Program-made: the position numbers and the translations under genes
Shown: piece by piece, positions 1 through 64,000 of the stretch
How positions within the stretch are numbered: the first letter of the stretch is position 1
How the letters are laid out: each line of letters opens with the position of its first letter
DNA from: Spirochaetia bacterium
Lineage (GTDB): Bacteria; Spirochaetota; Spirochaetia; UBA9216
Length of the DNA stretch: 64,000 bases
NCBI GenBank assembly: GCA_963675665.1
Contig: OY776510.1
Coordinates: forward strand, 1,856,001 to 1,920,000
Direction of reading: 5' to 3'
The notes under the pieces: model-generated
What the model was told of the DNA's origin: nothing
Seen by the model: only the letters and a program-made list of their open reading frames with translations
The model's database searches: none

Positions 1-771
1 TTTTCTGGTTTTTTCGGTTTCGCTTTCTGCAAGTTTCCTTTCCGTGATGTCTTCAATTAAACAAAGATTAATATTTTTACCGTTGTAGTTTTCAAGATTG
101 CGGTCAAGAGAAATCCACCGTTCATATCCCGAAGATGTCTGAAATTTTATCTCGTACGTAGCCTTGGACTTGTATGAGTCCGGAATAAAAGGCTCTTCAG
201 GGAACTCGGGATCCGCAAGTTTAAATATTTCGGCAAGCCCGCAGCTCTCCGGAATTTCATCAGGTTCGATGCATAAGATTTCATATACTTTATCGCTTAT
301 GTATGAGGTTTTTTGTCCTATTGAAATTATGAAACCCGGAAAAGATGCTTTTATAATGGTATTTGCAACCAAATCTGCTTCAATATTATTTTGTCCGTTT
401 TTTTTATTCTGTGCCGTACTGCTGTTAATGCAATAGTAATACAGGAGTTTACCTGACTCGTCAAAAATACCTTCGTTATGCCATTCTTCAACCAGAACGG
501 AACCGTCTTTTAAAATGGCGGGGAAAATGTTGTTGAACGACGGATTTTCAGGATTAATATTACGGATTTTTTTATCTAATTTTATAAAATCTTCATCAGA
601 AAGCAGAGTCCTGAGTTCAATGGATGTAATGCTGTCGTTCGGAATTCCTGTCAGTCTGGAAAAAGCCCTGTTGGCCATTATAATATGTAAATCTGCACCA
701 AGCAGGAAAAAAGGATCTGAAGTTTGATTGATAATTTTATAGAAAATATCAGACTGCAGAACAGGTTTCAT
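1..771 (-). CDS. PAS/PAC-domain sensor protein, 3' end outside the window (probably a histidine kinase or other signalling protein)
   Basis: Not in the ORF track. Manual translation from ATG 771 is open to position 1: MKPVLQSDIFYKIINQTSDPFFLL...IIMANRAFSRLTG (PAS-like) ...RWISLDR...CLIEDITERKLAE (PAC C-terminal DITERK motif). TTGTAT-17-TATAAT lies upstream. Confidence 0.8.
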   Translation of the reverse strand, partial: MKPVLQSDIFYKIINQTSDPFFLLGADLHIIMANRAFSRLTGIPNDSITSIELRTLLSDEDFIKLDKKIRNINPENPSFNNIFPAILKDGSVLVEEWHNEGIFDESGKLLYYYCINSSTAQNKKNGQNNIEADLVANTIIKASFPGFIISIGQKTSYISDKVYEILCIEPDEIPESCGLAEIFKLADPEFPEEPFIPDSYKSKATYEIKFQTSSGYERWISLDRNLENYNGKNINLCLIEDITERKLAESETEKTRK

Positions 772-848
772 ACATTAATTATTATAATTGAAATACGATT
801 TCAATACAAATATTAATAATTAGAAAATTTTATGGTGTAAAATACTTA

Positions 849-1556
849 TCATTGTCCCGGCCGGCAGTTGCCGTTCTTTATGGCATTTCTTATCGAGTTG
901 AAACTAACGGAATCAGCTTCATAAACTGTATATCTGCAGCCTATATCATCCGGGTAATGGGCATCGGAATTCTGAATCAGGGTATGTTCCGCTGTTTCAA
1001 CAGGGCAAGGCAGGGTGACTGTTTCAAGGGCGCTGTAGTGAATCGGAGGAAGAAAGCCGAGCTGTGAAGGAATGCTGAAAACCGGTTTGTCGATATGAGC
1101 GGGAATAAATAAACCGTCGTCTTCGGTGACCAACTTAAAAAGATCATCAATCGATATTTCGGCAGCGCTTACAAGGTACTTTTCAACTTCGCCGATTATG
1201 TTCTCATTCTCATCGACATAAACCTGGTCGCCGAATTTTTCCGGTTTGTTGGGAATATCGGGCAGCCTTTCGTAGATGATGCTTCCGAGTTTTTCGGCCT
1301 GTTCTGCTGTCTCAAAAAGGCAGAGTATGTGGGCTTCCTCTATGCTCGTTACTTCAATGCCGTATAGGGGGAGTATCCCGAATTCTCGGCAGCAGGAGCC
1401 GAAAGCCCTGCAGTTCAAAGCGGAATTGTGATCCGTAATTGCCGCGGCATCAATTTTGAGTTCAGCAAGTTTTTCAGCAATGGCTGCCGGAGACATCTCC
1501 AGGCTGCCGCAGGGGCTGAGGCAGGAATGTATGTGAAAGTCGGCTTTTATCAGCAA
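849..1556 (-). CDS. PHP-domain metal-dependent phosphoesterase
   Basis: DFHIHSCLSPC, AITDHNS, GIEV, HILC, PAHID and NSDAH PHP motifs. Confidence 0.9.
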   Translation of the reverse strand: MLIKADFHIHSCLSPCGSLEMSPAAIAEKLAELKIDAAAITDHNSALNCRAFGSCCREFGILPLYGIEVTSIEEAHILCLFETAEQAEKLGSIIYERLPDIPNKPEKFGDQVYVDENENIIGEVEKYLVSAAEISIDDLFKLVTEDDGLFIPAHIDKPVFSIPSQLGFLPPIHYSALETVTLPCPVETAEHTLIQNSDAHYPDDIGCRYTVYEADSVSFNSIRNAIKNGNCRPGQ

Positions 1557-1882
1557 AGCTCAAGTGCACGGGCGACTGCAAGTGAGGCTTCAAATTGATT
1601 CAGTTCAGTTTTCAGTATGGCTATGTTTTCATTTTCAGCTGCCGGTATCATATCTTCAGGGGCTGTACGGTTGTTGCAGAGAACAATCGCATTAATTCCG
1701 GCAAGAGATGATACAGCTACAGTATTTTTATGCGCCTGTATGGTAATCAGTACCGAATCTTCAGGAGCGTTACCCATCACATCGGAAAGAAGATCCGAGG
1801 TATAGGCTGCAACGATTTCCTTGTCCGGACATTTTGTCAGTAATTCAAAACCGAGCTTTTCTTTTAGATTCATTATTTTCAT
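1550..1882 (-). CDS. DRTGG-domain protein
   Basis: AYTSDLLSDVMGNA...VLITIQAHKNTVAVS, typical of stand-alone DRTGG proteins. Confidence 0.8.
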   Translation of the reverse strand: MKIMNLKEKLGFELLTKCPDKEIVAAYTSDLLSDVMGNAPEDSVLITIQAHKNTVAVSSLAGINAIVLCNNRTAPEDMIPAAENENIAILKTELNQFEASLAVARALELC

Positions 1883-1890
1883 ACGGTATT

Positions 1891-2841
1891 TTATATTTTT
1901 TTAGGTTGATTGTCGAGTGAACCTGTATTGGCAGGCAGGTTTATAACAACCCTTATTTCAGTTCCGGATTCTGATGAGTTTATCACAAACTCATCAGATA
2001 CGCGTTTAATATTGGGCAGGCCCATTCCTGCGCCGAACCCCATCGAACGGATCCAGTCGGTTGCCGTAGAATAACCTTCGCTTAAAGCCAGATCGACATC
2101 AACTATTCCCGGACCGCGGTCGCGTGCAAGAATCTCAACATATTCATCTGAAATTCTGCAAAGAATTTCACCCCCGAGAGAATGAACAACCTGGTTGATT
2201 TCAAGTTCATATATAGCTGTAGCAACAGATCTGATGGTTTTTCGATCAACTTCATGTTCCCGTAAAATGGATTTTATTTCACTGGCGGCCTTTCCGGCGT
2301 TCTTGAAATCATTTTGAACAACTGCGTACCGCCTTATAATATTTCCTATTTCCGTATGGGCGCCGTCTCTGGCCAGCTCTTCAAGTCTCTGGATTTCACG
2401 ATTCATTACATTGATCATGTGCATAATAATATCGCGCCCGGTCAGCATACCGACAAGTTCCTTGTTTTCGTTTAAAACCGGAAAACGGTTGAAGCTGTAG
2501 TTTTCAAAATAATCGATCGCAAAACTGACCGGCATTTGCTCTTCGATAATAACCGGATTGCGCGACATATGTTTTTCAACAGTATCTTCCATATGACCTG
2601 CTTCAAGCGCATTCAGCAGATCCTCTACACTGATTATGCCTATAAGCCGCTTGTTCTGAACCACCGGCATTCCGCTGATTCCCCGTTCTTTCATCATTGT
2701 TTTTACTTCACGCATTGTGACATCAGGTGTTACGCTGATTACGTTTCGAGACATTATTTCGGATATTTTATGACCCTGAATCAGTTCGAGAACAATCAGC
2801 GGTTTCTGATTTTCATATACGGGAATGAATTTCTTAATCAT
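1891..2841 (-). CDS. CBS-pair protein fused to an RsbT-like anti-sigma Ser/Thr kinase (HATPase)
   Basis: Two CBS repeats (ISGMPVV..LIGIIS; FNRFPVL..LVGMLT), then YELEINQVVHSLGG, DRGPGI, EGYSTA and GFGAGMGLPNIKR. Confidence 0.85.
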   Translation of the reverse strand: MIKKFIPVYENQKPLIVLELIQGHKISEIMSRNVISVTPDVTMREVKTMMKERGISGMPVVQNKRLIGIISVEDLLNALEAGHMEDTVEKHMSRNPVIIEEQMPVSFAIDYFENYSFNRFPVLNENKELVGMLTGRDIIMHMINVMNREIQRLEELARDGAHTEIGNIIRRYAVVQNDFKNAGKAASEIKSILREHEVDRKTIRSVATAIYELEINQVVHSLGGEILCRISDEYVEILARDRGPGIVDVDLALSEGYSTATDWIRSMGFGAGMGLPNIKRVSDEFVINSSESGTEIRVVINLPANTGSLDNQPKKI

Positions 2842-3199
2842 GGTCTCCGTTCAGCAGGGAATGCACTAAAAAGCAGGATTTATACATGGTTAATTCTGTT
2901 GATAAAAGTGTAATGTCAAACTCTTTGGCAAGTTTAATCATCCCCGGTTGAGGTTTTTTTCCGTTTATAAGCAGAATTCCGAGAGCGTCTACAATATTGG
3001 CTGTTCGGATAGTTTGTTCCGTGTTTAGAGCTGTTATTAAAAGAAGGTTTTCTTCTTCCGCTACAAGAACTTCGCTCATCAGGTCGCTTGCGGCAACATG
3101 CTCAACTGATGATGTGGAGTAGTTGCTGCTTATGTTGAATTCTCTGCATGAAAGCGCGCCGGCGATATGTTCAATAGTTATCATAAATCCATTTTCCAT
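2834..3199 (-). CDS. DRTGG-domain protein
   Basis: AASDLMSEVL...LLITALNTEQTIRTA...GKKP. Confidence 0.8.
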   Translation of the reverse strand: MENGFMITIEHIAGALSCREFNISSNYSTSSVEHVAASDLMSEVLVAEEENLLLITALNTEQTIRTANIVDALGILLINGKKPQPGMIKLAKEFDITLLSTELTMYKSCFLVHSLLNGDHD

Positions 3200-3358
3200 T
3201 ATTTGAGGATTGAGGTCAACTATCGTTTGGATGTTGTTGTTTTAACAGCAGTTACAGCTTTGCGGAAAAACTCTTTTGTAATAGCCGTATATGAGTTATA
3301 ATTATTTTATAGATACAAATGTATCTTTAAATTTCTTTTCAACAAACAGGAGCAATCA

Positions 3359-4324
3359 ATGAAACGTTTTTTTTGCTCCGTCATCATCTTTTCTGTTCTG
3401 ACAATGTCTCTTATGGCGGAAAAACCGGTTACAACCGTACTTGACTTTCAAACGAACGGTATATCTGAAAATGATATGAAATCAATAATTTCCTTTCTGT
3501 CTGCCGAACTTTTTGCTACGGGAAAATACAGGGTTATCGATACTGCTCAGCGTGAGACCATACTACATGAGCTTGAGTTCTCGGCTTCCGGCTGTACCGA
3601 TGAAAGCTGCCAGCTTGAAATAGGCAAACTGCTTTCGGCCGAGTATATTGTAGTCGGTGATATTGCGGTTGTAGGTACCCGTTATATACTTTCCGCCAGA
3701 ATTCTTGAAACTGAAACCTCCGAAACAACCGGAATAGCCAGGGGCGTCTATAAGAACTTTGATGAGCTTGTGGATGATATGTCTTTATTCGCCGCCGGGC
3801 TTTCGGAAAACAGTGAAACAGTTTCTGCTGAACCGGGGCTCGATGCTGCTGTAGAGCCTGAACCTGCCGGGACCGTAGAGCCTGCGGTTTTAACGGAAGA
3901 AGAACCGGTAGCCGAAAAAACCGCGGCAATACCTTCAGGCAGGCGGACAGTCTGGGCCTGGTCGACTATGGGCGTCGGCGTTGCTGCAGCGGGACTCGGC
4001 GGGTATTTAATGTATTCAGCATTCAGTTATAAAACGTCAACAGTAGATCCTGCCTATACCGCTTACATTGAAGCGGAATCAGATACTTTTGAAACCTCGG
4101 CAATAGATTATTATAACGATTTTTGGACAGCCTACGATTCCGCATACAGCAAGTTTGCAGGAAAGCTTATTCTTTCATCAGTACTTTCCGGTGTCGGGCT
4201 GGTATCTGTCGGAGTATCGGTCTATTTATTTTTAACCGATGCAAAAGATGACGATCCGGAAATATCATTATTATTTCTGCCTGCAAATGACGCGGCAACG
4301 GTTTCGTTCAGGATAAGGAAGTAG
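3359..4324 (+). CDS. Exported CsgG/HfaB-like-domain protein with a C-terminal hydrophobic/membrane region
   Basis: Signal peptide; TVLDF, GKYRVIDTAQRETILHELEFSASGCTDESCQLEIGKLLSAEYIVVG; two Gly-rich hydrophobic segments; GGAG RBS. Confidence 0.75.
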   Translation: MKRFFCSVIIFSVLTMSLMAEKPVTTVLDFQTNGISENDMKSIISFLSAELFATGKYRVIDTAQRETILHELEFSASGCTDESCQLEIGKLLSAEYIVVGDIAVVGTRYILSARILETETSETTGIARGVYKNFDELVDDMSLFAAGLSENSETVSAEPGLDAAVEPEPAGTVEPAVLTEEEPVAEKTAAIPSGRRTVWAWSTMGVGVAAAGLGGYLMYSAFSYKTSTVDPAYTAYIEAESDTFETSAIDYYNDFWTAYDSAYSKFAGKLILSSVLSGVGLVSVGVSVYLFLTDAKDDDPEISLLFLPANDAATVSFRIRK

Positions 4325-4333
4325 GTGGTTATT

Positions 4334-6091
4334 ATGAAATTAGTCAAAAGTATTATAATAGTTTCTGCTGCCGTACAGCTGATTTTTTTCGGCTGTAAAC
4401 TGCCGCGTGATAATATAAATGATCCCCTTTCTCCCGCCAATGATGATGGTAAATCTCCGGCAATAGTAAGCATAACCCCGGCCGGCGGTGCCGCCGATGT
4501 CAGCTCGGATACGTCCATCGTTGTGACCTTTTCCGAAACTATGGATAGAACTTCAGTTGAAGCTGCATTCAGCCTGGCAGGTACTGGTTCCGTCAGCGGA
4601 ACATTCAGCTGGGCAGTTGCTGATACTGTTATGACATTTACGCCTGATGATCTGCTTGCATACTATCAAAACCATTCAGTAGTCATCAGCTCGGACTCAG
4701 CTGATGCGTTCGGCAACAAGCTGGCTACGGACTGGTCAGGCGATTTTACAAGCAGCGGGGCTGCCGGAAGGCTTGATACGGACTTTAACGGACAGGGATA
4801 TGTACTACATCACAATGCGGCCGGCGGAAACGGTACCGATTCGGGAAACGATATTGTAATAGATAATAACGGGAAACTTGTTATAACCGGTCACAGCGAC
4901 AATGCCGCGGGGAATAAGGACATGGTCATCTGGCGATATAACAGCAACGGGAGTCTCGATACTACATTCAATTCTCCGAACGGCTATGTAGTTCATGACA
5001 ATGCTGCAGGCGGCGGGGGTGATGATTATGGCAACGGGATTGCGATAGATACCGACGGCAATATTGTCGTATGCGGCTACAGTTTTAATGCCTCCGGCGA
5101 TGAGGATATGGTGATTTGGCGGTATAACAGCAGCGGGAGCCTCGATACAACATTCAATTCTCCGAACGGCTATGCAGTTCACGGTAATGCAGCGGGGGGC
5201 AACGGAGCGGATATAGGCAATGATATTGCTGCAAATAACACTGGTAAGATTATCGTTACGGGAGAAAGCATGAATGATACCCCCGGTGTTTTCAGAGATA
5301 TGGTAATCTGGCAGTATAACAGCGATGGAACTCTTGATACAGGCGGGTTTAACTCTCCGGAAGGTTATACATTATTTAACAGTGTTGGAGGAGCCGGCGG
5401 GAGCGGTGAATACCGGGACTATGGATACGATATCACACTGAGCAGCAGCGGCAAAATCCTTGTGGCAGGAAAAAATTACACTTATGTCCCCGATCCGGAT
5501 GAAGAGGACATGATGCTTTGGAGGTACGACACCGACGGAGGTCTTGATGATTCCTTCAACGGTCAGGGCTGGGCAACGCACGACAATGCAGCCGGCGGAA
5601 ACGGGTTTGATTTGGCCTACGGAGTAGCGATTGACCGTGACAGCAGGATTCTTGTAACCGGTAACAGCCACAGCGGCGCAAGCTATGATATGGCGACCTG
5701 GCGCTACAACAGTAACGGGACAATTGATACGACATTTAACGGACAGGGCTGGGTAACTCACCATGATGCAGCCGGCGGAAACGGTTATGACACCGGTGGA
5801 ATTGTATCTGATGATTCAGGTGGAAAGATAGTGGTGGCAGGTAAAAGCATCAGTGAGGATTATGATGAGGATATCGCGATCTGGCGATATAATCACGACG
5901 GAAGCCTTGATACCAGCTTCGGCGCTGTTGATAATAAATGCGGGTGGGTAACTCACAACTCCGCCGCCGGAGGAAATTCTTCTGAGTCAGCTAATGGTAT
6001 GGTATTCGATTCCGATGGGAAAATCGTCCTTGTCGGCAGCAGTAAAAATGCCTCAGGCAATTCCGATATGGTGATCTGGCGGTATGAATAG
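4334..6091 (+). CDS. Lipoprotein with an SbsA/Big_5 Ig-like domain and a delta-60-type repeat beta-propeller
   Basis: Lipobox IFFGC; PAIVSITPAGGA..IVVTFSETMD..TFTP Ig domain; about 7 repeats DMVIWRYNxxGxLDTTFN. ATG 4334 preferred over GTG 4325. Confidence 0.85.
   Translation: MKLVKSIIIVSAAVQLIFFGCKLPRDNINDPLSPANDDGKSPAIVSITPAGGAADVSSDTSIVVTFSETMDRTSVEAAFSLAGTGSVSGTFSWAVADTVMTFTPDDLLAYYQNHSVVISSDSADAFGNKLATDWSGDFTSSGAAGRLDTDFNGQGYVLHHNAAGGNGTDSGNDIVIDNNGKLVITGHSDNAAGNKDMVIWRYNSNGSLDTTFNSPNGYVVHDNAAGGGGDDYGNGIAIDTDGNIVVCGYSFNASGDEDMVIWRYNSSGSLDTTFNSPNGYAVHGNAAGGNGADIGNDIAANNTGKIIVTGESMNDTPGVFRDMVIWQYNSDGTLDTGGFNSPEGYTLFNSVGGAGGSGEYRDYGYDITLSSSGKILVAGKNYTYVPDPDEEDMMLWRYDTDGGLDDSFNGQGWATHDNAAGGNGFDLAYGVAIDRDSRILVTGNSHSGASYDMATWRYNSNGTIDTTFNGQGWVTHHDAAGGNGYDTGGIVSDDSGGKIVVAGKSISEDYDEDIAIWRYNHDGSLDTSFGAVDNKCGWVTHNSAAGGNSSESANGMVFDSDGKIVLVGSSKNASGNSDMVIWRYE
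4765..6088 (+). repeat. Intragenic tandem repeat, about 7 units of about 60 aa (beta-propeller blades)
   Basis: Recurring LDTxFNxxxGxxxHxNAAGGNGxD...GKIxVxG...DMxIWRY; near-identical DNA ctcgatacwacattcaattctccgaacggctatg at about 4955 and 5141. Confidence 0.85.
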
Positions 6092-6165
6092 AAAATAAAC
6101 GGATTGGTAAAAATTGTATCAACTTTTCAGGTCTGTATCTGTTTAAATTATATAGAGGAATTATT

Positions 6166-6933
6166 ATGACCAAAATGATTGTAGCCTTTCTGAGCGTTTT
6201 TATTCTCGTTATCGCCGTGCTTATTACAGTTTTTCATATAACGGGCAATATGAGTATTTTTTTCATATCGACCTGGGTTCCGACACTCTCCGCGGTAATT
6301 GCCTTGCTTGTAATCCGGCAGAGTGCAGAGCTTAAGACGCTTTTAAGCTCAATTCGTTTTAATGCAGGGCTGCTGCGTGTGCTTCCGATGCTGCTTTTGA
6401 CCGCCGCCCTGATAATTGCCGCTCTTATTGTGTTTGTAAAGGGCTATGGGCTGAAAACACCGTACAGTCTGCAGCAGGCGCTTTTAAATATTCCGATGAT
6501 GCTTTTTACCGGGGCGCTGGGCGAAGAGCTCGGCTGGCGCGGGGTTTTTCTTAAGCAGCTGCTTAAAAAGACCTACTTTATTTTAGCGGCTGCCGTGATG
6601 GGCGCGCTCTGGGCCGCTTCGCATCTGCCGCTCTGGCTGATGCCGGAGCTTGAGTCAATGGGATATGCCGGCAACCCCTTTCTGCTGTTTACGGCGGCGC
6701 TGATCGGAGGCTCGTTTATCTACACATGGGTATACATCTACAGCGGAGGAAATCTGCTTTCCTGCATCATTCTTCATTTTATCCAGAACTATCTTCTTGC
6801 ATTCACAATCAATCTGAATACTGAGCCTTCGAATTTCTTTGCCGTATATACGGTAATTAACCTTGTTCTGGCAATTATTATCGTCGCTAACCGGAGGAAA
6901 GTGGAAGAGAAAAAACTGGATCTTTTCGGATGA
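6166..6933 (+). CDS. CPBP (Abi/CAAX) family intramembrane metalloprotease
   Basis: GEELGWRG, WAASHLP and ILHFIQN motifs; multi-TM. Confidence 0.9.
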   Translation: MTKMIVAFLSVFILVIAVLITVFHITGNMSIFFISTWVPTLSAVIALLVIRQSAELKTLLSSIRFNAGLLRVLPMLLLTAALIIAALIVFVKGYGLKTPYSLQQALLNIPMMLFTGALGEELGWRGVFLKQLLKKTYFILAAAVMGALWAASHLPLWLMPELESMGYAGNPFLLFTAALIGGSFIYTWVYIYSGGNLLSCIILHFIQNYLLAFTINLNTEPSNFFAVYTVINLVLAIIIVANRRKVEEKKLDLFG

Positions 6934-7002
6934 ACAGTCTCAATCTAAATATGTTTTATTATATGTTTGACATTACAGGCAAAATCATTAAATATAATAA
7001 GT

Positions 7003-7986
7003 ATGGAAAAAGCTAAACCCAAAAAGCCTTTAATATTAAAACAGAAAGTAATGAATCAGGTCCTGTTTGCACTGATTCCCGTTTCATTGTTTTCTGTTTA
7101 TCTGTTCGGATGGCGTTCGCTGACCTTGCTTGCGGTTGTTAATGCGGCAGGGTTTCTGAGTGAATTCGTTTTTGCCAAAATTTATAAAAAACAGGTTTCG
7201 ACGGCCGTTTTCGTCTCCAATTTTCTTTTTGCGCTGTCGCTTCCGCCGGCCGTGCCTTACTGGATAGCGGTAGTCGGTATTGTATTCGGCATTGTGTTCG
7301 GCAAGATGGTATTCGGCGGTTTCGGCCGCAACGTTTTTAATCCGGCAATATCGGGAAGGGCCTTTGTTTATATCAGTTTCGGCGCCCCCATGACGGCCTC
7401 GTTTGTTCAGCCTGCTTCAGGTTTCCCGGGCGGTTTTGCCCAATGGCTTTCCGGCGCAGACGCCGTATCGAGGGCCACCCCGTTATTTGAGTTCAATTCG
7501 GGCGGCGAAGTGCCCCTGCTTAATCTGATAACGGGACTGACGTCGGGGTCGCTAGGCGAAACAAGCGCGATACTCATTGCTGCCGCTGCGATATTTCTGA
7601 TTATCCGTAAAGCGGCAAACTGGCGTATTATTGTTTCAGGTCTTGCGGGGTTTCTTGTCCTGCAGACAATACTGTATCTTGCCGGTGTTGATGCTGCATT
7701 GAATCCCCTGAGCAGTCTTTTCTGCGGAAGCCTGATGTACGGAATTGTCTTTATGGCCACCGATCCGATTTCTTCATCGCAGACAACCGATACGGGACGA
7801 TGGATATACGGAGCCCTGATCGGTGTTCTGATTTCACTGATAAGGGTTTTTTCGATATGGATAGAAGCTGTAACCTTTGCGATACTTCTTGCTAATATGT
7901 TTGCGCCGCTTCTTGATCATATTCTTAAAGAACAGAAGAAAAAACGCAAAGCCGGAGGCGGCACCTCGCAGGGAGGTGTTGCATGA
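7003..7986 (+). CDS. nqrB: NqrB/RnfD-family membrane flavoprotein subunit
   Basis: GKMVFGGFGRNVFNPA, FMN site DAVSRATPL, GSLGETS, FMATDP; ATG 7003 preferred. Confidence 0.8.
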   Translation: MEKAKPKKPLILKQKVMNQVLFALIPVSLFSVYLFGWRSLTLLAVVNAAGFLSEFVFAKIYKKQVSTAVFVSNFLFALSLPPAVPYWIAVVGIVFGIVFGKMVFGGFGRNVFNPAISGRAFVYISFGAPMTASFVQPASGFPGGFAQWLSGADAVSRATPLFEFNSGGEVPLLNLITGLTSGSLGETSAILIAAAAIFLIIRKAANWRIIVSGLAGFLVLQTILYLAGVDAALNPLSSLFCGSLMYGIVFMATDPISSSQTTDTGRWIYGALIGVLISLIRVFSIWIEAVTFAILLANMFAPLLDHILKEQKKKRKAGGGTSQGGVA

Positions 7987-8582
7987 AACAGCCGTCATTC
8001 TTTTCCGAGAGAATCAAACCTGTAATTATAATGGCTGTGATGACCATTATCTGTATTGCGCTTGTGTCGGGAATCCACCTTTCAACGCAGGACCTTGTTA
8101 TAGCGAATGAAGGTCTTGTTCTTAAAAAAGCGGTGCTGTACGCGGCAGGCATAGAGCTGCCTGAAACTAATTCGGGAGTAAATGATCTTTATGATCAAAT
8201 GGTGGTTGAGAAAGGCGAACTCTTTCTTGTGAATGATTCGGCAGGCAAAATCAAAGCCGTGGCTTTTATTACTGCAGGACCGGGTCTCTGGGGAGAGATT
8301 GAGGTGGTTACAGCATTCGACGCGGAGCTTGAATCATTTGCGGGAGTTGAATTCATAAAGCAGAATGAAACGCCGGGACTCGGGGCCAGGATAACCGAAG
8401 AATGGTTCAAGGAGCAGCTCCGGGACAAGGTCCCGCCGCTGACTATGGTTCCCGAGGGCACCGCTGCGGCTGAAAGCGAGATTGACGCTATAACCGGCGC
8501 AACGCGTACAAGCAGGTATGTGCTTCAGCTTTTTAATGATGCCGGTCTGCGCGCGGCTGAACTTTCAAAGGAGGGCTTCTGA
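7983..8582 (+). CDS. nqrC: NqrC/RnfG-family FMN-binding subunit
   Basis: GPGLWG, NETPGLGARI, DAITGATRTS. Confidence 0.85.
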   Translation: MKQPSFFSERIKPVIIMAVMTIICIALVSGIHLSTQDLVIANEGLVLKKAVLYAAGIELPETNSGVNDLYDQMVVEKGELFLVNDSAGKIKAVAFITAGPGLWGEIEVVTAFDAELESFAGVEFIKQNETPGLGARITEEWFKEQLRDKVPPLTMVPEGTAAAESEIDAITGATRTSRYVLQLFNDAGLRAAELSKEGF

Positions 8583-9175
8583 TGACCTCAAAAATTGCCA
8601 AAACATTTACTGCGCCTTTGGGAAAGGAAAACCCGGTTTTTGTACAGATCCTGGGAATTTGTTCTACCCTTGCTGTGACTAACAAGCTTGAGAATACGAT
8701 AGTAATGGTTCTGGGGGTAATTTTCACGACAACCTTGTCGTCTTTTACCTTTTCGATTCTTCGAAAAGTAATTCCGGGCCGAATACGAATGATGGTTGAA
8801 ACCCTTATAATAGCAACCTATGTAATAATTGTTGATATTGTTCTTAAAGCGTACATGCCGGAAATCTGGCAGCAGCTTGGACCGTATGTAGGGCTTATTA
8901 TCACCAACTGTATTGTAATGGGACGCATGGAGGCCTTTGCGGCAAGCAATCCTCCCGGATTGAGTCTGATCGACGGGCTTTCTTCGGGTATCGGATATGC
9001 CTATGTTCTTGTTATTATTGCTTTTTTCAGGGAGCTTCTCGGTTCGGGTACTATTCTGGGCATGTCGGTTTTCGGCAGCTGGTGGACAAACTGGGCAATT
9101 ATGATAATGCCGCCCGGAGCTTTTTTCATGCTGGCTATTTTTATCTGGATAGTTAAAGGGAGGATAAAAGAATGA
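8582..9175 (+). CDS. nqrD: NqrD/RnfE-family subunit
   Basis: NPVFVQILGICSTLAVT, VGLIITNCIVMGRMEAFA, PPGAFF. Confidence 0.9.
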   Translation: MTSKIAKTFTAPLGKENPVFVQILGICSTLAVTNKLENTIVMVLGVIFTTTLSSFTFSILRKVIPGRIRMMVETLIIATYVIIVDIVLKAYMPEIWQQLGPYVGLIITNCIVMGRMEAFAASNPPGLSLIDGLSSGIGYAYVLVIIAFFRELLGSGTILGMSVFGSWWTNWAIMIMPPGAFFMLAIFIWIVKGRIKE

Positions 9176-9765
9176 ACGGTGAACTTTTACCTGCCGCGGT
9201 TTTTTTCGGCTCAATATTTACCGGCAATATCCTGCTGTCGAATTATCTTGGGATGTGTTCTTTTCTTTCGGTTTCAAAGGAAATCAAGACATCAACCGGG
9301 CTCGGCGCGGCTGTTATTTTTGTAATGGCGGTTACAAGCCTTCTTAACTGGATAGTCTATCACTATCTTCTTATTCCGCTTCACCTTGAATATCTCAGAT
9401 TTATCGTGTTTATAGTGGTTATTGCGGCCTTTGTTCAGCTTGTAGAGATGATTATCGAACGCGTAAGCGAGGGGCTGTATGCGGCCCTGGGGATTTTTCT
9501 GCCGCTGATAACCGTTAACTGCGCCATTCTCGGCGTCAGCCTTTTTATGGTTATCCGCGACTATTCGCTTGTCAACTCGTTTTTCTTCGGTCTCGGAAGC
9601 GGTATAGGCTGGTTTCTTGCCATTATTGCGATGGCCGGAATACGGAAAAAAATATCCGGAGCGAATATTCCCAAAGGACTTGAAGGCCCGGGAATCACTC
9701 TGATAATTGCAGGCATGATGGCCCTAGCTTTCATGGGATTTTCCGGCATGATCAATATAAGTTAG
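9172..9765 (+). CDS. nqrE: NqrE/RnfA-family subunit
   Basis: YLGMCSFLSVSK, LGIFLPLITVNCAILG, PKGLEGPGI..MALAFMGFSG. Confidence 0.9.
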   Translation: MNGELLPAAVFFGSIFTGNILLSNYLGMCSFLSVSKEIKTSTGLGAAVIFVMAVTSLLNWIVYHYLLIPLHLEYLRFIVFIVVIAAFVQLVEMIIERVSEGLYAALGIFLPLITVNCAILGVSLFMVIRDYSLVNSFFFGLGSGIGWFLAIIAMAGIRKKISGANIPKGLEGPGITLIIAGMMALAFMGFSGMINIS

Positions 9766-9774
9766 GGGGGCGCA

Positions 9775-10884
9775 GTGTTTTCATTATCAGCATTATTAAT
9801 AAGCATCGGTGCAATTACCGCCCTGACTGTGGTGCTTGCCGTCATCCTTGTAGTAGCCGACGCATTTATCGCCAATTACGGCGAGTGCAGGGTAACGGTA
9901 AACGATAAAAAGGAACTTACGGTCAAAGGCGGCCGCTCGCTGCTTGCCACGCTGATGGAAGAAGAAATCTTTATTCCGTCTGCCTGCGGCGGGCGCGGTT
10001 CATGCGGTTTGTGCAAGGTTAAGGTTGAAAGCGGCGCGGGACAGTATCTGCCTACCGAGCTCCCCTGGATAAGCGCAGAAGAGCAGGCCGAAAACGTGAG
10101 ATTGTCGTGCCAGGTAAAAGTCAAACAGGACATGTCAATCCGCATTCCTGAAGAGCTTTTCAGTGTCAAACAGTATAAAACCCGTGTTGAAAGCATAAGG
10201 GACCTGACGCATGATATAAAGGAGGTCCGGTTCCGGCTGATCAGCCCTGATAAAATTGAGTACAGGGCAGGACAGTTTGTGCAGATACTTACCCCCGAAT
10301 ACAAGCTCAGCGATGAGCAGGTTTTCAGGGCATATTCAATGTCCTCGGTCCCGTCTGAACAGAACGTGATTGAACTTGAAATACGGCTGGTACCCGAGGG
10401 TATATGTACAACCTGGGTGCATCAGTACCTGAAAGAAGGCGATGAGGTTACCATCAACGGTCCGTATGGAGATTTCTATCTGAGAGATACCGAACGGGAT
10501 ATCATCTGCATTGCGGGCGGTTCGGGTAATGCTCCCATCAAGTCCATTCTTCTCGATATGGCCGAAAAGGGGAATACCCGTAATGTAAGTTATTTTTACG
10601 GCGCCCGCGGTAAAAAAGACCTGGTGCTTCCTGACGAGATGGCTGCGATTTCCGAAAGGTTGCCGAATTACAAATATATTCCGGTTCTCTCTGATCCTGA
10701 CGAGAACGATGCCTGGGACGGCGAGACCGGCTGGGTTACGGACGCCGTTGCCGGTCATTTGAAATCCGGGAACAATGTGGAAGCCTATCTTTGCGGAAGC
10801 CCGGGGATGATCGATGCCTGTGTGAAGGTTTTAACTGAAAAGGGCGTGCCTGAAGAGTTAATCTTCTATGATAAATTTGCCTGA
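9775..10884 (+). CDS. nqrF: NqrF-like NADH-oxidising subunit (TM anchor, 2Fe-2S, FAD/NAD domains)
   Basis: SACGGRGSCGLC..RLSCQ, RAYSMSS, GPYGDF, IAGGSG, YLCGSPGM, C-terminal YDKF. Confidence 0.9.
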   Translation: MFSLSALLISIGAITALTVVLAVILVVADAFIANYGECRVTVNDKKELTVKGGRSLLATLMEEEIFIPSACGGRGSCGLCKVKVESGAGQYLPTELPWISAEEQAENVRLSCQVKVKQDMSIRIPEELFSVKQYKTRVESIRDLTHDIKEVRFRLISPDKIEYRAGQFVQILTPEYKLSDEQVFRAYSMSSVPSEQNVIELEIRLVPEGICTTWVHQYLKEGDEVTINGPYGDFYLRDTERDIICIAGGSGNAPIKSILLDMAEKGNTRNVSYFYGARGKKDLVLPDEMAAISERLPNYKYIPVLSDPDENDAWDGETGWVTDAVAGHLKSGNNVEAYLCGSPGMIDACVKVLTEKGVPEELIFYDKFA

Positions 10885-10928
10885 TTACGGAACCTGCCGT
10901 TTGCGGCGGCACTATAGGGGAGAGATGA

Positions 10929-11387
10929 ATGAAAAAGAATCCTGCAATGGCCAAGATATATGAAAATATGAAACCCGGAGTAATCTCGCTTCACGGGTTT
11001 CTTGGTGATGATAAACGCGAGATCGGGCAGATCATAGAACATGATGCTGCCGAACTTGAGCGGCTTGAGATTACCGCTGAAGAAATCGCAGACGGGCTGG
11101 ATCGGATAAAAACCAGAGCCCTTGAAGGACTGGGCGATTATATCAGTCTGGATGCCGGTTATTCAGCACGGGCCGATTCGATCAGAGGCAAACTGCCCTG
11201 TCCGTTCGAACATAAAGGGCTTTATCGCAAGACAGTGGTAAGTCTGCGCAGACCGGGAATTGCCGGCGAACTGCTTTTTACCGATCTTGGTGTGCACATG
11301 ATAAGAGAACACGGTTTTTTTCAGGGAAAGGGCAGCCCTTTCCGACTGGAGCCGAATGAAATCATGGAAATAATAAATACTTTGTAA
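10929..11387 (+). CDS. Hypothetical protein following nqrF
   Basis: RBS GGGGAG; GFLGDDKR, RGKLPCPFEH and HMIREHGFFQGKGSPFRLEP look like conserved blocks; no family recognised. Confidence 0.75.
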   Translation: MKKNPAMAKIYENMKPGVISLHGFLGDDKREIGQIIEHDAAELERLEITAEEIADGLDRIKTRALEGLGDYISLDAGYSARADSIRGKLPCPFEHKGLYRKTVVSLRRPGIAGELLFTDLGVHMIREHGFFQGKGSPFRLEPNEIMEIINTL

Positions 11388-11464
11388 GTGCCGGCTGCAT
11401 AATATTCTCTATATAGAGAATATTTTACTTGAATTCCCGATATATATTACTTATTTTATCAAAC

Positions 11465-12265
11465 ATGAGGACGAATACAGAAAGTATCCTTAATGATAAT
11501 TATAAAAAATATCACAGGCCGGAGTATATCGATCCTGATCCGCTGCTTTTCCCAAGGCGTTATACCGACAACCTTGATATCGAAGCAGCGGCTTTTATTG
11601 CTGCATCATTTGCTTTAGGCCGGGTAGGAAATATTATCAGTTTTCTTGAAAGGATTTTTGATGTTCTTGGAAATCCGTATAAGGGTCTTGTCGAACGCAG
11701 CCCTGAAGAAATTCGTTCTCTTTTTTCAGGTTTCAAATACAGGTTTTATTCATCAGCCGACATTTCGCAGTTTATGCTCGGACTTCGCAGAATCTATATT
11801 GATTATGGAAGCATTGAAGCCTGTTTCATGGAAGGCTATTCTTCGGCTGCAAATGATGATTTGTCTGTCCCCCCGGTTATCGCGGGGTTAATCAGAATAG
11901 CGAATAATGTCAACCGTGAAGGCTGCGGTCGCAATGTTGTCTCAAACCCGGAGTGCGGAAGCGCATGCAAGCGGCTGTTTTTATTTCTCCGCTGGGTTGT
12001 AAGAAGAGACGAAATAGATCCCGGGTTCTGGAAGTTTAGTCCTTCCGAGCTGTTGATTCCCGTCGATACCCATGTAATGAAAGTCAGCCGGTACCTGGGC
12101 CTTTCATCACGCAGAACTGCGGATATCAAAACAGCAAGAGAAATTACTGAAAATCTGAAATTATTTGACAAAGAAGATCCCGTAAAGTATGATTTTAGCA
12201 TGTCCAGAATTGGAATCCATCCGGATCTGTCATATGCAGATCTGGAAAATAATATAGGAGTATAA
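11465..12265 (+). CDS. TIGR02757/DUF2400 family protein (HhH-GPD-like)
   Basis: [39 protein letters not shown]. Confidence 0.85.
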
Positions 12266-12266
12266 A

Positions 12267-12644
12267 GTGGCGGTAAAAAAAGAAATTTACAAATGCAACC
12301 TCTGCGGTAATGTTGTAGAGGTTGTTCATGGTGCAGACGGGCAGCTGGTATGCTGCGGACAGCCGATGGAATGTCTTAAAGAGAAGACTGCCGATTCTGC
12401 TACTGAAAAACATGTTCCGGTAATAGAGAAGATAGACGGCGGTTACAGAGTCACTGTCGGAAGTACTATCCATCCAATGGTTGATGAACACTTTATTGAG
12501 TGGATTGAATTGAGTTATGACGGCAAAAGCGGTAAAAAATTCCTTAAACCGGGTGACGAACCTGTTGCGGAGTTTCTGTGCGGTCATCATGACGATGTAT
12601 CAGCCCGTGAATACTGTAATGTACACGGTTTGTGGAAAGCTTAA
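12267..12644 (+). CDS. dfx: Desulfoferrodoxin (2Fe superoxide reductase)
   Basis: [38 protein letters not shown]. Confidence 0.95.
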
Positions 12645-12669
12645 ACATATTATATTAAGGAGTATGTGA

Positions 12670-12828
12670 ATGAAGTATGTATGCGATGTTTGCGGATATG
12701 TTTATGATCCGGCAGAAGGTGATCCGGATAACGGTGTAGCTGCAGGTACAGCTTTTGCTGATCTTCCGGAAGATTGGGTTTGTCCTCTTTGCGGTGCATC
12801 AAAGGATGATTTCTCACCGGAAGATTAA
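12670..12828 (+). CDS. Rubredoxin (52 aa)
   Basis: Below the ORF-track cutoff; [52 protein letters not shown]; AAGGAG RBS. Confidence 0.97.
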
Positions 12829-13100
12829 AATCCAAGCCCATCCGGGAAGACCCGGCTGAGCTTAGATTCCTCGGAGTTTTAGTGCTTCCTGAAGGAAGTA
12901 CTAAAACATCCATGATGTCACAGCGGAATATTATTAAATATCATTAGAGCTTCTTGCAAAACTCGGTTAGTTTAGCAAGAAGCTTTGAAGAAAAAAATTA
13001 CAATTTTAAGTTATTATATACAGCATAAGAAGTTGTAATTTTTTCTTCAGTTACATTATGGAAGCTCTTTACAAAACTCCCTGAGTTTTGAAAGAGCCTC
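12829..13100. repeat. Cluster of five consecutive inverted repeats between convergent genes (terminator plus REP/BIME-like)
   Basis: Stems include gttttagtgcttcc/ggaagtactaaaac, agcttcttgc/gcaagaagct, gaagaaaaaaattacaa/ttgtaattttttcttc and gctctttacaaaactc/gagttttgaaagagc. Confidence 0.75.
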
Positions 13101-13101
13101 A

Positions 13102-14028
13102 TTAGTTTATTATTTCCTTTTTATACCTTATAACAGCTTTAACTGCCTTGTGGTCCGATATCCTGTCCGGAAGTACCTCATAACTTACAAATTCAAGGTC
13201 TTTTGTGATCATTATCCAGTCCAGGCGCCTGTTGCCGGGTTGATGGGTACCAAGTTTTTCTGATTTTTCATCCCAAACACAAAGATTAAGCCTGTCGGCA
13301 AGAAGTTTTACAGCGGAGTTCCTGTTATACCCGCAGTTGAAATCCCCGGCTATAACAAGCGGGTAATCAAGTTTTTCCAGGTTTCTTATTATTATATCAG
13401 CCTGTCGCCTGCGCATCGGTGCAAGCAGCGGCGCCAGGTGAACTGAAACGACACAGACATGTTTGCCGGTATTCTCGGATATCCTGAATATACCCATGGT
13501 GAAGCCTTTTGGGAGAATGAAAGGCCGTGCTTTAAAAGTGTAGGATTCAGCATGGGAATAGGCTGCGTCGCTTAACAATGCCGTCCCGTAACTGAGTGCG
13601 GCGGTTTCTACATTTTTGGTCCATATTCCGTGGGGATAGCCTGATTTCTCGGCAATGTTTTCAATTAAATCAAGCCCGCCGTTCCATAATCCAGGGCCGT
13701 CTACCTCCTGCAGGGCTGTAATGTCAATTTCTTCCCTGTTTATTGTTTCTGCAATAGCCTCTGCATTTGATGATATTTTTTCTCTGCTTTGAATAAGCTG
13801 GTGAAATCCTTTTCCCCGTCCGTGTCCGATATTGAGCGTAAGTATGGCAAGCTGATTTTCCCTGTGGTGCGGATATTCTCCGGGGATGTTCTGTTCAAAA
13901 TAGAAGGATACGGGAACTGCTTCAACCTTTCCCGAGATTAGAAAAGGCAGTGTTAAAATAATGGAGGTTATTACTATTCCGATTATCAGTAATGGAAAAA
14001 TGATCTTGTTCTTTCTCCTCTTTGACAT
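13102..14028 (-). CDS. Endonuclease/exonuclease/phosphatase-family protein with N-terminal TM
   Basis: LTLNI, ALQEVD, VHL, AGDFN, RLDWI, SDH. Confidence 0.9.
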   Translation of the reverse strand: MSKRRKNKIIFPLLIIGIVITSIILTLPFLISGKVEAVPVSFYFEQNIPGEYPHHRENQLAILTLNIGHGRGKGFHQLIQSREKISSNAEAIAETINREEIDITALQEVDGPGLWNGGLDLIENIAEKSGYPHGIWTKNVETAALSYGTALLSDAAYSHAESYTFKARPFILPKGFTMGIFRISENTGKHVCVVSVHLAPLLAPMRRRQADIIIRNLEKLDYPLVIAGDFNCGYNRNSAVKLLADRLNLCVWDEKSEKLGTHQPGNRRLDWIMITKDLEFVSYEVLPDRISDHKAVKAVIRYKKEIIN

Positions 14029-14153
14029 ATATATACTAATAATCTAATACCTTTAAATCTTTATATCAAATGCTAATTAGATGAATCTATTCGTATATAA
14101 AAAAATGTACGGTCAAATGTCTCTGTATAATTCCATGAATATGCATCCGGGTT

Positions 14154-15002
14154 TCAGCTTAAAAACTCCGTGATTTCTTCCCTGAGGGTTTCGGCCCTGT
14201 TAAGACCGTGGTTATATAGATTCTGCAGTTTCCCAGTATCTTTTTCAGTGCGGCCGACTTCCATTGTTGTTTCGGGCCTGATAATCAGGGCTCTGCCTTC
14301 TTTTTCAGCCTGCTCACAGTATTCAACCGCATTGTTGTATTCGTTATGTCTGTTTTCAAAGCGCGATGTCATTTCAGGCCATTTGCGATAGACTATATTG
14401 ACGAGACGATTGAGTGATGATTCTTTTTTTCTGTAGCCCGGCTCTCTTGTAAGAATGATGATGTTTTTATTGCACCCGTCATGCTCAGCCCTTCGAACGG
14501 GGATGGAATCGCTTATTCCTCCGTCAAGGTAGAACCTGCCGTTCAGGCTGACCGCCGGCGACAAAAGCGGAAGGCTGTTTGAGCCGGCAAGCACCTTCAT
14601 CATAAAGTCTTCCCTGCTGAAGTTGCCGCGCTCGAGATATACAGGTTTTCCGGTTATACAGTCGGTAAGGACCGAATAGAATTTTGACGGTGAAGATTCA
14701 AAAGTCTCGTAATCAAAAGGAATCAGAATATTGGGATAGGTGTTGAACAACAGCTCAACATCAAGCAGGTTATGTTGAGTGAAGATATTTACAGGACTGA
14801 AATAACTGTATTTTCCCACATAATCCACAAAGACCTTTTTATTGCGCTGAAATTGCCGGGCTACATAACTTGCCCCGTTGCTGGCCCCGGCGGAGACGCC
14901 GTAGACAGAATCGAAATGAATGTTGTTGTTTAAGAAAGCATCAAGTACGCCGGCGGTAAACGCTCCGCGCATACCGCCGCCTTCGAGGATGAGTCCTGTC
15001 AT
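14154..15002 (-). CDS. Patatin-family phospholipase (YjjU/DUF6363 type)
   Basis: LEGGGMRG, GVSAG, DGG. Confidence 0.92.
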   Translation of the reverse strand: MTGLILEGGGMRGAFTAGVLDAFLNNNIHFDSVYGVSAGASNGASYVARQFQRNKKVFVDYVGKYSYFSPVNIFTQHNLLDVELLFNTYPNILIPFDYETFESSPSKFYSVLTDCITGKPVYLERGNFSREDFMMKVLAGSNSLPLLSPAVSLNGRFYLDGGISDSIPVRRAEHDGCNKNIIILTREPGYRKKESSLNRLVNIVYRKWPEMTSRFENRHNEYNNAVEYCEQAEKEGRALIIRPETTMEVGRTEKDTGKLQNLYNHGLNRAETLREEITEFLS

Positions 15003-15859
15003 TCAGTAATTTTAATCGAGCCGGAAACTGTGCTTATTTCAACATCCGTTCCGCCGCTGCCGATAACTCCTCTTATTGTATTTCGTTTTGTTTCGGTTAC
15101 GGAAACCGGCAGTTCTGATGAAACAGATCCGCTGACTGAATGAAGATCCACATCAGCATTAAAACCGGATGGAACTTCAAGCATAACTCTTCCTGAAACC
15201 GAACTGATGTCAATTTTACCGGAAGGATGATTTTTTTCAAGTACCCCCTGTATCCGGCCTGATGTAGTTGAAGCTTCTATTTCATCGCCGAACGCGCTGA
15301 ATGATAATGCGCCGCTGACGCTTGATATATCCAGGTCGCCGGCGCTGTCAGTCGTGATGTTTCCGGATGTTGTTGAAAGTTTTTGTTCGGTATCTTCGCC
15401 GAGTCCGCTTATATTAATTCTTCCGCTGACTGAATTCACTTTCAGAAACATCAGGTCTTCAGGTACCTTCAGAAAAAAATCGACAGAGCCGAAGTTGCCC
15501 GGAGATTTGGGGTAGACAGCCGCAATAGTCAGTTCGGTGCCTGCAAGATCCGTTTTTACCTCGGGAGCTTTCCCCGGGCCGTGTTTTCTAAAGTCAAGTT
15601 TGATGTAGTTTTCATTCCAGCTTTCTGCTTCTATAATTCCGGATATATTCTTGATGTACAGTTTGTCGACAGGTTTATCGCTTTCATAAGTGCCCGATTC
15701 TTCTCCTTCGTTAATTGCAGTTCCTGAACCGTTGTTCCAGTATGAAGACGGTTCATAAAACGGTTTGTCGATGAACAGTGAATAAAAAGCGAAAATAATG
15801 ACGGCGGCTACCAGGATGGCCCCGAGAATGTTTATGATATCAATAAATGACCTGTTCAT
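14999..15859 (-). CDS. DUF4097-type beta-strand repeat membrane-anchored protein
   Basis: N-terminal TM; repeated SVSG/TTSG motifs; ATG 15859 avoids overlap with the upstream gene. Confidence 0.85.
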   Translation of the reverse strand: MNRSFIDIINILGAILVAAVIIFAFYSLFIDKPFYEPSSYWNNGSGTAINEGEESGTYESDKPVDKLYIKNISGIIEAESWNENYIKLDFRKHGPGKAPEVKTDLAGTELTIAAVYPKSPGNFGSVDFFLKVPEDLMFLKVNSVSGRINISGLGEDTEQKLSTTSGNITTDSAGDLDISSVSGALSFSAFGDEIEASTTSGRIQGVLEKNHPSGKIDISSVSGRVMLEVPSGFNADVDLHSVSGSVSSELPVSVTETKRNTIRGVIGSGGTDVEISTVSGSIKITE

Positions 15860-15860
15860 T

Positions 15861-16151
15861 TCAATCCCGGTAATCCTGGCGTTCGTCTTCCATCTGGTCA
15901 AGTTCCCGCTGTATCATTCTCTCCTCAAAAAGGCTTCCTTTAAATGCGTAAACCTGAAAGAAGTGCGAGACAATTCCAATTCCCCAGCCAAGCGCCGCCC
16001 ACAGCCACCACTGGTATCCGCCCCAGGTCATATTATTTACTATAGCGAGAAAACAGATAACAATTATATAAGTGATAAGGTGACGTAAAAAATCAATCTT
16101 CGCTTTAGCTCTTTTTCTGGCTATCTTGTATTTTTCTTCTCTTTCGTCCAT
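15861..16151 (-). CDS. 2TM-domain protein
   Basis: ARKRAKAKIDFLRHLITY...WWLWAALGWGIGIVSH...EERMIQREL; GGAGG RBS before ATG 16151. Confidence 0.88.
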   Translation of the reverse strand: MDEREEKYKIARKRAKAKIDFLRHLITYIIVICFLAIVNNMTWGGYQWWLWAALGWGIGIVSHFFQVYAFKGSLFEERMIQRELDQMEDERQDYRD

Positions 16152-16240
16152 TAGTTCCTCCAAACGTTTATACTAACTTTAAGTATTTAATATAACACAG
16201 CGGCATTTTCAAAGTGTCACTTTTTATGTAAAATTTGATT

Positions 16241-16864
16241 ATGGAAAATTCAAGGCGCAAACTGGAATATATACGTGATTTGATTAAACCGGAACTTTCT
16301 GTTCTGGAAAGGATAGAGAATGAAAACCTGCAAAGGAACGATGTACAGCCGTCAATTGAGCCTGAGACCGGACGTTTCCTGGAATTGCTTGTAAGGCTGA
16401 CGGGGGCAAAACGGGTTCTTGAGATTGGAACAAGCAACGGCTGCTCGGCTTTATGGATTCTTAAAGCACTGTCGGTCACGGGCGGCCGGCTTGTAACGAT
16501 TGATTCGAAAGAAAGGCTTCACCTTGAAGCAGTCCGTAATTTCAGGGAAGCAGGTTTTTCAAATGTAAGGGCGATATTGGGCGATGCAGCAGAAGAACTT
16601 GATAAACTTGAGCCGGAATTCGACATTATCTTTCAGGATTGCGGTAAATATCTTTATCCTGAATTGTTTGAAAGAACAGTTGATCTTTTAAAGCCCGGAG
16701 GACTCTTGATAGCGGACGATACACTATTCAGTTTTGAACCGCGGGTCCGGCCCAACCTGGGAAAATTTACCGATCAATATAACGAACTTGCATTCGGTAG
16801 TAACAAACTTCTAACTTCAATAATTCCGATTGGACATGGATTAACGTTGAGTTTTAAATTATAA
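16241..16864 (+). CDS. SAM-dependent O-methyltransferase (YrrM/COMT-like)
   Basis: RVLEIGTSNGCSA, FDIIFQDCGK, LKPGGLLIADD. Confidence 0.9.
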   Translation: MENSRRKLEYIRDLIKPELSVLERIENENLQRNDVQPSIEPETGRFLELLVRLTGAKRVLEIGTSNGCSALWILKALSVTGGRLVTIDSKERLHLEAVRNFREAGFSNVRAILGDAAEELDKLEPEFDIIFQDCGKYLYPELFERTVDLLKPGGLLIADDTLFSFEPRVRPNLGKFTDQYNELAFGSNKLLTSIIPIGHGLTLSFKL

Positions 16865-16871
16865 TATCAGT

Positions 16872-17678
16872 ATGAGTGATTTAACGGAGAAAAAAGCGTT
16901 TATTTGCGATATGGACGGTGTTATCTATCATGGTAACAAATTGCTTCCGGGTGTAAAGGAATTTGTAAACTGGCTCAGAAAAGAAGACAAGAAATTTCTT
17001 TTTCTGACGAACGGAAGTCAGCGTTCACCTCTTGAGCTGCAGCAGAAGCTTTCCAGGCTTGGCGTTGTAGTTGAGAAAGAGCATTTCTACACAAGCGCTC
17101 TTGCTACGGCAGGGTTCCTTGCGCAGCAGCAGCCGGGCGGCTCTGCCTTTGTAATAGGCGAAGCCGGTCTTATAAATGCCCTCTATGATGCCGGAATGAC
17201 GATGAATGATGTAAATCCTGATTACGTAGTTGTCGGAGAGTCCAAAACATATAATATGGACATGCTTGAACATGCTGTTAATCTTGTTATAGGCGGGGCT
17301 AAACTGGTTGGGACCAATCCTGATCTTACCGGTCCTATTGAAAACGGAATAGCTCCGGCAACCGGGGCGCTGATGGCGCCGATAGAGCTTGCCACAGGCA
17401 ATAAGGCCTACTATATCGGCAAGCCCAATCCGCTGATGATGCGGCAGGCTCTCAAGCGTCTTGAAACCAAACGTGAAGATACGGTAATAGTCGGCGACAG
17501 GATGGATACCGATATAGTATCGGGAATCGAATCCGAAATAGAAACAGTTCTTGTTTTGAGCGGCGTTACTGATGAAACCGAGATGAATCGGTTTGCCTAC
17601 AGGCCCGGTTATATTTTCAGCGGTGTGGGTGATATCCCCAATGCAGGGGCCAAAGAACACCCTGTTGCGAATAAATAA
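16872..17678 (+). CDS. HAD-IIA hydrolase, NagD-like
   Basis: DMDGV, LTN, GKP, GDRMDTDI, LVLSG. Confidence 0.92.
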   Translation: MSDLTEKKAFICDMDGVIYHGNKLLPGVKEFVNWLRKEDKKFLFLTNGSQRSPLELQQKLSRLGVVVEKEHFYTSALATAGFLAQQQPGGSAFVIGEAGLINALYDAGMTMNDVNPDYVVVGESKTYNMDMLEHAVNLVIGGAKLVGTNPDLTGPIENGIAPATGALMAPIELATGNKAYYIGKPNPLMMRQALKRLETKREDTVIVGDRMDTDIVSGIESEIETVLVLSGVTDETEMNRFAYRPGYIFSGVGDIPNAGAKEHPVANK

Positions 17679-17695
17679 AAGGCAAGCGGGGCGCA

Positions 17696-18490
17696 ATGAT
17701 TCTCAATTATAAGGAATATGGCTCAGACCGCTTTCGGGCGGTCTTTTTTCTTCATGGTTTGCTCGGAAGTTCTGATAACTGGGGTTCAACCTGCAGGGCG
17801 CTTTCAGAATATGGTTTTCGCTGTATTGCTGTTGACCAGCGCAATCACGGCTCATCTCCGCACAGCCCGGAAATGAATTACCCGCTGATGGCCGAAGATC
17901 TTGTAAAACTTGCAGATGCGCTGAAGCTGGAACGGTTCAGCGTTGCGGGCCATTCAATGGGCGGCAAGACTGCAATGGAAGCGGCTCTTGGTTATCCGGA
18001 CAGGATTGATTCGGTTATTGTGGCCGATATTGCGCCGATTCAATACAAACCGGCATATATCGATTATATTGATTCATTAAAACAGATTGATTTAAGCGGA
18101 ATAAAACGGCGGTCAGACGCAGATTCACTTCTGGCGGAATATGTACCCGACAGGCACTTAAGGATGTTTTTTCTTACCAACCTGAGAAGGTCGGATGACG
18201 GACGGTTTAAATGGCGGATAAATATTGACGGGATAACCGGAAATTATGAGAATATCTGGCAGGCTGTTGACGGCGGCAGGGTTTATAACGGTCCTGTTTT
18301 GTTTATAAAGGGAGGCAATTCCGGTTTTATCCAGGATAAGAACAGGGACATAATCAGGCAGCTTTTCCCGTCGTATACTATTAAGGTGATCGACGGGGCC
18401 GGACACTGGATTCATTCCGAAAAGCCGGCAGAATTCAGAGAGGAAGTCAGGAGGTTTCTGGCTGACACTTTGCAGATTTCTGAATCATGA
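17696..18490 (+). CDS. Alpha/beta hydrolase, YbfF-like esterase
   Basis: LHGLLGS, DQRNHG, GHSMGGK, AGHWIH. Confidence 0.92.
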   Translation: MILNYKEYGSDRFRAVFFLHGLLGSSDNWGSTCRALSEYGFRCIAVDQRNHGSSPHSPEMNYPLMAEDLVKLADALKLERFSVAGHSMGGKTAMEAALGYPDRIDSVIVADIAPIQYKPAYIDYIDSLKQIDLSGIKRRSDADSLLAEYVPDRHLRMFFLTNLRRSDDGRFKWRINIDGITGNYENIWQAVDGGRVYNGPVLFIKGGNSGFIQDKNRDIIRQLFPSYTIKVIDGAGHWIHSEKPAEFREEVRRFLADTLQISES

Positions 18491-18538
18491 CCCGGCTGTG
18501 CTTTATTAAAACCGTATAAAAATGTAAGATGTCCCGGT

Positions 18539-20158
18539 ATGAGCGAGTTCATTTATCAGGAAATCTTCGAACATGCAACACCTGAATGTGAATACAGGCT
18601 GCTTGCGAATAAGTTTGTAACAACGTTTACGGCTGCCGGGCGGACTATTCTGTCTGTTGAGCCGGAAGGGCTGAGTTTTCTTGCCGAACAGGCCGTAAGA
18701 GAGATTTCTTATCTGCTGCGGACTTCTCATCTTGAGGGTCTTCAAAAAATTATTGAAGATCCGGAGTCTTCGGAAAATGATGTTTATATTGCCGAAACCC
18801 TTCTTGAGAATGCAGTTATATCGGCTGAAATGGAGTATCCGGGATGCCAGGACACCGGGACGGCAATCGTGGTAGCCCACAAAGGCGAGAACGTTTATAC
18901 CGGGACCGATGATGCCGAAGCTCTCAGCCGGGGAATTTATCAGGCTTATCAGGGAAATAATCTCCGTTTTTCACAGACCGTTCCCCTTTCAATGTACGAA
19001 GAAGTCAACTCCGGAACAAATCTTCCGGCCCAGATTGATATTGCCGCTGTACCGGGCGGAAGCTATGAGTTTCTGTTTATTACCAAGGGCGGCGGTTCTG
19101 CAAACAAGACCTTTTTGTTTCAGGAGACAAAAGCCCTGCTCGAACCCGACAGGCTCAGGGTTTTTCTGGCGGAAAAGATTGCCTCAATCGGCACCTCAGC
19201 CTGTCCGCCGTATCATCTTGCAGTTGTGATAGGGGGAACATCCCCGGAAATGAACCTGAAGACTGTTAAACTTGCTTCAGCGAAATATTATGATAACCTG
19301 CCCGAAAACGGGAACCGGTACGGCCGCGCGTTTCGCGACAGGCATCTTGAAGCGGATATTCTTGAAATGACCCGCAGCCTGGGAATAGGGGCGCAGTTCG
19401 GTGGAAAGTATTTCTGCCATGATGTAAGGGTTATACGGTTGCCGAGGCACGGAGCCTCCTGTTCGGTTGGGATAGGAGTAAGCTGCAGCGCCGACCGTAA
19501 TATCAGGGCAAAGATTACAGCCGACGGTATCTTCCTCGAAAAGCTTGAGACCGACCCTTCGAGATTTCTTAAAACTTCAGCCGGCAGGAAGCCGGGAAAG
19601 AAAATCGGCGAAGCGGTCGGAATTGATCTGTCGGCAGGGATGGAAGAATTGCGCCGGACGTTAAGCCGGTATCCGGTCAAAACAAGGGTAATGCTCAGCG
19701 GAAAGATTATTGTAGCCCGCGATATTGCACACGCAAAGCTTTATGAACGGCTTAAAAAAGGGGAAGGGGTGCCTGAATATTTTAAGGAGCATATCATTTA
19801 CTACGCCGGTCCCGCGAAAACCCCGGAAGGCAGGGCTTCAGGTTCCCTGGGACCTACTACCGCCGGCCGTATGGATCCATATGTTCCGGAGTTTCAGAAA
19901 GAAGGCGCGTCCCTTGTTATGCTTGCAAAGGGCAACCGGTCGCAGGCGGTTGTTGATTCCTGCCGGAAATACGGCGGTTTTTACCTGGGTTCTGTCGGAG
20001 GCGCCGCGGCAATCCTGGGTCGTGATTGTGTGACCTCATCCGAAGTCGTTGAGTTTCCCGAGCTCGGAATGGAGGCGGTTTACATGATTACCGTGAGAGA
20101 CCTGCCTGCGTTTATTCTGATAGACGATAAGGGAAATGATTTTTTCCCGCTATTATAG
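18539..20158 (+). CDS. Class I (Fe-S) fumarate hydratase
   Basis: [36 protein letters not shown]. Confidence 0.95.
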
Positions 20159-20169
20159 GTCCCTTTGAA

Positions 20170-20979
20170 TTAGAATCCCCGTAACTCAGTACTGCTTCTT
20201 ACCGGCAGGCCTTCTTTTGGTGTTCTTTTCAGAATCAGGTACTGAAGGTTGTATTTTTCACAGAACTCACGTTTTTCGGGTTTGTCACCGTCTTCGTTGA
20301 CTGCATAGATGTCCGGTTTCAGGATTTTTATTTCAGGTTCGGCATCCATCCATCCGCTGCCGGTTGAAATACAGGCGCCCTTTACGTACTTTATGGACTG
20401 AACAATGAAAAGACGTTCGTCTTCGCTGTAATGCGGATGTCCTTCTCCCTTTAGCATCTCAACATTCCTGTCGCTGCCTATTATTACATACAGCTCTCCG
20501 TATTCAGAGACTTCTTCAAAAAACCTGATGTGGCCGGTATGAAAATAATCATAACATCCGGTAACGACGATTTTTTTCCCGTCGCTGTCAGGCAGATGTT
20601 CAGCGTATTTATTCAATTTGAAATCCGAATGGCCGGCAGCGACAAGTGCAGGTCCGTTATCTCTGCAGTATGCTTTTTTTGAATCGTTCTGATCTTCCGG
20701 AAAAACAAGCCAGTAATCAGCAGCACCGGCTTCTTCCGGTAACCGATCCGGGTCGAACGCGGTATTTACCGTGATTACGGTATCAATGTATTTTATTGAT
20801 TCCGTAAAGTACAATCGTTCCTGCAGATTGAACCTGGGATATGCGCCGTATACGTTTTTATGCATTTCATCGGGCCACAGAACAAGATTTACAGAGCCGT
20901 ATTCAGCGGCAGTTCTAAGAAAAGCAATATGAGAAGTTCTGATATCATCGAAGCTGCCTGAAACAATAACCTTTTTCAC
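20170..20979 (-). CDS. Tandem cytidylyltransferase-like (HIGH) nucleotidyltransferase
   Basis: Domain 1 VSGSFDDIRTSH (degenerate); domain 2 VTGCYDYFHTGH; C-terminal RSSTELR. Confidence 0.85.
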   Translation of the reverse strand: MKKVIVSGSFDDIRTSHIAFLRTAAEYGSVNLVLWPDEMHKNVYGAYPRFNLQERLYFTESIKYIDTVITVNTAFDPDRLPEEAGAADYWLVFPEDQNDSKKAYCRDNGPALVAAGHSDFKLNKYAEHLPDSDGKKIVVTGCYDYFHTGHIRFFEEVSEYGELYVIIGSDRNVEMLKGEGHPHYSEDERLFIVQSIKYVKGACISTGSGWMDAEPEIKILKPDIYAVNEDGDKPEKREFCEKYNLQYLILKRTPKEGLPVRSSTELRGF

Positions 20980-21746
20980 AATCTGACCTTTATCCTTATT
21001 CCGCCCGGAACATCCTGTTCCGAAACAACATACAGGTATCCGCCGCCGCAGCCCGAATACATTGCACCGTCATACCGTTCCTGGTAATGCCTCATTACTT
21101 TTTTCAGATCTACTTTCAGTGTCTGGTGAAGAACGGTTCCCGGCAGGATTTTTTCCCAGCATTCCATGCAGGTGTTCATTGATGCACCGAGCGCTTTTGA
21201 GTCCATATTTATTATGGCGTCAAAGCAGTCCCTGCCTGTCTGTCCCAGCCGGCGGACATCTTCAGGTTCGAGGTTCCTGGTTTCAAGCGGATTATACCCT
21301 TCAGGCCGCTGTGCGACAGGAACCAGACTGATGTTTCTTTCAAGCCATTCAGCTGTTTCCTGTCCGGTGTTCGATTCGATATGAAAAGGAAAATAACCGC
21401 CTTCATGCTCAATGGAATAGTCAAGCCTGCTTATTCCCGGGTAGATGATTCCTACCATATCCTGTGAACCCGACGGCGCCGGAAGATCCTTGTTTTCTTC
21501 ATTGTATAATTCGCGTGTCAGTCGGCCGTAATCTTCATCAGGAATTTTTCCGTTCCAGATCCGCTGGGCAACTTTCCGTGAGCTGGTGGCCATCCCGCAT
21601 CTGTCCATCAGCCTGAATTGCGGTTGAATGCTTACTACGACCATTGATCCGAAAGAGTCGGGGTTTACGGCGGAAACAAACGGCTGATCGATCCAGCCGC
21701 CTGCAAACGCCATTCGGTAGGGAATCATGCCGATTGCATCAGTCAT
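20976..21746 (-). CDS. GHMP-superfamily sugar kinase-like protein (HddA/fucokinase-like)
   Basis: PYRMAFAGGWIDQP, CGMATSS, SGSQD, SGCGGGY. Confidence 0.75.
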   Translation of the reverse strand: MTDAIGMIPYRMAFAGGWIDQPFVSAVNPDSFGSMVVVSIQPQFRLMDRCGMATSSRKVAQRIWNGKIPDEDYGRLTRELYNEENKDLPAPSGSQDMVGIIYPGISRLDYSIEHEGGYFPFHIESNTGQETAEWLERNISLVPVAQRPEGYNPLETRNLEPEDVRRLGQTGRDCFDAIINMDSKALGASMNTCMECWEKILPGTVLHQTLKVDLKKVMRHYQERYDGAMYSGCGGGYLYVVSEQDVPGGIRIKVRL

Positions 21747-21748
21747 TT

Positions 21749-22756
21749 TCAGCTGACGGTCCTTTTTCCGGCTTTACGGTCGCTGTACTGCTGTTTGATC
21801 CATCTGTATGTCTTTGCAATCCCTTCGGCCAGCGGGGTTGACGGCTCCCAGTTCAGGACGGATTTGATGAATGTATTATCCGAGTTTCTGCCTGCAACGC
21901 CTTTGGGTGCGTCCGGGTTATATGTTCTTTTCACTTTGAAATCGGCAACTTTTTCCACGGTGTCAACAAGCTCGTTTACCGAAACAAGCTCGGATGAGCC
22001 GAGGTTGATCGGTGTGGCTATGAGATCATCACAGTGGGTGATTATATCTATGCCCTTTGTACAGTCGTCGATATACATGTATGAACGGGTTTGAGATCCG
22101 TCGCCCCAGATTTCCATTTCACCGGTTCCGCTGTCCCGGGCTTCAATAACCTTGCGGCACATTGCTGCGGGAGCCTTTTCACGTCCGCCGTCCCAGGTTC
22201 CGTAGGGTCCGTAAACATTGTGGAATCTTGCAATAAAGGTTTTCATTCCCCTCTCTGCAGCATATTCCTCGCAGAACATCTCTGAAAGAAGTTTTTCCCA
22301 TCCGTATCCACGTTCAGCCATAGCCGGATAAGCATCGGATTCCTTAAGAGCTATAACATCAGGGTTTTTCTGCAAATCAGTGTTATAGGCACAGGCTGAT
22401 GATGAAAAGAAATATCTGCCGACTCCCGCATTGTATGCTGCTTCAATCATATTTGTGTTTATAAGAATTGAACGCAGGCATTCCACACGGTTTTTTTCGA
22501 TAAATCCCATTCCGCCCATATCTGCAGCCAGGTTGTAAACCTCTTTTGCATTTTCAACCGCACGGACGCAGTTTTGGTACTCGCTTACATCAAGGCAGAG
22601 GCTTTCGGCTCCTTCTACAACCTGGTACCACTGGTAGAGGGGTTTCTTGTCAACCGCCCTCAGATTGGTAAAGCCTTTTTCCGTGAAATATCTTACAAGC
22701 GCACCGGCAATAAACCCGCCCGCGCCGGTAACAACAATCAAGTCATCTTTCTTCAT
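21749..22756 (-). CDS. NAD-dependent epimerase, GDP-mannose 3,5-epimerase-like
   Basis: GAGGFIAG, NLAADMGGMGFI, SSSACAY, YGWEKL, RFHNVYGPYGTWDGGREKAPAAMCRK, GRNSDN; GGAGG RBS before ATG 22756. Confidence 0.9.
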   Translation of the reverse strand: MKKDDLIVVTGAGGFIAGALVRYFTEKGFTNLRAVDKKPLYQWYQVVEGAESLCLDVSEYQNCVRAVENAKEVYNLAADMGGMGFIEKNRVECLRSILINTNMIEAAYNAGVGRYFFSSSACAYNTDLQKNPDVIALKESDAYPAMAERGYGWEKLLSEMFCEEYAAERGMKTFIARFHNVYGPYGTWDGGREKAPAAMCRKVIEARDSGTGEMEIWGDGSQTRSYMYIDDCTKGIDIITHCDDLIATPINLGSSELVSVNELVDTVEKVADFKVKRTYNPDAPKGVAGRNSDNTFIKSVLNWEPSTPLAEGIAKTYRWIKQQYSDRKAGKRTVS

Positions 22757-22836
22757 AATTGTCCTCCATAATAAATACATCATAGAGCCGGGATTGCTTG
22801 ATAACAATGCTCAAAAAGCGTAGTATTTATAATGAA

Positions 22837-23970
22837 ATGCGCAATATAGCTCTCTGTATGGGAATTAATGATCACTATGAACACGGAATAGCCCGCGGTG
22901 TTGTTCGCTTCGCAAAAGAGAGAGGCTGGAAACTGTCGGGTTACGGATGGATGTTCGGCAGTCTTGACGATATAACCGAATGGAAAGGAGACGGAATTAT
23001 TACCAGAATCGAGTTTGCCGGTGATGCCGATCTTTTCGGCAGTCTTGATATTCCGGTTATTGATGTTGCTGGTGCATACAGCCGAAGATCTTTTCACCAG
23101 GTCAGCAATGATGACTTTATGACGGGGAAGAAAGCCGGCATTCACCTGTCGGAACGCGGATTCATTCATTATGCTTACTGCGGTGTCGAAAATGTCGGCT
23201 GGTCTCAAAAGCGCAAGGAGGGGTTCGTCGCCGGTATCGGAAAGAGCTCTTTCCCGGTTTTTGAACGCAGCCTTGAGTGGTGGGAGCAGTTTGACCGGTC
23301 AGATTCGCTTAACGATTGGCTTAAATCGCTTCCCATCTCGGGCGCTGTGTTTGCATGCAACGATACCGCCGGTGTGAAAGTCACATCGGTTTGCCGAAGC
23401 CTCGGTATATCTGTTCCGGAAGAACTGGCCATTTTGGGTGTGGATAATGAAGATATCCTCTGTGAGCTGGCGGCACCGTCCTTGTCCAGCGTACAGCTTG
23501 ACTGCGAACAAATCGGCTACAGGGCAGCCGGGCTGCTTGATACGTTGCTTCACAGGAAAAATCCTGTTCGGTCTTATACTTCCGAAATTCTTGTCATGCC
23601 GAAAGGAATCATGGAGCGTGAATCAACAAGGATTTTTGTCAGCCGTGATCAGCTTGTTCAAAGCGCCGTCAACCTGATAAGAACCGATGTAAGTTCCGGA
23701 ATCACAGTATCTGAACTGGCGGACAGAATGGCTGTCTCCCGCAGAACACTGGAAACACGTTTCAGGAAGATTCTGAAGACAAGTGTTCATGATGAGATAG
23801 TTTCGGCACGACTGTCTTTTGCCGAAAAGCTTCTAATAAGTACCGACGCCACTGTTGAATCAGTCGCATCCGATTCGGGTTATAATTCCATGCAGCGGTT
23901 TCATGCAGGGTTCAGGTCAAGGCACGGAATGACGCCGGGAGAATACAGGAAAAAGTATCGGCGGGGATAA
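22837..23970 (+). CDS. XylR-type regulator (LacI-like sensor plus AraC HTH)
   Basis: FACND, VPEELAILGVDNE, LSSV; C-terminal SRRTLETRF..GY..FR..GMTPGEYR. Confidence 0.92.
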   Translation: MRNIALCMGINDHYEHGIARGVVRFAKERGWKLSGYGWMFGSLDDITEWKGDGIITRIEFAGDADLFGSLDIPVIDVAGAYSRRSFHQVSNDDFMTGKKAGIHLSERGFIHYAYCGVENVGWSQKRKEGFVAGIGKSSFPVFERSLEWWEQFDRSDSLNDWLKSLPISGAVFACNDTAGVKVTSVCRSLGISVPEELAILGVDNEDILCELAAPSLSSVQLDCEQIGYRAAGLLDTLLHRKNPVRSYTSEILVMPKGIMERESTRIFVSRDQLVQSAVNLIRTDVSSGITVSELADRMAVSRRTLETRFRKILKTSVHDEIVSARLSFAEKLLISTDATVESVASDSGYNSMQRFHAGFRSRHGMTPGEYRKKYRRG

Positions 23971-23993
23971 TATACGGATTCATAAAGAATATA

Positions 23994-24467
23994 TCATAGA
24001 GAATCTGAGCCGGGAGACCCTTCAGTTCCCCACTCATATGTACGTTTGAGATAGTTCATTACTACAGAGGAGTCGGCTCTTAGTACTCCTCTTATATTAT
24101 ATATTTTTTTAAATATTAAATCTTCCATCTCCTGAAGCGATCTTACGTTGAACTCAACATCCAGATCATGGGCGCCGGTAGTGACTGCTATATACCAAAT
24201 TTCTTTAATCTGCTTGATTTCATTAATAACGCTATCTGCATAATACGGATCCAGCTGCACTTTTATTAATCCGGATATGGGAAATCCCAGCTTGATAGGG
24301 TCGCACACGGCTACAATCTGAAAAACCTTGTTGTCTTTCAGGATCTGAACCCTTTTCCGGATTGTTGTTTCCGATACTCCGATTTTTTCAGCTATTGTTT
24401 TAAACGGCAGTCTGCCGTCCTGCTGCAGTAATTTGATTATCTCGGTATCAATTTTATCAATTTCCAA
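23994..24467 (-). CDS. Lrp/AsnC-family regulator
   Basis: IDTEIIKLLQQDGRLPFKTIAEKIGVSETTIRKRV; TTGAHD. Confidence 0.95.
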   Translation of the reverse strand: MEIDKIDTEIIKLLQQDGRLPFKTIAEKIGVSETTIRKRVQILKDNKVFQIVAVCDPIKLGFPISGLIKVQLDPYYADSVINEIKQIKEIWYIAVTTGAHDLDVEFNVRSLQEMEDLIFKKIYNIRGVLRADSSVVMNYLKRTYEWGTEGSPGSDSL

Positions 24468-24576
24468 AACGCAGCTCCTGTTTTTGTCTCATTAACAATA
24501 TACTTGCATAACCTTCCATGTTCAAGATTCAGGGCTGTTTTAAGAAGTTAATTTGATATGGATTAAATATATAAGT

Positions 24577-24685
24577 CGTAAAACAAATAAATATATCAAA
24601 ATAAAACGTAAAACAAACTAAAAAGGCAAAAAAAAGCGAAATACAAACATTTTTTCTTGACATAAGAAAATTTTGACCTTACCAT
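24577..24685 (+). promoter_or_regulatory. Sigma70 promoter with three upstream direct repeats spaced 30 bp (candidate Lrp sites)
   Basis: TTGACA 24657-62, 17 bp, TACCAT 24680-85; CGTAAAACAAA at 24577 and 24607, CGAAATACAAA at 24637. Confidence 0.7.
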
Positions 24686-24721
24686 AAATGAAATTCATAT
24701 ATTTGGAGGGTAGAAATTAGT

Positions 24722-26092
24722 ATGGATCATTATGGAATTCTTTCCCTGGTTCCGGCGATAGTAATAATACTGTTCGCACTGAAAACACGGAAAACATTTG
24801 AGGCTCTGCTTCTTGGATCGGTTATAGCGTATATAATCATCCATGGGTTCAGGTTTTTCATGCCGTGGCTGAACAAGCTGCTGGAGGTTTGCTCCGACGG
24901 TGATACAGCCTGGTATGTAATAGCTTTCGGCCTGTTCGGAGCTTTTCTTGCGCTTGCGGAAGAATCGAGAGGTTCATTTGCATTCTCAAAACTGTTGCTG
25001 AAATGGTGCAGGAACCAGAGACGAAGTCTCATCTCAACTTTTATAATCGGCGTTGTACTGTTTGTTGATGATTACCTTGATTCAATTACCTCAGGGGCCG
25101 TCATGAAACCCATCTGCGACAAGAACAAGCTTCCCCGTGAATCAATGGCTTATGTTATCGATTCAACAGCAGCCCCCATGTGCGTAATTGTACCGATCTC
25201 AACCTGGGTTATTTTTTATTCGGGTGTATTCGGCAACGACGAATCTTTTGCGCACCTCGGTTCCGGGATGGAAATATATCTTAAGGCCTTGCCGTTTATC
25301 TTTTATGCATGGATAGCCCTGGTAATTGTTTTTCTTTTCTCGATGCAGATTATTCCGCCGATCGGTCCAATGAAAAAGGCCTACCAGAGGGTTAAGGATA
25401 CCGGTAAAACATTTTCGGATCGCAGCATTGAACTGAATGCTGAAACTGAAGAGGTTAATCTTGATGAAATCAACACAGTTAAGGGTGTAATAAACTTCCT
25501 GGCCCCGCTGGCTCTTCTTGTTGTTGTTACCTTACTTACTGAAGATATACTTGTTGCTGTTATAGCGGCAGTAGCATTACAGTTTGTTTTATACGTACCT
25601 ACTAAAACCATAGGGTTTGATCACTTTTTTAAATCTGTAGTGAAGGGTTTTCAGAACATGCTGCCGATGATCTTCATTCTTGTCGGTGCATTTATGGTGC
25701 AGGCAACTTCAAAGGAAATAGGTCTGGCGAATTTTGTAGTTGAGAAACTTGAACCCATAATGGGTGCAAACATATTCCCTGCGATAACGTTTCTGGCCGT
25801 TTCCGTTGTCTCCTTCATTACAGGCAGCAACTGGGGTGTTCCGGCCCTTATGGTACCGATAATATTTCCTCTTGCCATCGCTGTCGGCGCAAATCCTTAC
25901 CTTACGGCAGCGGCTATAGTCGGCGGAGGAACTTTCAGCAGTCATATATGTTTCTATTCAGATGCGACTGTTCTTACTTCCATAGCATCAGGCTGCGATA
26001 ACATGGATCACGCGTTGACGCAGGCTCCGTACGGTTTTATAGGTGCGGCAGTTACCTTCGTATTAACCCTGATTCTGGGATTTATTTTGTAA
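24722..26092 (+). CDS. NhaC-family transporter (probably an amino-acid/amine substrate)
   Basis: FVDDY, YVIDSTAAP..PISTW, TGSNWG, SHICFYSDATVL. Confidence 0.88.
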   Translation: MDHYGILSLVPAIVIILFALKTRKTFEALLLGSVIAYIIIHGFRFFMPWLNKLLEVCSDGDTAWYVIAFGLFGAFLALAEESRGSFAFSKLLLKWCRNQRRSLISTFIIGVVLFVDDYLDSITSGAVMKPICDKNKLPRESMAYVIDSTAAPMCVIVPISTWVIFYSGVFGNDESFAHLGSGMEIYLKALPFIFYAWIALVIVFLFSMQIIPPIGPMKKAYQRVKDTGKTFSDRSIELNAETEEVNLDEINTVKGVINFLAPLALLVVVTLLTEDILVAVIAAVALQFVLYVPTKTIGFDHFFKSVVKGFQNMLPMIFILVGAFMVQATSKEIGLANFVVEKLEPIMGANIFPAITFLAVSVVSFITGSNWGVPALMVPIIFPLAIAVGANPYLTAAAIVGGGTFSSHICFYSDATVLTSIASGCDNMDHALTQAPYGFIGAAVTFVLTLILGFIL

Positions 26093-26143
26093 TCATTTAC
26101 GGCTGCCGGGAGGGTATTCCCGGCGGCTTACAAGAGGTTTTTT

Positions 26144-27346
26144 ATGAAGATATTAATTTTAGGCGGCGGCGGGTTAATGGGTTCCGGTACTGTGAGGGAT
26201 CTTGTTTCCGGCCAGTCCTCCGGTTCCGGTATTAAAGAGGTAATAGCAGCTGATTATGACATTGCTGCGGTTAGGAAACTTGCAACTGAGCTTGGTGATC
26301 CGAGAATTACACCGGTCGGGGTTGACGTCAGGGACGCAGCCGGCGTAAAGGACCTGCTCGAAAAGGCGGATCTGTGCATAAATGCTGTTCCCACTTTTTT
26401 GGATCTGCAGCTTGATATTTTTCATTACTGTCTTGAAACGCACACGCCCTATGTTGATTACGGCGGAATGGGAATATACACTGAAAAACAGAAAGCTGAA
26501 CATGATAAATGGGTTGCTGCCGGCGTTCCGGCAATTCTCGGGCTGGGAGCTGATCCGGGAATGTCCAATGTTATCTGCCGTTCTGTGGCCGATGAACTTG
26601 ACACGATCGACAGTATTAACCTTTTTTGGGCGGCGAAGCTTGACGGACCGGATAACCCGGTGCTGGTGCCGGCATACAGTACTTTAACTCTGCTTGCAGA
26701 GTTTGCCCGCCCGAGCAAACAGTTTTACGACGGAAAACTGGTGGAGATGCCGCCGCAAAGCGGTAAAGTTACAAAAATTCTGCCGGAGCCTTTCGGCAAA
26801 ACGGAATTTATGCATTCGATGCATTCCGAACCGTTAACCGTACCTTTTTCAAGGGGTATTAAAGAAAAGGGAATCAGGGAAATGACATGGCGGCTGCATC
26901 TGCCCGAATATGAAAATTCATTATGGAAATCCATGGTTTCAGCCGGGTTCGGAGATTTTGATGATCCTGTTGATTTTCATGGTAATAAAATTATGCCCGG
27001 AGAGTTTCTGGAATTATTGATAAAAAGAAATATTGAGCGGAACAGCTCGCTGATTCCGGAACAAACCTATTATGAGATTCATTTCGCAACGGGCATCGGA
27101 ACAATAAACGGTATGCCGGCTGAGGTTACAACAACAGTAATGGTGAATCCGGATCCCTTATATGAAAAGTATAATGATGCGGGAACATCAATGAACTGTT
27201 CAATAGGAGCACAGATGCTTGGTCTTGATCTTGTCCGGCCCGGAGTCTGGGGGCCTGAAGAGTGCCTTGATGTCGGCAGATATTTTGAAGAATTGAGAAA
27301 AAGAAAATTTGAAATCAAAACTGAAATCACAGTTATTAAAAAATAA
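26144..27346 (+). CDS. Saccharopine dehydrogenase-family oxidoreductase, copy 1
   Basis: ILGGGGLMG, YVDYGG, GLGADPGMSN, HSEPLTVP, GVWGPE. Confidence 0.85.
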   Translation: MKILILGGGGLMGSGTVRDLVSGQSSGSGIKEVIAADYDIAAVRKLATELGDPRITPVGVDVRDAAGVKDLLEKADLCINAVPTFLDLQLDIFHYCLETHTPYVDYGGMGIYTEKQKAEHDKWVAAGVPAILGLGADPGMSNVICRSVADELDTIDSINLFWAAKLDGPDNPVLVPAYSTLTLLAEFARPSKQFYDGKLVEMPPQSGKVTKILPEPFGKTEFMHSMHSEPLTVPFSRGIKEKGIREMTWRLHLPEYENSLWKSMVSAGFGDFDDPVDFHGNKIMPGEFLELLIKRNIERNSSLIPEQTYYEIHFATGIGTINGMPAEVTTTVMVNPDPLYEKYNDAGTSMNCSIGAQMLGLDLVRPGVWGPEECLDVGRYFEELRKRKFEIKTEITVIKK

Positions 27347-27367
27347 AACGCTTTTAAGGAGATAAAA

Positions 27368-28627
27368 TTGAAACGAGTATTGGTCATCGGTGCAGGTGCA
27401 CAGGGCGGACCCTGTGCTTCGATACTTGCCAGGGGTTCCGAAATGGAGGAAGTTATTCTTGCCGATATTGATATGGATTTATGCCGAAAGGTTAAAAATA
27501 AAATCGGAAGCGGCAAGGTTTCTGCCGTGAAACTAAACGCGGGCAACGTAGAAGAGATTGAAAGAGCTGCCCGGGGGTGTGATGTTGTCATTAACCTGAC
27601 CCTTCCTGTATTCAGCGAAAAAATAATGCAGGCAGCTTTGAATGCGGGGGCCCATTATGTGGATACCTCGTTCGGCGAACCCGAACTGATGGATATCTGC
27701 GCAAGGGACAACATATTGTCCCAGATTATAGAAGGACGAGACCTTCTGCTTGATAAGGAATTTAAAAATGCCGGCTTGACAGCACTTGTCGGCTGCGGCG
27801 GAACCCCGGGTTTTCTTAATGTGGGCGTAAGATACCTGTGCGATAAACTCGATGAAGTTGAAGAAATACGAATGAAATTCGGCGAAGGTCCTGTAGGGAA
27901 TCAGCCTGAAGAACTTGTCGCCGGAGCATGGAATCCCGGATGGAACCCTTTCAGGGCCCTTTGGGGTTATGCGGTTGAACCCGCAATATTCAGAAACGGC
28001 AAATACGAAACATCTCCGATATTCGGCGAACCTGAAGTGTACAAGTTTCCCGATCCTCTTGGAGAGATAGCAATATGTCACCACCAGCACCAGGAGCAGG
28101 TTACGCTGCCGTTTTTTATCGGAAAGGGAATAAAGTACTGTGAATTTAAATACCCGGTTGATAATCAGGCTGCAACCTTCGTTAAAATGGGATTTGGTAA
28201 ACCAGATACAATAACGGTGAATGGTCAGGAAGTCTCACCAAGGGACGTTCTTATGAAAATGATGGTGCCGCCTGGTAATGTTTTTCTGGAAGAAAATGAG
28301 AAAACCGCGGCGGAACCTCTTGAGGCCACACAGATATGGGTAGTTGAAGTTAAGGGCCTTGAAGGCGGAAAACCCGTTACCTATACCTTGTCGGAGCCCT
28401 ATACCTTCATCCTGACAACCGAGGATAAAATAAAGGTTTACGACCTCTTCGGCTCCACTGATGTCGGCGTGGCCCTGCCTGCCGTTATCGGTGCGAAGAT
28501 GTGTTCATCGGGACGTACAGAATCAGGGACAATATCCTCCGAATGCCTCGATCCGAATATTTTTCTGAAACTTCTGGCGGAAACCGGCGTCCCCCTTTCC
28601 GTGGAAGATAGAGTCGTAAGGAGTTGA
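27368..28627 (+). CDS. Saccharopine dehydrogenase-family oxidoreductase, copy 2
   Basis: VIGAGAQG, HYVDTS, GCGGTPG, HQEQVTLP, SECLDP. Confidence 0.85.
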   Translation: MKRVLVIGAGAQGGPCASILARGSEMEEVILADIDMDLCRKVKNKIGSGKVSAVKLNAGNVEEIERAARGCDVVINLTLPVFSEKIMQAALNAGAHYVDTSFGEPELMDICARDNILSQIIEGRDLLLDKEFKNAGLTALVGCGGTPGFLNVGVRYLCDKLDEVEEIRMKFGEGPVGNQPEELVAGAWNPGWNPFRALWGYAVEPAIFRNGKYETSPIFGEPEVYKFPDPLGEIAICHHQHQEQVTLPFFIGKGIKYCEFKYPVDNQAATFVKMGFGKPDTITVNGQEVSPRDVLMKMMVPPGNVFLEENEKTAAEPLEATQIWVVEVKGLEGGKPVTYTLSEPYTFILTTEDKIKVYDLFGSTDVGVALPAVIGAKMCSSGRTESGTISSECLDPNIFLKLLAETGVPLSVEDRVVRS

Positions 28628-28631
28628 CTGT

Positions 28632-29849
28632 ATGTTTAAATACCTGATAGTCGGCGCCGGGGCACAGGGCGCCGCTTGCGCGTCAATTCTGGCCAATGAT
28701 GAGGAAACGGAAAAAGTTGTTCTGGCCGATATAAATATTGATCAGGCCCGAAGGGTCGTTGAACACATCGGATCAGCAAAATTTTTTGCAGAACGGGTAG
28801 ATGCTTCTGACGTAGAAGATATTGTAAGGCTTGCGAACGGGGTTGATATAATCCTTAATTTTGCTCTTCTGAAATTTAATCCGCAGATAATGCAGGCGGC
28901 AATGAAAGCCGGGGTGCATTATATTGATACGGCTTTTGATAACCCTATCTGGAATGAGCTTGAAACTGAATTCCCGCTGAAAGTCGGGCTGCAGTTTGAA
29001 GAGAAAAATATTACCGGAATTGTCGGTTGTGGAGGAGCCCCGGGGCTTATTAATGTGTTCGCCAGGCTTATCTGCGATACTATGGATACAGTCGAATCGA
29101 TAAAACTGAAAGTCGGCCACAGGGACCTGGCTAAAAAGGACAGGATAACAACCTGGATCCCATCATGGTGCCCGGAAATAGCATTAACGGATTATGCCGA
29201 TCCTCCGACAGTTTTTACAAACGGGAAATATACACAGGTTCCGGCATTTGCCGGGCAGGAGGAATATGAATTCCCCGGGCCGGTGGGAAAGAACCTGATA
29301 GCGCACCATCACCATGAAGAGCCGGTGACCCTTCCCAGGTTTATCGGAAAGGGTGTAAAGCATGTTGAGTTCAAATACGCGGTGGATCTTAACGCGGCGT
29401 CTTTTGTAAAGATGGGGTTTGCCGGTTACGACAAGATAAACGTAAAGGGCGTAGAAGTAGCGCCTATCGATGTATTAATGAAACTGGTAAAGCAGCCTTC
29501 GGACAATTTTTTCACGGAAAATGAAGAAACAGCGGCAAAAGATTCAACAATTCTGCACCCCTACCTGGTTGAAGTGGAAGGCGCCGTGAACGGTAAAATA
29601 TATAAACACAAGCTGTGGTATCCGTGTTCATTGACATCAAGCGGCAGTGAAAAACTGGAAGTCTTCAGGAAATTCGGAACAACAAATATTGCTGTCGCGT
29701 TGCCTGCTGTCGCCGGCGCAAAAATGATCCTCAAAGGAAAAGCCGATTTCGGAGTTATAGCTCCGGAATGTCTTGATCCGAAAGCATTCCTTAACGAAAT
29801 GGCTGAAACAGGGTGGGCCGTAAAGTATGAGGAAGAAATCGGTCGATAG
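28632..29849 (+). CDS. Saccharopine dehydrogenase-family oxidoreductase, copy 3
   Basis: IVGAGAQG, HYIDTA, GCGGAPG, HEEPVTLP, PECLDP. Confidence 0.85.
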   Translation: MFKYLIVGAGAQGAACASILANDEETEKVVLADINIDQARRVVEHIGSAKFFAERVDASDVEDIVRLANGVDIILNFALLKFNPQIMQAAMKAGVHYIDTAFDNPIWNELETEFPLKVGLQFEEKNITGIVGCGGAPGLINVFARLICDTMDTVESIKLKVGHRDLAKKDRITTWIPSWCPEIALTDYADPPTVFTNGKYTQVPAFAGQEEYEFPGPVGKNLIAHHHHEEPVTLPRFIGKGVKHVEFKYAVDLNAASFVKMGFAGYDKINVKGVEVAPIDVLMKLVKQPSDNFFTENEETAAKDSTILHPYLVEVEGAVNGKIYKHKLWYPCSLTSSGSEKLEVFRKFGTTNIAVALPAVAGAKMILKGKADFGVIAPECLDPKAFLNEMAETGWAVKYEEEIGR

Positions 29850-29872
29850 ACCTCCAGAAAGTATTTAAAAAT

Positions 29873-29908
29873 GGGAATCTCTAAAAACTGCAGTTTTTAG
29901 AGATTCCC
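29873..29908. repeat. Perfect 36-bp palindrome (REP-like or bidirectional terminator)
   Basis: GGGAATCTCTAAAAACTGCAGTTTTTAGAGATTCCC between convergent genes, followed by a second stem ggtttccccg/cggggaagcc. Confidence 0.85.
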
Positions 29909-29966
29909 CAATATCAAAACCGGTTTCCCCGTTGTTTTCGCTCAGACATCGGGGAAGCCTTTTACC

Positions 29967-30578
29967 CTACTTGACCTTTATATAGTAATAAACAGCAACG
30001 TTTTTGGGACGGGTTTCGGGGCCTGTGCGCGGCGTCCCGTTTGTTCCGTCTGTGTAGATTTCTGCAAACGAATCCTGATTGTTAAATCGTGCTATTGCGT
30101 AAGATCCGTTACCAATGTTTGTATACTCGTCGTTGCCTAATGCCTCAGCTCCAACTGACAGGGTGTGACCCTGGAACTGATCCTCCTGGAAATCTCCGAC
30201 GGATCTTGTGTCTGGGTCCTGATACCCGTCGTTTCTGCTCTCGTTAAGGCCTCTCAGAAACATTCCCCTCAAGTCGGGCAGATTTGCCTTACCCGTTGCG
30301 GCGGTGTATTCGGCAGTGGCTGCCGAGCCGTCGGCAAGAGCATACCTGTCTCCTGCTGTCGCATACATCTGAACGGGAGTAAGCATGGAGGTTATTATCG
30401 TACCTACAGGGGCTTCTCCGGCATTTAAAGTTTTAATATAATTCAGCAGTGTGTTAAAGTTTTCGTTCATTGAGGCTGCCGACACCACCTCGCCTGCTGA
30501 AAAGATGTTGGGTCTAGTCTGTGCAGAAAGATCTAAACTGATCAGGATAAGACAAAGAATAACAATTATTTTTTTCAC
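29967..30578 (-). CDS. Secreted phage tail-collar-domain protein A
   Basis: GTG start after GGAG; signal peptide ..LDLSA|Q; FSAGEVVSAASMNENF; LPDLRGMFLRG; DQFQGH; ETRPKNVAVYYYIK. Confidence 0.85.
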   Translation of the reverse strand: MKKIIVILCLILISLDLSAQTRPNIFSAGEVVSAASMNENFNTLLNYIKTLNAGEAPVGTIITSMLTPVQMYATAGDRYALADGSAATAEYTAATGKANLPDLRGMFLRGLNESRNDGYQDPDTRSVGDFQEDQFQGHTLSVGAEALGNDEYTNIGNGSYAIARFNNQDSFAEIYTDGTNGTPRTGPETRPKNVAVYYYIKVK

Positions 30579-30597
30579 TTTTATTAACTCCTGATAT

Positions 30598-30670
30598 ATC
30601 TTAGAGTTAGATTGGATCATTGTCAATGAAAATTACTATCCTTGTGTTCTTGGATAACTCATGGTACTCT
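30598..30670. promoter_or_regulatory. Divergent sigma70-like promoters of the tail-collar module
   Basis: Minus strand TTGACA(30626-21)-17-TAAGAT(30603-598); plus strand TTGTGT(30642-47)-17-TACTCT(30665-70), which is weaker. Confidence 0.6.
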
Positions 30671-30679
30671 TTAAACATA

Positions 30680-31549
30680 ATGAAAAAAAGATTACCTTTC
30701 AGATTAAAATTTATTTGGTTTACATGTTTGATTCCGTTCTTTTTTGCTGTTGAAATATCTGCTCAGGAATCTAATCCCATCATAACTGTTCTTGATTTTA
30801 AAACCGGCAGTATTGCCGAAAGCGATATGCAGCTCATTGTGACTATGCTTTCAACTGAACTGTTCAATACCGGAAAATACACTGTTATTGATGCCAGTCA
30901 ACGAGATGTAATTCTGGCCGAGATGGCATTCTCTCTTTCCGGATGTGCTGACGAATCGTGTCAGTTGGAAGTAGGAAAAATGCTATCGGCGGATATGATT
31001 GTTGTCGGAAGCGTCGGCAGGGCCGGAAGCAGACTGATTCTTGATACGAAGATCCTGAGGACCGAGACAGGAGAAACTGTATATACGGCCAACGGTAAAT
31101 ACGTTGAAACTGATGAGCTGATCGATGATCTCCCTTTTATTGCACTGAAACTGACCGGAGATACTGCTGCCGGGCTCGAACCGGTTGAAAAGCAGCTGAC
31201 GGCAAGAGAAATTACCGGCTGGTCGCTAATCGGCGGCGGTGCTGTTCTGGGCATGATCGGAGGGGTTCTTATGGCTACTGCAGCTGATTATAAAATTTCA
31301 ACGGTCGATGTTTCTTACCAGGCTTATCAGGATGCCTGGTACGGGGATGATTTTGAGACCCTTCGCGCAGATTATCTTGATAATCTTGAATCGTATAAAC
31401 TGAAATCGATATCGGGTACGGCTGCTGCAGGAGCAGGCATTGGATGTCTGGCTGCGGGTATTGTTCTTCTGCTGTTGCCCGATACGGCTGATAACAATGT
31501 CAGTGTAGAAGCAGGGCCTTCGGCTTTGGCTTTCAGGTTGTCGTATTAG
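30680..31549 (+). CDS. Exported CsgG/HfaB-like-domain protein, paralog of 3359..4324
   Basis: Signal ..EISA|Q; TVLDF, GKYTVIDASQRDVILAEMAFSLSGCADESCQLEVGKMLSADMIVVG; hydrophobic C-terminal segments; ends AFRLSY. Confidence 0.78.
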   Translation: MKKRLPFRLKFIWFTCLIPFFFAVEISAQESNPIITVLDFKTGSIAESDMQLIVTMLSTELFNTGKYTVIDASQRDVILAEMAFSLSGCADESCQLEVGKMLSADMIVVGSVGRAGSRLILDTKILRTETGETVYTANGKYVETDELIDDLPFIALKLTGDTAAGLEPVEKQLTAREITGWSLIGGGAVLGMIGGVLMATAADYKISTVDVSYQAYQDAWYGDDFETLRADYLDNLESYKLKSISGTAAAGAGIGCLAAGIVLLLLPDTADNNVSVEAGPSALAFRLSY

Positions 31550-31558
31550 GGGGCCGGA

Positions 31559-31750
31559 ATGAAAAAAATAATCTTGTTGATATTGGTTGCAACGGTATTT
31601 TTACTGACGACATGTAAAAATTTATGGGATTTTGAGCAGCTGCCTCTGAACAATATTGCAGATCCATCAGCTGCTGAATATATAGACAGATTAACCGTTA
31701 CCGCTGTCTGGGAGGACAGCCAGTGGGACGGCGCCGTTTTCGGCGAATAA
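31559..31750 (+). CDS. Small lipoprotein (63 aa) with C-terminal WEDSQWDGAVF motif
   Basis: MKK, hydrophobic core and LLTTC lipobox; AGGGGG RBS; tightly spaced in the operon. Confidence 0.8.
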   Translation: MKKIILLILVATVFLLTTCKNLWDFEQLPLNNIADPSAAEYIDRLTVTAVWEDSQWDGAVFGE

Positions 31751-31778
31751 TATAAGGAAAGGTCTTTAAGGAAAGAGT

Positions 31779-32423
31779 ATGAAAAAATCATTATTAATTA
31801 TTATCATCGCTGCTTTGTTTTCAGCGGCAGTCACAGCACAGAGCATCCCGAACAGCTTTACCGCCGGAGATGTAATTTCGGCCGCGGATATGAATGAGAA
31901 CTTCCAGGCGCTTCTACTTTTAATCAATCAGGTTGAAGGCGGCGGCACTGTAGGCGATGTGGTCTGCTCAATGCTTACCGAAGCCCAGTTTCAGTCCCAG
32001 AGAAGTACCGACTGGGTTCTGATGGACGGTCGTGATGTAAGCGGGAGCCAGTATGAGATAGTTACCGGGAACAGTTCACTCCCGGATGCCCGCGGAACGT
32101 TCCTGCGTTCAAAGAACAACGGGCGGGCGGACGGCGACGAAAACCCTGCAGGAGATCTGCCGCTTGGCACTTATGAGGCAGATCAGTTTCAGGGGCATTA
32201 TCATGATTACAGCGTCACCTCGACAGCCTTAATTATTAAGGATGAACCTGAAACGTCAAGTTGGGTTGAATCAGCAGCTAATGATTCGCAGCATGTAGCA
32301 TGGAACAGCTCAAATTTCAGCATAACAGCCCCTGCAACTGACGGTATCAACGGCACCCCGCGTACCGGAGACGAAACGCGTCCCAAGAGCATAACAGTTA
32401 ATTTTTTTATTAAAATAAATTAG
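31779..32423 (+). CDS. Secreted phage tail-collar-domain protein B
   Basis: Signal ..AVTA|Q; FTAGDVISAADMNENF; WVLMDG; LPDARGTFLR; DQFQGHYH; ETRPKSITVNFFIKIN. Confidence 0.85.
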   Translation: MKKSLLIIIIAALFSAAVTAQSIPNSFTAGDVISAADMNENFQALLLLINQVEGGGTVGDVVCSMLTEAQFQSQRSTDWVLMDGRDVSGSQYEIVTGNSSLPDARGTFLRSKNNGRADGDENPAGDLPLGTYEADQFQGHYHDYSVTSTALIIKDEPETSSWVESAANDSQHVAWNSSNFSITAPATDGINGTPRTGDETRPKSITVNFFIKIN

Positions 32424-32516
32424 GGGTGCAACAGGCATAATTCCTTTTCAGGCGACTTGCAATCAATAAATAATTCTCTTATCCTGTATTAAAATCCGCT
32501 TGTTGAAGGAGAACCC

Positions 32517-32738
32517 ATGTCCACAAACTGTCAAAACAAATCAAAAAACATGAAATACTGCAACTGTACCTTCCCCTGCGGTAAAAAAGGGACCTGCTGT
32601 GAATGTATCAGCTACCATTGTTCTTTAGCTCAGCTGCCTGCTTGTTATTTTCCGAATGATGCGGAAAGTTCAGGCGACCGTTCAATAGAAAACTTCATCA
32701 GCGTTTACCGTAAACGCGGCGCCGGATATCTAAAATAA
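32517..32738 (+). CDS. Small Cys-rich protein (DUF6485-like)
   Basis: CNCTFPCGKKGTCCECISYH..LPACYFP..DRS; AAGGAG RBS; own TTGCAA-17-TATCCT promoter. Confidence 0.8.
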   Translation: MSTNCQNKSKNMKYCNCTFPCGKKGTCCECISYHCSLAQLPACYFPNDAESSGDRSIENFISVYRKRGAGYLK

Positions 32739-32774
32739 TTGGATATATTGTAAAAACGGTCGTAAAAGGCCTAA

Positions 32775-32828
32775 AAACAATCAAAAAAAAGCAAAAAGCT
32801 TTACAAACAATCACAAATTTGTTATGCT
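32775..32828 (+). promoter_or_regulatory. Sigma70 promoter with AAACAATCA direct repeats (candidate DeoR operators)
   Basis: TTTACA 32800-05, 17 bp, TATGCT 32823-28; AAACAATCA at 32775 and 32805. Confidence 0.6.
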
Positions 32829-32849
32829 CTAATTATCAGAGGATAATAA

Positions 32850-33650
32850 ATGGCTGCAAATTTGATTCCGGCCGGTCGTCGCGCGGGAATACTATCTTTT
32901 ATAAAGGATAAAGGCTTTGCCAGTGTAGAAGAGCTGGCTTCCAGGTTCGAAGTGTCGGTAATAACAATAAGACGCGACCTGGATCAGCTTGAATCTGATA
33001 ATTTAATTGAGCGTACCCACGGCGGAGCAATATATACACGGCACATTGCGGTAGAATCATCATATACGGAAAAGAATTCGCAGAACCGCGAAAATAAAAA
33101 TGCAATCGGAATGCGGGCTGCAGAACTTGCTGCGCCGGGCGAAACGGTATTTGTGAACAACGGATCAACAACTCACCAGATAATCAGGGCGCTGCTTGGT
33201 ATCCGTAATATCAGGATTGTAACCAATAACATTGTTGCGGTTCTTGAGGCTGATCCGGGTCCTGATTGTGAACTGATTCTTGTCGGCGGACGATATCGTT
33301 TTAATTCAGGCTGTACAATCGGCAGTTTTGCAGAAGCTGTGATCAGACAGCTGAATGTTTCAAGGACCTTTATAGGAGCCGACGGTATCAGCCTGAAAAG
33401 CGGAATAACATCGCCGGTGGCGGAGGAAGCGGCAATCACGCGAATGATGATTGAGCATACGGCCGGAGAGATTACCATAGCGGCCGACAGCTCAAAGATT
33501 GGAAAGATATCAACGTTTTTTATTTCATCACTTAAAAGTATAGACAACCTGGTAACGGATAACGATTTTGATGAAAAATACAGACCGGACTTTGAAGAAG
33601 CAGGAATTAAAATAATAACAACAGGGAATGAAAAAATTACTTCAATGTAA
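32850..33650 (+). CDS. DeoR/GlpR-family regulator
   Basis: VSVITIRRDL, RTHGGA, GSTT, ADSSKIG. Confidence 0.95.
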   Translation: MAANLIPAGRRAGILSFIKDKGFASVEELASRFEVSVITIRRDLDQLESDNLIERTHGGAIYTRHIAVESSYTEKNSQNRENKNAIGMRAAELAAPGETVFVNNGSTTHQIIRALLGIRNIRIVTNNIVAVLEADPGPDCELILVGGRYRFNSGCTIGSFAEAVIRQLNVSRTFIGADGISLKSGITSPVAEEAAITRMMIEHTAGEITIAADSSKIGKISTFFISSLKSIDNLVTDNDFDEKYRPDFEEAGIKIITTGNEKITSM

Positions 33651-33702
33651 TTTTTTCATTCACCCTGCCCATCGTGGCAGGAATATTTTATAGGAGTGTA
33701 AA

Positions 33703-34830
33703 ATGGCGTATCAGGACCAGTACAAAGACTGCAAATGGGTTGATTTTGAAATTATGGAAAGTTTCATGAAGGACTGTCTCGTTAAAAGCGGAGTGCCTGC
33801 AGATGATGCCGAGGTTGTATCGGACGTTCTTATCGAATCCGATAAACGCGGTATTGATTCCCATGGTATAGGAAGGCTTAAACCCATCTACATAGACAGA
33901 ATCGACTGGGGTATTCTTAACCCGGTTACGAAGATTGATACCGTAAAGGAAACTGCCACAACAGCTGTTATCGACGGTAACAACGGAATGGGTCATGTTG
34001 TCTCAAAGAAAGCGATGCAGACGGCAATCGACAAGGCAAAAGAGCACGGCATGGGCATGGTTGCGGTCAGAAACTCCACGCATTACGGAATTGCCGGGTA
34101 TTACTCATTGATGGCATGCAAGGCGGGAATGATCGGTATTACCGGCACAAATGCGCGACCTTCAATAGCTCCGACTTTCGGCGTTGAAAATATGCTCGGG
34201 ACCAATCCGTTGACAATTGGTTTCCCGACCGACGAAGAGTTTCCGTTTGTACTTGACTGTGCAACCTCCGTGTCCCAGCGCGGCAAGATTGAGATGTACA
34301 GCCGTGCCGGAAAGGAACTTCCTCCGGGATGGGTAATAGGCCGTGACGGAACTGCCCGAACTGATACGGATCAGATACTTGTGGATCTTACAAAAGGACA
34401 GGCTGCTCTGGCTCCTCTCGGCGGTCTGGGAGAAAGTACCGCCGGATTTAAAGGTTTCGGATATGCTACCGTAGTCGAGGTCCTTTCGGCAGCGCTGCAG
34501 GGCGGATCTTTTCTGAAAGATTTGAACGGGTTTGATGAAAAAGGCAACCGGATCCCTTATCCGCTGGGTCATTTTTTCATAGCTATTAATATAGATGCTT
34601 TTCTCGGTATTGATATATTCAAAAAGATTGCCGGAACGATAATGAGAGACCTTCGTAATTCAGAAAAGGCTCCCGGCGAAGAAAGAATATATACAGCCGG
34701 AGAAAAGGAATGGATCGCGTGGAATTACCGAAGGGAGCACGGCTGCCCGGTTCCTGAAGTACTGCAGAAGCAGATGATTGAACTTCGCGACCGCTGGGAT
34801 CTGGATTACAAATTTGAATGGGATAATTAG
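33703..34830 (+). CDS. Ldh_2-family (type 2 malate/L-lactate dehydrogenase-like) oxidoreductase
   Basis: RGIDSHG, NSTHYG, GTNP, DCATS, KGFG. Confidence 0.9.
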   Translation: MAYQDQYKDCKWVDFEIMESFMKDCLVKSGVPADDAEVVSDVLIESDKRGIDSHGIGRLKPIYIDRIDWGILNPVTKIDTVKETATTAVIDGNNGMGHVVSKKAMQTAIDKAKEHGMGMVAVRNSTHYGIAGYYSLMACKAGMIGITGTNARPSIAPTFGVENMLGTNPLTIGFPTDEEFPFVLDCATSVSQRGKIEMYSRAGKELPPGWVIGRDGTARTDTDQILVDLTKGQAALAPLGGLGESTAGFKGFGYATVVEVLSAALQGGSFLKDLNGFDEKGNRIPYPLGHFFIAINIDAFLGIDIFKKIAGTIMRDLRNSEKAPGEERIYTAGEKEWIAWNYRREHGCPVPEVLQKQMIELRDRWDLDYKFEWDN

Positions 34831-34860
34831 ATAAGTACATCCGTGTACTTATCTAATTTT
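34825..34860 (+). terminator. Intrinsic terminator-like hairpin
   Basis: aattagataagtaca-tccg-tgtacttatctaatt followed by T. Confidence 0.7.
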
Positions 34861-34936
34861 GAAGTTTATAAGGCAATGCCTTATAAACTTCATTACTAAA
34901 AACCGCCATCCATGGCGAATAATCAGGAATACTATT

Positions 34937-36220
34937 ATGGACGAACTGAAAGAGAAAGCATTGAAATATCACAGCGCCGGGGGCAGGGCCGGAAAAATTG
35001 AGGTAGTGCCGACAAAACCGTGTGTTACCGCCGAGGATCTTTCGCTGGCGTATACGCCCGGAGTTGCGAAACCTGTACTTGAAATTGCGGAGAACCCGGA
35101 AGATGCCTATAAATATACTGCCAGGGGCAACCTTGTTGCTGTTGTATCGAACGGCACAGCAATTCTTGGTCTGGGCAACCGGGGCGCGTTGGCTTCAAAG
35201 CCGGTAATGGAAGGGAAGGGCGTTCTGTTTAAAAGGTTTGCAGATATTGATGTTTTTGATATTGAACTCGATACGGAAGACCCCGAAAAAATAGTTAATA
35301 TCGTTAAAACAATGGAGCCTACATTCGGGGGAATTAATCTCGAAGACATCAAGGCCCCTGAATGTTTTGAGATTGAGAAGAAACTTATTGAAATCTGCGA
35401 TATTCCCGTATTTCATGATGATCAGCACGGTACGGCAATAATCTGTACGGCGGGGCTTCTGAATGCCTGTGAAGTGACGGGAAAGGCGCTTGATCAGGTG
35501 AAGGTTGTTTTCAACGGTGCGGGGGCAGCCGGAATAAGCTGCGCCCTGATGTTTCTTTCCGCCGGGGTGAGAAAAGAGAACCTTCTGATGTGCGACAGCC
35601 GCGGTGTTATCCAAAAGGGACGGGAAGGCCGGCTGACGCCGCAGAAAGCCCAATTTGCAGCGGACACGGATGCGCGGACGCTTGCGGATGCCATGAAAGG
35701 CGCGGATGTTTTCGTAGGGCTTTCCACAGCCGATGTTGTATCGCCCGAAATGCTGTTAAGCATGGCGGCCGATCCGGTAGTTTTCGCCATGGCCAACCCG
35801 AACCCTGAAATAGAATACGAACTTGCCGTGGCAACCCGTTCCGACCTGATTATGGCAACCGGACGGAGCGATTATCCCAACCAGGTGAATAACGTCCTCG
35901 GGTTTCCGTTTATATTCCGAGGCGCCATGGATGTGAAAGCGAAAAAAATCTCCGAGGGAATGAAGATGGCGGCGGCCAGAGCGCTTGCCGGTCTGGCTAA
36001 AGAACCCGTTCCCGACGAAGTTCGTTCCGCATACGGACGTGATTTCAGTTTCGGCAGGGAATACATTGTTCCGAAACCGTTTGACCCCCGGGTAATAGAA
36101 TGGGAAGCGGTAGCGGTTGCGAAGGCCGCCTGTGATGAAGGTCTTGCCGCCGCGCCCGTTACCGACTGGGATGCCTACCGTTCCGCATTGAAAGCGCGAA
36201 TGAAGCGTTACTGGACGTAG
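34937..36220 (+). CDS. Malic enzyme (short form, no PTA domain)
   Basis: [47 protein letters not shown]. Confidence 0.95.
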
Positions 36221-36401
36221 TTTTAACGCCTCGGGCGGTTATAGCTGATAATACAGAATGATTTAGCCCGTGGTTAATAATTTTTTATTTTTATTGTAAT
36301 GTTGAATGTATGATCTCTTTGTTCGCGAATTGTTTACCTTGACTATGGCTGCTTAAAAATGTTATTTTTGTCCAAATCTATTAATAATAAGGACGGTTTT
36401 A

Positions 36402-36782
36402 ATGAATGTAATCACGGGTAATTTGCCCTTAATGCAGCTGTTCGGCGGCAGTGGCGGCGGTTCAATGTCCACCACATTTATTACATTTGGTCTTGTTATT
36501 GCGATCTTTTATTTTCTGATTATCAGACCGCAGAACAAGAAGCAGAAGAAGACGAAACAGATGCTTTCGGCGCTCAAAAAGGGAGACAGGGTTCAGTCTA
36601 TCGGCGGGATTCGCGGTGTTGTTCAGAATGTAAGCGATGATTCAGTTGTAGTCAAGGTAGACGACAACACAAAGATTGAGTTTGCAAAGAGTGCGATAGG
36701 TGAAGTTCTCGAAGTCAGCGCAGAGCCCAGAAAAGTTGAAAAAGAATCTGAAAAGACTTCAGAAGAGAGCAAAACAGAATAA
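36402..36782 (+). CDS. yajC: Preprotein translocase subunit YajC
   Basis: FYFLIIRPQNKKQK..LKKGDRVQSIGGIRG. Confidence 0.95.
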   Translation: MNVITGNLPLMQLFGGSGGGSMSTTFITFGLVIAIFYFLIIRPQNKKQKKTKQMLSALKKGDRVQSIGGIRGVVQNVSDDSVVVKVDDNTKIEFAKSAIGEVLEVSAEPRKVEKESEKTSEESKTE

Positions 36783-36833
36783 CCAGTCGATTGTAATTCG
36801 ATATACAAAATATTCCATATTCGGAGATATCCA

Positions 36834-38561
36834 ATGAGCAAACGTAGCAGATTGTTGATCGTTCTTGTGGTTGTGATTGTCTGCGGAGTTTTTTTATGGC
36901 CTACTTATAACTGGTATTTCAATGTACCGCAGGATATGAAAGACCTCTCAGCTGCATCACGAGAACAAATTAGAGAATACTCAGTTACCATGGCTGAGAA
37001 TGATCTTGAAGAACTCCAAACCCTTGCGGTAAAGGAGCCTGACTCAGTTATTTCTGCAAAGTATAAATTTTTAATTGATTATGCAGAAGAGCAGTATAAG
37101 ATAGAGGATAAGGACGCCCCGCCTGAGTGGAGCGTCAAAGATGTTCTGGCTACTTTTAATAACAGGGATAAAGCCCTGCGTACTATCGAGGAGTATTATG
37201 GTGATCTTCTTCTCGGTTACAAGGAAGACAGAGATAATGTCCTTCAGTTAGGTCTTGACCTTTCCGGAGGTATGAGCATTCTGCTGGAAGCAGATATGGA
37301 TAGTCTGGAAAAAAGACTTAATCATCCGCCGACCGCAGATGAACAATCCGCCGCCGTCAGCCAGGCCATAGAAATTCTTAATAACAGAATTGACAAGTTC
37401 GGTGTTACCGAGCCGCAGATCAGAAAGCAGGGCGATACCGAGATTGCAATCGAAATTCCCGGTGCTGCTGACCCCGACAGGGTTAATTCGTTTCTGAGAG
37501 GCAAGGGCAGCCTTAATTTTCATATTGTAAATGATGAAGGAACCGCTGCCTGGAACAGTTACAAGGACTCAAATGCAGGCAAGCTTCTTGATGATAACGG
37601 CAGACCCTTTGATGAAGAAGTTCTTGATGCCGGTCTTGTAGTACGCGGGTTCTATAACAAGGATTCCTACGGTGTGGATCAGTACCTGAGAGACCTGGTT
37701 GTTTATGAAGAACCAGGGCTGGACGGAGTTCATATTGTAAACGCGCAGGTCGGTTCAGACCCGGTTACAGGACGTCCGGTCATTAATTTTACTCTTGACC
37801 GTGAAGGCGGAGAAATATTCTATCAGCTTACATCTGCTCACGTAGGAGAGACTCTTGCGATTGTTCTGGATGATAAAATCAAGGCGGGCGCGAGAATCTC
37901 CGAAGCTATACGCGAAAGTGTAAGAATGTCCGGTTTTGAGAGAACGGAAGCAAACGAACTGGCGCTTGTTTTGCGTACAGCTGCAATGCCCGTTGATCTG
38001 AATGTTGTTAACCAGCAGTCTGTCGGCGCATCATTGGGTGAAGATTCAATCCAGGAAGGGCTTAAATCTATAACAATAGGGTTCCTTCTGGTAATAGTCT
38101 TCATGCTTGTTTATTATAAGGGCGCCGGTCTCGTAGCCGATATTGCGCTGGCACTCAACCTGGTTTTTATTATTTCAATTCTTTCGGTATTTAATCTTAC
38201 CCTTACCCTGACCAGTATTGCGGGTCTCATTTTAACTGTCGGTATGGCCGTGGATGCGAATGTAATTATTTTTGAAAGAATCAAGGAAGAGTACAAGCTG
38301 GGTAAATCGGTTGAAGCTTCAGTGAAAGCAGGTTTCTCAAAAGCGTTCTGGACTGTTATGGACGCTAACCTGACAACCCTTATTGCCGCGCTCTTCCTCT
38401 CACAGATTGGAACAGGTCCGGTTCAGGGATTCGCTTATACTCTTGCCGTAGGTATAGTTTCATCAATGTTCACAGCTCTTTTCGTTTCAAGACTGCTGTT
38501 TGATTTCAGTACCCAGCAGTTGAAAATCAAGAAGCTGAGTATCGGCTGGAGGATTAAATAA
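36834..38561 (+). CDS. secD: Protein translocase subunit SecD
   Basis: LGLDLSGG, RIDKFGVTEP, GMAVDANVIIFERIKEE. Confidence 0.97.
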   Translation: MSKRSRLLIVLVVVIVCGVFLWPTYNWYFNVPQDMKDLSAASREQIREYSVTMAENDLEELQTLAVKEPDSVISAKYKFLIDYAEEQYKIEDKDAPPEWSVKDVLATFNNRDKALRTIEEYYGDLLLGYKEDRDNVLQLGLDLSGGMSILLEADMDSLEKRLNHPPTADEQSAAVSQAIEILNNRIDKFGVTEPQIRKQGDTEIAIEIPGAADPDRVNSFLRGKGSLNFHIVNDEGTAAWNSYKDSNAGKLLDDNGRPFDEEVLDAGLVVRGFYNKDSYGVDQYLRDLVVYEEPGLDGVHIVNAQVGSDPVTGRPVINFTLDREGGEIFYQLTSAHVGETLAIVLDDKIKAGARISEAIRESVRMSGFERTEANELALVLRTAAMPVDLNVVNQQSVGASLGEDSIQEGLKSITIGFLLVIVFMLVYYKGAGLVADIALALNLVFIISILSVFNLTLTLTSIAGLILTVGMAVDANVIIFERIKEEYKLGKSVEASVKAGFSKAFWTVMDANLTTLIAALFLSQIGTGPVQGFAYTLAVGIVSSMFTALFVSRLLFDFSTQQLKIKKLSIGWRIK

Positions 38562-39898
38562 TGAAACGAGTTATTAATTTTACCAAAATCAGGTTTATTA
38601 TGTTCGCAGTTTCGGCAGTGCTGATAATTGCCGGTATAGTGGGCACAATTGCCATGGGCGGATGGAACCTCGGTATCGATTTTCAGTCGGGATTAAGTCA
38701 GAGAATTCAGATAGCTCCTGTAGCAATGGAAGTATCATATATAGGTGATGAAGAGGTTCGTTTTAATATTCTTAACGGTGAAGCCGGCATTGATGTCTTT
38801 ACCAATGACGGAAAAACGGAATCTTATAAATATGTACTTGCCGATTATGAAGATACGGCTGACCTGATGCAGGCAATGATGGAAATTCCATCTCTTACAA
38901 TTAATCTTGTTGCCGGTGATGCTCCGGCGGAAAAACTTCTGTCACTTGCCTTTCTTGTCGATTTAAGCGAGGAAACTGCAATTGTAAATTATACAAATGC
39001 TGGATCGGCGACATATATCGAGATTGATGAAATAAGAGATGTTTTATCAGACGTCGGAGAGCCGCAGATACAGGTTGTAGGCAGTGCTGATGAACAGGAA
39101 TTCCTTGTCAGGCTTGAAGACGACGGTTCAAAGAATTTCAGTGAAACTGTTGCAGCAAAGATTTTAAATCTGCTTGAATCGGAATACGGTAAAGGCGCAG
39201 TGATAGTAAAACAGTCCGATTATGTCGGTCCGCGCTTTTCTTCCGATCTCGGGCGTTCCGTTATTCTTCTTGTAGGACTTGCTCTCGCGTTGATTCTTCT
39301 CTATATCTGGATTAGATTTGAGCTTGCTTTTGCCGTATCCGCCATTATCGCGCTGGCGCACGATGTGGCTTTGCTGTTGGGTTTTATCGGTATTACGCAG
39401 ATGGAGGTTGTTACTGCAACCGTTGCTGCAGTGCTGACAATTGTAGGTTATTCACTTAATGATACTATCGTTGTATTCGACAGAATCAGGGAAAACCGTT
39501 CGCTCATGAGGGATTCTGATCTTAAAACCATTATCAATACGAGTATAACCCAGTCTCTCAGCCGAACCCTGATAACATCAATCACTACATTGCTTGCTGT
39601 TCTGGCTATTTATATTTTTGCAACCGGACAGATTAGGGATTTTGCTCTTGCAATGATAGTAGGTGTTGTTATAGGTACGTACTCTTCTATCTTCATTGCT
39701 TCTCCGGTTCTTCTTGGATGGATTAATACAAGAAGAAGCAGAAAGCTGTCAAAGGACAATTTAAAGTACGGGAAACCGGCTGCTGTAAAGAAAATTGAAG
39801 AAAAAGTTGAGGAAAAAAACGAAGAAGAACGTTCAGCCAAGATCGTTGAAATACCTTCAGCTGAAAGAAAGAAAAAAGGCAAAAGAAAGAAAAAATAA
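38561..39898 (+). CDS. secF: Protein translocase subunit SecF
   Basis: LGIDFQSG, VGP, GYSLNDTIVVFDRIREN, GTYSSIFIASP. Confidence 0.97.
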   Translation: MKRVINFTKIRFIMFAVSAVLIIAGIVGTIAMGGWNLGIDFQSGLSQRIQIAPVAMEVSYIGDEEVRFNILNGEAGIDVFTNDGKTESYKYVLADYEDTADLMQAMMEIPSLTINLVAGDAPAEKLLSLAFLVDLSEETAIVNYTNAGSATYIEIDEIRDVLSDVGEPQIQVVGSADEQEFLVRLEDDGSKNFSETVAAKILNLLESEYGKGAVIVKQSDYVGPRFSSDLGRSVILLVGLALALILLYIWIRFELAFAVSAIIALAHDVALLLGFIGITQMEVVTATVAAVLTIVGYSLNDTIVVFDRIRENRSLMRDSDLKTIINTSITQSLSRTLITSITTLLAVLAIYIFATGQIRDFALAMIVGVVIGTYSSIFIASPVLLGWINTRRSRKLSKDNLKYGKPAAVKKIEEKVEEKNEEERSAKIVEIPSAERKKKGKRKKK

Positions 39899-39919
39899 TT
39901 AATACGATAATTAATTTTC

Positions 39920-39953
39920 AGCCTGTCGGGGTAATACTCTGACAGGCTTTTTT
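39920..39953 (+). terminator. Rho-independent terminator after secF
   Basis: agcctgtcggggt-aat-actctgacaggct followed by a T run. Confidence 0.8.
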
Positions 39954-40077
39954 CTGCTCCTTTTGAAATCATGTCTTATATGCCCAATGTTACGGTAACA
40001 TCTGATATGTAACTCTCCATAATATCCATTCCGGTTTAATATTATATGATATTTCATATATTGAAGAGGAGAATTGA

Positions 40078-41562
40078 ATGAGTGTAGACATGAAGGAAAA
40101 GACCGGTATGGGTACCAGTAAGCGTATTCTAATCGGTCTTGGGCTTGTGGTTATCATTGTATTGGCACTGGTAATGTTCACGCCCGAAACACAGGAAGGT
40201 GATTACGGTGTAATCTCCGTTATTCCGGCGGTATTTCTATTGATTTATATCTTCTGGACAAAGCGAATTCTTGAATCGTTGATCTTTGCTACTGTGCTGG
40301 GCCTTGTCATTGTTCACAAGGGCGGATTTTTCAGCGCCTTCATGGACAGCCTGCTTGGCATCGGAATGGAAGAAGATACTGTCTGGTTGTTTGTTGTTTG
40401 CGGTTTGATGGGAAGCATCATTGCTCTCATTGAGATTTCCGGCGGTGCGCATGCGTTTGGAGACTGGGTTTCTAAACGTGCAAAAACACGAAAAAGCACG
40501 CTGATGTGGACATGGGTTTTAGGTGTTGCCATTTTTATAGACGATTACCTGAATTCTCTTACTGTCGGTTCATGTATGGCTCCGGTAACTGATAAACACA
40601 AGGTTTCACGGGAGTTTCTTTCCTACATAGTTGACAGTACTGCAGCACCGGCTTGTGTTATTGTTCCAATCACGACATGGGCTGTTTTCGCCGGAGGCTT
40701 GCTTGAGATTAACGGTTGGGCTCCGGATGGTGAAGGGCTTGCCTATTTTATTAAAACTATTCCGTTTAATTTCTACGGCTGGATTGCCCTGATTGTTGTG
40801 CCCCTGGTTATTCTGGGTATCATACCGGTATTCGGACCCATGAAAAAGGCTGAAAAGAGAGCGCAGGAAACAGGTGTGCTTGCTCCTGAAGGTTCTGAGA
40901 AAATCGACATCTCTTCCGGTATCGAAAACATCAAGCTTCCGAGCAATGCCAGGATTATAAACTTCTTCCTCCCGATTATCGTTCTCCTTGTTGCTACAAT
41001 AGCCACCGGAACGGACATGATGATGGGTGTAGTTATCACGCTTGCGTTTATGGCCCTTCTCTATATTCCCCAGAAACTGCTTACAGCAGAAGAATTTGCA
41101 AACGAGTCGGTCAGAGGATTCAAGAACATGCTTTATCCCCTGTTTCTGATGTACCTTGCATTCATGTTTGCCGATATGAATACCCAGATTGGTTTCACAA
41201 AATTCATGATTGAAACAGGAACCCCGCTGATGTCTCCGCAGACACTGCCGTTGGTTCTTTTTGTACTTCTTTCCATTCAGCAGTTCATAACCGGAACAAA
41301 CTGGGGTATGTACATTATTGCACTTCCGATAGTTATTCCTCTGGCAATGAATGTAGGGGCGAATATGCCTCTTGCTGTTGGCGCAGTTCTTTCTGCCGGC
41401 GTATTCGGCAGCCATATATGTTTCTATTCAGATGCTACGGTTCTTACTTCTGCTGCATGCGGGTGTGACAATTTCAGACACGCATGGACCCAGATGCCGT
41501 TCGGTCTTCTTGCTGCCGGCATTTCTGCTGTTGCTTTCGCAATTGCCGGATTTGTTGTCTAA
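40078..41562 (+). CDS. NhaC-family transporter, paralog of 24722..26092
   Basis: FIDDYLN, YIVDSTAAP, TGTNWG, SHICFYSDATVLTS..GCDN. Confidence 0.88.
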   Translation: MSVDMKEKTGMGTSKRILIGLGLVVIIVLALVMFTPETQEGDYGVISVIPAVFLLIYIFWTKRILESLIFATVLGLVIVHKGGFFSAFMDSLLGIGMEEDTVWLFVVCGLMGSIIALIEISGGAHAFGDWVSKRAKTRKSTLMWTWVLGVAIFIDDYLNSLTVGSCMAPVTDKHKVSREFLSYIVDSTAAPACVIVPITTWAVFAGGLLEINGWAPDGEGLAYFIKTIPFNFYGWIALIVVPLVILGIIPVFGPMKKAEKRAQETGVLAPEGSEKIDISSGIENIKLPSNARIINFFLPIIVLLVATIATGTDMMMGVVITLAFMALLYIPQKLLTAEEFANESVRGFKNMLYPLFLMYLAFMFADMNTQIGFTKFMIETGTPLMSPQTLPLVLFVLLSIQQFITGTNWGMYIIALPIVIPLAMNVGANMPLAVGAVLSAGVFGSHICFYSDATVLTSAACGCDNFRHAWTQMPFGLLAAGISAVAFAIAGFVV

Positions 41563-41581
41563 GTTAAATTATATGATCTTC

Positions 41582-41611
41582 ATACCGTCTCTGATTTTTC
41601 AGAGACGGTAT
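41582..41611. terminator. Hairpin between convergent genes
   Basis: ataccgtctctga-tttt-tcagagacggtat. Confidence 0.75.
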
Positions 41612-41612
41612 A

Positions 41613-43145
41613 TCAGTTTCTTTCCAGCCCTGCGATTTCCAGGCCGGACAGGATAAGTTCGACCAGCTCCGTTTCTTTAACATAATTGGTTAAGAAAAAA
41701 CGTACGCCTTTATTAACTGCCGGACATTGTCTTACCAATTCGTCCCGGTATGCCCGGGCTTCAGCTATATTTCCCAACAGTCCGAGAGCCGCCGCAGTAT
41801 AGATGTAATGCCAGAGAACATCCCCCTGATTAAAACGCCTCGCCTTATCAATTACCTCTTCGTAATCCATCTGTCTGAGATGATACTGACAGGTTAAATG
41901 ATTAAACCATCCCGGGTAGTCGGGAATAAGAGAAAGTGTATTTTCCAGAATGGTTCGTCCTGTTTCCCATCCGCCCCCAAGGGAATAAAGAAGAGCTCCC
42001 GTAGCCATGGAAAAGGCCGAGACGTTTCTGGATCTGAAAAGCCTTTCGGTAAGTGATCCGAGAGCCTCGGAATCATTTTCATGAAAAGCCTTCCTGATTC
42101 CGCAGACAAGTGCGTCCTCACCTGCCGGATCCAGCTCCTGGGCTTCCGCGGCAAGTTTCAAAGCCTTCTCCCTGTAGAATTTAAAGGATTCATCATGATT
42201 TACCATTGCGTTCCAGTCTACATCCATACAGAAATCCCAATATGTCTGGGATAGAAAAGCCCTTAGATCTCCCCGGTTTTCGTGTTTGTTTATCATCCTC
42301 TCAAGGGCTATCCTCAGACGTCCGGCAATTCCGGGCTCCATAAGTTTCTTGTGAAGAACAAAGAGTATGCGGATACCGAGAATATCATCAGGAATCTCTT
42401 CGGATGTCTGCATCTCTTCGCCGAGAAGATCATAGAGAACTCCTCCCCGTCCCGTTACAACAGCCGATACCTGCGCAGCAACAGCCTCCGCCATTTTAAT
42501 CGGAAACCGCCCCGGGCTTTTCAGCGGAAAACTCTCGGTCCAGACTATGGCTCCGGAATCAGTTCTGAGCAGATCGCAGTACAGGATAAAACTTCCCCTG
42601 CGCTTGTAAATCTTGCCTGTAAGCTGGAAATCGGATGCAGCTTCTCCCTCACCCAGAAGTGAAAAATCTTCCGAATTGCCTATGGCCTTTTTAAATTCCT
42701 GAAAAAGCAACTCTGAAAAAAGTGTCGACTCTTTGGAAGAGAGCGATTCGAACGGTTTGACGGAAAGTGATGGCTGTTTTGTCCCGGTTTCGGAGCCCGG
42801 TAACCGCGAGGCACGCAGTCGGAATCTGGGAATGTATCCTCCCTTGGGAATGGATATTTCGACGCCGACGCCCTTTTTGGCAAGGTAGTACTGTTCCAGA
42901 CGCTTGCGTAATCTTCCCGCTTCAATGCGGACGGAAGGATCCGCCTGGGGAAGAAAATCGTTCCCTTTCTGAAAAACTTCTATCCCGATTGTGTATTCTT
43001 TCAGCCGGTCGTCCCGTCCTGCAAGTGTTTCTTCTACAATGTACTTAAGGAAGGCACTGGACCTGCAGGCGCTCTGAAAAAGACGATCGCCTAGAATACT
43101 GTCGAGTTCTTCCCTGATAGAGGCCGGTGACGGGTTTTCCTGCAT
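41613..43145 (-). CDS. Putative regulator: N-terminal wHTH-like domain, TolB-N-like domain, TPR-like C-terminus
   Basis: FLKYIVEETLAGR..LKEYTIGIEVF..DPSVRIEAGRLRKRLEQYY..IPKGGYIP; PSLSVKPF; AQELDP helical repeats. Confidence 0.7.
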   Translation of the reverse strand: MQENPSPASIREELDSILGDRLFQSACRSSAFLKYIVEETLAGRDDRLKEYTIGIEVFQKGNDFLPQADPSVRIEAGRLRKRLEQYYLAKKGVGVEISIPKGGYIPRFRLRASRLPGSETGTKQPSLSVKPFESLSSKESTLFSELLFQEFKKAIGNSEDFSLLGEGEAASDFQLTGKIYKRRGSFILYCDLLRTDSGAIVWTESFPLKSPGRFPIKMAEAVAAQVSAVVTGRGGVLYDLLGEEMQTSEEIPDDILGIRILFVLHKKLMEPGIAGRLRIALERMINKHENRGDLRAFLSQTYWDFCMDVDWNAMVNHDESFKFYREKALKLAAEAQELDPAGEDALVCGIRKAFHENDSEALGSLTERLFRSRNVSAFSMATGALLYSLGGGWETGRTILENTLSLIPDYPGWFNHLTCQYHLRQMDYEEVIDKARRFNQGDVLWHYIYTAAALGLLGNIAEARAYRDELVRQCPAVNKGVRFFLTNYVKETELVELILSGLEIAGLERN

Positions 43146-43151
43146 AGAGCA

Positions 43152-44756
43152 CTACTCCGGAGGCATTTCGTTAAATGTTTTACTCAGATCCAGTCCGCGT
43201 CGGGACTGAATTCTTTTCCATATAAGATACCATAAGCCTCCGGAAATCCAAACAACAATATTTATTATAATCCACCATGAATGAAGTTCCTTGAATTCCT
43301 CATTAATAAAAAAGCCGGTTAAAAGCAGCCCTGTTAACAGTAATGAGGCAGCACCTGCAATAGTGGCAATCGGAATTTTACCCAGTCGCCAGAAACGATA
43401 TGGAGAAAGATTCCAAATTGGTTTAACTTTTTTGCTGAAGGGTATAATCATGGCTGCAATGGCGGTAAAAGAAAATACGGATAAAAGCTGCATAATTCCT
43501 ACCGAATAAGAATATCTTATTTCAGAGTATTTACCGAAAAACAGCAGACCCAGCTGGCTGATGACAAGCATAGTCAGCAGGAGAAAAACAGGTTCTCCGT
43601 TACTGTGCCGGTTAATTGTAAACCATTTAGGTCCGACACCATCTTTCCCCCATGCCATCGCAGCCCGGCTCCACGCAATATATGAGAAGACTATCCACAG
43701 CCAGTTTGACGCCAGAAAAGCAAAACCAAGCAGGATTCCGACTCCCCGCTGAAAACCGCTCAGAAGAGCGGCAATATTTATATAGTGAAGCCTGAAAGGA
43801 ACATTTACGCTGTCTCCGCCCTTTTCGGCCAGCCAGGCAACGGCGTGCATCCCCTCCCATCCGAGCATCCTGCTGTATTCCAGCACAATCCAGAGCATAA
43901 AAAAGCCTGATATCAGGGTTGTAAGAACCTGTGAATGAAGAATATTAACCCGTGGTTTTTTTATCTCTCCTGCGATAAAGATAACTACGTATCCGTAAAT
44001 CATTCCCCAGCTGACCGGCAGCATAAGGCCAAGGGTGTTTTTCCAGTTCCAGCTGTCGGGAATGCCTCCCATTTCCGTTGCTGCAAGCTCAATCATTTCA
44101 TTAAAACGCAATCCTGCGCTGCCGGATACAAAGCCGTCCCACAGGTTGATAAAATCCTGATGACTTGTCCGTGAAAAGAGTATGCCGACCGCCATGACTG
44201 CAATCAGTGAAATGCCTACCAGGACCCGCTGTATTTTAAAGAAACTTCCCATTCCCGTCATTGCAACAAGGAAGGCTGATACATTTACAAGTGTTGTACC
44301 CAGATAAAGACCCCATCCGCTGTTAAAGAAGGCGAGGGCGGACTCTTCGGTTCCTGTTATTCCGACCAGCAGCGGAACCCCGACTTGCCAGAACCACGGG
44401 GCAAGAACGCAAATCCAGGCCAGCATTATAAATGCCCCGTTCCAGAAACTGATAATCATCCCCAGCATCGGGTGAAATATTCTTGAGTTATATACGTAGG
44501 AACCGCCGCTTCGGGGCATGGTTCCGCCGAGAATTCCCCAGACAAGCGCATAACCGAATAATATAAGGATGAAGGTCAGTATATTGGCTGCAAGTATATT
44601 ACCGCCCGGCGACCAGGCAAACCCTGATAAAGTCATCCAGATGGATACGGGCAGGGCGTTATTCATAAGCCCGAAAAGAGTGGCATCCAGGAGGCCTCCG
44701 GTACGTTTTAAACCGGGCCCTTTCGGGGTTAAGTTTTCCAGTCTCGATAATTCCAT
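43152..44756 (-). CDS. APC-family amino acid/polyamine permease
   Basis: MPRSGGSYVYNSR, AGEIK, SRAAMAWGKDG; about 12 TM. Confidence 0.85.
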   Translation of the reverse strand: MELSRLENLTPKGPGLKRTGGLLDATLFGLMNNALPVSIWMTLSGFAWSPGGNILAANILTFILILFGYALVWGILGGTMPRSGGSYVYNSRIFHPMLGMIISFWNGAFIMLAWICVLAPWFWQVGVPLLVGITGTEESALAFFNSGWGLYLGTTLVNVSAFLVAMTGMGSFFKIQRVLVGISLIAVMAVGILFSRTSHQDFINLWDGFVSGSAGLRFNEMIELAATEMGGIPDSWNWKNTLGLMLPVSWGMIYGYVVIFIAGEIKKPRVNILHSQVLTTLISGFFMLWIVLEYSRMLGWEGMHAVAWLAEKGGDSVNVPFRLHYINIAALLSGFQRGVGILLGFAFLASNWLWIVFSYIAWSRAAMAWGKDGVGPKWFTINRHSNGEPVFLLLTMLVISQLGLLFFGKYSEIRYSYSVGIMQLLSVFSFTAIAAMIIPFSKKVKPIWNLSPYRFWRLGKIPIATIAGAASLLLTGLLLTGFFINEEFKELHSWWIIINIVVWISGGLWYLIWKRIQSRRGLDLSKTFNEMPPE

Positions 44757-44804
44757 CTGCTTCCCTTTTAAGGGAGCATAGCATACATAACGCCTGAATG
44801 GAAG

Positions 44805-45419
44805 TTATTTAAAGACAGCGGATCTTTTATCAATAAGGATAAGCATGGCCCCCACAGCTATAAAAGCTGCAATAACAATTACAAGCTGGATGATAAAGCT
44901 GATAAAGGGTTGGTTTAAAAAATCAAGAAAAGGGTAGCGGAACTGCCCGGTTATTGCTCCTTCAGCAAGGCTTTCAACAAGATAGGCGGCAGGATATATT
45001 AACCAGAGTTTTAAATGGTTCCAGCTAATGAAACCCCTCCGGCGATTAATCAGGTAGTCTGTGATAAAAAGCAGCGGGGTAACCGTATGCGTTATAATCA
45101 TGCTCAATGCATCAATTCCGGTAAATTCCATGAAAGGTGCAAGCAGGCTGTTATAGACAAGGCAGGTTATCAGGATGTAGAGGGTTAAAGCTCCGTGGAT
45201 AGCCGGGTGGAACCGTCCGGATTTCGGCAGAGAAGTCCCGCTCTGAAACAGATTGAATACTTCCGAAATCAGAAATCCTGATACAAGCAGATTGCTCTGC
45301 ATGGTGAAATAGGTCAGGATGTACAGGTTTGCTCCGCTTCTGAATGAGGTGATTATGATAAGAGCGGAGCCTGCGACGGCGCTCAGGGTTGTAGTCAGCC
45401 TGATAATCTTCCCCAACAT
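44805..45419 (-). CDS. Pr6Pr/FAR-17a-like membrane protein
   Basis: YFTMQSNLLV, LVYNSLL, HTVTP, WLIYP, YPFLD. Confidence 0.85.
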   Translation of the reverse strand: MLGKIIRLTTTLSAVAGSALIIITSFRSGANLYILTYFTMQSNLLVSGFLISEVFNLFQSGTSLPKSGRFHPAIHGALTLYILITCLVYNSLLAPFMEFTGIDALSMIITHTVTPLLFITDYLINRRRGFISWNHLKLWLIYPAAYLVESLAEGAITGQFRYPFLDFLNQPFISFIIQLVIVIAAFIAVGAMLILIDKRSAVFK

Positions 45420-45424
45420 GTTCT

Positions 45425-46996
45425 TTAATCCCTTAAATCATCCGACAGCGCATCAAGATTTGCAAGAGCGTTTTCAAAGTCCGGATAGGTTTCTCTTGCC
45501 GCGCCGATTGTCAGGCCGGTTTCCACATCAACAAGCTTGCAGTCGAGACTGACTGCGTCTTCCAGCTTTCCGAGTGTGACGAATACGATAGCTTCAGCTG
45601 CGACCAGGCGGCCTATCTCAAGCTGCCGTGTATCATCGGTTACCGCTTCCATTGAAAACCTTATTTCGGCTAATAGTCTTTTAACCTGTTCCCTGTCGAT
45701 TACATCATAGAATCCGGAGTTCAGAAGCTCGGTTGATAAAGACTCCTGAAGGACCGGGCCGTAATGCGCAGGAATTCCGGGGGAGAGTACAGGGTTGTTA
45801 ACTGTGACGGTAAGCGCATCCGTTGGAGACTTTTCAGCCAGTGATTTCCAGACATCCTTTCTCTCCGCCTTGAATTTTACTGATGCCTCATCAAGATTTC
45901 CGGCGATTATAGCTTCTTTAAGTTCCCTGATTGTTTCTGTCTGGCTGCCGAGTACAGGCGTGTTGTAGGGATTTATTGATAAATCGGCGCAGTCTTCAGC
46001 CAGTCCTACTGTCTGCATTGTTTTCGGAAGGCTTCCGGTTGTCAGGTATTCCTTGCAAACGAGGTAAATCCCGTTGCCCCACTTTTTCTGTGTCGAGGTG
46101 AGAATGTGCTTATAGGGCTGATCTTTCAGCGCCGCTTCAAGCCCCTGGTCAAAATTGCACCCGATTAACCAGCCGTTGACCTCGCGGGCTGCATCCAGAA
46201 TACCCTTTTCCGCTATTCCGGCGGCTTGGTAGATGCATTTAACTCCGTTTTTATATAATCCTGTTGCAAGCCGGTAGGTTTCCCTGTTGTCGTTAAAATC
46301 ATCAGGGTATTTAACGATCACGTCGGTGTATGTTCCCTGTAGATAATCCATATATTCGACGCCCTCTATAAATGGATCGATATAGCCTGTATTTATGAAT
46401 TCCTGATCAAGATCACCAATGACGCCTAATGTTTCTCCCGCAAAACGTTCCGCTGCTACCGCCCCTGCAATGAAAGCGGCTTCTCCGACCTCAAATTTCA
46501 CCTCAAGTATGTTCGGTATTGAAAAGGACGATACAATATCCAGTACAATAAACTGCTTAATACCCTGCTCGTTTAAATAGTAGAAGGGAAGGCCGTATTG
46601 ATAACCGGCCCCGATTACCAGATCAAAAGCCTGAAGTCCGAAGCCGGCAATCTCCGAGGTTATCTTCTGAGCAGCTTCATAATCCGAGCCTCCGTCGGTT
46701 CGGAAAATTCTGAACGTCACTTCTTCACCGAATTCTACGGTCTCATGGGCGCCCTCAATTACTCCGTTGAACTCATGCGCCAGCCTGTTTATACCGACCA
46801 TAACGTCTTTTGATACGGGGTCATCCGGGTTGTCTTTATTCGGAAGTAAAACCGCGATTCGCGGCACAGTATTCTGGGACTTGACATCTCCGGAAACGGT
46901 TTTTCCAACGGATGGGCGGGGAGTTGTATCGATCAGTGAAAAACAGGAGGTCATCAGCAGAAAGGCTGAAACTGACAATACAACAATTTTTTTCAT
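45425..46996 (-). CDS. BMP-family substrate-binding lipoprotein fused to a C-terminal CsgG-like domain
   Basis: Lipobox LMTSC; EAAFIAGAVAA, IYQAAG, ILTS BMP motifs; C-terminal YDVIDREQVKRLLAEIRFS..QLEIGRLVAA..KLVDVETG. Confidence 0.78.
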   Translation of the reverse strand: MKKIVVLSVSAFLLMTSCFSLIDTTPRPSVGKTVSGDVKSQNTVPRIAVLLPNKDNPDDPVSKDVMVGINRLAHEFNGVIEGAHETVEFGEEVTFRIFRTDGGSDYEAAQKITSEIAGFGLQAFDLVIGAGYQYGLPFYYLNEQGIKQFIVLDIVSSFSIPNILEVKFEVGEAAFIAGAVAAERFAGETLGVIGDLDQEFINTGYIDPFIEGVEYMDYLQGTYTDVIVKYPDDFNDNRETYRLATGLYKNGVKCIYQAAGIAEKGILDAAREVNGWLIGCNFDQGLEAALKDQPYKHILTSTQKKWGNGIYLVCKEYLTTGSLPKTMQTVGLAEDCADLSINPYNTPVLGSQTETIRELKEAIIAGNLDEASVKFKAERKDVWKSLAEKSPTDALTVTVNNPVLSPGIPAHYGPVLQESLSTELLNSGFYDVIDREQVKRLLAEIRFSMEAVTDDTRQLEIGRLVAAEAIVFVTLGKLEDAVSLDCKLVDVETGLTIGAARETYPDFENALANLDALSDDLRD

Positions 46997-47073
46997 TATT
47001 ATATGATAAACCATGATCCGGTCCGTGTAAAATAAAAGGCCGGTTTTTGTTGTGTCTGATGATGTGCCGCCTG

Positions 47074-47808
47074 TTACTTAAACCGTATTGAGTACTCAAT
47101 CGGCTTGTCAAGCAGAAGGACTCTGATCAACGGTGTTTCGAATGTAACCGAATTACCCTTTGCGGTTCCGCCTTTCTGGCTGATAAGTTTACCCTTGATG
47201 TTTATGGTTGTCGTTATTATGGAATTTCTGATGAGATCGCCTCCGCCGTCGCCAAGCGCGTACTCCATCATTTCGAGATATTCGTCCTCGGTTATTCCCT
47301 GGTTTTCAAGCGGTCCGAAAGTCTGAAACAGCGGTTCTTCTACTATAGGGAAAAGCGGTGCAAGGTCGTTGAAGTTGTCGATATCTATATGGATTTTTAT
47401 TTCTTTTTCGGTTCCGTATTCATTAAAAGAAATTATCCGCTTCTGAAGTGTTTTTTCGGTTTCGGTTATAAGCTGCTCGATATTATCAAAGCTCAGTTCG
47501 GCTGTTATTCGCCGGTCGTCCTGGTTTTTGATGGATTTCACCTTAATGCCGGGATTTTCTTCCATGCCTTTTCTTATTTCCTCTACATTGAAAAGCGGGC
47601 TGTCCGCGTTATCGCCGGTAAGTTCGGCAAGACTCTTCAGATAAAAAACAAGAGCATCGTCAAGGACTGTTACAGTAGACGCTGTTCCGGATCCGTCTGA
47701 AGACAGATTCACTTCATTTTTTACCGAACATGAGAATAGAAGGAAAGATGCTAAAAGAAATATACTCACAACAATTAGATTTAAAGTTACGGATTTTAAT
47801 GTTTTCAT
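47074..47808 (-). CDS. Hypothetical lipoprotein
   Basis: Lipobox LLFSC; ATG 47808 lies downstream of TTGATA-17-TAAATT. Confidence 0.75.
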   Translation of the reverse strand: MKTLKSVTLNLIVVSIFLLASFLLFSCSVKNEVNLSSDGSGTASTVTVLDDALVFYLKSLAELTGDNADSPLFNVEEIRKGMEENPGIKVKSIKNQDDRRITAELSFDNIEQLITETEKTLQKRIISFNEYGTEKEIKIHIDIDNFNDLAPLFPIVEEPLFQTFGPLENQGITEDEYLEMMEYALGDGGGDLIRNSIITTTINIKGKLISQKGGTAKGNSVTFETPLIRVLLLDKPIEYSIRFK

Positions 47809-47896
47809 GGTGATTAATTTAATACTTTTAAGTGGTTTTATCAATGTTATAGGAAATAATGGATCCATGAAGAATGGAGTGAATATAAAATCATGA

Positions 47897-47926
47897 TTCC
47901 AGCAGGAGTATAAAACCCTGCTGGAA
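47897..47926 (-). terminator. Hairpin downstream of lsrF
   Basis: ttccagcagg...cctgctggaa. Confidence 0.65.
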
Positions 47927-47943
47927 AATGATAAAACTATTTT

Positions 47944-48825
47944 CTATATTTTTTCTTCAGATTTTATCTGCTGATAAATTTCAAAAGCTTCTTTAGGTTT
48001 GGCGTTTTCGTGAACTACAGCATTTACTGCAGTCATCATGCCTATCGGGGAATCAGACTGGAATATATTTCTGCCCATATCAACACCTGCCGCTCCCTGG
48101 TCTATTGCCCTGTAAGCCATCTCCAGAGCATCCATCTCGGGGCGCTTCTTGCCGCCGGCTATTACTATCGGTACAGGACAGCAGGCCGTGATTGTTTCAA
48201 AGTCCTCATCCGTGTAGTAGGTCTTAATTATATGTGCTCCAAGCTCGGCGCACATTCTTGTGGCAAGCCTGAAATACTTGGGCGTTCGCTCCATCTCTTT
48301 CCCCACGGCAGTTACAGCCATTGTCGGAATTCCGTAGCGTAGCCCGGCATCTACCAGCTTCGTCATGTTAATAACACTTCGTGATTCAAACTCGGCGCCG
48401 ATAAATACCTGTATTGCGGTTCCGCATACCCCAAGTCTCAGGCAGTCTTCCATATCCATTGCTAAATTCTCATTGGATAATTCCTTGAGAATGCTCGGTC
48501 CGCCCGAGGCCCTTATCATTACAGGTTTTGTTACCGACGGTGGTACTATTGAGCGAAGCACGCCGCGGGTGCACATAAGTGTGTCCGCATACTGGACCAG
48601 CGGCATTATATCAATATCAATCCTTTCAAGTCCCGTTGTAGGTCCCTGAAAATATCCGTGGTCTATCGCCAGCATTATGGTTTTTCCGTCTTTCGGATTA
48701 AAAACCCTCGACATCCTGTTTTTCATTCCCCATCCAAGCTCGTTAGAACCCTTTAGAAAAAACAGTTCCGACTTCGCTGGTATGTCGGTATGATATTGTT
48801 TTCCTTCTACATCAGCTTCAGGCAT
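47944..48825 (-). CDS. lsrF: LsrF-type thiolase/class I aldolase
   Basis: [54 protein letters not shown]. Confidence 0.9.
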
Positions 48826-48876
48826 TTTTTCCTCCTATAGAATTTTAAAAGTAATAATTAGAAATCATGGAGAGTC

Positions 48877-49458
48877 TTAATTATTCTCTTTCTGGTATCC
48901 GTTTTCATCCCGGAAATCATCAAGGGACAACCCTTTCGCTTCAAGTTCGTCAAGCAGGATTTCAAGGCCCCACTTGGCCCCGTCGCCCACAGCCATACAG
49001 CATTTATCATCGTCATGGTGCGCGCCTGCTGCCCTGAATAGTTCTTTTTGATCATCGTCTCTTAAATCAAAAGCTCGTCCGTAAACTTTTTCCTGAACTC
49101 CACGGCACATAGCGCTTCCGTATTTTTCAACGTATTTATCATGTATGGCTTTTGTCATCCTGAATGAAACATATTTATCTTCGCGACCTTTCTCTGTTGC
49201 TTCTTCTGCTCGGGTCCTGCCGAAAAAGGAGGCCATAACCATAGAGGCACCTGTATAGCCACCACAGTTTCCGGTAGTACATTCGCCGCCGCCGCCGGCC
49301 AGGCCGCTTCCGGCTTTATATACCATGTCGTTTTTGATGCCTATAGCGTCGTAGATACCTGCAATAGCACACTGGGCGCATCCCCGATAATCCCTTTCAT
49401 ACTGGAATCCCAGATCGTACGCTTTTTTTAATAATTCTTCTCTTTTTGCTTTATCCAT
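48877..49458 (-). CDS. C_GCAxxG_C_C-family putative redox protein
   Basis: GCAQC, GLAGGG..GNCGGYTG, YGSAMC, KCC. Confidence 0.85.
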   Translation of the reverse strand: MDKAKREELLKKAYDLGFQYERDYRGCAQCAIAGIYDAIGIKNDMVYKAGSGLAGGGGECTTGNCGGYTGASMVMASFFGRTRAEEATEKGREDKYVSFRMTKAIHDKYVEKYGSAMCRGVQEKVYGRAFDLRDDDQKELFRAAGAHHDDDKCCMAVGDGAKWGLEILLDELEAKGLSLDDFRDENGYQKENN

Positions 49459-49589
49459 GAATTATTCTCTCCTGTTATAGTTTTCTGCCTTGATAAGCAG
49501 ATCCTTGAAATAAAGTTTAAAAGCTGTATTTTTGACTTCAGAATAATAAAAATTTATTGAATAAATTCAGTTATTACACCTGTATTTCC

Positions 49590-50357
49590 TTATTTATATG
49601 TCGAGCCTCCGTCGACAATGATGTTCTGACCGCATATGAATCCTGCCTGATCTGAGGCTAGAAAAAGAACTGTATTTGCAATATCTTCGGGTTTCCCAAG
49701 GCGCCCTACCGGCAGCCTGGATAAAAGTTCCTTCTTTTTTTCAGGATCCTTATATCTGGTTTTAAGGATGTCGGTCTCAATGAGAGCGGGAAGAACTGCA
49801 TTGACTGTAATTCCGCTTTGGGCGACTTCTTTCGACAAAAACCTCACGAGTCCGTTTATTCCTGCCTTTGCGGCGGAATAGAAGGGGGCTCCTCCTCCTC
49901 CGGAAATTGATCCGGCAGATCCTATAAAAATTATTCGGCCGGACTTGTTCGGAAGCATAAATTGCAAAGCTGATCTGGCAATAAAAAAAGCGCCGGAAAG
50001 GTTTACATTTATTCCGTTGTTCCATAATTCATCAGTAGTTTCAATGGTCGGGGTCGGTTTTGTAAAACCAGCACAGTTTACTAAGATATCAATTTTTCCG
50101 AAATTCTCTACAGCAGTTTTACATATGGAATCGCAAATACCGCTGTCTGTTATGTCGCCTGCAACGGAAATGCATTCACCTTCGTATTTTGAAAATTCTG
50201 ATTTTAATTTCCTGTATCCGTCTGCGTCTGCCTGTGTATCCAGATGATTTACTACAATTGAAGCTCCGGCTTCGGCAAAAGCAATGCTTGTGGCATAGCC
50301 TATGCCTCTGGTTCCGCCGGTTATGACGATGGATTTTTTATTAAAATCAACCAACAT
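49590..50357 (-). CDS. Short-chain dehydrogenase/reductase
   Basis: TGGTRGIG, NCAG, YSAAK, VDGG; GGAG RBS before ATG 50357. Confidence 0.92.
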   Translation of the reverse strand: MLVDFNKKSIVITGGTRGIGYATSIAFAEAGASIVVNHLDTQADADGYRKLKSEFSKYEGECISVAGDITDSGICDSICKTAVENFGKIDILVNCAGFTKPTPTIETTDELWNNGINVNLSGAFFIARSALQFMLPNKSGRIIFIGSAGSISGGGGAPFYSAAKAGINGLVRFLSKEVAQSGITVNAVLPALIETDILKTRYKDPEKKKELLSRLPVGRLGKPEDIANTVLFLASDQAGFICGQNIIVDGGSTYK

Positions 50358-51147
50358 TTTTTTCTCCAGTTTCGGCAATTATTAATTCAATGCCTAATTT
50401 ATTTATGTGTTCTTTATATTCATTATTTATTCCGCTGTCGGTTATAATAGTATCGAATTGCTCCAAATCGGCGAAAAATGTGTTGTTAATTTTTCCGAAT
50501 TTTGTTGAATCTGAGACAAGGATTGCCTTCTTTGCAGATTTGATCATCGCTTTTTTGATGTCAGCTTCAAAATCAAAGTATGTTGTAAGCCCAAGTTTTG
50601 TATCGATACCGCCGGTTGATATGAAAACCTTATCAGCACGCAGTTCCTTGATTAATTCTATTGAATATTTACTGTGAAATGCATTTGCGTCCCTGTTGTG
50701 ATATCCTCCGGCAAGAATGAGTCTGATGTTTTTTCTTTGATAAAATTCAAATGCATTTTCAAGTGTGTAGCAAAGAACGCTTAGTTTCATATCCATGTCG
50801 ATATTTTTAGCTATATAGGGGGTCGTCGAGCCGGAATCCAGAAAAATAATATCATCCTGATCTATCATTGAAGCACTTATTTTTCCTATTGCACTTTTTT
50901 CAGAGGAATTTTTTTCGATTTGTTCTCTGATTATGTAAGGATTATTAATTAAGTTATCCTGATCTTTTAATATTGCCCCGCCGTGAATTCTTTTTACTAC
51001 ATCTTCCTGTTCAAGCTCTGTTAAATCACGTCTGATAGTCATTGGCGAAACATCTATCAATTCTGCTATTTCATTAACTTCCATTTCTTTATTTTCTGAA
51101 AGAAGATTGATTATTTTATTGAGACGTTGTTTTTTTTCCTTTCCCAT
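50347..51147 (-). CDS. DeoR/GlpR-family regulator
   Basis: VSPMTIRRDL, RIHGGA, LDSGSTT, DSTKF. Confidence 0.95.
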   Translation of the reverse strand: MGKEKKQRLNKIINLLSENKEMEVNEIAELIDVSPMTIRRDLTELEQEDVVKRIHGGAILKDQDNLINNPYIIREQIEKNSSEKSAIGKISASMIDQDDIIFLDSGSTTPYIAKNIDMDMKLSVLCYTLENAFEFYQRKNIRLILAGGYHNRDANAFHSKYSIELIKELRADKVFISTGGIDTKLGLTTYFDFEADIKKAMIKSAKKAILVSDSTKFGKINNTFFADLEQFDTIITDSGINNEYKEHINKLGIELIIAETGEKNVG

Positions 51148-51356
51148 ATCTTATCCTGTATTTAATGAACAAAAAACTGTTAATTTACTGTAAGGATATA
51201 CATAAAACAAACGTTATGTCAACTAAAAAATGGTATAAGAATAATACAATGATAATTTCTTGATCGAAATAAGTTCGTATGAACAAAATTTGCTTGACAA
51301 AAAAAAGATTATGGGATTATTGTTATAGCTATATGTAAGACATTTAAGGAAATCAG

Positions 51357-52847
51357 ATGAGTTCACTAGTTAGGGTTGAAGGTATAAGCAAATTTTATAC
51401 CGGGGTTAATGCACTCGATAATGTAGGTTTTGAAATTAAAAAAGGTGAAGTTCATGCTCTGGTAGGAGAGAACGGGGCTGGGAAATCCACACTCATTAAG
51501 ATTTTGTCAGGTGTTATACAGCCAAATTGCGGAAACATATATGTAGAAGATAAGCCTCATGTATTTAATCATCCGCTGGAAGCTATGCGTAATGGAATAG
51601 CAGTAACATATCAGGATCTGAGTCTTTTCTGGAATCTTACCGTTGCAGAAAATATTGCTATTTCAAGCGTAATCGAAGAAGGTAAAAGAATAATAGACTG
51701 GCCGGGGATTCGAAAGCAGGCCCGAAATGCACTTGACCAGCTTGGTGTAGCTTTGGATTTGGACATGCGTTTGCAATATCTCTCGATAGGAAACCAGAAT
51801 CTTGTTGCCATAGCGCGCGCCATAGTACATTCGGCCAAGGTCCTTATCCTCGATGAACCGACCGCATCATTATCAAATGAAGAAGTAAAAGCCCTTTTCA
51901 GAATAATTGAAATGCTTAAAAAGAAGGGCATGGGGATTTTGTTTGTAAGTCATCGCCTGGGCGAAGTATTTGAAATCTCCGACAGAACGACTGTTTTCAG
52001 AGACGGGAAATTCATTAATACTTTTAATACATCAGAACTGTCAGAAGAAGAGCTTATAGCAGCAATGGTCGGAAGGAAAATACATTTTCTCCAGTATGCT
52101 TTCAGGGAGGGCGGAGAGGACCTTCTGAAAGTGGAAAAATTAACAAAGGAAAATAATTATAAAGACATATCCTTTAAATTAAAAAGAGGAGAGATTTTAG
52201 GGTTTACCGGATTAGTGGGAGCAGGAAGAACCGAGATGGCATTGTCCATTTTTGGGGCTACATCTCCAGATGCCGGTGAGATATTTCTAAATGGTAAAAA
52301 ACTTTCAATGAAATCTACTGAAGACGCAATGAAAAACGGAATTGCTTATATTCCCGAATCACGTCATACACATGGATTGGTTGTAGGTAAAACTTTAACA
52401 GAGAACATTACTACTACAGTACTGAAACGAATTACAAATAAATTGAATATTATTAACAGAAAAGTTCAGGATGATATCGCAAAAAAATGGATTGATAAAT
52501 TAAATATCAGACCGGCGTATCCGAAAATGCTGATTGATCAGTTTTCAGGAGGGAATCAACAGAAGGCTGTTATTGCAAAATGGCTGGCATATAATCCAAC
52601 ACTGCTGATTGTAGACGAACCGACTCATGGTATTGATGTCGGAGCTAAAAGCGAAATTCATAAACTGTTGAGAGAGCTTGCAGCAAACGGAATGGGCATA
52701 ATAGTCATTTCTTCTGATCTTCCGGAGGTTTTAGCTATCTCGGATCGAATTATGGTAATGCGTCGAGGAAGACTGGTCGGAGAATTTAAAAGTACTGAGG
52801 CTGACCAGGAAAAGATTATGAATATTGCTTTGAAAGGGAAAAAATAA
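51357..52847 (+). CDS. Sugar ABC transporter ATP-binding protein (CUT2)
   Basis: GENGAGKST, LDEPT, FSGGNQQK, DEPTHGIDVGAK. Confidence 0.95.
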   Translation: MSSLVRVEGISKFYTGVNALDNVGFEIKKGEVHALVGENGAGKSTLIKILSGVIQPNCGNIYVEDKPHVFNHPLEAMRNGIAVTYQDLSLFWNLTVAENIAISSVIEEGKRIIDWPGIRKQARNALDQLGVALDLDMRLQYLSIGNQNLVAIARAIVHSAKVLILDEPTASLSNEEVKALFRIIEMLKKKGMGILFVSHRLGEVFEISDRTTVFRDGKFINTFNTSELSEEELIAAMVGRKIHFLQYAFREGGEDLLKVEKLTKENNYKDISFKLKRGEILGFTGLVGAGRTEMALSIFGATSPDAGEIFLNGKKLSMKSTEDAMKNGIAYIPESRHTHGLVVGKTLTENITTTVLKRITNKLNIINRKVQDDIAKKWIDKLNIRPAYPKMLIDQFSGGNQQKAVIAKWLAYNPTLLIVDEPTHGIDVGAKSEIHKLLRELAANGMGIIVISSDLPEVLAISDRIMVMRRGRLVGEFKSTEADQEKIMNIALKGKK

Positions 52848-53827
52848 TGACGGTAAAAAATATTTTGAAGAAAAAGGAAACGAATCTGATCTTTGTAATT
52901 TTGTTTCTTGTTATTCTGATTTCTTCAGTAAACAGAACATTTTTAACTTTTCAGAATATAACGGATATTCTTCGCAGTTATGCTGTATACGGGACTGTGG
53001 CTCTTGGAATGCTTTTAGTTATTATTACAGGCGGTATAGATGTTTCGGTAGGTTCAATGGCTGCTGCCATCACAGTGGTTGTCGGCAATTTTATGGTTCA
53101 TATCGGCGGTAATGTATTTATTGTTGTTATTGTAAGCTGCGTAACCGGAATTGTTTTCAGTTTGATCAATGGCTTTCTCATAGCAAAGCTGAATATACCG
53201 GCTATCGTTGTTACACTCGGAACATTAAGTATTTTCAGGGGAGTCGAATTGTTCATTACAGGAGGTTCCTGGATAACTGCCATTCCGCAGTGGTTTATCA
53301 ACTTCGGAAAAATCAAGATTGCCGGTATTCCCGTTCAGATATTCTTCTGGATACTCGCAGGATTAATAACATTTTTCGTATTAAATTATACTCGTTTCGG
53401 ACGGGGAGTTTATGCTTATGGCGGAAATCCCGAAGCTGCGACGCGGGTTGGTTTTTCAAACACCAGGACCATCCTGCTTGTGTGGACATTTCTCGGGTTT
53501 ATGGTCGGCCTTGCAAGTTTTATGCATCTCTCAATTGTCAGGCATGTTGATCCCAATGCTTTCTCATCTTTTGAATTAACAGTAATCGCGGCATGTGTTC
53601 TTGGCGGGGCCAATATTATGGGCGGAGAAGGCTCCGTAGTCGGTTCTTTTCTGGGAGTAATTCTCCTTGCCGTTGTGGAAAACGGTTTAATCCTGACGCA
53701 TATTTCACCTTACTGGCACAAGGTAATTGTCGGTGCTGTTGTATTAACTGCAGTAACAACAGATGTAATACAGATAAAACGACGCGAGCATCGAATGGCT
53801 AAAATCGATGTGGATGAAAATTATTAA
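52847..53827 (+). CDS. Sugar ABC transporter permease
   Basis: ITGGIDVSVG, GRGVYAYGGN, ELTVIAACVLGG. Confidence 0.93.
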   Translation: MTVKNILKKKETNLIFVILFLVILISSVNRTFLTFQNITDILRSYAVYGTVALGMLLVIITGGIDVSVGSMAAAITVVVGNFMVHIGGNVFIVVIVSCVTGIVFSLINGFLIAKLNIPAIVVTLGTLSIFRGVELFITGGSWITAIPQWFINFGKIKIAGIPVQIFFWILAGLITFFVLNYTRFGRGVYAYGGNPEAATRVGFSNTRTILLVWTFLGFMVGLASFMHLSIVRHVDPNAFSSFELTVIAACVLGGANIMGGEGSVVGSFLGVILLAVVENGLILTHISPYWHKVIVGAVVLTAVTTDVIQIKRREHRMAKIDVDENY

Positions 53828-53848
53828 TATCAATAGGAATTGTGAAAT

Positions 53849-54829
53849 ATGAAATATGAAAAGATATTAGTTATTATTTTTGCTGTTATTTTTGCTTTTT
53901 TTGCGATTGTCTGTCCGTCTAAATTCCTGAATCCTTTTAATTTGCAAACAATGCTTTTTCAGTTGCCTGAATTTACAATATTAACATTCGGTATGATGGT
54001 TTGCATTCTTACAGGGGGGATAAATCTGTCGATTTCGGCTGTTACGGCTTTAAGCGGTATCATTGCGGCAATTGTTCTGACGGGTTTTAGTGAGTCAATC
54101 CTGAATCCCAACCTTTTGATTCTTCTGGCAGTTGTTTTCGGACTGGTACTTGCAGTAATGACAGGACTTCTTAACGGGTTTTTTGTCGCTATTCTGGGAG
54201 TAACCCCTATTCTTGTTACCATAGGTTCACAAGCTGTGCTGGAGGGCATCGGTTATATTCTGACAAAAGGCGGGTCTGTTTCAGGATTTCCGTTTGAATT
54301 CTTTTTTGTTGGAGGGGCAACCGTTCTCGGAGTTCCGGTTCCTTTGTACATTTTGATAGCAATCAGCGGTTTAATGTATTTTCTGCTTCACCGCACCCCA
54401 TGGGGCAGTAATGTATTTTTTATAGGCAGCAACATAAAGGCTGCGGAGTATTCTGGAATTCCGGTAAAGCGCGTGTTGATGCAGGTATATATTTTGTCTT
54501 CATGTCTTGCGGGTGTTGCCGCAATAATAATGATATCCAGATATAATTCGGGAAAGGTTACATTGGGCTCTTCGTATTTATTACAGACTGTTGCTGCAGC
54601 TGTATTGGGGGGGACAAGTATCAGCGGCGGTAAGGGAAATGTTATTGGGGTAATTCTTGCAACCGCTATTCTTCAGATCGTATCAACCGGCATGAATTTA
54701 CTCGGTATCAACAGATTCATTATAACGGTAACAATGGGGTTAATTCTCATATTAACACTTACTATCAATTTTATTTTCACTACCGAGAAAATCAAGAGCA
54801 TCAGATTTTTTAAAGAAAAAGTCAGTTAA
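53849..54829 (+). CDS. Sugar ABC transporter permease
   Basis: LTGGINLS, IGSNIKAAEYSGI, AAVLGGTSISGG. Confidence 0.93.
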   Translation: MKYEKILVIIFAVIFAFFAIVCPSKFLNPFNLQTMLFQLPEFTILTFGMMVCILTGGINLSISAVTALSGIIAAIVLTGFSESILNPNLLILLAVVFGLVLAVMTGLLNGFFVAILGVTPILVTIGSQAVLEGIGYILTKGGSVSGFPFEFFFVGGATVLGVPVPLYILIAISGLMYFLLHRTPWGSNVFFIGSNIKAAEYSGIPVKRVLMQVYILSSCLAGVAAIIMISRYNSGKVTLGSSYLLQTVAAAVLGGTSISGGKGNVIGVILATAILQIVSTGMNLLGINRFIITVTMGLILILTLTINFIFTTEKIKSIRFFKEKVS

Positions 54830-54884
54830 TTTTTATTGAATATATCGGCTGTTATAAGCTGATAAAAAAACGTGGAGGTTTTTT

Positions 54885-55883
54885 ATGAAAAAACTATTTT
54901 TACTCTCAATGGTGGTTCTTCTGTGTGCGGCAGGCGCATTTGCCGGCGGCCAGCAGGAAGGAAGCGATGATGTTCCGTCTGTTCTGATAATGCCTAAACT
55001 TATCGGAATCCCCTATTTTAATGCCTCTGAAAAGGGTGCTTTGCAGGCAGGTGAAGACTTGGGAATTAAGGTCATCTACAATGGTCCGACTGAAACTGAT
55101 GCGGCGGCGCAGGTCAAGATGATTGAAGATTATATTTCTCAGGGGGTCGACGCGATAGCTGTTGCTCCAAACGATCCTGCAGCTTTAACGCCGGTTTTGA
55201 TGAAAGCCAAGCAGCAGGGTGTATTTGTGCTTGACTGGGACACCCCCGCGGATAAATCCGTTGTAGATCTTTCTGTTCATCAGATTGACGATCAGTTATA
55301 CGGAGAACATTTCTGGGATTTACTGGTTAAACATATGGGTACTGATGATGCTGATTATGCTATTCTTACAGGCGGTCTGTCTGCTGAAAACCTGAACAGC
55401 TGGATTGACTACGGAATTGATTATGCAAAGACAAAATATCCGAAACTTAATCTGGTATCGGAAAGAATACCTACCGACGAAAAGCAGGAGGAAGCTTACA
55501 ACAAGGCTCTTAACCTGCTTAAGGCGTATCCGTCTGTTCAGGGTCTGGTATGCATGAGTTCTCCCTGTCCCATAGGCGCCGGCCAGGCGGTTGAAGAATT
55601 GGGCCTTATCGGTAAAGTGGCTGTTGTAGGTACCGGCCTTCCTACTGATAGTTGTTCCGGTCTGAAGGCAGGAGCAATTTCCGAGGTTTCACTATGGGAC
55701 CCGGCTGTTCTGGGCTACCTTGCAGTATATATGGCGAATGAATTGATCCAGGGAAATAAAATTGTTGACGGTATGGATGTTCCGAATGTAGGGAAAATTG
55801 AGCTTAAGTCGGACGGTAAAACCGTTATAATGGGCCCCCCGTCTGATTTCAATTCAGGCAACTGTGATCAGTATGATTTCTAA
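54885..55883 (+). CDS. Sugar ABC substrate-binding protein, LsrB/RhaS-like
   Basis: PKLIGIPYF, VAPNDP, LWDP; spirochaete-type FAGGQQE N-terminus. Confidence 0.88.
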   Translation: MKKLFLLSMVVLLCAAGAFAGGQQEGSDDVPSVLIMPKLIGIPYFNASEKGALQAGEDLGIKVIYNGPTETDAAAQVKMIEDYISQGVDAIAVAPNDPAALTPVLMKAKQQGVFVLDWDTPADKSVVDLSVHQIDDQLYGEHFWDLLVKHMGTDDADYAILTGGLSAENLNSWIDYGIDYAKTKYPKLNLVSERIPTDEKQEEAYNKALNLLKAYPSVQGLVCMSSPCPIGAGQAVEELGLIGKVAVVGTGLPTDSCSGLKAGAISEVSLWDPAVLGYLAVYMANELIQGNKIVDGMDVPNVGKIELKSDGKTVIMGPPSDFNSGNCDQYDF

Positions 55884-55918
55884 ATTTACACAAATATTTA
55901 TATAAAGTTTTATTATAA

Positions 55919-55952
55919 CCAAAGAGCTTTCTTATATAAGGAAGCTCTTTGG
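55919..55952 (+). terminator. Stem-loop after the SBP gene (stabiliser or attenuator)
   Basis: ccaaagagctttc-ttatataa-ggaagctctttgg. Confidence 0.65.
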
Positions 55953-55983
55953 CAGTAAAAATATTACAGCGGCAGGAAGGCAG

Positions 55984-57453
55984 ATGAATACTTTTGATAT
56001 ATGCGCGGTTGACTTGGGAAATACTTCAGGAAGGGTGATGAAGGCTCTTTTTGACGGGAAAAGGCTGGAACTAACGGAAGTAAATCGATTCTGTAATAAT
56101 ACCATCCCGATGCATAAGTATATAAAAGTGGATTTTCTGCATTTACTAAATGAAACTATATGCGGAATTGTAAAATCCGGGGAAGTCGCATCAATAGGTA
56201 TTGATTCATGGGCGATAGACTTTGGTCTGCTTGATAAAGATGATGATCTTATATTGACGCCTCATCACCACAGGGATCCCAGAACTCTGGAAATGCTGGA
56301 ATTATTCAAAGAGAAATCTAAACAGCTGAAATGGTATTCATCAACCGGTGTTACCTTTCAGGCAATTAATACATCCCTTCAGCTTTATTCCATGGTAAAG
56401 GACAACCGGGATGTTTTAAATCACGCACAATCATTTTTAATGATTCCGGATCTGCTGATCTTTTTTCTTACTGGGAATAAAGCCAATGAAGCTACAAATG
56501 CCTCGAATACACAGCTGATCTCTCTTGTAAGCCAGAACTGGGATTGGGATATCATTAATGAAATAGGTGTTCCTTCAAGTATATTTAAAGAGATTGTAAA
56601 ACCGAAAACAATGATGGGCAAAATATGCTCAACATTAAAGGAATACTATAATTATACTTATGATCCTGCAGTAATAACTGTAGGCAGTCATGATACGGCA
56701 AGTGCTGTACATGCTACGCCTTTAGCGGATGAAAATTGTGTTTTTATTTCAAGTGGAACATGGTCGCTGATAGGCACAGTTATAGAAGAGCCGATAGTCA
56801 GTTTAGATGCTATGAACAGGGGATACAATAATGAACGGGCTACGGACGGACGCATACGGTTTATCAAGAATACTACCGGCATGTGGATTGTTGAAGAGAT
56901 TCTGCGTGTATGGGAATTACAGGACGGTTTTAAAACCTCTTACCAGGATATTATTGAAGCTGTTGCCAACGCTAAGCCATTTAAAGTGATTATTGATCCC
57001 GATTTACAGAGATTTTATAACCCTCAGAATATGGTTGATGAAGTATTGTCTTATATTGAAGAAACAAATCAGGAAAAAGTGAACGGCAGAGGTGAAATCC
57101 TCAGGGCTGTTTTTGAAGGATTGGCATGTTCATACAGAGAAGCTTTTACCGATCTTTGCGATATTACAGGAAGAAAATATTCCTGTATAAATATCGTGGG
57201 AGGCGGGGCCAGGAATGTTCTAATAAATCAATTCACTGCCAATATCTGCAATGTTCCGGTTATTGCCGGACCTGCTGAAGCGACTACAATAGGAAATGTT
57301 TTATCACAATTGGAGTATCATGGCGAGATTAAGGGTGAAGAAGAAAGGTTTGATTTGTTATATAATTCCTTTGATATCAGAAAATTTAAACCGTATCAGA
57401 CAGAATGCTGGAATGAATATTATAATAAATATCTGAATCTTAAAAAAATCTGA
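55984..57453 (+). CDS. Rhamnulokinase-like FGGY carbohydrate kinase
   Basis: DLGNTSGR, GIDSWAIDF, SHDTASAV, ISSGTWSL, VGGG, GPAEAT. Confidence 0.9.
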   Translation: MNTFDICAVDLGNTSGRVMKALFDGKRLELTEVNRFCNNTIPMHKYIKVDFLHLLNETICGIVKSGEVASIGIDSWAIDFGLLDKDDDLILTPHHHRDPRTLEMLELFKEKSKQLKWYSSTGVTFQAINTSLQLYSMVKDNRDVLNHAQSFLMIPDLLIFFLTGNKANEATNASNTQLISLVSQNWDWDIINEIGVPSSIFKEIVKPKTMMGKICSTLKEYYNYTYDPAVITVGSHDTASAVHATPLADENCVFISSGTWSLIGTVIEEPIVSLDAMNRGYNNERATDGRIRFIKNTTGMWIVEEILRVWELQDGFKTSYQDIIEAVANAKPFKVIIDPDLQRFYNPQNMVDEVLSYIEETNQEKVNGRGEILRAVFEGLACSYREAFTDLCDITGRKYSCINIVGGGARNVLINQFTANICNVPVIAGPAEATTIGNVLSQLEYHGEIKGEEERFDLLYNSFDIRKFKPYQTECWNEYYNKYLNLKKI

Positions 57454-57558
57454 TTATTATTCTGTACAGCAAGCTCCCTTTACAAAGTTCCTGAATTGAA
57501 CATATAATCACAGGACATCAGTTCACGCGGAGGCTTAGCTTCCGTAACCGGAGGTTTT

Positions 57559-58554
57559 ATGGCTGTTAATATTAAAGGTCGATCATTTTTAACTTTGAAG
57601 GACTTCACCCGTGATGAAATTAATTATCTGCTTGATTTGTCTATAGATCTTAAAAGGAAAAAGAGATCGGGCATCAGGGGGAACCTCCTTGAGCGCAAAA
57701 ATATATGCCTTATTTTTGAAAAAACCTCTACAAGAACAAGATGCGCGTTTGAAACTGCCGCTTTTGACGAAGGCGGAAGCGTTACTTTCCTGACAAACTC
57801 ACAGATGGGAAAAAAAGAATCTATTGAGGATACTGCAAAGGTTCTTGGTCGTTTTTATGACGGAATCGAGTTCCGGGGTTATAAACAGTCAACTGTTGAA
57901 GCTCTTGCGCAGTATTCGGGAGTTCCTGTTTGGAACGGTCTGACGGATTTGTATCATCCTACGCAGGTCCTTGCCGATTTTATGACTATTATGGAGAATA
58001 CGCCTAAACCTCTGAATCAGTGCAAACTTGTATTTGCCGGCGATGCCCGGAACAATGTAGCCAATTCACTGATGATAGGCGCGGCCAAGGTGGGAATGGA
58101 TTTTACAGCAGTTGCGCCGAAAGAACTTTACCCGGATGAAGCTCTTGTTTCAGAGATGCGTGCCATCGCGAAGGGCAGCGGCTCAACAATAGAAATAACA
58201 AGTGATATTGCGACCGGTCTGAAAGGGGCGGATGCCGTTTATACCGATGTCTGGGTTTCGATGGGTGAAGAAGATAAATTTGAAGAGCGGATAAAACTGC
58301 TTGAACCCTATCGTGTTGATATGAAAATGATGAAGGCTTCCGGAAATCCTGAAGTAATCTTCCTGCATTGTCTGCCGTCGTTTCACGATACTGAAACATC
58401 TGTCGGAGCCGAGATTGAAGCCAAATACGGTTTGAAAGAGATGGAAGTAAGCGATGAGGTTTTCAGGGCCCCGTTCTCGAAGGTTTTTGATGAGGCTGAG
58501 AACAGGATGCATACCATAAAAGCTGTTATGGCGGGATCTATCGGGAATTTATAA
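57559..58554 (+). CDS. argF: Ornithine carbamoyltransferase
   Basis: STRTR, HPTQ, DVWVSMG, HCLP, EAENR. Confidence 0.93.
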
Positions 58555-58574
58555 TATAAAAGATACGGCCCGGC

Positions 58575-59903
58575 TCAAACAAGCGTTTTCAGGCAGTCTT
58601 CAATGATATTCAGCGCTGTATCAATTTCCTTCTTTGTCACTATCAGCGGGGGAGCAAGCCTTATGCTTGAAACCCCCGCGCCGAGCAGCAGCAGGCCTTT
58701 TTCAAAGGCCGAAGTTATCAGTTTATCGCGTAACTCTTTTACGGGGCTTTTCTCGCCGGGTTTGACAAACTCCACACCGACCATTAACCCGAGGCCGCGG
58801 ATATCACCGACTGCCGGATATTTCTTCTGAATAACCTTTAACTGCTCTTTGAGATAAATCCCCATCTTTTCGGCGTTTTCTACCAGCTTTTCTTCCTTGA
58901 GGACTTTAAGAACCGCTTTTGCAGCCTCCATTATTACAGGGCCGCCGTTGAGGGTTCCTTCATGGGCGCCCGGGTCCCAGTCCATTACCTCCGCCTTCGC
59001 TATTGCGGCGCCCGCAGGAAGGCCGTGCGCAAATGCTTTAGATATTGTAATAATGTCGGGTTCCAGATCGAAATGCTCGCATGCAAACATTTTCCCGGTA
59101 CGTCCGAATCCGGTCTGAACTTCATCAACTATCAGTATGATTCCGTGTTTGTCGCAGATACGCCTGAGCTCCGTAAAAAACTCTTTTGGCGGAACTATAT
59201 AGCCTCCCGAGCCCTGAATAGCTTCAAGGATTATAAAGCTGACCTCGTCGGGCGGAAGGATCTTTTTGAAAATGATATCGGTCATGTAATTCATGCACTC
59301 GAGACCGCATGACGGGTACTCCCTGTTGAACATGCAGCGATAGCAATAGGGATAGGGAGTAAACTGTCCGATAGGGTACATAGGTGCAAAGCCCCTTCTG
59401 CCCTCAACATTGGTGGTTGTAAAACTTATTGCCCCCATTGTCCGGCCGTGAAAGCCGTTGATATAGCCTATTCCGTAAGGCCGCCTGTTATGTGCTTTGG
59501 CCATTTTTATTGCCGTATCAACCGATTCGCTTCCGCTGTTGGTGTAGAATATCTTTTTCCTGAAATTTCCCGGACTTAATGCGCAAATCTGTTCGGCATA
59601 ATCAACCTGCGGTGGTGAGTAGTAATCAAGACTGTTGACAAAGATAAGTTTATCAAGCTGCTTTTTTATCGCTTCAACAACAGCAGGATGTCTGTGACCA
59701 AGTGCTGTAACTGCTATGCCTGAACCGAAATCCAGAAAAACGTTTCCGTCCGGGTCTTCAATATACATTCCCTCGGCGTTTTCTCCTACAAGCGGGGCGC
59801 TTCGCGTAAGAGATCCCGACAGCAGTTTTTCATCTCTTTCAATAACGGCCGAGGCTTTCGGCCCCGGCGGGATTACCTTGATTTCCGGTCCGGAATACGA
59901 CAT
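58575..59903 (-). CDS. Class III PLP aminotransferase (GABA/ornithine/omega-amino acid type)
   Basis: NSGSES, FHGRT, DEVQTGFGRTG, ISK, RLAPPL. Confidence 0.92.
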   Translation of the reverse strand: MSYSGPEIKVIPPGPKASAVIERDEKLLSGSLTRSAPLVGENAEGMYIEDPDGNVFLDFGSGIAVTALGHRHPAVVEAIKKQLDKLIFVNSLDYYSPPQVDYAEQICALSPGNFRKKIFYTNSGSESVDTAIKMAKAHNRRPYGIGYINGFHGRTMGAISFTTTNVEGRRGFAPMYPIGQFTPYPYCYRCMFNREYPSCGLECMNYMTDIIFKKILPPDEVSFIILEAIQGSGGYIVPPKEFFTELRRICDKHGIILIVDEVQTGFGRTGKMFACEHFDLEPDIITISKAFAHGLPAGAAIAKAEVMDWDPGAHEGTLNGGPVIMEAAKAVLKVLKEEKLVENAEKMGIYLKEQLKVIQKKYPAVGDIRGLGLMVGVEFVKPGEKSPVKELRDKLITSAFEKGLLLLGAGVSSIRLAPPLIVTKKEIDTALNIIEDCLKTLV

Positions 59904-59946
59904 GGTCTGCTCCTGTTAAAGAAAATCTCAGGCTTGGAAAATTAGC

Positions 59947-60135
59947 GTGGTCTGACCGCCTGACTTTTAAGCTTATGAGGGAATTCCTTTATAGTCAAGT
60001 TTTTTATCAAAAATTGATATATTAAGCCAAAAATCCTGTCCGGACAACGAATAACAGAATATATCTTATCATTTTTATATTAAAATTTGACAAATCCACA
60101 ATCCGGTTTTACCATAATTAAAGCGGTCAGACCGC
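59947..60135. promoter_or_regulatory. Divergent promoters, each followed by a FadR-type operator GGTCwGACC
   Basis: Minus: TTGACT(59998-93)-17-TAAGCT(59975-70), operator 59947-59. Plus: TTGACA(60087-92)-17-TACCAT(60110-15), operator GCGGTCAGACCGC 60123-35. Confidence 0.8.
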
Positions 60136-60147
60136 GAAGGTGCGGCA

Positions 60148-60870
60148 ATGTTCCAACAGGTTGAAAACAAGAAATATTATATGCAGATAGTTGATCAGAT
60201 AAGGCTTCTGATCGAGAAGGGTACTCTTAAAGTCGGCGACCGGCTTCCTCCCGAACGCGAGTTGTGTCAGAAATTCGGAACAAGCCGTGCGAGCATGCGT
60301 GAAGCGTTCAGCGTCCTTGAAACTCTGGGTATAATCGAGAGCCGAAGCGGGCAGGGGAATTTTATCAGGACTGATATTTCCCAGGTCCCTATCGATAGTG
60401 AATTTGTCAAGTCGCTGCTTATGGATCATGATCCGTTTGAGATCTATGAAACCCGCCTTGAAGTTGAACCGAGTATGGCGGCTTTTGCCGCACAGCGCGC
60501 AACTGAAGATGAAAAGTCTGCTCTCTGCAGTCAGCTGGAACAACTGAATGGTATCGGAGAAAGACTTGAAAGTGACAATATTTTTTTTGAGGATTATATG
60601 GAGGCTGATCGGCGGTTTCATCTGCTGGTCGGCAGAGCAGCACATAATCAGGTCTTGTTCATAGTATTCTCCGCGGTAAACCTGATGATGAAAGAAGACC
60701 ACTGGAAAAAAGTAAAAAGCAAGGGTGTATTAAAGCCGGGGAACCTGCAGATTTACAGAACCGAGCATTCACAGATCTGTGATGCAATATGCAAGGGCCG
60801 GGCCGAAGAAGCCAAGTTATATATGCGCAAACATATTCTGGATATAAGAGAGGATCTATTCAGTAACTGA
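60148..60870 (+). CDS. FadR/GntR-family regulator
   Basis: GDRLPPERELCQKFGTSRASMREA; FCD domain ADRRFH..HN..EH. Confidence 0.95.
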   Translation: MFQQVENKKYYMQIVDQIRLLIEKGTLKVGDRLPPERELCQKFGTSRASMREAFSVLETLGIIESRSGQGNFIRTDISQVPIDSEFVKSLLMDHDPFEIYETRLEVEPSMAAFAAQRATEDEKSALCSQLEQLNGIGERLESDNIFFEDYMEADRRFHLLVGRAAHNQVLFIVFSAVNLMMKEDHWKKVKSKGVLKPGNLQIYRTEHSQICDAICKGRAEEAKLYMRKHILDIREDLFSN

Positions 60871-60900
60871 TAAACGATTGAATAAATTTCTGGAGGGATT

Positions 60901-62976
60901 ATGAAATTACGTATGGGGGTAGACACGGGAGGAACTTTTACCGACTGTGTCGTTATTGACGAAAAGGGAGAGATTCACAGCTTCAAGGAGTTGTCCACAC
61001 CAAAGGACCCATCAATAGGCCTCTATAACGTAATTAAAAAGGCTGCAGGCTACTTCAAAAAAGATTTTAACGATTTCCTGGCCGGGCTTGATTTCTTTGC
61101 TCATGGAACAACGGTAGCTACCAATACCCTGCTTACGGGTACGGGAGCCGTAACCGGGCTGATTCTTACAAAAGGTTTTCGCGATTCTATTGAGATGCGG
61201 CGCGCCCATAAAAACAATATCTGGGACTTGTACCTCCCTGTTCCGACTCCGCTTGTTCCGAGATTTTTAAGAATCGGTATCGATGAACGGATTGATTATA
61301 AGGGTGATGTCGTTAAAAAGATGTCGGAAGAAGATGTTCGCAGGGCCTGCCGGATTTTCAGGCGGAACAATGTTGAAGCGGTTGCCGTCTGCACACTTTT
61401 TTCATTCTTAAATGATGAACATGAAAAACGTATCCGTGAGATTGTATGTGAAGAGCTGCCCAATGTTTTTATCTCGATATCTTCAGAAGTTCTTCCCCAG
61501 ATTCGTGAGTATGAACGTTCCTCGACAACTGTTGCAAATGCATATGTCGGACCCAAACTGACAATATACCTGGAAACCCTTGAAGCGCGTCTTAAAAATG
61601 ACGGCCTGAGCAGGGCTTTTTACGTTACGGCGTCGAACGGCGGAGTAATGACTGCCGACACGGCAATCAGGCACGCTTCGGCCACCCTTCTTTCAGGACC
61701 GGCAGCCGGGGCCGTTGGGGCAATGTATTTTGCCGACCTGCTTGACCGGCGAAATCTTATTCTTATGGACATGGGCGGAACATCTTTCGATGTAACCCTG
61801 ATTCACGATGCCGGTGTTACGCTGAGTACCGAAGGCGAAATAGCAGGTTACCGGGTAGCCAAACCCATGATCGATATACATACCATAGGCGCCGGGGGCG
61901 GTTCGATTGCTTGGATGGACTCCGGCGGAATGCTGAAAGTCGGACCTGCATCGGCGGGCTCCGATCCCGGACCCGTCTGTTACGGAATCGGCGGAAAAGA
62001 ACCTGCAGTAACCGACGCCAATCTTCTGCTTGGCTATCTTAACAAGGATTATTTTCTGGGCGGAGAGATGAAAGTCGATAACGAAGCAGCAGCAGAAGCC
62101 GTAAGGACAAGGATTGCCGAACCCCTGGGGATCAGCGTTCCTGAAGCCGCGCATGGAATTTTCAGAATAATTAATCAGAATATGGCGGACGCTGCAAAGG
62201 TTGTATCGGTGCAGAAAGGTCATGACCCGCGTGAATTCGCTCTTGTAAGCGCAGGAGGCGCCTGTTCAATTCATGCGTGCAAGATTGCCGAAGAGCTCGG
62301 AGCCACATCGGTTATTGTTCCGAAGGCGGCGAGCGTTTTCTGTGCTCTGGGTATGCTTGAGTCCGATATAAAACTCGACAGCGTAAAAACCTATAACGCA
62401 ACCATTCCGGGTATTGATCTGGAAGATTTCAACAGGGTCATAGTCGATGTTGAAAAGAAAGCTCTTGCCGAATTGCTGCAGGAAGGGGTTGAAGCCGGGC
62501 GCGCATCGCTGCTTCGGCACCTGGATATGAGGTATGTCGGCCAGCATCACGAGGTTACGGTGGATATTCCTGCAGGCTGTATGATTGAAGAAAAGCATCT
62601 CGACGAGATTGCCGATTCTTTTCACAGCGCGCATGAAAAACTGTATACGTATTCGACCCCCGAGAGCCAGCTTGAGATTATGGGACTACGCGTGACTGCT
62701 GTAGGAGCCGTCGACAAGGCAGAAGCTGCTCAAATCAGGCAGGAATCAATCGATATAGAAAAAGCTTTCAAGAACAGGCGAAAAGCCTGGTTTGCCGATG
62801 ATTCCGGGACGGGAAGTTTTATTGACGTTGATGTGTACGATCGCAATATGCTTGTTGCCGGACACCGGATTGCAGGCCCGGCTATTGTTGAAGAGCGAAT
62901 TACAACGGTGATAGTTCATCCGGGCTGGATTCTGAGCATTGATGAATATGGAAATATTATAATGGAGGCCGAGTGA
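60901..62976 (+). CDS. Hydantoinase A/oxoprolinase alpha subunit (ATP-dependent lactamase)
   Basis: DTGGTFTD, HGTTVATN, SGPAAG, DMGGTSFD, GAGGGSIA, GPVCYG. Confidence 0.93.
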   Translation: MKLRMGVDTGGTFTDCVVIDEKGEIHSFKELSTPKDPSIGLYNVIKKAAGYFKKDFNDFLAGLDFFAHGTTVATNTLLTGTGAVTGLILTKGFRDSIEMRRAHKNNIWDLYLPVPTPLVPRFLRIGIDERIDYKGDVVKKMSEEDVRRACRIFRRNNVEAVAVCTLFSFLNDEHEKRIREIVCEELPNVFISISSEVLPQIREYERSSTTVANAYVGPKLTIYLETLEARLKNDGLSRAFYVTASNGGVMTADTAIRHASATLLSGPAAGAVGAMYFADLLDRRNLILMDMGGTSFDVTLIHDAGVTLSTEGEIAGYRVAKPMIDIHTIGAGGGSIAWMDSGGMLKVGPASAGSDPGPVCYGIGGKEPAVTDANLLLGYLNKDYFLGGEMKVDNEAAAEAVRTRIAEPLGISVPEAAHGIFRIINQNMADAAKVVSVQKGHDPREFALVSAGGACSIHACKIAEELGATSVIVPKAASVFCALGMLESDIKLDSVKTYNATIPGIDLEDFNRVIVDVEKKALAELLQEGVEAGRASLLRHLDMRYVGQHHEVTVDIPAGCMIEEKHLDEIADSFHSAHEKLYTYSTPESQLEIMGLRVTAVGAVDKAEAAQIRQESIDIEKAFKNRRKAWFADDSGTGSFIDVDVYDRNMLVAGHRIAGPAIVEERITTVIVHPGWILSIDEYGNIIMEAE

Positions 62977-64000
62977 TGAGTGCAGTCAGAAAGAAGGAAT
63001 TTGAAGGCGCTGTAGATCCCATAACACTGTCGGTAATATACAACCGTCTGCTCACAATTAATGAAGAGATGGGGATAACTATGATAAACACCTCGATTTC
63101 TCCCATTTTTGCCGAGGCGCATGATTTTTCCTGTGCAATCTGCGACTGGAACAACCGTATAGTTGCCCAGATAGACGGTGTGCCGTCGCATACCGCTTCA
63201 GCTATGGAGTCGGTTAAAGCGGTAAGCGCCTACTTCGGGGATGATATAAACGACGGCGATGTGTTTGTCTTAAATGATCCTTATTCCGGCGGAACGCATC
63301 TGCCTGATCTGACGATTATGAAGCCGATTTTTTATAAAGGCAGCCTGCAGTTCATTGCCATAAACCGTGCCCATCACGGCGATGTCGGCGGAATTGATCC
63401 GGGATCATACTGCCCGTCGGCTACCGAGCTCTTTCATGAAGGAATAAGGATCCCGCCTCTGAGAATATATCGCGACAACAAACCTGTCATGGATGTTGTT
63501 GATATGATTCGGCTGAACACCAGAATGCCTGATGAACTGTGGGTTGATACGAAAGCAATGGTTGCTTCCTGCCGGGTCGCTGAAAAGCGGATTTACGAGC
63601 TTCTTGACAAGTACGGGGTGGAAATGACCCGCAGTACAATAGAAGAGATTCATCAGTATGCGGAACGCAGAATGAGAAAAGAGATTGAGGCTTTAAAAGA
63701 CGGAACCTATGTGGGCGAAACTTTTCTTGATAATGACGGCCATACCGATGATCCCATCCGCATAAAAGTGTCGATTACGATTAAGGGAGATGAAGCCTTT
63801 GTGGATTTTGACGGTACCGATGACCAGGTAACCGGTTTTATTAATTCACCGATAGCAAATACTGAAACCTGTGTTTATGTTGCCTTTCTGACAACCGTTA
63901 CAACACCGGATATCCCCCATAACGAGGGAGTTTACAGGCCTATTCATATTACCGCCCGCGAAGGTTCGATTGTGAATGCCCAGTTTCCCGCCGCTGTTGT
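62976..64000 (+). CDS. Hydantoinase B/oxoprolinase beta subunit, runs off the window
   Basis: Not in the ORF track; TGATG overlap; MSAVRKKEFEGAVDPITLSVI..EEMG..HDFSC..NDPYSGGTHLPD..HHGDVGG..EGIRIPP. Confidence 0.92.
   Translation, partial: MSAVRKKEFEGAVDPITLSVIYNRLLTINEEMGITMINTSISPIFAEAHDFSCAICDWNNRIVAQIDGVPSHTASAMESVKAVSAYFGDDINDGDVFVLNDPYSGGTHLPDLTIMKPIFYKGSLQFIAINRAHHGDVGGIDPGSYCPSATELFHEGIRIPPLRIYRDNKPVMDVVDMIRLNTRMPDELWVDTKAMVASCRVAEKRIYELLDKYGVEMTRSTIEEIHQYAERRMRKEIEALKDGTYVGETFLDNDGHTDDPIRIKVSITIKGDEAFVDFDGTDDQVTGFINSPIANTETCVYVAFLTTVTTPDIPHNEGVYRPIHITAREGSIVNAQFPAAV

Follow-up and report, generated by a model that had tools for sequence, protein, structure and literature searches.

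Phage-derived fibres beside a CsgG/LpoB-fold protein and a mini-lipoprotein: a probable envelope module of Spirochaetota

Gene content and surroundings of the locus

The locus described here lies in a window of 64,000 nucleotides, by which we mean the whole stretch of DNA that was analysed, and comprises the four genes claimed for it in an earlier note, all of which were found as open reading frames (Table 1). Two encode fibre-like proteins, called here fibre A and fibre B, and between them lie the genes for a membrane protein and for a mini-lipoprotein. The GTG at 30578 is the most likely start of fibre A, 9 nt after an AGGAG, and a 203-aa database representative has the same first residue; a TTG at 30626 was also considered as a start and dropped in its favour. 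The fibre B gene starts 28 nt past the lipoprotein stop and has AAGGAAAGAG as its ribosome site. The divergent sigma70-type promoter that was proposed to be shared by the genes is only half seen, because the spacer holds a single consensus match, on the minus strand (30626-30598, 10/12), and none on the plus strand; region-wide, the consensus scan gave 10 such sites against 5.9 +/- 2.3 expected.

Table 1. Features of the locus and of the comparator gene pair in the window.
Feature	Coordinates	Strand	Description
Terminator-like perfect 18+18 nt hairpin	29873..29908	.	between convergent saccharopine-dehydrogenase gene and minus-strand fibre gene
Fibre A ('collarA'), 203 aa	29967..30578	-	signal peptide, N-module PNxFxxGxxVSAxxMNxNF, short helical neck, gp12-type collar/head ending ETRPKN..IK
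Sigma70-like -35/-10 match TTGACA-17-TAAGAT upstream of fibre A	30598..30626	-	consensus match only
289-aa CsgG/TolB-N/LpoB-fold membrane protein	30680..31549	+	signal peptide, fold domain, helical hairpin, C-terminal beta-hairpin ending in Tyr
63-aa mini-lipoprotein	31559..31750	+	lipobox Cys19, NxxDP tether, C-terminal W-x4-W-x4-F tail
Fibre B ('collarB'), 214 aa	31779..32423	+	architecture as fibre A; complete HxH
Comparator: paralogous CsgG/LpoB-fold gene (3359-4324), then gapless 588-aa lipoprotein gene (4325-6091)	3359..6091	+	

The 14 flanking proteins that were scanned (18539-38561) are metabolic or housekeeping, and no phage gene was found within about 12 kb. As had been stated before, no capsid, sheath, integrase or lysis gene is found among them, and the same 14 proteins include no baseplate or other phage family, no csgA/B/E/F or other curli family, and no sigma or anti-sigma gene. 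No tRNA gene was found between positions 15 and 45 kb of the window, the four-gene locus has neither meaningful flanking repeats nor an obvious GC anomaly, and the PADLOC defence models gave no match in its region.

Fibre proteins and the origin of their heads

Fibres A and B are paralogous (38% identity over 212 aa, E 2e-45), as the earlier note had it. According to our own heuristic rule set, which is not SignalP, both also carry the Sec-type signal peptides attributed to them, in which a basic n-region is combined with a hydrophobic core of 12 residues (mean KD 3.6 and 3.1), and positions -3 and -1 before Q are occupied by small residues in cleavage-type sites (LSA/Q and VTA/Q). The common N-terminal segment was confirmed as a module lying next to the export signal, F..G...S...MN.NF..L, with 8 invariant residues across 13 sequences. 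This N-module is found in 64 of the best 146 library representatives, of which 44 end in the collar tail and 41 of these 44 have a signal-peptide-like start; it is also present on non-collar heads. In the AF2 monomer model of fibre B (mean pLDDT 72.9, with a disordered stretch at 151-176) the signal peptide is followed by a conserved motif of ~22 residues and a helix at 35-53. The two closest database relatives are P0002, with 68% identity and from a contig of 1,795 nt, and P0019, from a contig of 4,572 nt.

The three tail-collar hallmarks reported for the two proteins align with the corresponding stretches of T4 gp12 in profile alignments, at LPDxRGxFLR, QGHxH and ETRPKN..IK. A direct match to Pfam Collar (PF07484) was obtained for neither fibre at E<=1; homologs of the same architecture match this family at 9.2e-18 (L013), 5e-19 (L246) and 2.3e-16 (L259), and the two window fibres match the PHROG phrog_523, 'tail collar fiber protein', at 2.5e-17 and 1e-9. 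A family profile of 72 sequences matches short tail fibres of known structure all the way from the collar through the head to the C-terminal strand, with values of 4.1e-17 for 9cuy_c, 1.5e-14 for 1ocy (T4 gp12), 4.4e-12 for 5iv5 and 3.1e-7 for gp37 (2xgf). Thus the window fibres are homologous to the T4 gp12 short tail fibre (1ocy, 5iv5) and the related 9cuy over the whole of their C-terminal ~160 residues. The top Foldseek matches of the fibre B model are likewise gp12 chains (5iv5_AI at 1.7e-4, 1pdi and 1ocy; E 1.7e-4 to 5e-4, probability at least 0.99), with a TM of only ~0.34 for what is a monomer model. In gp12 the HxH motif is a metal site. Fibre B aligns H140-x-H142 to the gp12 'HKH', whereas fibre A keeps the first histidine and, unlike gp12, lacks the second. 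The window fibres further differ from gp12 in their signal peptide and their N-module of cellular type, in their total length of 203-214 aa, and in having no phage or baseplate context.

The nearest relatives of fibre B residues 56-214 are 49-51% identical, have no signal peptide and lie in viral contigs, with genes for tail fibres and virion proteins around them. Viral scanning with a 10-sequence alignment as query gave 19 viral-contig loci with relatives of the head, the best being 51% identical over residues 58-214. These phage versions have 143-188 aa and lack both the signal peptide and the N-module, and in four of the viral-contig loci 10 of 20 neighbouring proteins match tail or virion PHROGs. 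Judged by sequence, the fibre heads derive from phage tail fibres, and the word 'domesticated' used in the earlier note fits because the closest relatives of the heads, which share ~50% identity with them and have no signal peptide, belong to arrays of tail-fibre genes in phages.

Since homology of the head to the short tail fibres of phages is clear and its nearest relatives are phage-encoded, the locus might be taken for the remnant of a prophage, a tailocin or a contractile injection system, its fibres being of virion type and their hydrophobic N-termini incidental. This reading is largely refuted and we consider it very improbable. It is contradicted by flanks without phage, sheath, baseplate, integrase or lysis families, by the absence of signal peptide and N-module from the phage versions, and by the export signals that our heuristic predicts not only in both window fibres but in 61/136 collar-homolog ORFs. 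Moreover, none of the 65 neighbours in 12 loci with exported homologs matches the PHROGs sought among them (capsid, portal, terminase, sheath and baseplate). The non-virion setting claimed for the fibres is therefore borne out, with export signals present and no prophage context at the locus.

Partner genes and their conservation in the phylum

The exported 289-aa protein had been described as CsgG-like, which holds at the level of fold and for its signal peptide; however, it is not a member of the CsgG family. It matches Pfam LpoB (PF13036) at 27.5 bits (cut-off 22.3) and CsgG (PF03783) at 21.9 bits (cut-off 20.8), and the likeness to CsgG is taken as one of fold only because the match spans profile positions 42-98, just 57/210. 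In contrast to CsgG it has no lipobox, as its leader ends ISA/QE and its single cysteine, Cys16, lies inside the hydrophobic core, and it is predicted to carry a helical hairpin in place of the barrel hairpins. The fold domain comprises approximately residues 34-158. Its best structural matches, which have this fold in common with it, are LpoB, the TolB N-domain, PelC and GNA1162 (4q6l of this group at 2.9e-6, TolB chains at 4e-6 to 1e-4, PelC at 4e-5). Unlike PelC and the PBP1B activator LpoB, which is an outer-membrane lipoprotein with a globular domain and a long linker, the window protein is not a lipoprotein and has a C-terminal membrane part of its own, and unlike TolB it has no beta-propeller. 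The AF2 monomer model consists of a compact alpha/beta domain, two long helices (175-217 and 225-265) and one C-terminal hairpin. The helical hairpin contains two Gly/Ala-rich hydrophobic stretches, and transmembrane beta-hairpins are absent from the alpha/beta domain of this monomer, which could rearrange in an oligomer.

The 5.15-Mb genome holds 19 matches to the CsgG/LpoB-fold HMM, and the window protein is one of a family of paralogs, present in many copies, which are normally paired with large lipoproteins. Nine genes of this fold in the genome are directly followed by a lipoprotein with a Cys-x(n)-NxxDP tether, normally of 152-836 aa. The 588-aa comparator lipoprotein of Table 1 has the same tether, with Big_5 and beta-propeller domains as cargo. 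The 63-aa protein has the hydrophobic leader ending LTTC expected of the lipoprotein claimed here, and in its tether the NxxDP residues are N32, D35 and P36. Its tail is alignable with the opening strand of the FN3 domain that starts at that point in four long partner lipoproteins, and a search for short homologs, with a tool that requires shared 5-residue words, returned only the protein itself.

These features raise the alternative that the fibre genes simply landed beside one of the many cassettes of a CsgG/LpoB-fold gene and a lipoprotein gene in this genome, and that the 63-aa protein represents a truncated lipoprotein of such a cassette, without any function for the fibres. The 19 genomic matches, the nine tethered pairs, the FN3-strand alignment and the single result of the short-homolog search all fit it, as does the variation of the region between species. 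The absence of partner genes from 131 loci, too, had spoken for it, together with the NxxDP tether; a scan of neighbourhoods within the phylum reversed this, and it is kept as a rival of low probability. Those 131 loci, with fibre homologs mostly from other phyla, have no partner genes beside the fibre gene (0/79 genome and 0/52 metagenome loci), 30 of the 52 metagenome loci being shorter than 3 kb; many of the fibre homologs from outside the phylum have signal peptides.

Within the phylum of the window, which by the names of the homologs is Spirochaetota, the fibre family occurs in 69/401 sampled genomes and 36/153 genera. A CsgG/LpoB-fold HMM match lies beside the fibre gene in 10 of the best 29 loci (+/-1.5 kb flanks). 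In 20 loci taken with wide flanks (~6 kb, 18 genomes), a CsgG/TolB-fold gene is found within 1.5 kb of the fibre gene or genes in 14, and a lipoprotein of 40-64 aa ending W-x4-W-x4-W/F in 10, one of which (L251) could be identified solely by visual inspection of its shorter copy, L222; these counts overstate independence because related genomes are kin. The conserved co-occurrence that the earlier note had set as a test is thus present inside the phylum, with the CsgG/TolB-fold gene in 14/20 loci and the W-x4-W-D-type mini-lipoprotein in 10/20. By chance, adjacency would be expected in ~0.3 of 20 loci, as estimated from the 19 HMM matches in the 5.15-Mb genome. Loci with a CsgG/LpoB-fold gene, 14 in all, come from 8 genera in 5 families.

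The collar-headed fibres of the other loci are 25-32% identical to those of the window, and two non-collar fibres match them only over the N-terminal part. Pfam Collar was matched by 2/2 collar-headed neighbour fibres tested and not by the one non-collar fibre (L243). The CsgG-fold domains are 22-40% identical to that of the window in the 13/14 that could be aligned by BLAST, and CsgG and/or TolB_N was matched by 7/7 partners tested, 6 of them reaching the curated cut-off. On these comparisons of sequence the partner genes are anciently diverged. In two loci (L243 and L261) the window's order, CsgG-fold gene, mini-lipoprotein gene and then fibre gene or genes, recurs.

It is hard to reconcile chance with three gene types that stand together in 8 other genera at such deep divergence, and in the same order in two loci. 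The W-x4-W-x4-F tail of the window's mini-lipoprotein is in register with those of ten mini-lipoproteins of fibre loci. Among all fetched loci the corresponding regular expression matches solely in loci of the fibre module, and genome-wide it matches 3/420 small lipobox-like ORFs, of which only the one in the window is convincing. Chance neighbourhood is therefore an improbable explanation. A complex prediction for residues 29-289 of the CsgG-fold protein, 21-214 of fibre B and 19-63 of the mini-lipoprotein, each chain with its own alignment and the mini-lipoprotein as the scored partner, gave 0.28 against a mark of 0.32 in a run without controls, which counts as evidence neither of binding nor of its absence.

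The association has its exceptions, as the CsgG-fold gene is absent from 6/20 wide loci within the phylum and from 7/7 loci of family f42, the latter seen with flanks of +/-1.5 kb only. By hhalign, the CsgG/LpoB-fold profile did not match the proteins upstream of the L013 fibre and of DeoR in L163. The module is apparently accessory, because fibre genes were found in none of 5 genomes of the same genus and 5 others of the same family. A contig with a different organism label carries the cluster intact, at 99.2% identity, and in a contig from a seawater metagenome its genes are contiguous, at ~95%.

Possible working of the module and likeness to known systems

According to these data it is probable (about 0.6) that the four genes represent a conserved, undescribed envelope module of Spirochaetota, rather than the remnant of a prophage or genes brought together by chance, because the three gene types are found together again in distant genera of spirochaetes. 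What is observed here is real and conserved and, at the level of the system, apparently new; no published description of a module with fibre, CsgG-fold protein and mini-lipoprotein was found in searches of openly accessible literature.

Such a module would have three parts: one or more exported fibres with a signal peptide or N-terminal anchor, a membrane protein with a periplasmic CsgG/TolB-N/LpoB-fold domain, and a lipoprotein of 40-64 residues ending W-x4-W-x4-W/F. In the fibre, a short helical neck would join a near-invariant N-module of ~22 residues to a head that can be swapped, both heads in the window being T4 gp12-type collar and receptor-binding heads captured from phage tail-fibre genes. 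As to docking, trimerisation and localisation, we infer that the fibres would pass the inner membrane by Sec and then trimerise like their phage relatives, and that the CsgG-fold protein and the mini-lipoprotein may retain them on that side of the envelope where the outer membrane lies. Docking could take place through the N-module, since no other part is kept when heads are swapped, and the head would remain available for binding to a glycan or some other ligand on cell surfaces.

In relatives the module is often followed by a gene for an ECF sigma factor (Sigma70_r2 in 5/5 candidates tested, one of them below the cut-off), which suggests that it is controlled by envelope signalling or feeds into it, and FecR-domain proteins are encoded in two loci (L254 and L261). 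With these genes in mind, the fibres might instead stay in the periplasm, fixed to the inner membrane by their N-terminus, and, with the CsgG-fold protein and the lipoprotein, sense a ligand or the state of the envelope, the output passing through the ECF sigma and anti-sigma factors without any surface display. The N-termini of many relatives are consistent with such a periplasmic sensor, since their conserved peptide of ~22 residues and hydrophobic helix resemble a signal anchor rather than a plain signal peptide, and no outer-membrane secretion component appeared in the results of family and fold searches on the four proteins. However, the window fibres have plain signal peptides with cleavage-type sites, the flanks of the window are free of sigma and anti-sigma genes, and the tips to which their heads are related by homology attach to outer surfaces. 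Alternating hydrophobic residues followed by a C-terminal Phe can be read as an outer-membrane signal. Partner proteins end in this way in 12/14 loci of other genera (the other two end in Leu) and two of them have weak matches to outer-membrane barrels, below the cut-off, which points to the outer membrane; the C-terminal part of the window's protein differs from theirs. We thus regard the sensor as unlikely.

For the envelope module a more specific arrangement can be proposed, although only tentatively. A ring of the CsgG/PelC-type fold at the outer membrane, with the Trp-tailed lipoprotein as adaptor, would export or hold the domesticated phage fibres, gripped by the invariant N-module; the swappable heads would recognise glycans or cells, and in most lineages the ECF sigma and anti-sigma factors would report on them. 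We infer both the kind of ligand and any role in signalling. By analogy, the mini-lipoprotein might act as CsgF does in curli. In curli systems a CsgG-fold protein, a small accessory protein and the fibre are encoded together (CsgG, CsgF and CsgB-A), and the combination of a CsgG fold, a small protein and fibre genes in the window may be compared with this by analogy only.

The cellular reuse of phage receptor-binding proteins is known from few cases, for example the mosaic adhesive trimer (MAT) fibres of Bdellovibrio bacteriovorus, which are non-virion, phage-fibre-like proteins with signal peptides (Caulton et al. 2024, PMC10769870). They have a conserved N-terminal part and varied tips and are shown on the surface of the predator (PMC10769870). 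According to the accessible part of that account, the signal peptide of MATs is followed by a beta-rich N-domain of ~130 aa, whereas the window fibres have a motif of ~22 residues and a helix, a distinction drawn from the MAT description alone; the same part names no CsgG-fold or mini-lipoprotein partner (PMC10769870). Other cellular tail-collar proteins are the non-virion C24 of Bizionia argentinensis (6ov6), a weak Foldseek match with E 0.15, and a protein of Ruegeria pomeroyi detected among secreted proteins (PMC4949626); the portions of the sources available to us describe no partner genes for either.

The locus and its relatives offer candidate partners for such fibres, namely a CsgG/TolB-fold protein, a tiny lipoprotein with fixed spacing of Trp and, in many cases, an ECF sigma factor. 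They are found in a phylum for which the biogenesis of the envelope and the sorting of surface proteins are still poorly understood. Should the link to sigma factors prove real, the module would tie gene regulation in bacteria to a binding domain of phage origin. There are also signs that exchange among related organisms has been recent and, taken together with the swappable heads, they suggest a fast-evolving recognition function.

Layout and recurrence of the module

The cluster is made up of the genes for two paralogous exported tail-collar proteins (fibres A and B), a middle protein of the CsgG/TolB-N/LpoB fold and a mini-lipoprotein with the tail W-x4-W-x4-F. Gaps of 9 and 28 nt separate the three genes of the plus strand, a purine-rich stretch precedes the ATG of each, and the fibre A gene closes with a perfect hairpin. 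Within the fibre A frame a GTG at 30578, 9 nt after AGGAG, gives a product of 203 aa with a classical signal peptide at its start, and one 203-aa library representative begins at the same residue.

Coordinates in the window of the cluster genes and of other CsgG/LpoB-fold members
Feature	Position	Strand	Basis or other loci
Fibre A gene	29967-30626 (as longest ORF)	minus	ORF listing
CsgG/LpoB-fold gene	30680 (ATG) to 31549	plus	start placed where homologs begin
63-aa lipoprotein gene	31559-31750	plus	ORF listing
Fibre B gene	31779-32423	plus	ORF listing
Two-gene cassette, CsgG/LpoB-fold gene and lipoprotein gene	3359-6091		also genome loci L147-L151 and L092; relatives L084-L088, L166 and L167
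Third CsgG/LpoB-fold member, 529-aa lipoprotein-like ORF	45425-47014	minus	C-terminal domain, HMM E 2.9e-25

No CsgG/LpoB-fold or mini-lipoprotein neighbour was found in 79 genome loci and 52 metagenome loci with fibre relatives, of which 54 and 11, respectively, were at least 8 kb long, and five same-genus and five other same-family genomes searched had no fibre gene. Across the phylum of the window the fibre family is present in 69 of 401 genomes and 36 of 153 genera scanned, and a CsgG/LpoB-fold ORF lies beside the fibre gene in 10 of the 29 best loci (flanks of 1.5 kb on each side). Conserved co-occurrence, expected from the four-gene display system proposed in the earlier note, was indeed found in 20 loci from 18 genomes taken with wider flanks of about 6 kb: a CsgG-fold gene lies at most 1.5 kb from a fibre gene in 14 of them, against a chance expectation of about 0.3 adjacent loci of 20, related genomes being non-independent samples for such counts. 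The gene is absent from the other six loci, and from all seven of f42, one family of the phylum scan, within its short flanks of 1.5 kb on each side. Tested partners were confirmed by Pfam CsgG and/or TolB_N matches. A W-tailed lipoprotein (40-64 aa, tail W-x4-W-x4-W/F) is encoded in 10 of the 20 loci, and the tail of the window mini-lipoprotein aligns in register with these ten; a motif search hit none of the remaining fetched loci, and the genome has no second ORF that matches convincingly.

L243 and L261 repeat the gene order of the window. The 14 loci with a CsgG-fold gene represent eight genera and five families, their collar-headed fibres share only 25-32% identity with those of the window, and their CsgG-fold domains are 22-40% identical (13 of the 14 aligned by BLAST); the linkage between fibre and CsgG-fold genes is therefore old. 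We give a probability of about 0.6 to the reading that the three gene types belong together as a module in which the CsgG-fold protein and the mini-lipoprotein would dock the fibres at the outer-membrane side of the envelope. A description of the module was not found in the literature searched. Its closest parallels there are the MAT fibres of Bdellovibrio (PMC10769870), a tail-collar protein secreted by Ruegeria (PMC4949626) and the tail-collar paralogs under positive selection in Solibacter (PMC3174227).

In relatives the module is followed by an ECF-type sigma factor, with Sigma70_r2 matched in five of five candidates tested, one of them below cut-off. Such genes lie directly after the module in L246, L249, L251, L253, L254 and L257-L261, and they precede the gene of a roughly 240-aa protein without a Pfam family, which may be the anti-sigma factor, or have FecR-domain proteins alongside (L254, L261). 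No sigma gene occurs among the flanks of the window cluster, which also differs from its relatives in its plain signal peptides and in the type of its CsgG-fold protein, the multi-copy one.

Origin and build of the fibres

The fibres are homologous to phage tail fibres. PHROG tail-collar fibre families match them at 2.5e-17 and 1e-9, a 72-sequence profile matches solved short tail fibres at 4e-17 to 4e-12 over about 160 residues, and T4 gp12 chains are the top Foldseek matches of the AF2 fibre model; the Pfam Collar model matched neither protein. The three collar hallmarks named in the earlier note align with the corresponding gp12 stretches in the profile alignment, and the second His of the HxH motif is lost in fibre A. 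Fibre A aligns with fibre B at 38% identity (E 2e-45); both have nearer relatives elsewhere (60% and 68% identity) and are therefore old paralogs, not a fresh duplication.

The nearest relatives of residues 56-214 of fibre B are on viral contigs (49-51% identity). These phage proteins have 143-188 aa, lack a signal peptide and the N-module, a conserved fibre segment of about 22 residues, and are placed in tail-fibre, minor-tail and internal-virion gene arrays (10 of 20 tested neighbours). A simple n/h/c-region heuristic, not a dedicated predictor, agreed with the earlier note in calling export signals in both fibres, the middle protein and the lipoprotein, and by the same kind of check a signal-peptide-like or lipobox-like start is common among collar-domain ORFs of cellular genomes (61 of 136, from 117 loci). 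Among 65 neighbours in 12 loci of exported collar proteins there were no capsid, portal, terminase, sheath or baseplate families; what did match was a further collar paralog, a secretin-like protein, a partial endolysin-like domain and a transposase, one of each. Because the heads have phage-type relatives on viral contigs and exported cellular collar ORFs lie among non-phage neighbours, domesticated is a fair word for them, and the fibres are phage-derived putative binding proteins, predicted to be exported.

Exported collar proteins often occur in arrays, with seven in a row in a Roseivirga MAG (L023), five in L261 and a divergent pair of lipobox-bearing copies in a Bacteriovoracaceae MAG (L016); two or more were present in 12 of the 117 loci. 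A Desulfobacterales MAG has a secretin-like gene (L024:11893-12594; PHROG 'protein IV of M13', 3.8e-49) at a distance of about 5 kb from a gene for a collar-domain protein whose start resembles a signal peptide. On a short metagenome contig (L107:1563-2324) a collar gene with such a start precedes a lipoprotein gene whose product seemingly begins with an FN3-like domain. Rhizobium and relatives (L057, L064, L073-L078, L080) recurrently encode collar proteins of 195-219 aa without signal peptide, probably of the 'microcystin-dependent protein' type.

In both fibres the signal peptide leads straight into the N-module, F..G...S...MN.NF..L, which has eight invariant positions among 13 diverse sequences and is followed by a helix. 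The N-module also precedes other heads, among them small beta-rich ones and one whose repeat pattern, judged by eye, is beta-helix-like. Scanning the library returned 8,326 representatives at E<=1e-3, a number which counts the collar family as a whole since the profile also spanned the collar region. The N-module is present in 64 of the best 146 new library representatives; a collar tail ends 44 of these 64, and 41 of the 44 have a signal-peptide-like start. The N-module proteins form a large family of exported fibres, apparently without a name, in which the heads are swappable. Many fibre homologs (L214, L215, L218, L221, L229, L232, L241-L243, L261, L262; library representatives P0179, P0227) open with another conserved peptide of about 22 residues, M.I.INI.IDDRI...LK, ahead of a hydrophobic helix; it is absent from the two fibres of the window.

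The CsgG-fold partner and lipoprotein cassettes

The middle protein matched Pfam LpoB and CsgG just above the cut-offs, the latter over only a quarter of the profile. In its AF2 model (pLDDT 84.6) an alpha/beta domain is followed by a long helical hairpin, two hydrophobic stretches of which are rich in Gly and Ala, and the chain finishes with a beta-hairpin whose last residue is Tyr. Structural matches of the alpha/beta domain are LpoB, the TolB N-domain, GNA1162, PelC and FlgT, and more weakly CsgG, and the middle protein has the fold common to these periplasmic scaffold proteins. The name CsgG-like thus holds for the fold, but not for the defining features of CsgG, or of LpoB, which the middle protein lacks. 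The partners in other genera (L243-L262) have 328-386 aa and end in Phe after alternating hydrophobic residues in 12 of 14 loci and in Leu in the other two; those of L262 and L259 gave weak outer-membrane-barrel Pfam matches below cut-off. Such a terminal Phe is typical of outer-membrane barrels, and these partners may reside in the outer membrane, their CsgG-fold domain facing the periplasm.

The middle-protein family is multi-copy, with 19 HMM matches in the 5.15-Mb genome. Each of nine full-length copies, the middle protein included, has a lipoprotein gene right behind it (-34 to +21 nt), and the mature lipoprotein begins with Cys-x(2-18)-N-x-x-D-P/T. Genome-wide, a Cys-x(n)-NxxDP-type motif was found in 9 of 411 lipoprotein-like ORFs, seven of them directly downstream of a CsgG/LpoB-fold family member. 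The usual cassette lipoproteins have 152-836 aa and adhesin-type cargo (FN3, Big, beta-propellers, Listeria-Bacteroides repeats, FGE-sulfatase). The cassette, whose CsgG/LpoB-fold family occurs in 34 of the 201 genomes sampled from the phylum, resembles a pair that docks or sorts lipoproteins; the literature searched held no description of it.

The window mini-lipoprotein has the NxxDP tether of this cassette type ahead of its W-tail. As the tether is present and cargo absent, the 63-aa protein was first taken for a truncated cassette remnant, a reading of low probability in view of the recurrent module in the phylum scan. The combination of tether and W-tail would suit a putative adaptor that meets its two partners with different ends.

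Variability of the region

A contig under another organism label matches 29893-32488 at 99.2% identity (21 differences in 2,596 nt), while its adjoining 32529-35000 (DUF6485-DeoR-Ldh_2) is about 92.6% identical, with 184 differences and 8 gaps. A second contig, from a seawater metagenome and about 95% identical, runs from the end of the CsgG-fold gene through the lipoprotein gene into the start of fibre B, with a 14-nt deletion placed in the spacer. Judged by these sequences the cluster is kept intact, and the mosaic of cluster and flank may reflect recent exchange of an accessory block. In L164, a genome of the same genus, the counterparts of the genes in window 18020-23970 directly adjoin DeoR (window 32850), so about 8.8 kb (window ~23970-32850) are extra in the window: NhaC, three tandem saccharopine-dehydrogenase paralogs, the four-gene cluster and DUF6485. 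The last, a small Cys-rich protein (28.9 bits; 32517-32738), is encoded directly 3' of fibre B and is present in the compared close relatives. Two other species have different genes at the DeoR site, in one of them (L163) an exported protein and a lipoprotein.

Follow-up and report, generated by a model that had tools for sequence, protein, structure and literature searches.

A 63-codon open reading frame (ORF) on the plus strand at 31559..31750, here called lipo63, lies between a gene for an envelope protein and a gene for a protein resembling a phage tail fibre. The window (the whole stretch of 64,000 nucleotides of spirochaete DNA that was analysed) thereby raises the question of whether such a short frame is a real gene and, if it is, what its product may do between these two neighbours. 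An earlier note on this DNA had proposed that the product is a lipoprotein adaptor with two short motifs.

A predicted mini-lipoprotein and its LpoB-like neighbour

Translation of the ORF (MKKIILLILVATVFLLTTC followed by KNLWDFEQLPLNNIADPSAAEYIDRLTVTAVWEDSQWDGAVFGE) confirmed that the frame is real and that both motifs lie where the earlier note had placed them. At its N-terminus the protein reads MKK-IILLILVATVFLL-TT-C19, with a K-rich n-region and a hydrophobic core before Cys19. By the criterion used here for lipoproteins (a positively charged n-region, a hydrophobic h-region and a lipobox Cys within ~15-35 residues), lipo63 has the features of a signal peptidase II substrate and is a predicted bacterial lipoprotein, from which we infer its lipidation; its mature chain has 44 residues, not the previously given 45 or so. 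Unusually, the lipobox has Thr at position -1; 11 members of the family described below have SC, AC or GC. The gaps are 9 nt from the stop of the upstream LpoB/CsgG-like gene (30680..31549) to lipo63 and 28 nt from the lipo63 stop to the collar gene (31779..32423).

The upstream gene (plus strand) encodes a 289-aa envelope protein that is LpoB-like according to Pfam (LpoB/CsgG/DUF3280), AlphaFold and Foldseek. It contains, in order, a signal peptide, a TolB-N/LpoB/PelC/CsgG-fold domain with the motif G-C-x-D-E-x-C, a linker, a pair of long hydrophobic helices and, at the C-terminus, a short strand whose last residue is Y. In the AlphaFold model (pLDDT 79) the two helices have ~40 residues each and form a predicted helical hairpin, and Foldseek matched residues ~30-160 to TolB, PelC, GNA1162, LpoB and CsgG with E-values of 2e-5 to 3e-4. 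The Pfam LpoB profile scored 27.5 bits, and the CsgG profile scored 21.9 bits (cut-off 20.8) over 57 residues only. CsgG is the curli secretion channel, a lipoprotein in which two transmembrane beta-hairpins build a nonameric barrel; a conserved lipobox was absent from the alignment of the spirochaete protein and the CsgG transmembrane hairpins were absent from its model. The "CsgG-like partner" proposed earlier has the TolB-N/PelC/LpoB/CsgG fold with a predicted helical hairpin behind it and is not CsgG proper. Relatives of this LpoB-like protein in other spirochaetes have a beta-barrel-like C-terminal half in place of the helical hairpin.

The first motif of lipo63 is LPLNNIADP (31640..31666, plus strand; residues 28-36), an N-terminal tag of the type N-x-x-D-P located 12-17 residues past the predicted lipid-bearing Cys, with N32..P36 at +13 from Cys19. 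Its likeness to a second lipoprotein in the window, which had been pointed out before, holds: this 585-aa protein with delta-60 repeats (4334..6091, plus strand) reads C-K-LPRDNINDP from its lipobox Cys onwards and is the partner of a paralogous LpoB-like gene (3359..4324, plus strand), the second such pair in the window. When all 5.15 Mb of the genome were translated in six frames, [LIVMF]P..N[IVLM].DP had five matches, of which only lipo63 and the 4334 lipoprotein are real-looking genes, the other three lying in frames of 20-52 codons. N..DP occurs within 35 aa of the Cys in 8 of the 308 regex-predicted lipoproteins of the genome, and seven of these eight are encoded directly after an LpoB-like gene; in other genomes, lipoproteins that follow LpoB-like genes carry N..DP at 18 and a variant of it at 7 of 46 informative loci. 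When a pair is defined by a gene start ~-10 to +26 nt from the LpoB-like stop and by N..DP 6-35 residues past the Cys, the genome contains nine pairs, including that of lipo63 with its 9-nt gap. The N-x-x-D-P tag can be taken as a mark of predicted lipoproteins paired one-to-one with LpoB/TolB-N/PelC/CsgG-fold envelope proteins, and, on the basis of gene adjacency only, it probably docks lipo63 on the LpoB-like protein encoded upstream.

The place of lipo63 in such a pair makes it very improbable that it is a chance, untranslated ORF, an explanation to which its shortness, the Thr at -1 and the lack of a database homologue in a single-sequence search (which returned only lipo63 itself at near lengths and nothing among longer proteins) would lend some support. 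In the eight paralogous pairs the partner gene begins 2-22 nt past the LpoB-like stop, and lipo63 sits in exactly this slot; it also combines two independent rare motifs and, as described below, ranks first against a family profile. In addition, a seawater-metagenome contig from a ~95% identical marine relative retains its length, stop position and motifs, with changes that are synonymous (two bases in L45) or conservative (Q55R, yielding S-R-W-D as seen in phage proteins), apart from TAA>TAG at the stop. The whole lipo63 island is absent from all five same-genus genomes (5/5), and no true orthologues are thus available beyond near-identical strains.

The aromatic pentad in spirochaetes and phages

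The second motif, at the C-terminus of lipo63, is an aromatic pentad, W51-E-D-S-Q-W56-D-G-A-V-F61-G-E (31709..31747, plus strand), which is a candidate fibre-attachment peptide. Its rarity has to be read with the fact that the regular expressions were shaped after examples had been seen: W[DE]...WD...[WFY] has a single match among genome ORFs of at least 60 aa, namely lipo63, which is also the only ORF of the 5.15-Mb genome that combines a lipoprotein start with a pentad in its last 16 aa, and the pattern [WYF][DEG]...W[DEG]...[WYF][DEG] has no match in 2.47 M residues of host-genome ORFs of at least 100 aa, lipo63 being the one match for the triple pentad in the entire host genome.

Relatives of the flanking collar proteins are present in 40 of 401 Spirochaetota genomes, and 14 genomes with fibre-like genes were examined for mini-lipoproteins, a family defined in this analysis by its size (40-64 aa), by a lipobox and, in the final 14 residues, by the pattern Ar-[DNGE]-x3-Ar-[DNGE]-x3-Ar. 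Ten of the 14 encode such a protein beside fibre-like collar gene(s), giving 11 proteins, and in nine of the ten the locus includes an LpoB-like gene as well (HMM E-values of 6e-5 to 2e-18); no mini-lipoprotein was detected in the flanks fetched from the other four. With its length, lipobox, pentad, and LpoB-like and collar neighbours, lipo63 falls within this family, and its pentad aligns with the C-termini of the 11 proteins. A profile built from these 11, all from other genomes, ranked lipo63 first of 56,864 own-genome ORFs with E=0.0068; a profile of the C-terminus only also placed it first, but with E=7.4. A literature search on spirochete CsgG-like proteins and lipoproteins gave no relevant match among the titles and abstract openings listed, and one on spirochete tail collar or tail fiber-like proteins with lipoproteins gave no paper.

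These relatives bear directly on the possibility that lipo63 is what truncation has left of a longer tagged lipoprotein (150-836-aa paralogues), with LTVTAVWEDSQW as the start of a lost FN3-like domain. Every one of the other eight tagged partners is 152-836 aa long, the island is missing in the five same-genus genomes, and the best local match of lipo63 in a phmmer comparison with the partner lipoproteins, at a non-significant E=0.7, is the N-terminus of a 517-aa partner (DNQNDPGAAEYLDYYV vs NNIADPSAAEYIDRLT). We nevertheless regard this origin as quite improbable, considering that lipoproteins of 40-64 aa sharing this C-terminal pentad are found in 10 other Spirochaetota genomes, that no longer homologues were found in the search among longer proteins, and that the ~95% relative keeps length, stop and motifs while a 14-nt deletion has removed part of the spacer directly past the stop. 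Moreover, since the collar gene starts 28 nt past the lipo63 stop, there is no downstream leftover of a longer gene. Because of the relatives in 10 genomes, lipo63 is predicted to be a genuine, very small lipoprotein gene and not a remnant.

The same pentad was found in phages. Phage contigs were chosen only by a fibre N-terminus of the form F.AG..I.A..MN.NF, and 61 loci were fetched for this N-terminus or a collar domain; all five matches to [WYF][DEG]...W[DEG]...[WYF][DEG] among them fall in the gene that directly precedes the fibre gene. The carriers of W-[DG] pentads in this position include tail hubs, a 163-aa protein and others. The 163-aa protein (L071) ends in YDESRWDRCLYG, 34 nt before a fibre starting with PNTFVSGEVIYAADMNENF, and an alignment of 33 hub proteins (20-34% identity) has 29 invariant columns, which include two Trp at a distance of five residues. 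As the 43 marine phage loci are closely related to one another, the independent phage lineages number approximately five. The link between pentads and fibre genes stated in the earlier note is real in these loci, and its small pentad proteins preceding fibre genes have counterparts in the 163-aa protein and in the 40-64-aa lipoproteins of the 10 spirochaete genomes. Searching the phage upstream proteins against PDB sequences gave no useful match and no solved structure, and the AlphaFold model of one hub (L127) was too poor to use (mean pLDDT 50.8; pentad region 475-494 below 50 and coil).

Fibre-like neighbours and a proposed adaptor

The gene downstream of lipo63 (31779..32423, plus strand) encodes a secreted fibre-like collar protein of 214 aa with matches to PHROG tail collar fibre families and the T4 gp12 profile. 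After removal of its signal peptide it starts with SIPNSFTAGDVISAADMNENF; it carries G-H-Y-H and has the C-terminus ETRPKSITVNFFIKIN. Its fibre N-terminal motif, IPNSFTAGDVISAADMNENF (31845..31904, plus strand), is the proposed receptacle for the aromatic pentad. A second, divergently transcribed fibre-like collar protein (29967..30578, minus strand) has the same N-terminal motif and is 40% identical to the first; it likely starts at a GTG at 30578, giving 203 aa, as in the database relative P0029. The two proteins have collar domains by their profile matches to PHROG (phrog_523 and others, E-values of 1e-9 to 2.5e-17), and Pfam-A returned nothing for them at E<=0.1. Phage fibre N-termini matching that of the downstream collar protein were found in 44 IMG/VR loci, and a tblastn search of the 38-aa fibre N-terminus against named phages gave no match.

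Considering its three-aromatic, phage-type peptide and its place between envelope-protein and fibre-like genes, lipo63 probably tethers fibres to the cell envelope. In the mechanism that we propose, the last 13 residues (W-E-x3-W-D-x3-F-G-E) would be the cellular counterpart of the "fibre attachment" peptide of phages, and their three aromatics at five-residue spacing would form a pseudo-threefold plug. A single trimer of the flanking secreted collar proteins would take up this plug in its N-terminal base (SIPNSFTAGDVISAADMNENF...), while the N-x-x-D-P tag would dock the adaptor on the LpoB-like protein encoded just upstream, the three components together making an envelope-anchored fibre. The gene itself, its two motifs with their rarity, the repeated occurrence of the three-gene set among spirochaetes and the link of the pentad to phage fibre genes are observed; we infer the physical contacts, the ratio of one peptide per trimer and the choice of membrane that would hold the complex. 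That lipo63 is such a lipid-anchored two-motif adaptor, joining a collar trimer to the LpoB-like partner, is somewhat favoured in our judgement; as a sequence-based reading it is well supported by comparison, although physically unproven.

The gene order in other spirochaetes leaves room for a different, in our view unlikely, function, namely that the mini-lipoprotein is a real family member whose pentad binds the LpoB-like protein or its beta-barrel, inserts in the membrane, or signals to an ECF sigma/anti-sigma pair. Seven genomes (G394, G352, G235, G338, G285, G400 and G240) share the order fibre, LpoB-like, mini-lipoprotein, ECF-sigma-like and anti-sigma-like, in which the fibre gene is less closely tied to the small gene than its LpoB-like and sigma neighbours are. 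The mini-lipoprotein gene of most related spirochaete loci has an LpoB-like gene before it and an ECF-sigma-like gene after it instead of adjoining the fibre gene, and the mini-lipoproteins of these loci lack the N..DP tag. On the other hand, the small gene directly precedes the fibre genes in G411, G358, G240 (first copy) and G406, the last of which has the order of the window (LpoB-like, mini-lipoprotein, fibres). Furthermore, phage proteins with the pentad have no LpoB-like or sigma partner and always have a downstream fibre, and the Pa223 structure described below illustrates what three W-[DG] units do.

If the adaptor reading is extended, spirochaetes would have taken over the docking of phage fibres to hubs: a lipid-anchored peptide of ~13 residues would replace the tail hub and hold trimeric phage-type receptor-binding fibres, an LpoB/PelC-fold membrane protein would serve as the base, and the pentad would act as a portable "socket code". 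We put this scenario forward tentatively, as a possibility that falls short of an even chance. Given the ECF sigma/anti-sigma pair downstream in relatives, domesticated phage parts would here make up an organelle for adhesion or sensing at the cell surface, and bacteria would be using the phage fibre joint independently of phages. Fibres starting with F.AG..I.A..MN.NF might then be matched by a general "socket code", the pentad rule (Ar-[DG]-x3, three times), and the pairing of the pentad with the fibre N-terminal motif could help to predict which phage protein carries which fibre. If a 13-residue peptide suffices to hold a trimeric fibre, it would also provide a minimal model of the 3:1 symmetry-mismatch joint of phage tail fibres. 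In any case, the analysis defines a small gene family that was missed or left unnamed by annotation, and links these mini-lipoproteins to widespread, unstudied spirochaete LpoB-fold envelope proteins that are paired one-to-one with tagged lipoproteins.

Comparison with known systems

Proteins with the TolB-N/PelC/LpoB/GNA1162/CsgG fold belong to the envelope, and several of them bind peptides of a partner or assemble into rings beneath the outer membrane. The LpoB-like protein shares this fold (residues ~30-160) and a predicted envelope location with them, but differs in its P/E-rich linker, predicted helical hairpin and short C-terminal strand, and in having neither a lipobox nor the CsgG hairpins. 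The flanking collar proteins resemble the collar/receptor-binding domain of the T4 gp12 short tail fibre (profile matches with E-values of 3e-11 to 4e-6) and have in common with it the LPD.RG and ETRPKN-type motifs and, in the downstream protein, H-x-H; unlike T4 gp12, they have only ~190 mature residues and Sec signal peptides, and are encoded on a bacterial chromosome without other phage genes nearby.

The phage proteins encoded upstream of fibres comprise ~526-aa P22-gp10-like "stabilisation"/hub proteins (L072-L114, L123 and L127), L125, L128 and the 163-aa L071. Their W-[DG] units have the five-residue spacing of lipo63 and are followed downstream by a fibre with the N-terminal motif found next to lipo63, and the C-terminus of L071 can be set beside that of lipo63 (WEDSQWDGAVFGE); as virion proteins they differ from lipo63 in having neither a signal peptide nor a lipobox.

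A solved precedent for three aromatics engaging three fibre subunits is the Fiber Attachment Loop (FAL) of phage Pa223. According to the cryo-EM preprint, W363, W370 and W377 of the hub gp59 form a hydrophobic pseudo-threefold surface that plugs a single trimeric fibre at its base, giving a 3:1 mismatch (bioRxiv 10.1101/2025.06.11.659172). The PDB entry 9nwi_Y matches LUZ24 gp56 full-length over 513 aa, and the FAL-equivalent residues of gp56 are W-D..W-D..W-G. As in the lipo63 pentad, three aromatics lie in a short stretch of a single chain; in the FAL each is followed by D or G, and in lipo63 the pairs are W-E, W-D and F-G. The Pa223/LUZ24 fibre ends in a tail-collar domain, LUZ24 gp57 having 215 aa like the flanking collars. 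The FAL of Pa223 has a spacing of seven and is all Trp, whereas lipo63 has a spacing of five with W, W and F; the Pa223/LUZ24 loop is internal to a 513-aa beta-propeller hub, whereas the lipo63 pentad is the free C-terminus of a predicted 44-aa lipopeptide; and the former system is viral, with a fibre N-terminus of another sequence family than the flanking collars, whereas lipo63 is cellular. In the baseplate of E217, a monomer loop of gp45 fits the trimeric N-terminal interface of the fibre in a manner analogous to the FAL (PMC10329688); this loop is long (residues 76-123), belongs to a myovirus baseplate and has no aromatic pentad reported in the passages on it, which sets it apart from the short C-terminal peptide of lipo63.

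The lipo63 gene and its collar neighbours

The 63-codon ORF at 31559..31750 (+), designated lipo63, encodes a predicted lipoprotein, MKKIILLILVATVFLLTTC-KNLWDFEQLPLNNIADPSAAEYIDRLTVTAVWEDSQWDGAVFGE. An LpoB-like gene (30680..31549, +; 289 aa) ends 9 nt before its start, and a gene for a 214-aa collar protein (collar_dn, 31779..32423) begins 28 nt past its end; no terminator-like sites were found between these three co-directional genes. A paralogue of collar_dn with 40% identity (collar_up, 29967..30578/30626) lies divergently. Based on sequence comparison, the best-supported account is that lipo63 would serve as a lipid-anchored adaptor: its C-terminal three-aromatic peptide (the pentad) may be the cellular counterpart of a phage fibre-attachment peptide and hold the N-terminal base of one trimer of the flanking collar proteins, and its N-terminal N-x-x-D-P tag would link it to the product of the upstream gene, which has the LpoB fold.

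Both motifs named in the earlier note are indeed present in lipo63, LPLNNIADP at residues 28-36 and W51-E-D-S-Q-W56-D-G-A-V-F61-G-E at the C-terminus, and the lipoprotein at 4334 carries C-K-LPRDNINDP, as had been claimed. They are rare in the 5.15-Mb genome (G000). In six-frame translation, [LIVMF]P..N[IVLM].DP gave five matches, with these two lipoproteins as the only plausible genes, and lipo63 was the single match to W[DE]...WD...[WFY] when every ORF of 60 aa or more was considered. With ORFs taken from 100 aa upwards (2.47 M residues), the broader pattern [WYF][DEG]...W[DEG]...[WYF][DEG] had no match; from 60 aa upwards (3.73 M residues) it had one, lipo63.

Conservation of the ORF was judged from contigs of public runs, a small sample of low depth. 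A near-identical strain (X3) has 18 differences in 2,501 nt, and none of the 16 listed falls within lipo63. Over 31360-31948, a seawater metagenome contig (X7) differs by 24 substitutions as well as 15 gap letters; the changes in lipo63 are T31691C and A31693G (TTA to CTG, Leu45 unchanged), A31722G (Q55R, which gives S-R-W-D, as in phage proteins) and A31750G (TAA to TAG), and a 14-nt deletion starts directly past the stop. Substitutions number 4/192 in lipo63, 8/199 in the last stretch of the LpoB-like gene and 10/170 in the first stretch of the collar gene. This pattern is compatible with lipo63 being a protein under constraint, and a chance ORF is very unlikely.

Both collar proteins have Sec signal peptides and match phage 'tail collar fibre' PHROGs (best E 2.5e-17) and a T4 gp12 profile (E 3e-11), with no match in Pfam-A at E<=0.1; theirs are the only such genes in G000. 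Without signal peptides their N-termini read SIPNSFTAGDVISAADMNENF / TRPNIFSAGEVVSAASMNENF, and match the beginnings of fibre proteins encoded by 44 IMG/VR viral loci. At 32196-32210, collar_dn encodes D-Q-F-Q-G-H-Y-H-D-Y, with an H-x-H that resembles the metal site of T4 fibre tips; compared with it, collar_up has a 9-residue deletion directly past the first His of this region.

The surrounding stretch, 26144-32516, which contains three saccharopine-dehydrogenase-like genes and the collar/LpoB-like/lipo63/collar island, is a variable region: it was not found at the syntenic place of five same-genus genomes, where the shared DNA is limited to the DeoR/dehydrogenase side, and it recurs in a second organism label (~99%) and in a seawater metagenome (~95%). 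Directly past the divergent collar gene, a 36-nt palindrome with a perfect stem (29873-29908, within 29860-29920) precedes a T-run; it is a REP-like or terminator repeat, with copies of 82-100% identity at ~15 other places in G000 and in same-genus genomes.

LpoB-like partners and the N-x-x-D-P tag

The product of the upstream gene matches LpoB, DUF3280 and, marginally, CsgG in Pfam. Its AlphaFold model (mean pLDDT 79, from a 19-sequence alignment) comprises an alpha/beta domain at ~34-158, a linker, two ~40-residue helices and a poorly defined C-terminal strand, and Foldseek related the alpha/beta domain to the TolB N-terminal domain, PelC, GNA1162, LpoB and CsgG (E 2e-5 to 3e-4). Because of this placement and the features of the model, the protein is predicted to belong to the CsgG/LpoB fold class but not to form a CsgG channel, so that the 'CsgG-like partner' proposed previously holds for the fold and not for the channel. 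Whereas the window's protein has a helical hairpin, the LpoB-like partners of relatives have a beta-barrel-like C-terminal half ending ...L-F; in three such loci (L165, L168 and L174) the C-terminal ~180 residues show an alternating hydrophobic pattern, ending ...LF, resembling outer-membrane beta-barrels. The two forms may be two anchoring solutions for one periplasmic domain.

The LpoB-like gene has many paralogues in G000, nine of which (two in the window, 3359-6091 and 30680-31750; seven elsewhere, on contig C1 at 1313359, 3279530, 3282288, 4178742, 4543370, 4997345 and 5036476) have a lipoprotein gene as their downstream neighbour, at -3 to +22 nt. In all nine pairs the mature lipoprotein carries the tag, once as N-P-F-D-T, 6-20 residues past the Cys, and the lipoproteins are otherwise unrelated, ranging from 63 to 836 aa with delta-60, FN3/PKD-like, FG-GAP-like, DNRLRE or GldK-like domains. 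The sizes of its paralogues and a weak similarity to the N-terminus of a 517-aa partner might suggest that lipo63 was left by truncation of a longer tagged lipoprotein, but this is unlikely given that a family of 40-64-aa lipoproteins exists and the ORF is retained in a ~95% relative. The lipoprotein of one pair (pair I, C1 4541173-4541631) is only 152 aa long, and similar repeats continue in a 463-aa ORF that overlaps it in another frame; this is likely a frameshift or sequencing error.

Among 308 regex-predicted lipoproteins of G000, N..DP within 35 residues past the Cys occurs in eight, seven of them encoded directly after an LpoB-like gene, a tally that omits the 4334 protein, overlooked by the crude signal-peptide rule; one lipoprotein adjoining an LpoB-like gene lacks the exact motif. 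The LpoB-like alignment also retrieved 51 loci of other genomes, mostly Spirochaetales MAGs with a few Myxococcales and one Chitinivibrionales. In the 46 informative loci the next gene encodes an N..DP lipoprotein (18), a variant (N-x-x-D, often RDNPLD..FW; 7), an untagged lipoprotein-like ORF (6, some of them false calls) or none of these (15). Because of this distribution in G000 and the 46 loci, the tag is a mark of lipoproteins paired with the LpoB-like family, and adjacency suggests that it is the contact site with the LpoB-like protein. Nine or more one-to-one pairs of an LpoB/TolB-N-fold membrane protein and a tagged lipoprotein look like a system in its own right; such pairing is also seen in Spirochaetales MAGs.

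Mini-lipoproteins of other spirochaetes

Collar relatives were detected in 40 of 401 sampled Spirochaetota genomes (G000 included) and in none of five same-genus genomes, in which the shared DNA is confined to the right of the island. Fourteen genomes with a fibre-type N-terminus or a full-length collar match were examined with wider flanks. Ten encode a 40-64-aa lipoprotein whose last 13-14 residues read Ar-[DNGE]-x3-Ar-[DNGE]-x3-Ar-x, such as ...A-K-W-N-E-A-K-W-N-T-D-K-W-D* (G411), ...A-R-W-D-Q-A-V-W-D-Q-S-T-W-E* (G406), ...G-K-F-N-S-S-C-W-D-R-A-K-F-D* (G394) and ...G-V-W-D-N-T-R-F-D-K-S-K-F-G-N* (G240), and nine of the ten have an LpoB-like gene in the locus (profile HMM of the LpoB-like alignment, E 6e-5 to 2e-18). 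No mini-lipoprotein was found in the fetched flanks of the other four (G408, G434, and G324 and G270, whose flanks were cut short by contig ends) or at a second G406 locus. The same detection rule yields one ORF in all of G000, lipo63, which also ranks first of 56,864 ORFs with a leave-one-out profile of the 11 other mini-lipoproteins (E=0.0068) and still first, but at E=7.4, with the C-terminal 17 columns alone. Searching with the family alignment returned 17 proteins, which are unnamed or 'hypothetical' except for one that a source labels YceK. The N..DP tag is particular to lipo63, whereas the other mini-lipoproteins start C-[SK]-D-x-x-[DE]-[DE].

The three-gene set recurs in two arrangements. 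In G411, G358, G240 and G406 the mini-lipoprotein gene lies directly upstream of the fibre gene(s), the G406 order (LpoB-like, mini-lipoprotein, fibres) being exactly that of the window. In G394, G352, G235, G338, G285 and G400, and at the second G240 copy, the genes run fibre, LpoB-like, mini-lipoprotein, ECF-sigma-like and anti-sigma-like; in six loci (L159, L161, L162, L163, L165 and L172) the last two genes encode 175-204 and 242-357 aa. Because these genes follow the mini-lipoprotein, the set of the relatives may send a signal to transcription; the sigma/anti-sigma pair is absent from the window's locus. The way the genes are ordered in most relatives favours another role for the pentad, which might bind the LpoB-like protein or act in signalling, but the loci where the mini-lipoprotein directly precedes fibres, together with the phage data, argue against such a role. 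For this adaptor reading we infer all contacts within the spirochaete system, a 1:3 stoichiometry, lipidation of lipo63, the membrane and face carrying the assembly, and a role in adhesion or in sensing via the relatives' sigma/anti-sigma pair.

Pentads in phages and comparison with fibre attachment loops

Phage loci were fetched by the fibre/collar protein only, and the gene upstream of each fibre gene was inspected afterwards. In 43 of 43 kindred marine phage loci (L072-L114), a ~526-aa protein carries ...S-R-W-D-T-A-K-W-D-D-A-D...W-D-A-I ~63-75 residues before its C-terminus, the first unit being W-[DE] in 29 and W-G or W-N in 14. Its gene stops 1-4 nt short of the fibre start, except in L095, where it overlaps the called start by 40 nt. 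The protein matches the PHROG 'virion structural protein', and among named phages its sole tblastn match spans a gene with the annotation 'phage stabilization protein'. More distant hubs have I-W-D-T-S-E-W-A (L123/L124), L-W-G-E-G-R-W-G-S-G-Y-W-G (L127) or V-W-G-A-M-V-W-G-E-D-V-W-G (L125); L122 has no pentad motif and L126 is ambiguous. A hub alignment (33 sequences, 20-34% identity) retains only 29 invariant columns, including two Trp five residues apart.

Other upstream proteins share the peptide. L128 encodes a 463-aa protein with T-W-D-E-S-L-W-D-E-E-T-W-D. In L071, a 163-aa protein with a zinc-ribbon-like N-terminus, encoded after a portal-adaptor homologue, ends ...G-I-Y-D-E-S-R-W-D-R-C-L-Y-G*; 34 nt further on is the gene of a 799-aa fibre starting ...P-N-T-F-V-S-G-E-V-I-Y-A-A-D-M-N-E-N-F. 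L065, a high-GC, bacterial-looking metagenome contig, is a second, non-spirochaete cellular context: an 813-aa lipoprotein (254-2695) with Listeria-Bacteroides-type repeats ends ...A-L-W-G-T-A-V-W-D-I-S-E-W-D-P*, and downstream are three membrane-anchored proteins in which a coiled-coil-like leader precedes the fibre N-terminal motif. The association of such peptides with fibre genes, put forward in the earlier note, was borne out across 61 loci (190,254 residues; six frames, ORFs of at least 100 aa), all five triple-pentad matches lying in the gene directly upstream of a fibre gene, with a regex widened after cases had been seen and ~5 independent phage lineages.

The role of the triple W-[DG] loop is taken from the Pa223 literature: in passages of a cryo-EM preprint, each trimeric fibre of this Pseudomonas phage is described as joining the hub via one Fiber Attachment Loop, residues 354-387 (bioRxiv 10.1101/2025.06.11.659172). 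In the related phage LUZ24, gp56 (513 aa), matched over its full length by PDB chain 9nwi_Y (513 aa, E=0), has Trp at exactly 363, 370 and 377 within N-L-W-D-D-D-P-N-P-W-D-T-D-T-S-V-W-G-E-G, and an analogous loop of E217 gp45 is described, in parts of its report, as fitting into the interface formed by the N-termini of its fibre trimer (PMC10329688). The plugging of one fibre trimer by three W-[DG] units of one chain is thus established in its heptad-spaced version. In the open-access papers and bioRxiv preprints searched we found no free-standing, lipidated docking peptide, no pairing of a mini-lipoprotein with domesticated fibre-like and LpoB-fold envelope proteins, and no pairing of the pentad with F.AG..MN.NF, the fibre N-terminal motif, in phages. 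The docking principle is already known from phage structures. The fibre bases differ: LUZ24 gp57, the fibre adjoining gp56, is a 215-aa tail-collar protein with an N-terminus unlike that of the window's collars, and the pentad-spaced version goes with the latter rather than with the fibre N-terminus of Pa223 and LUZ24.
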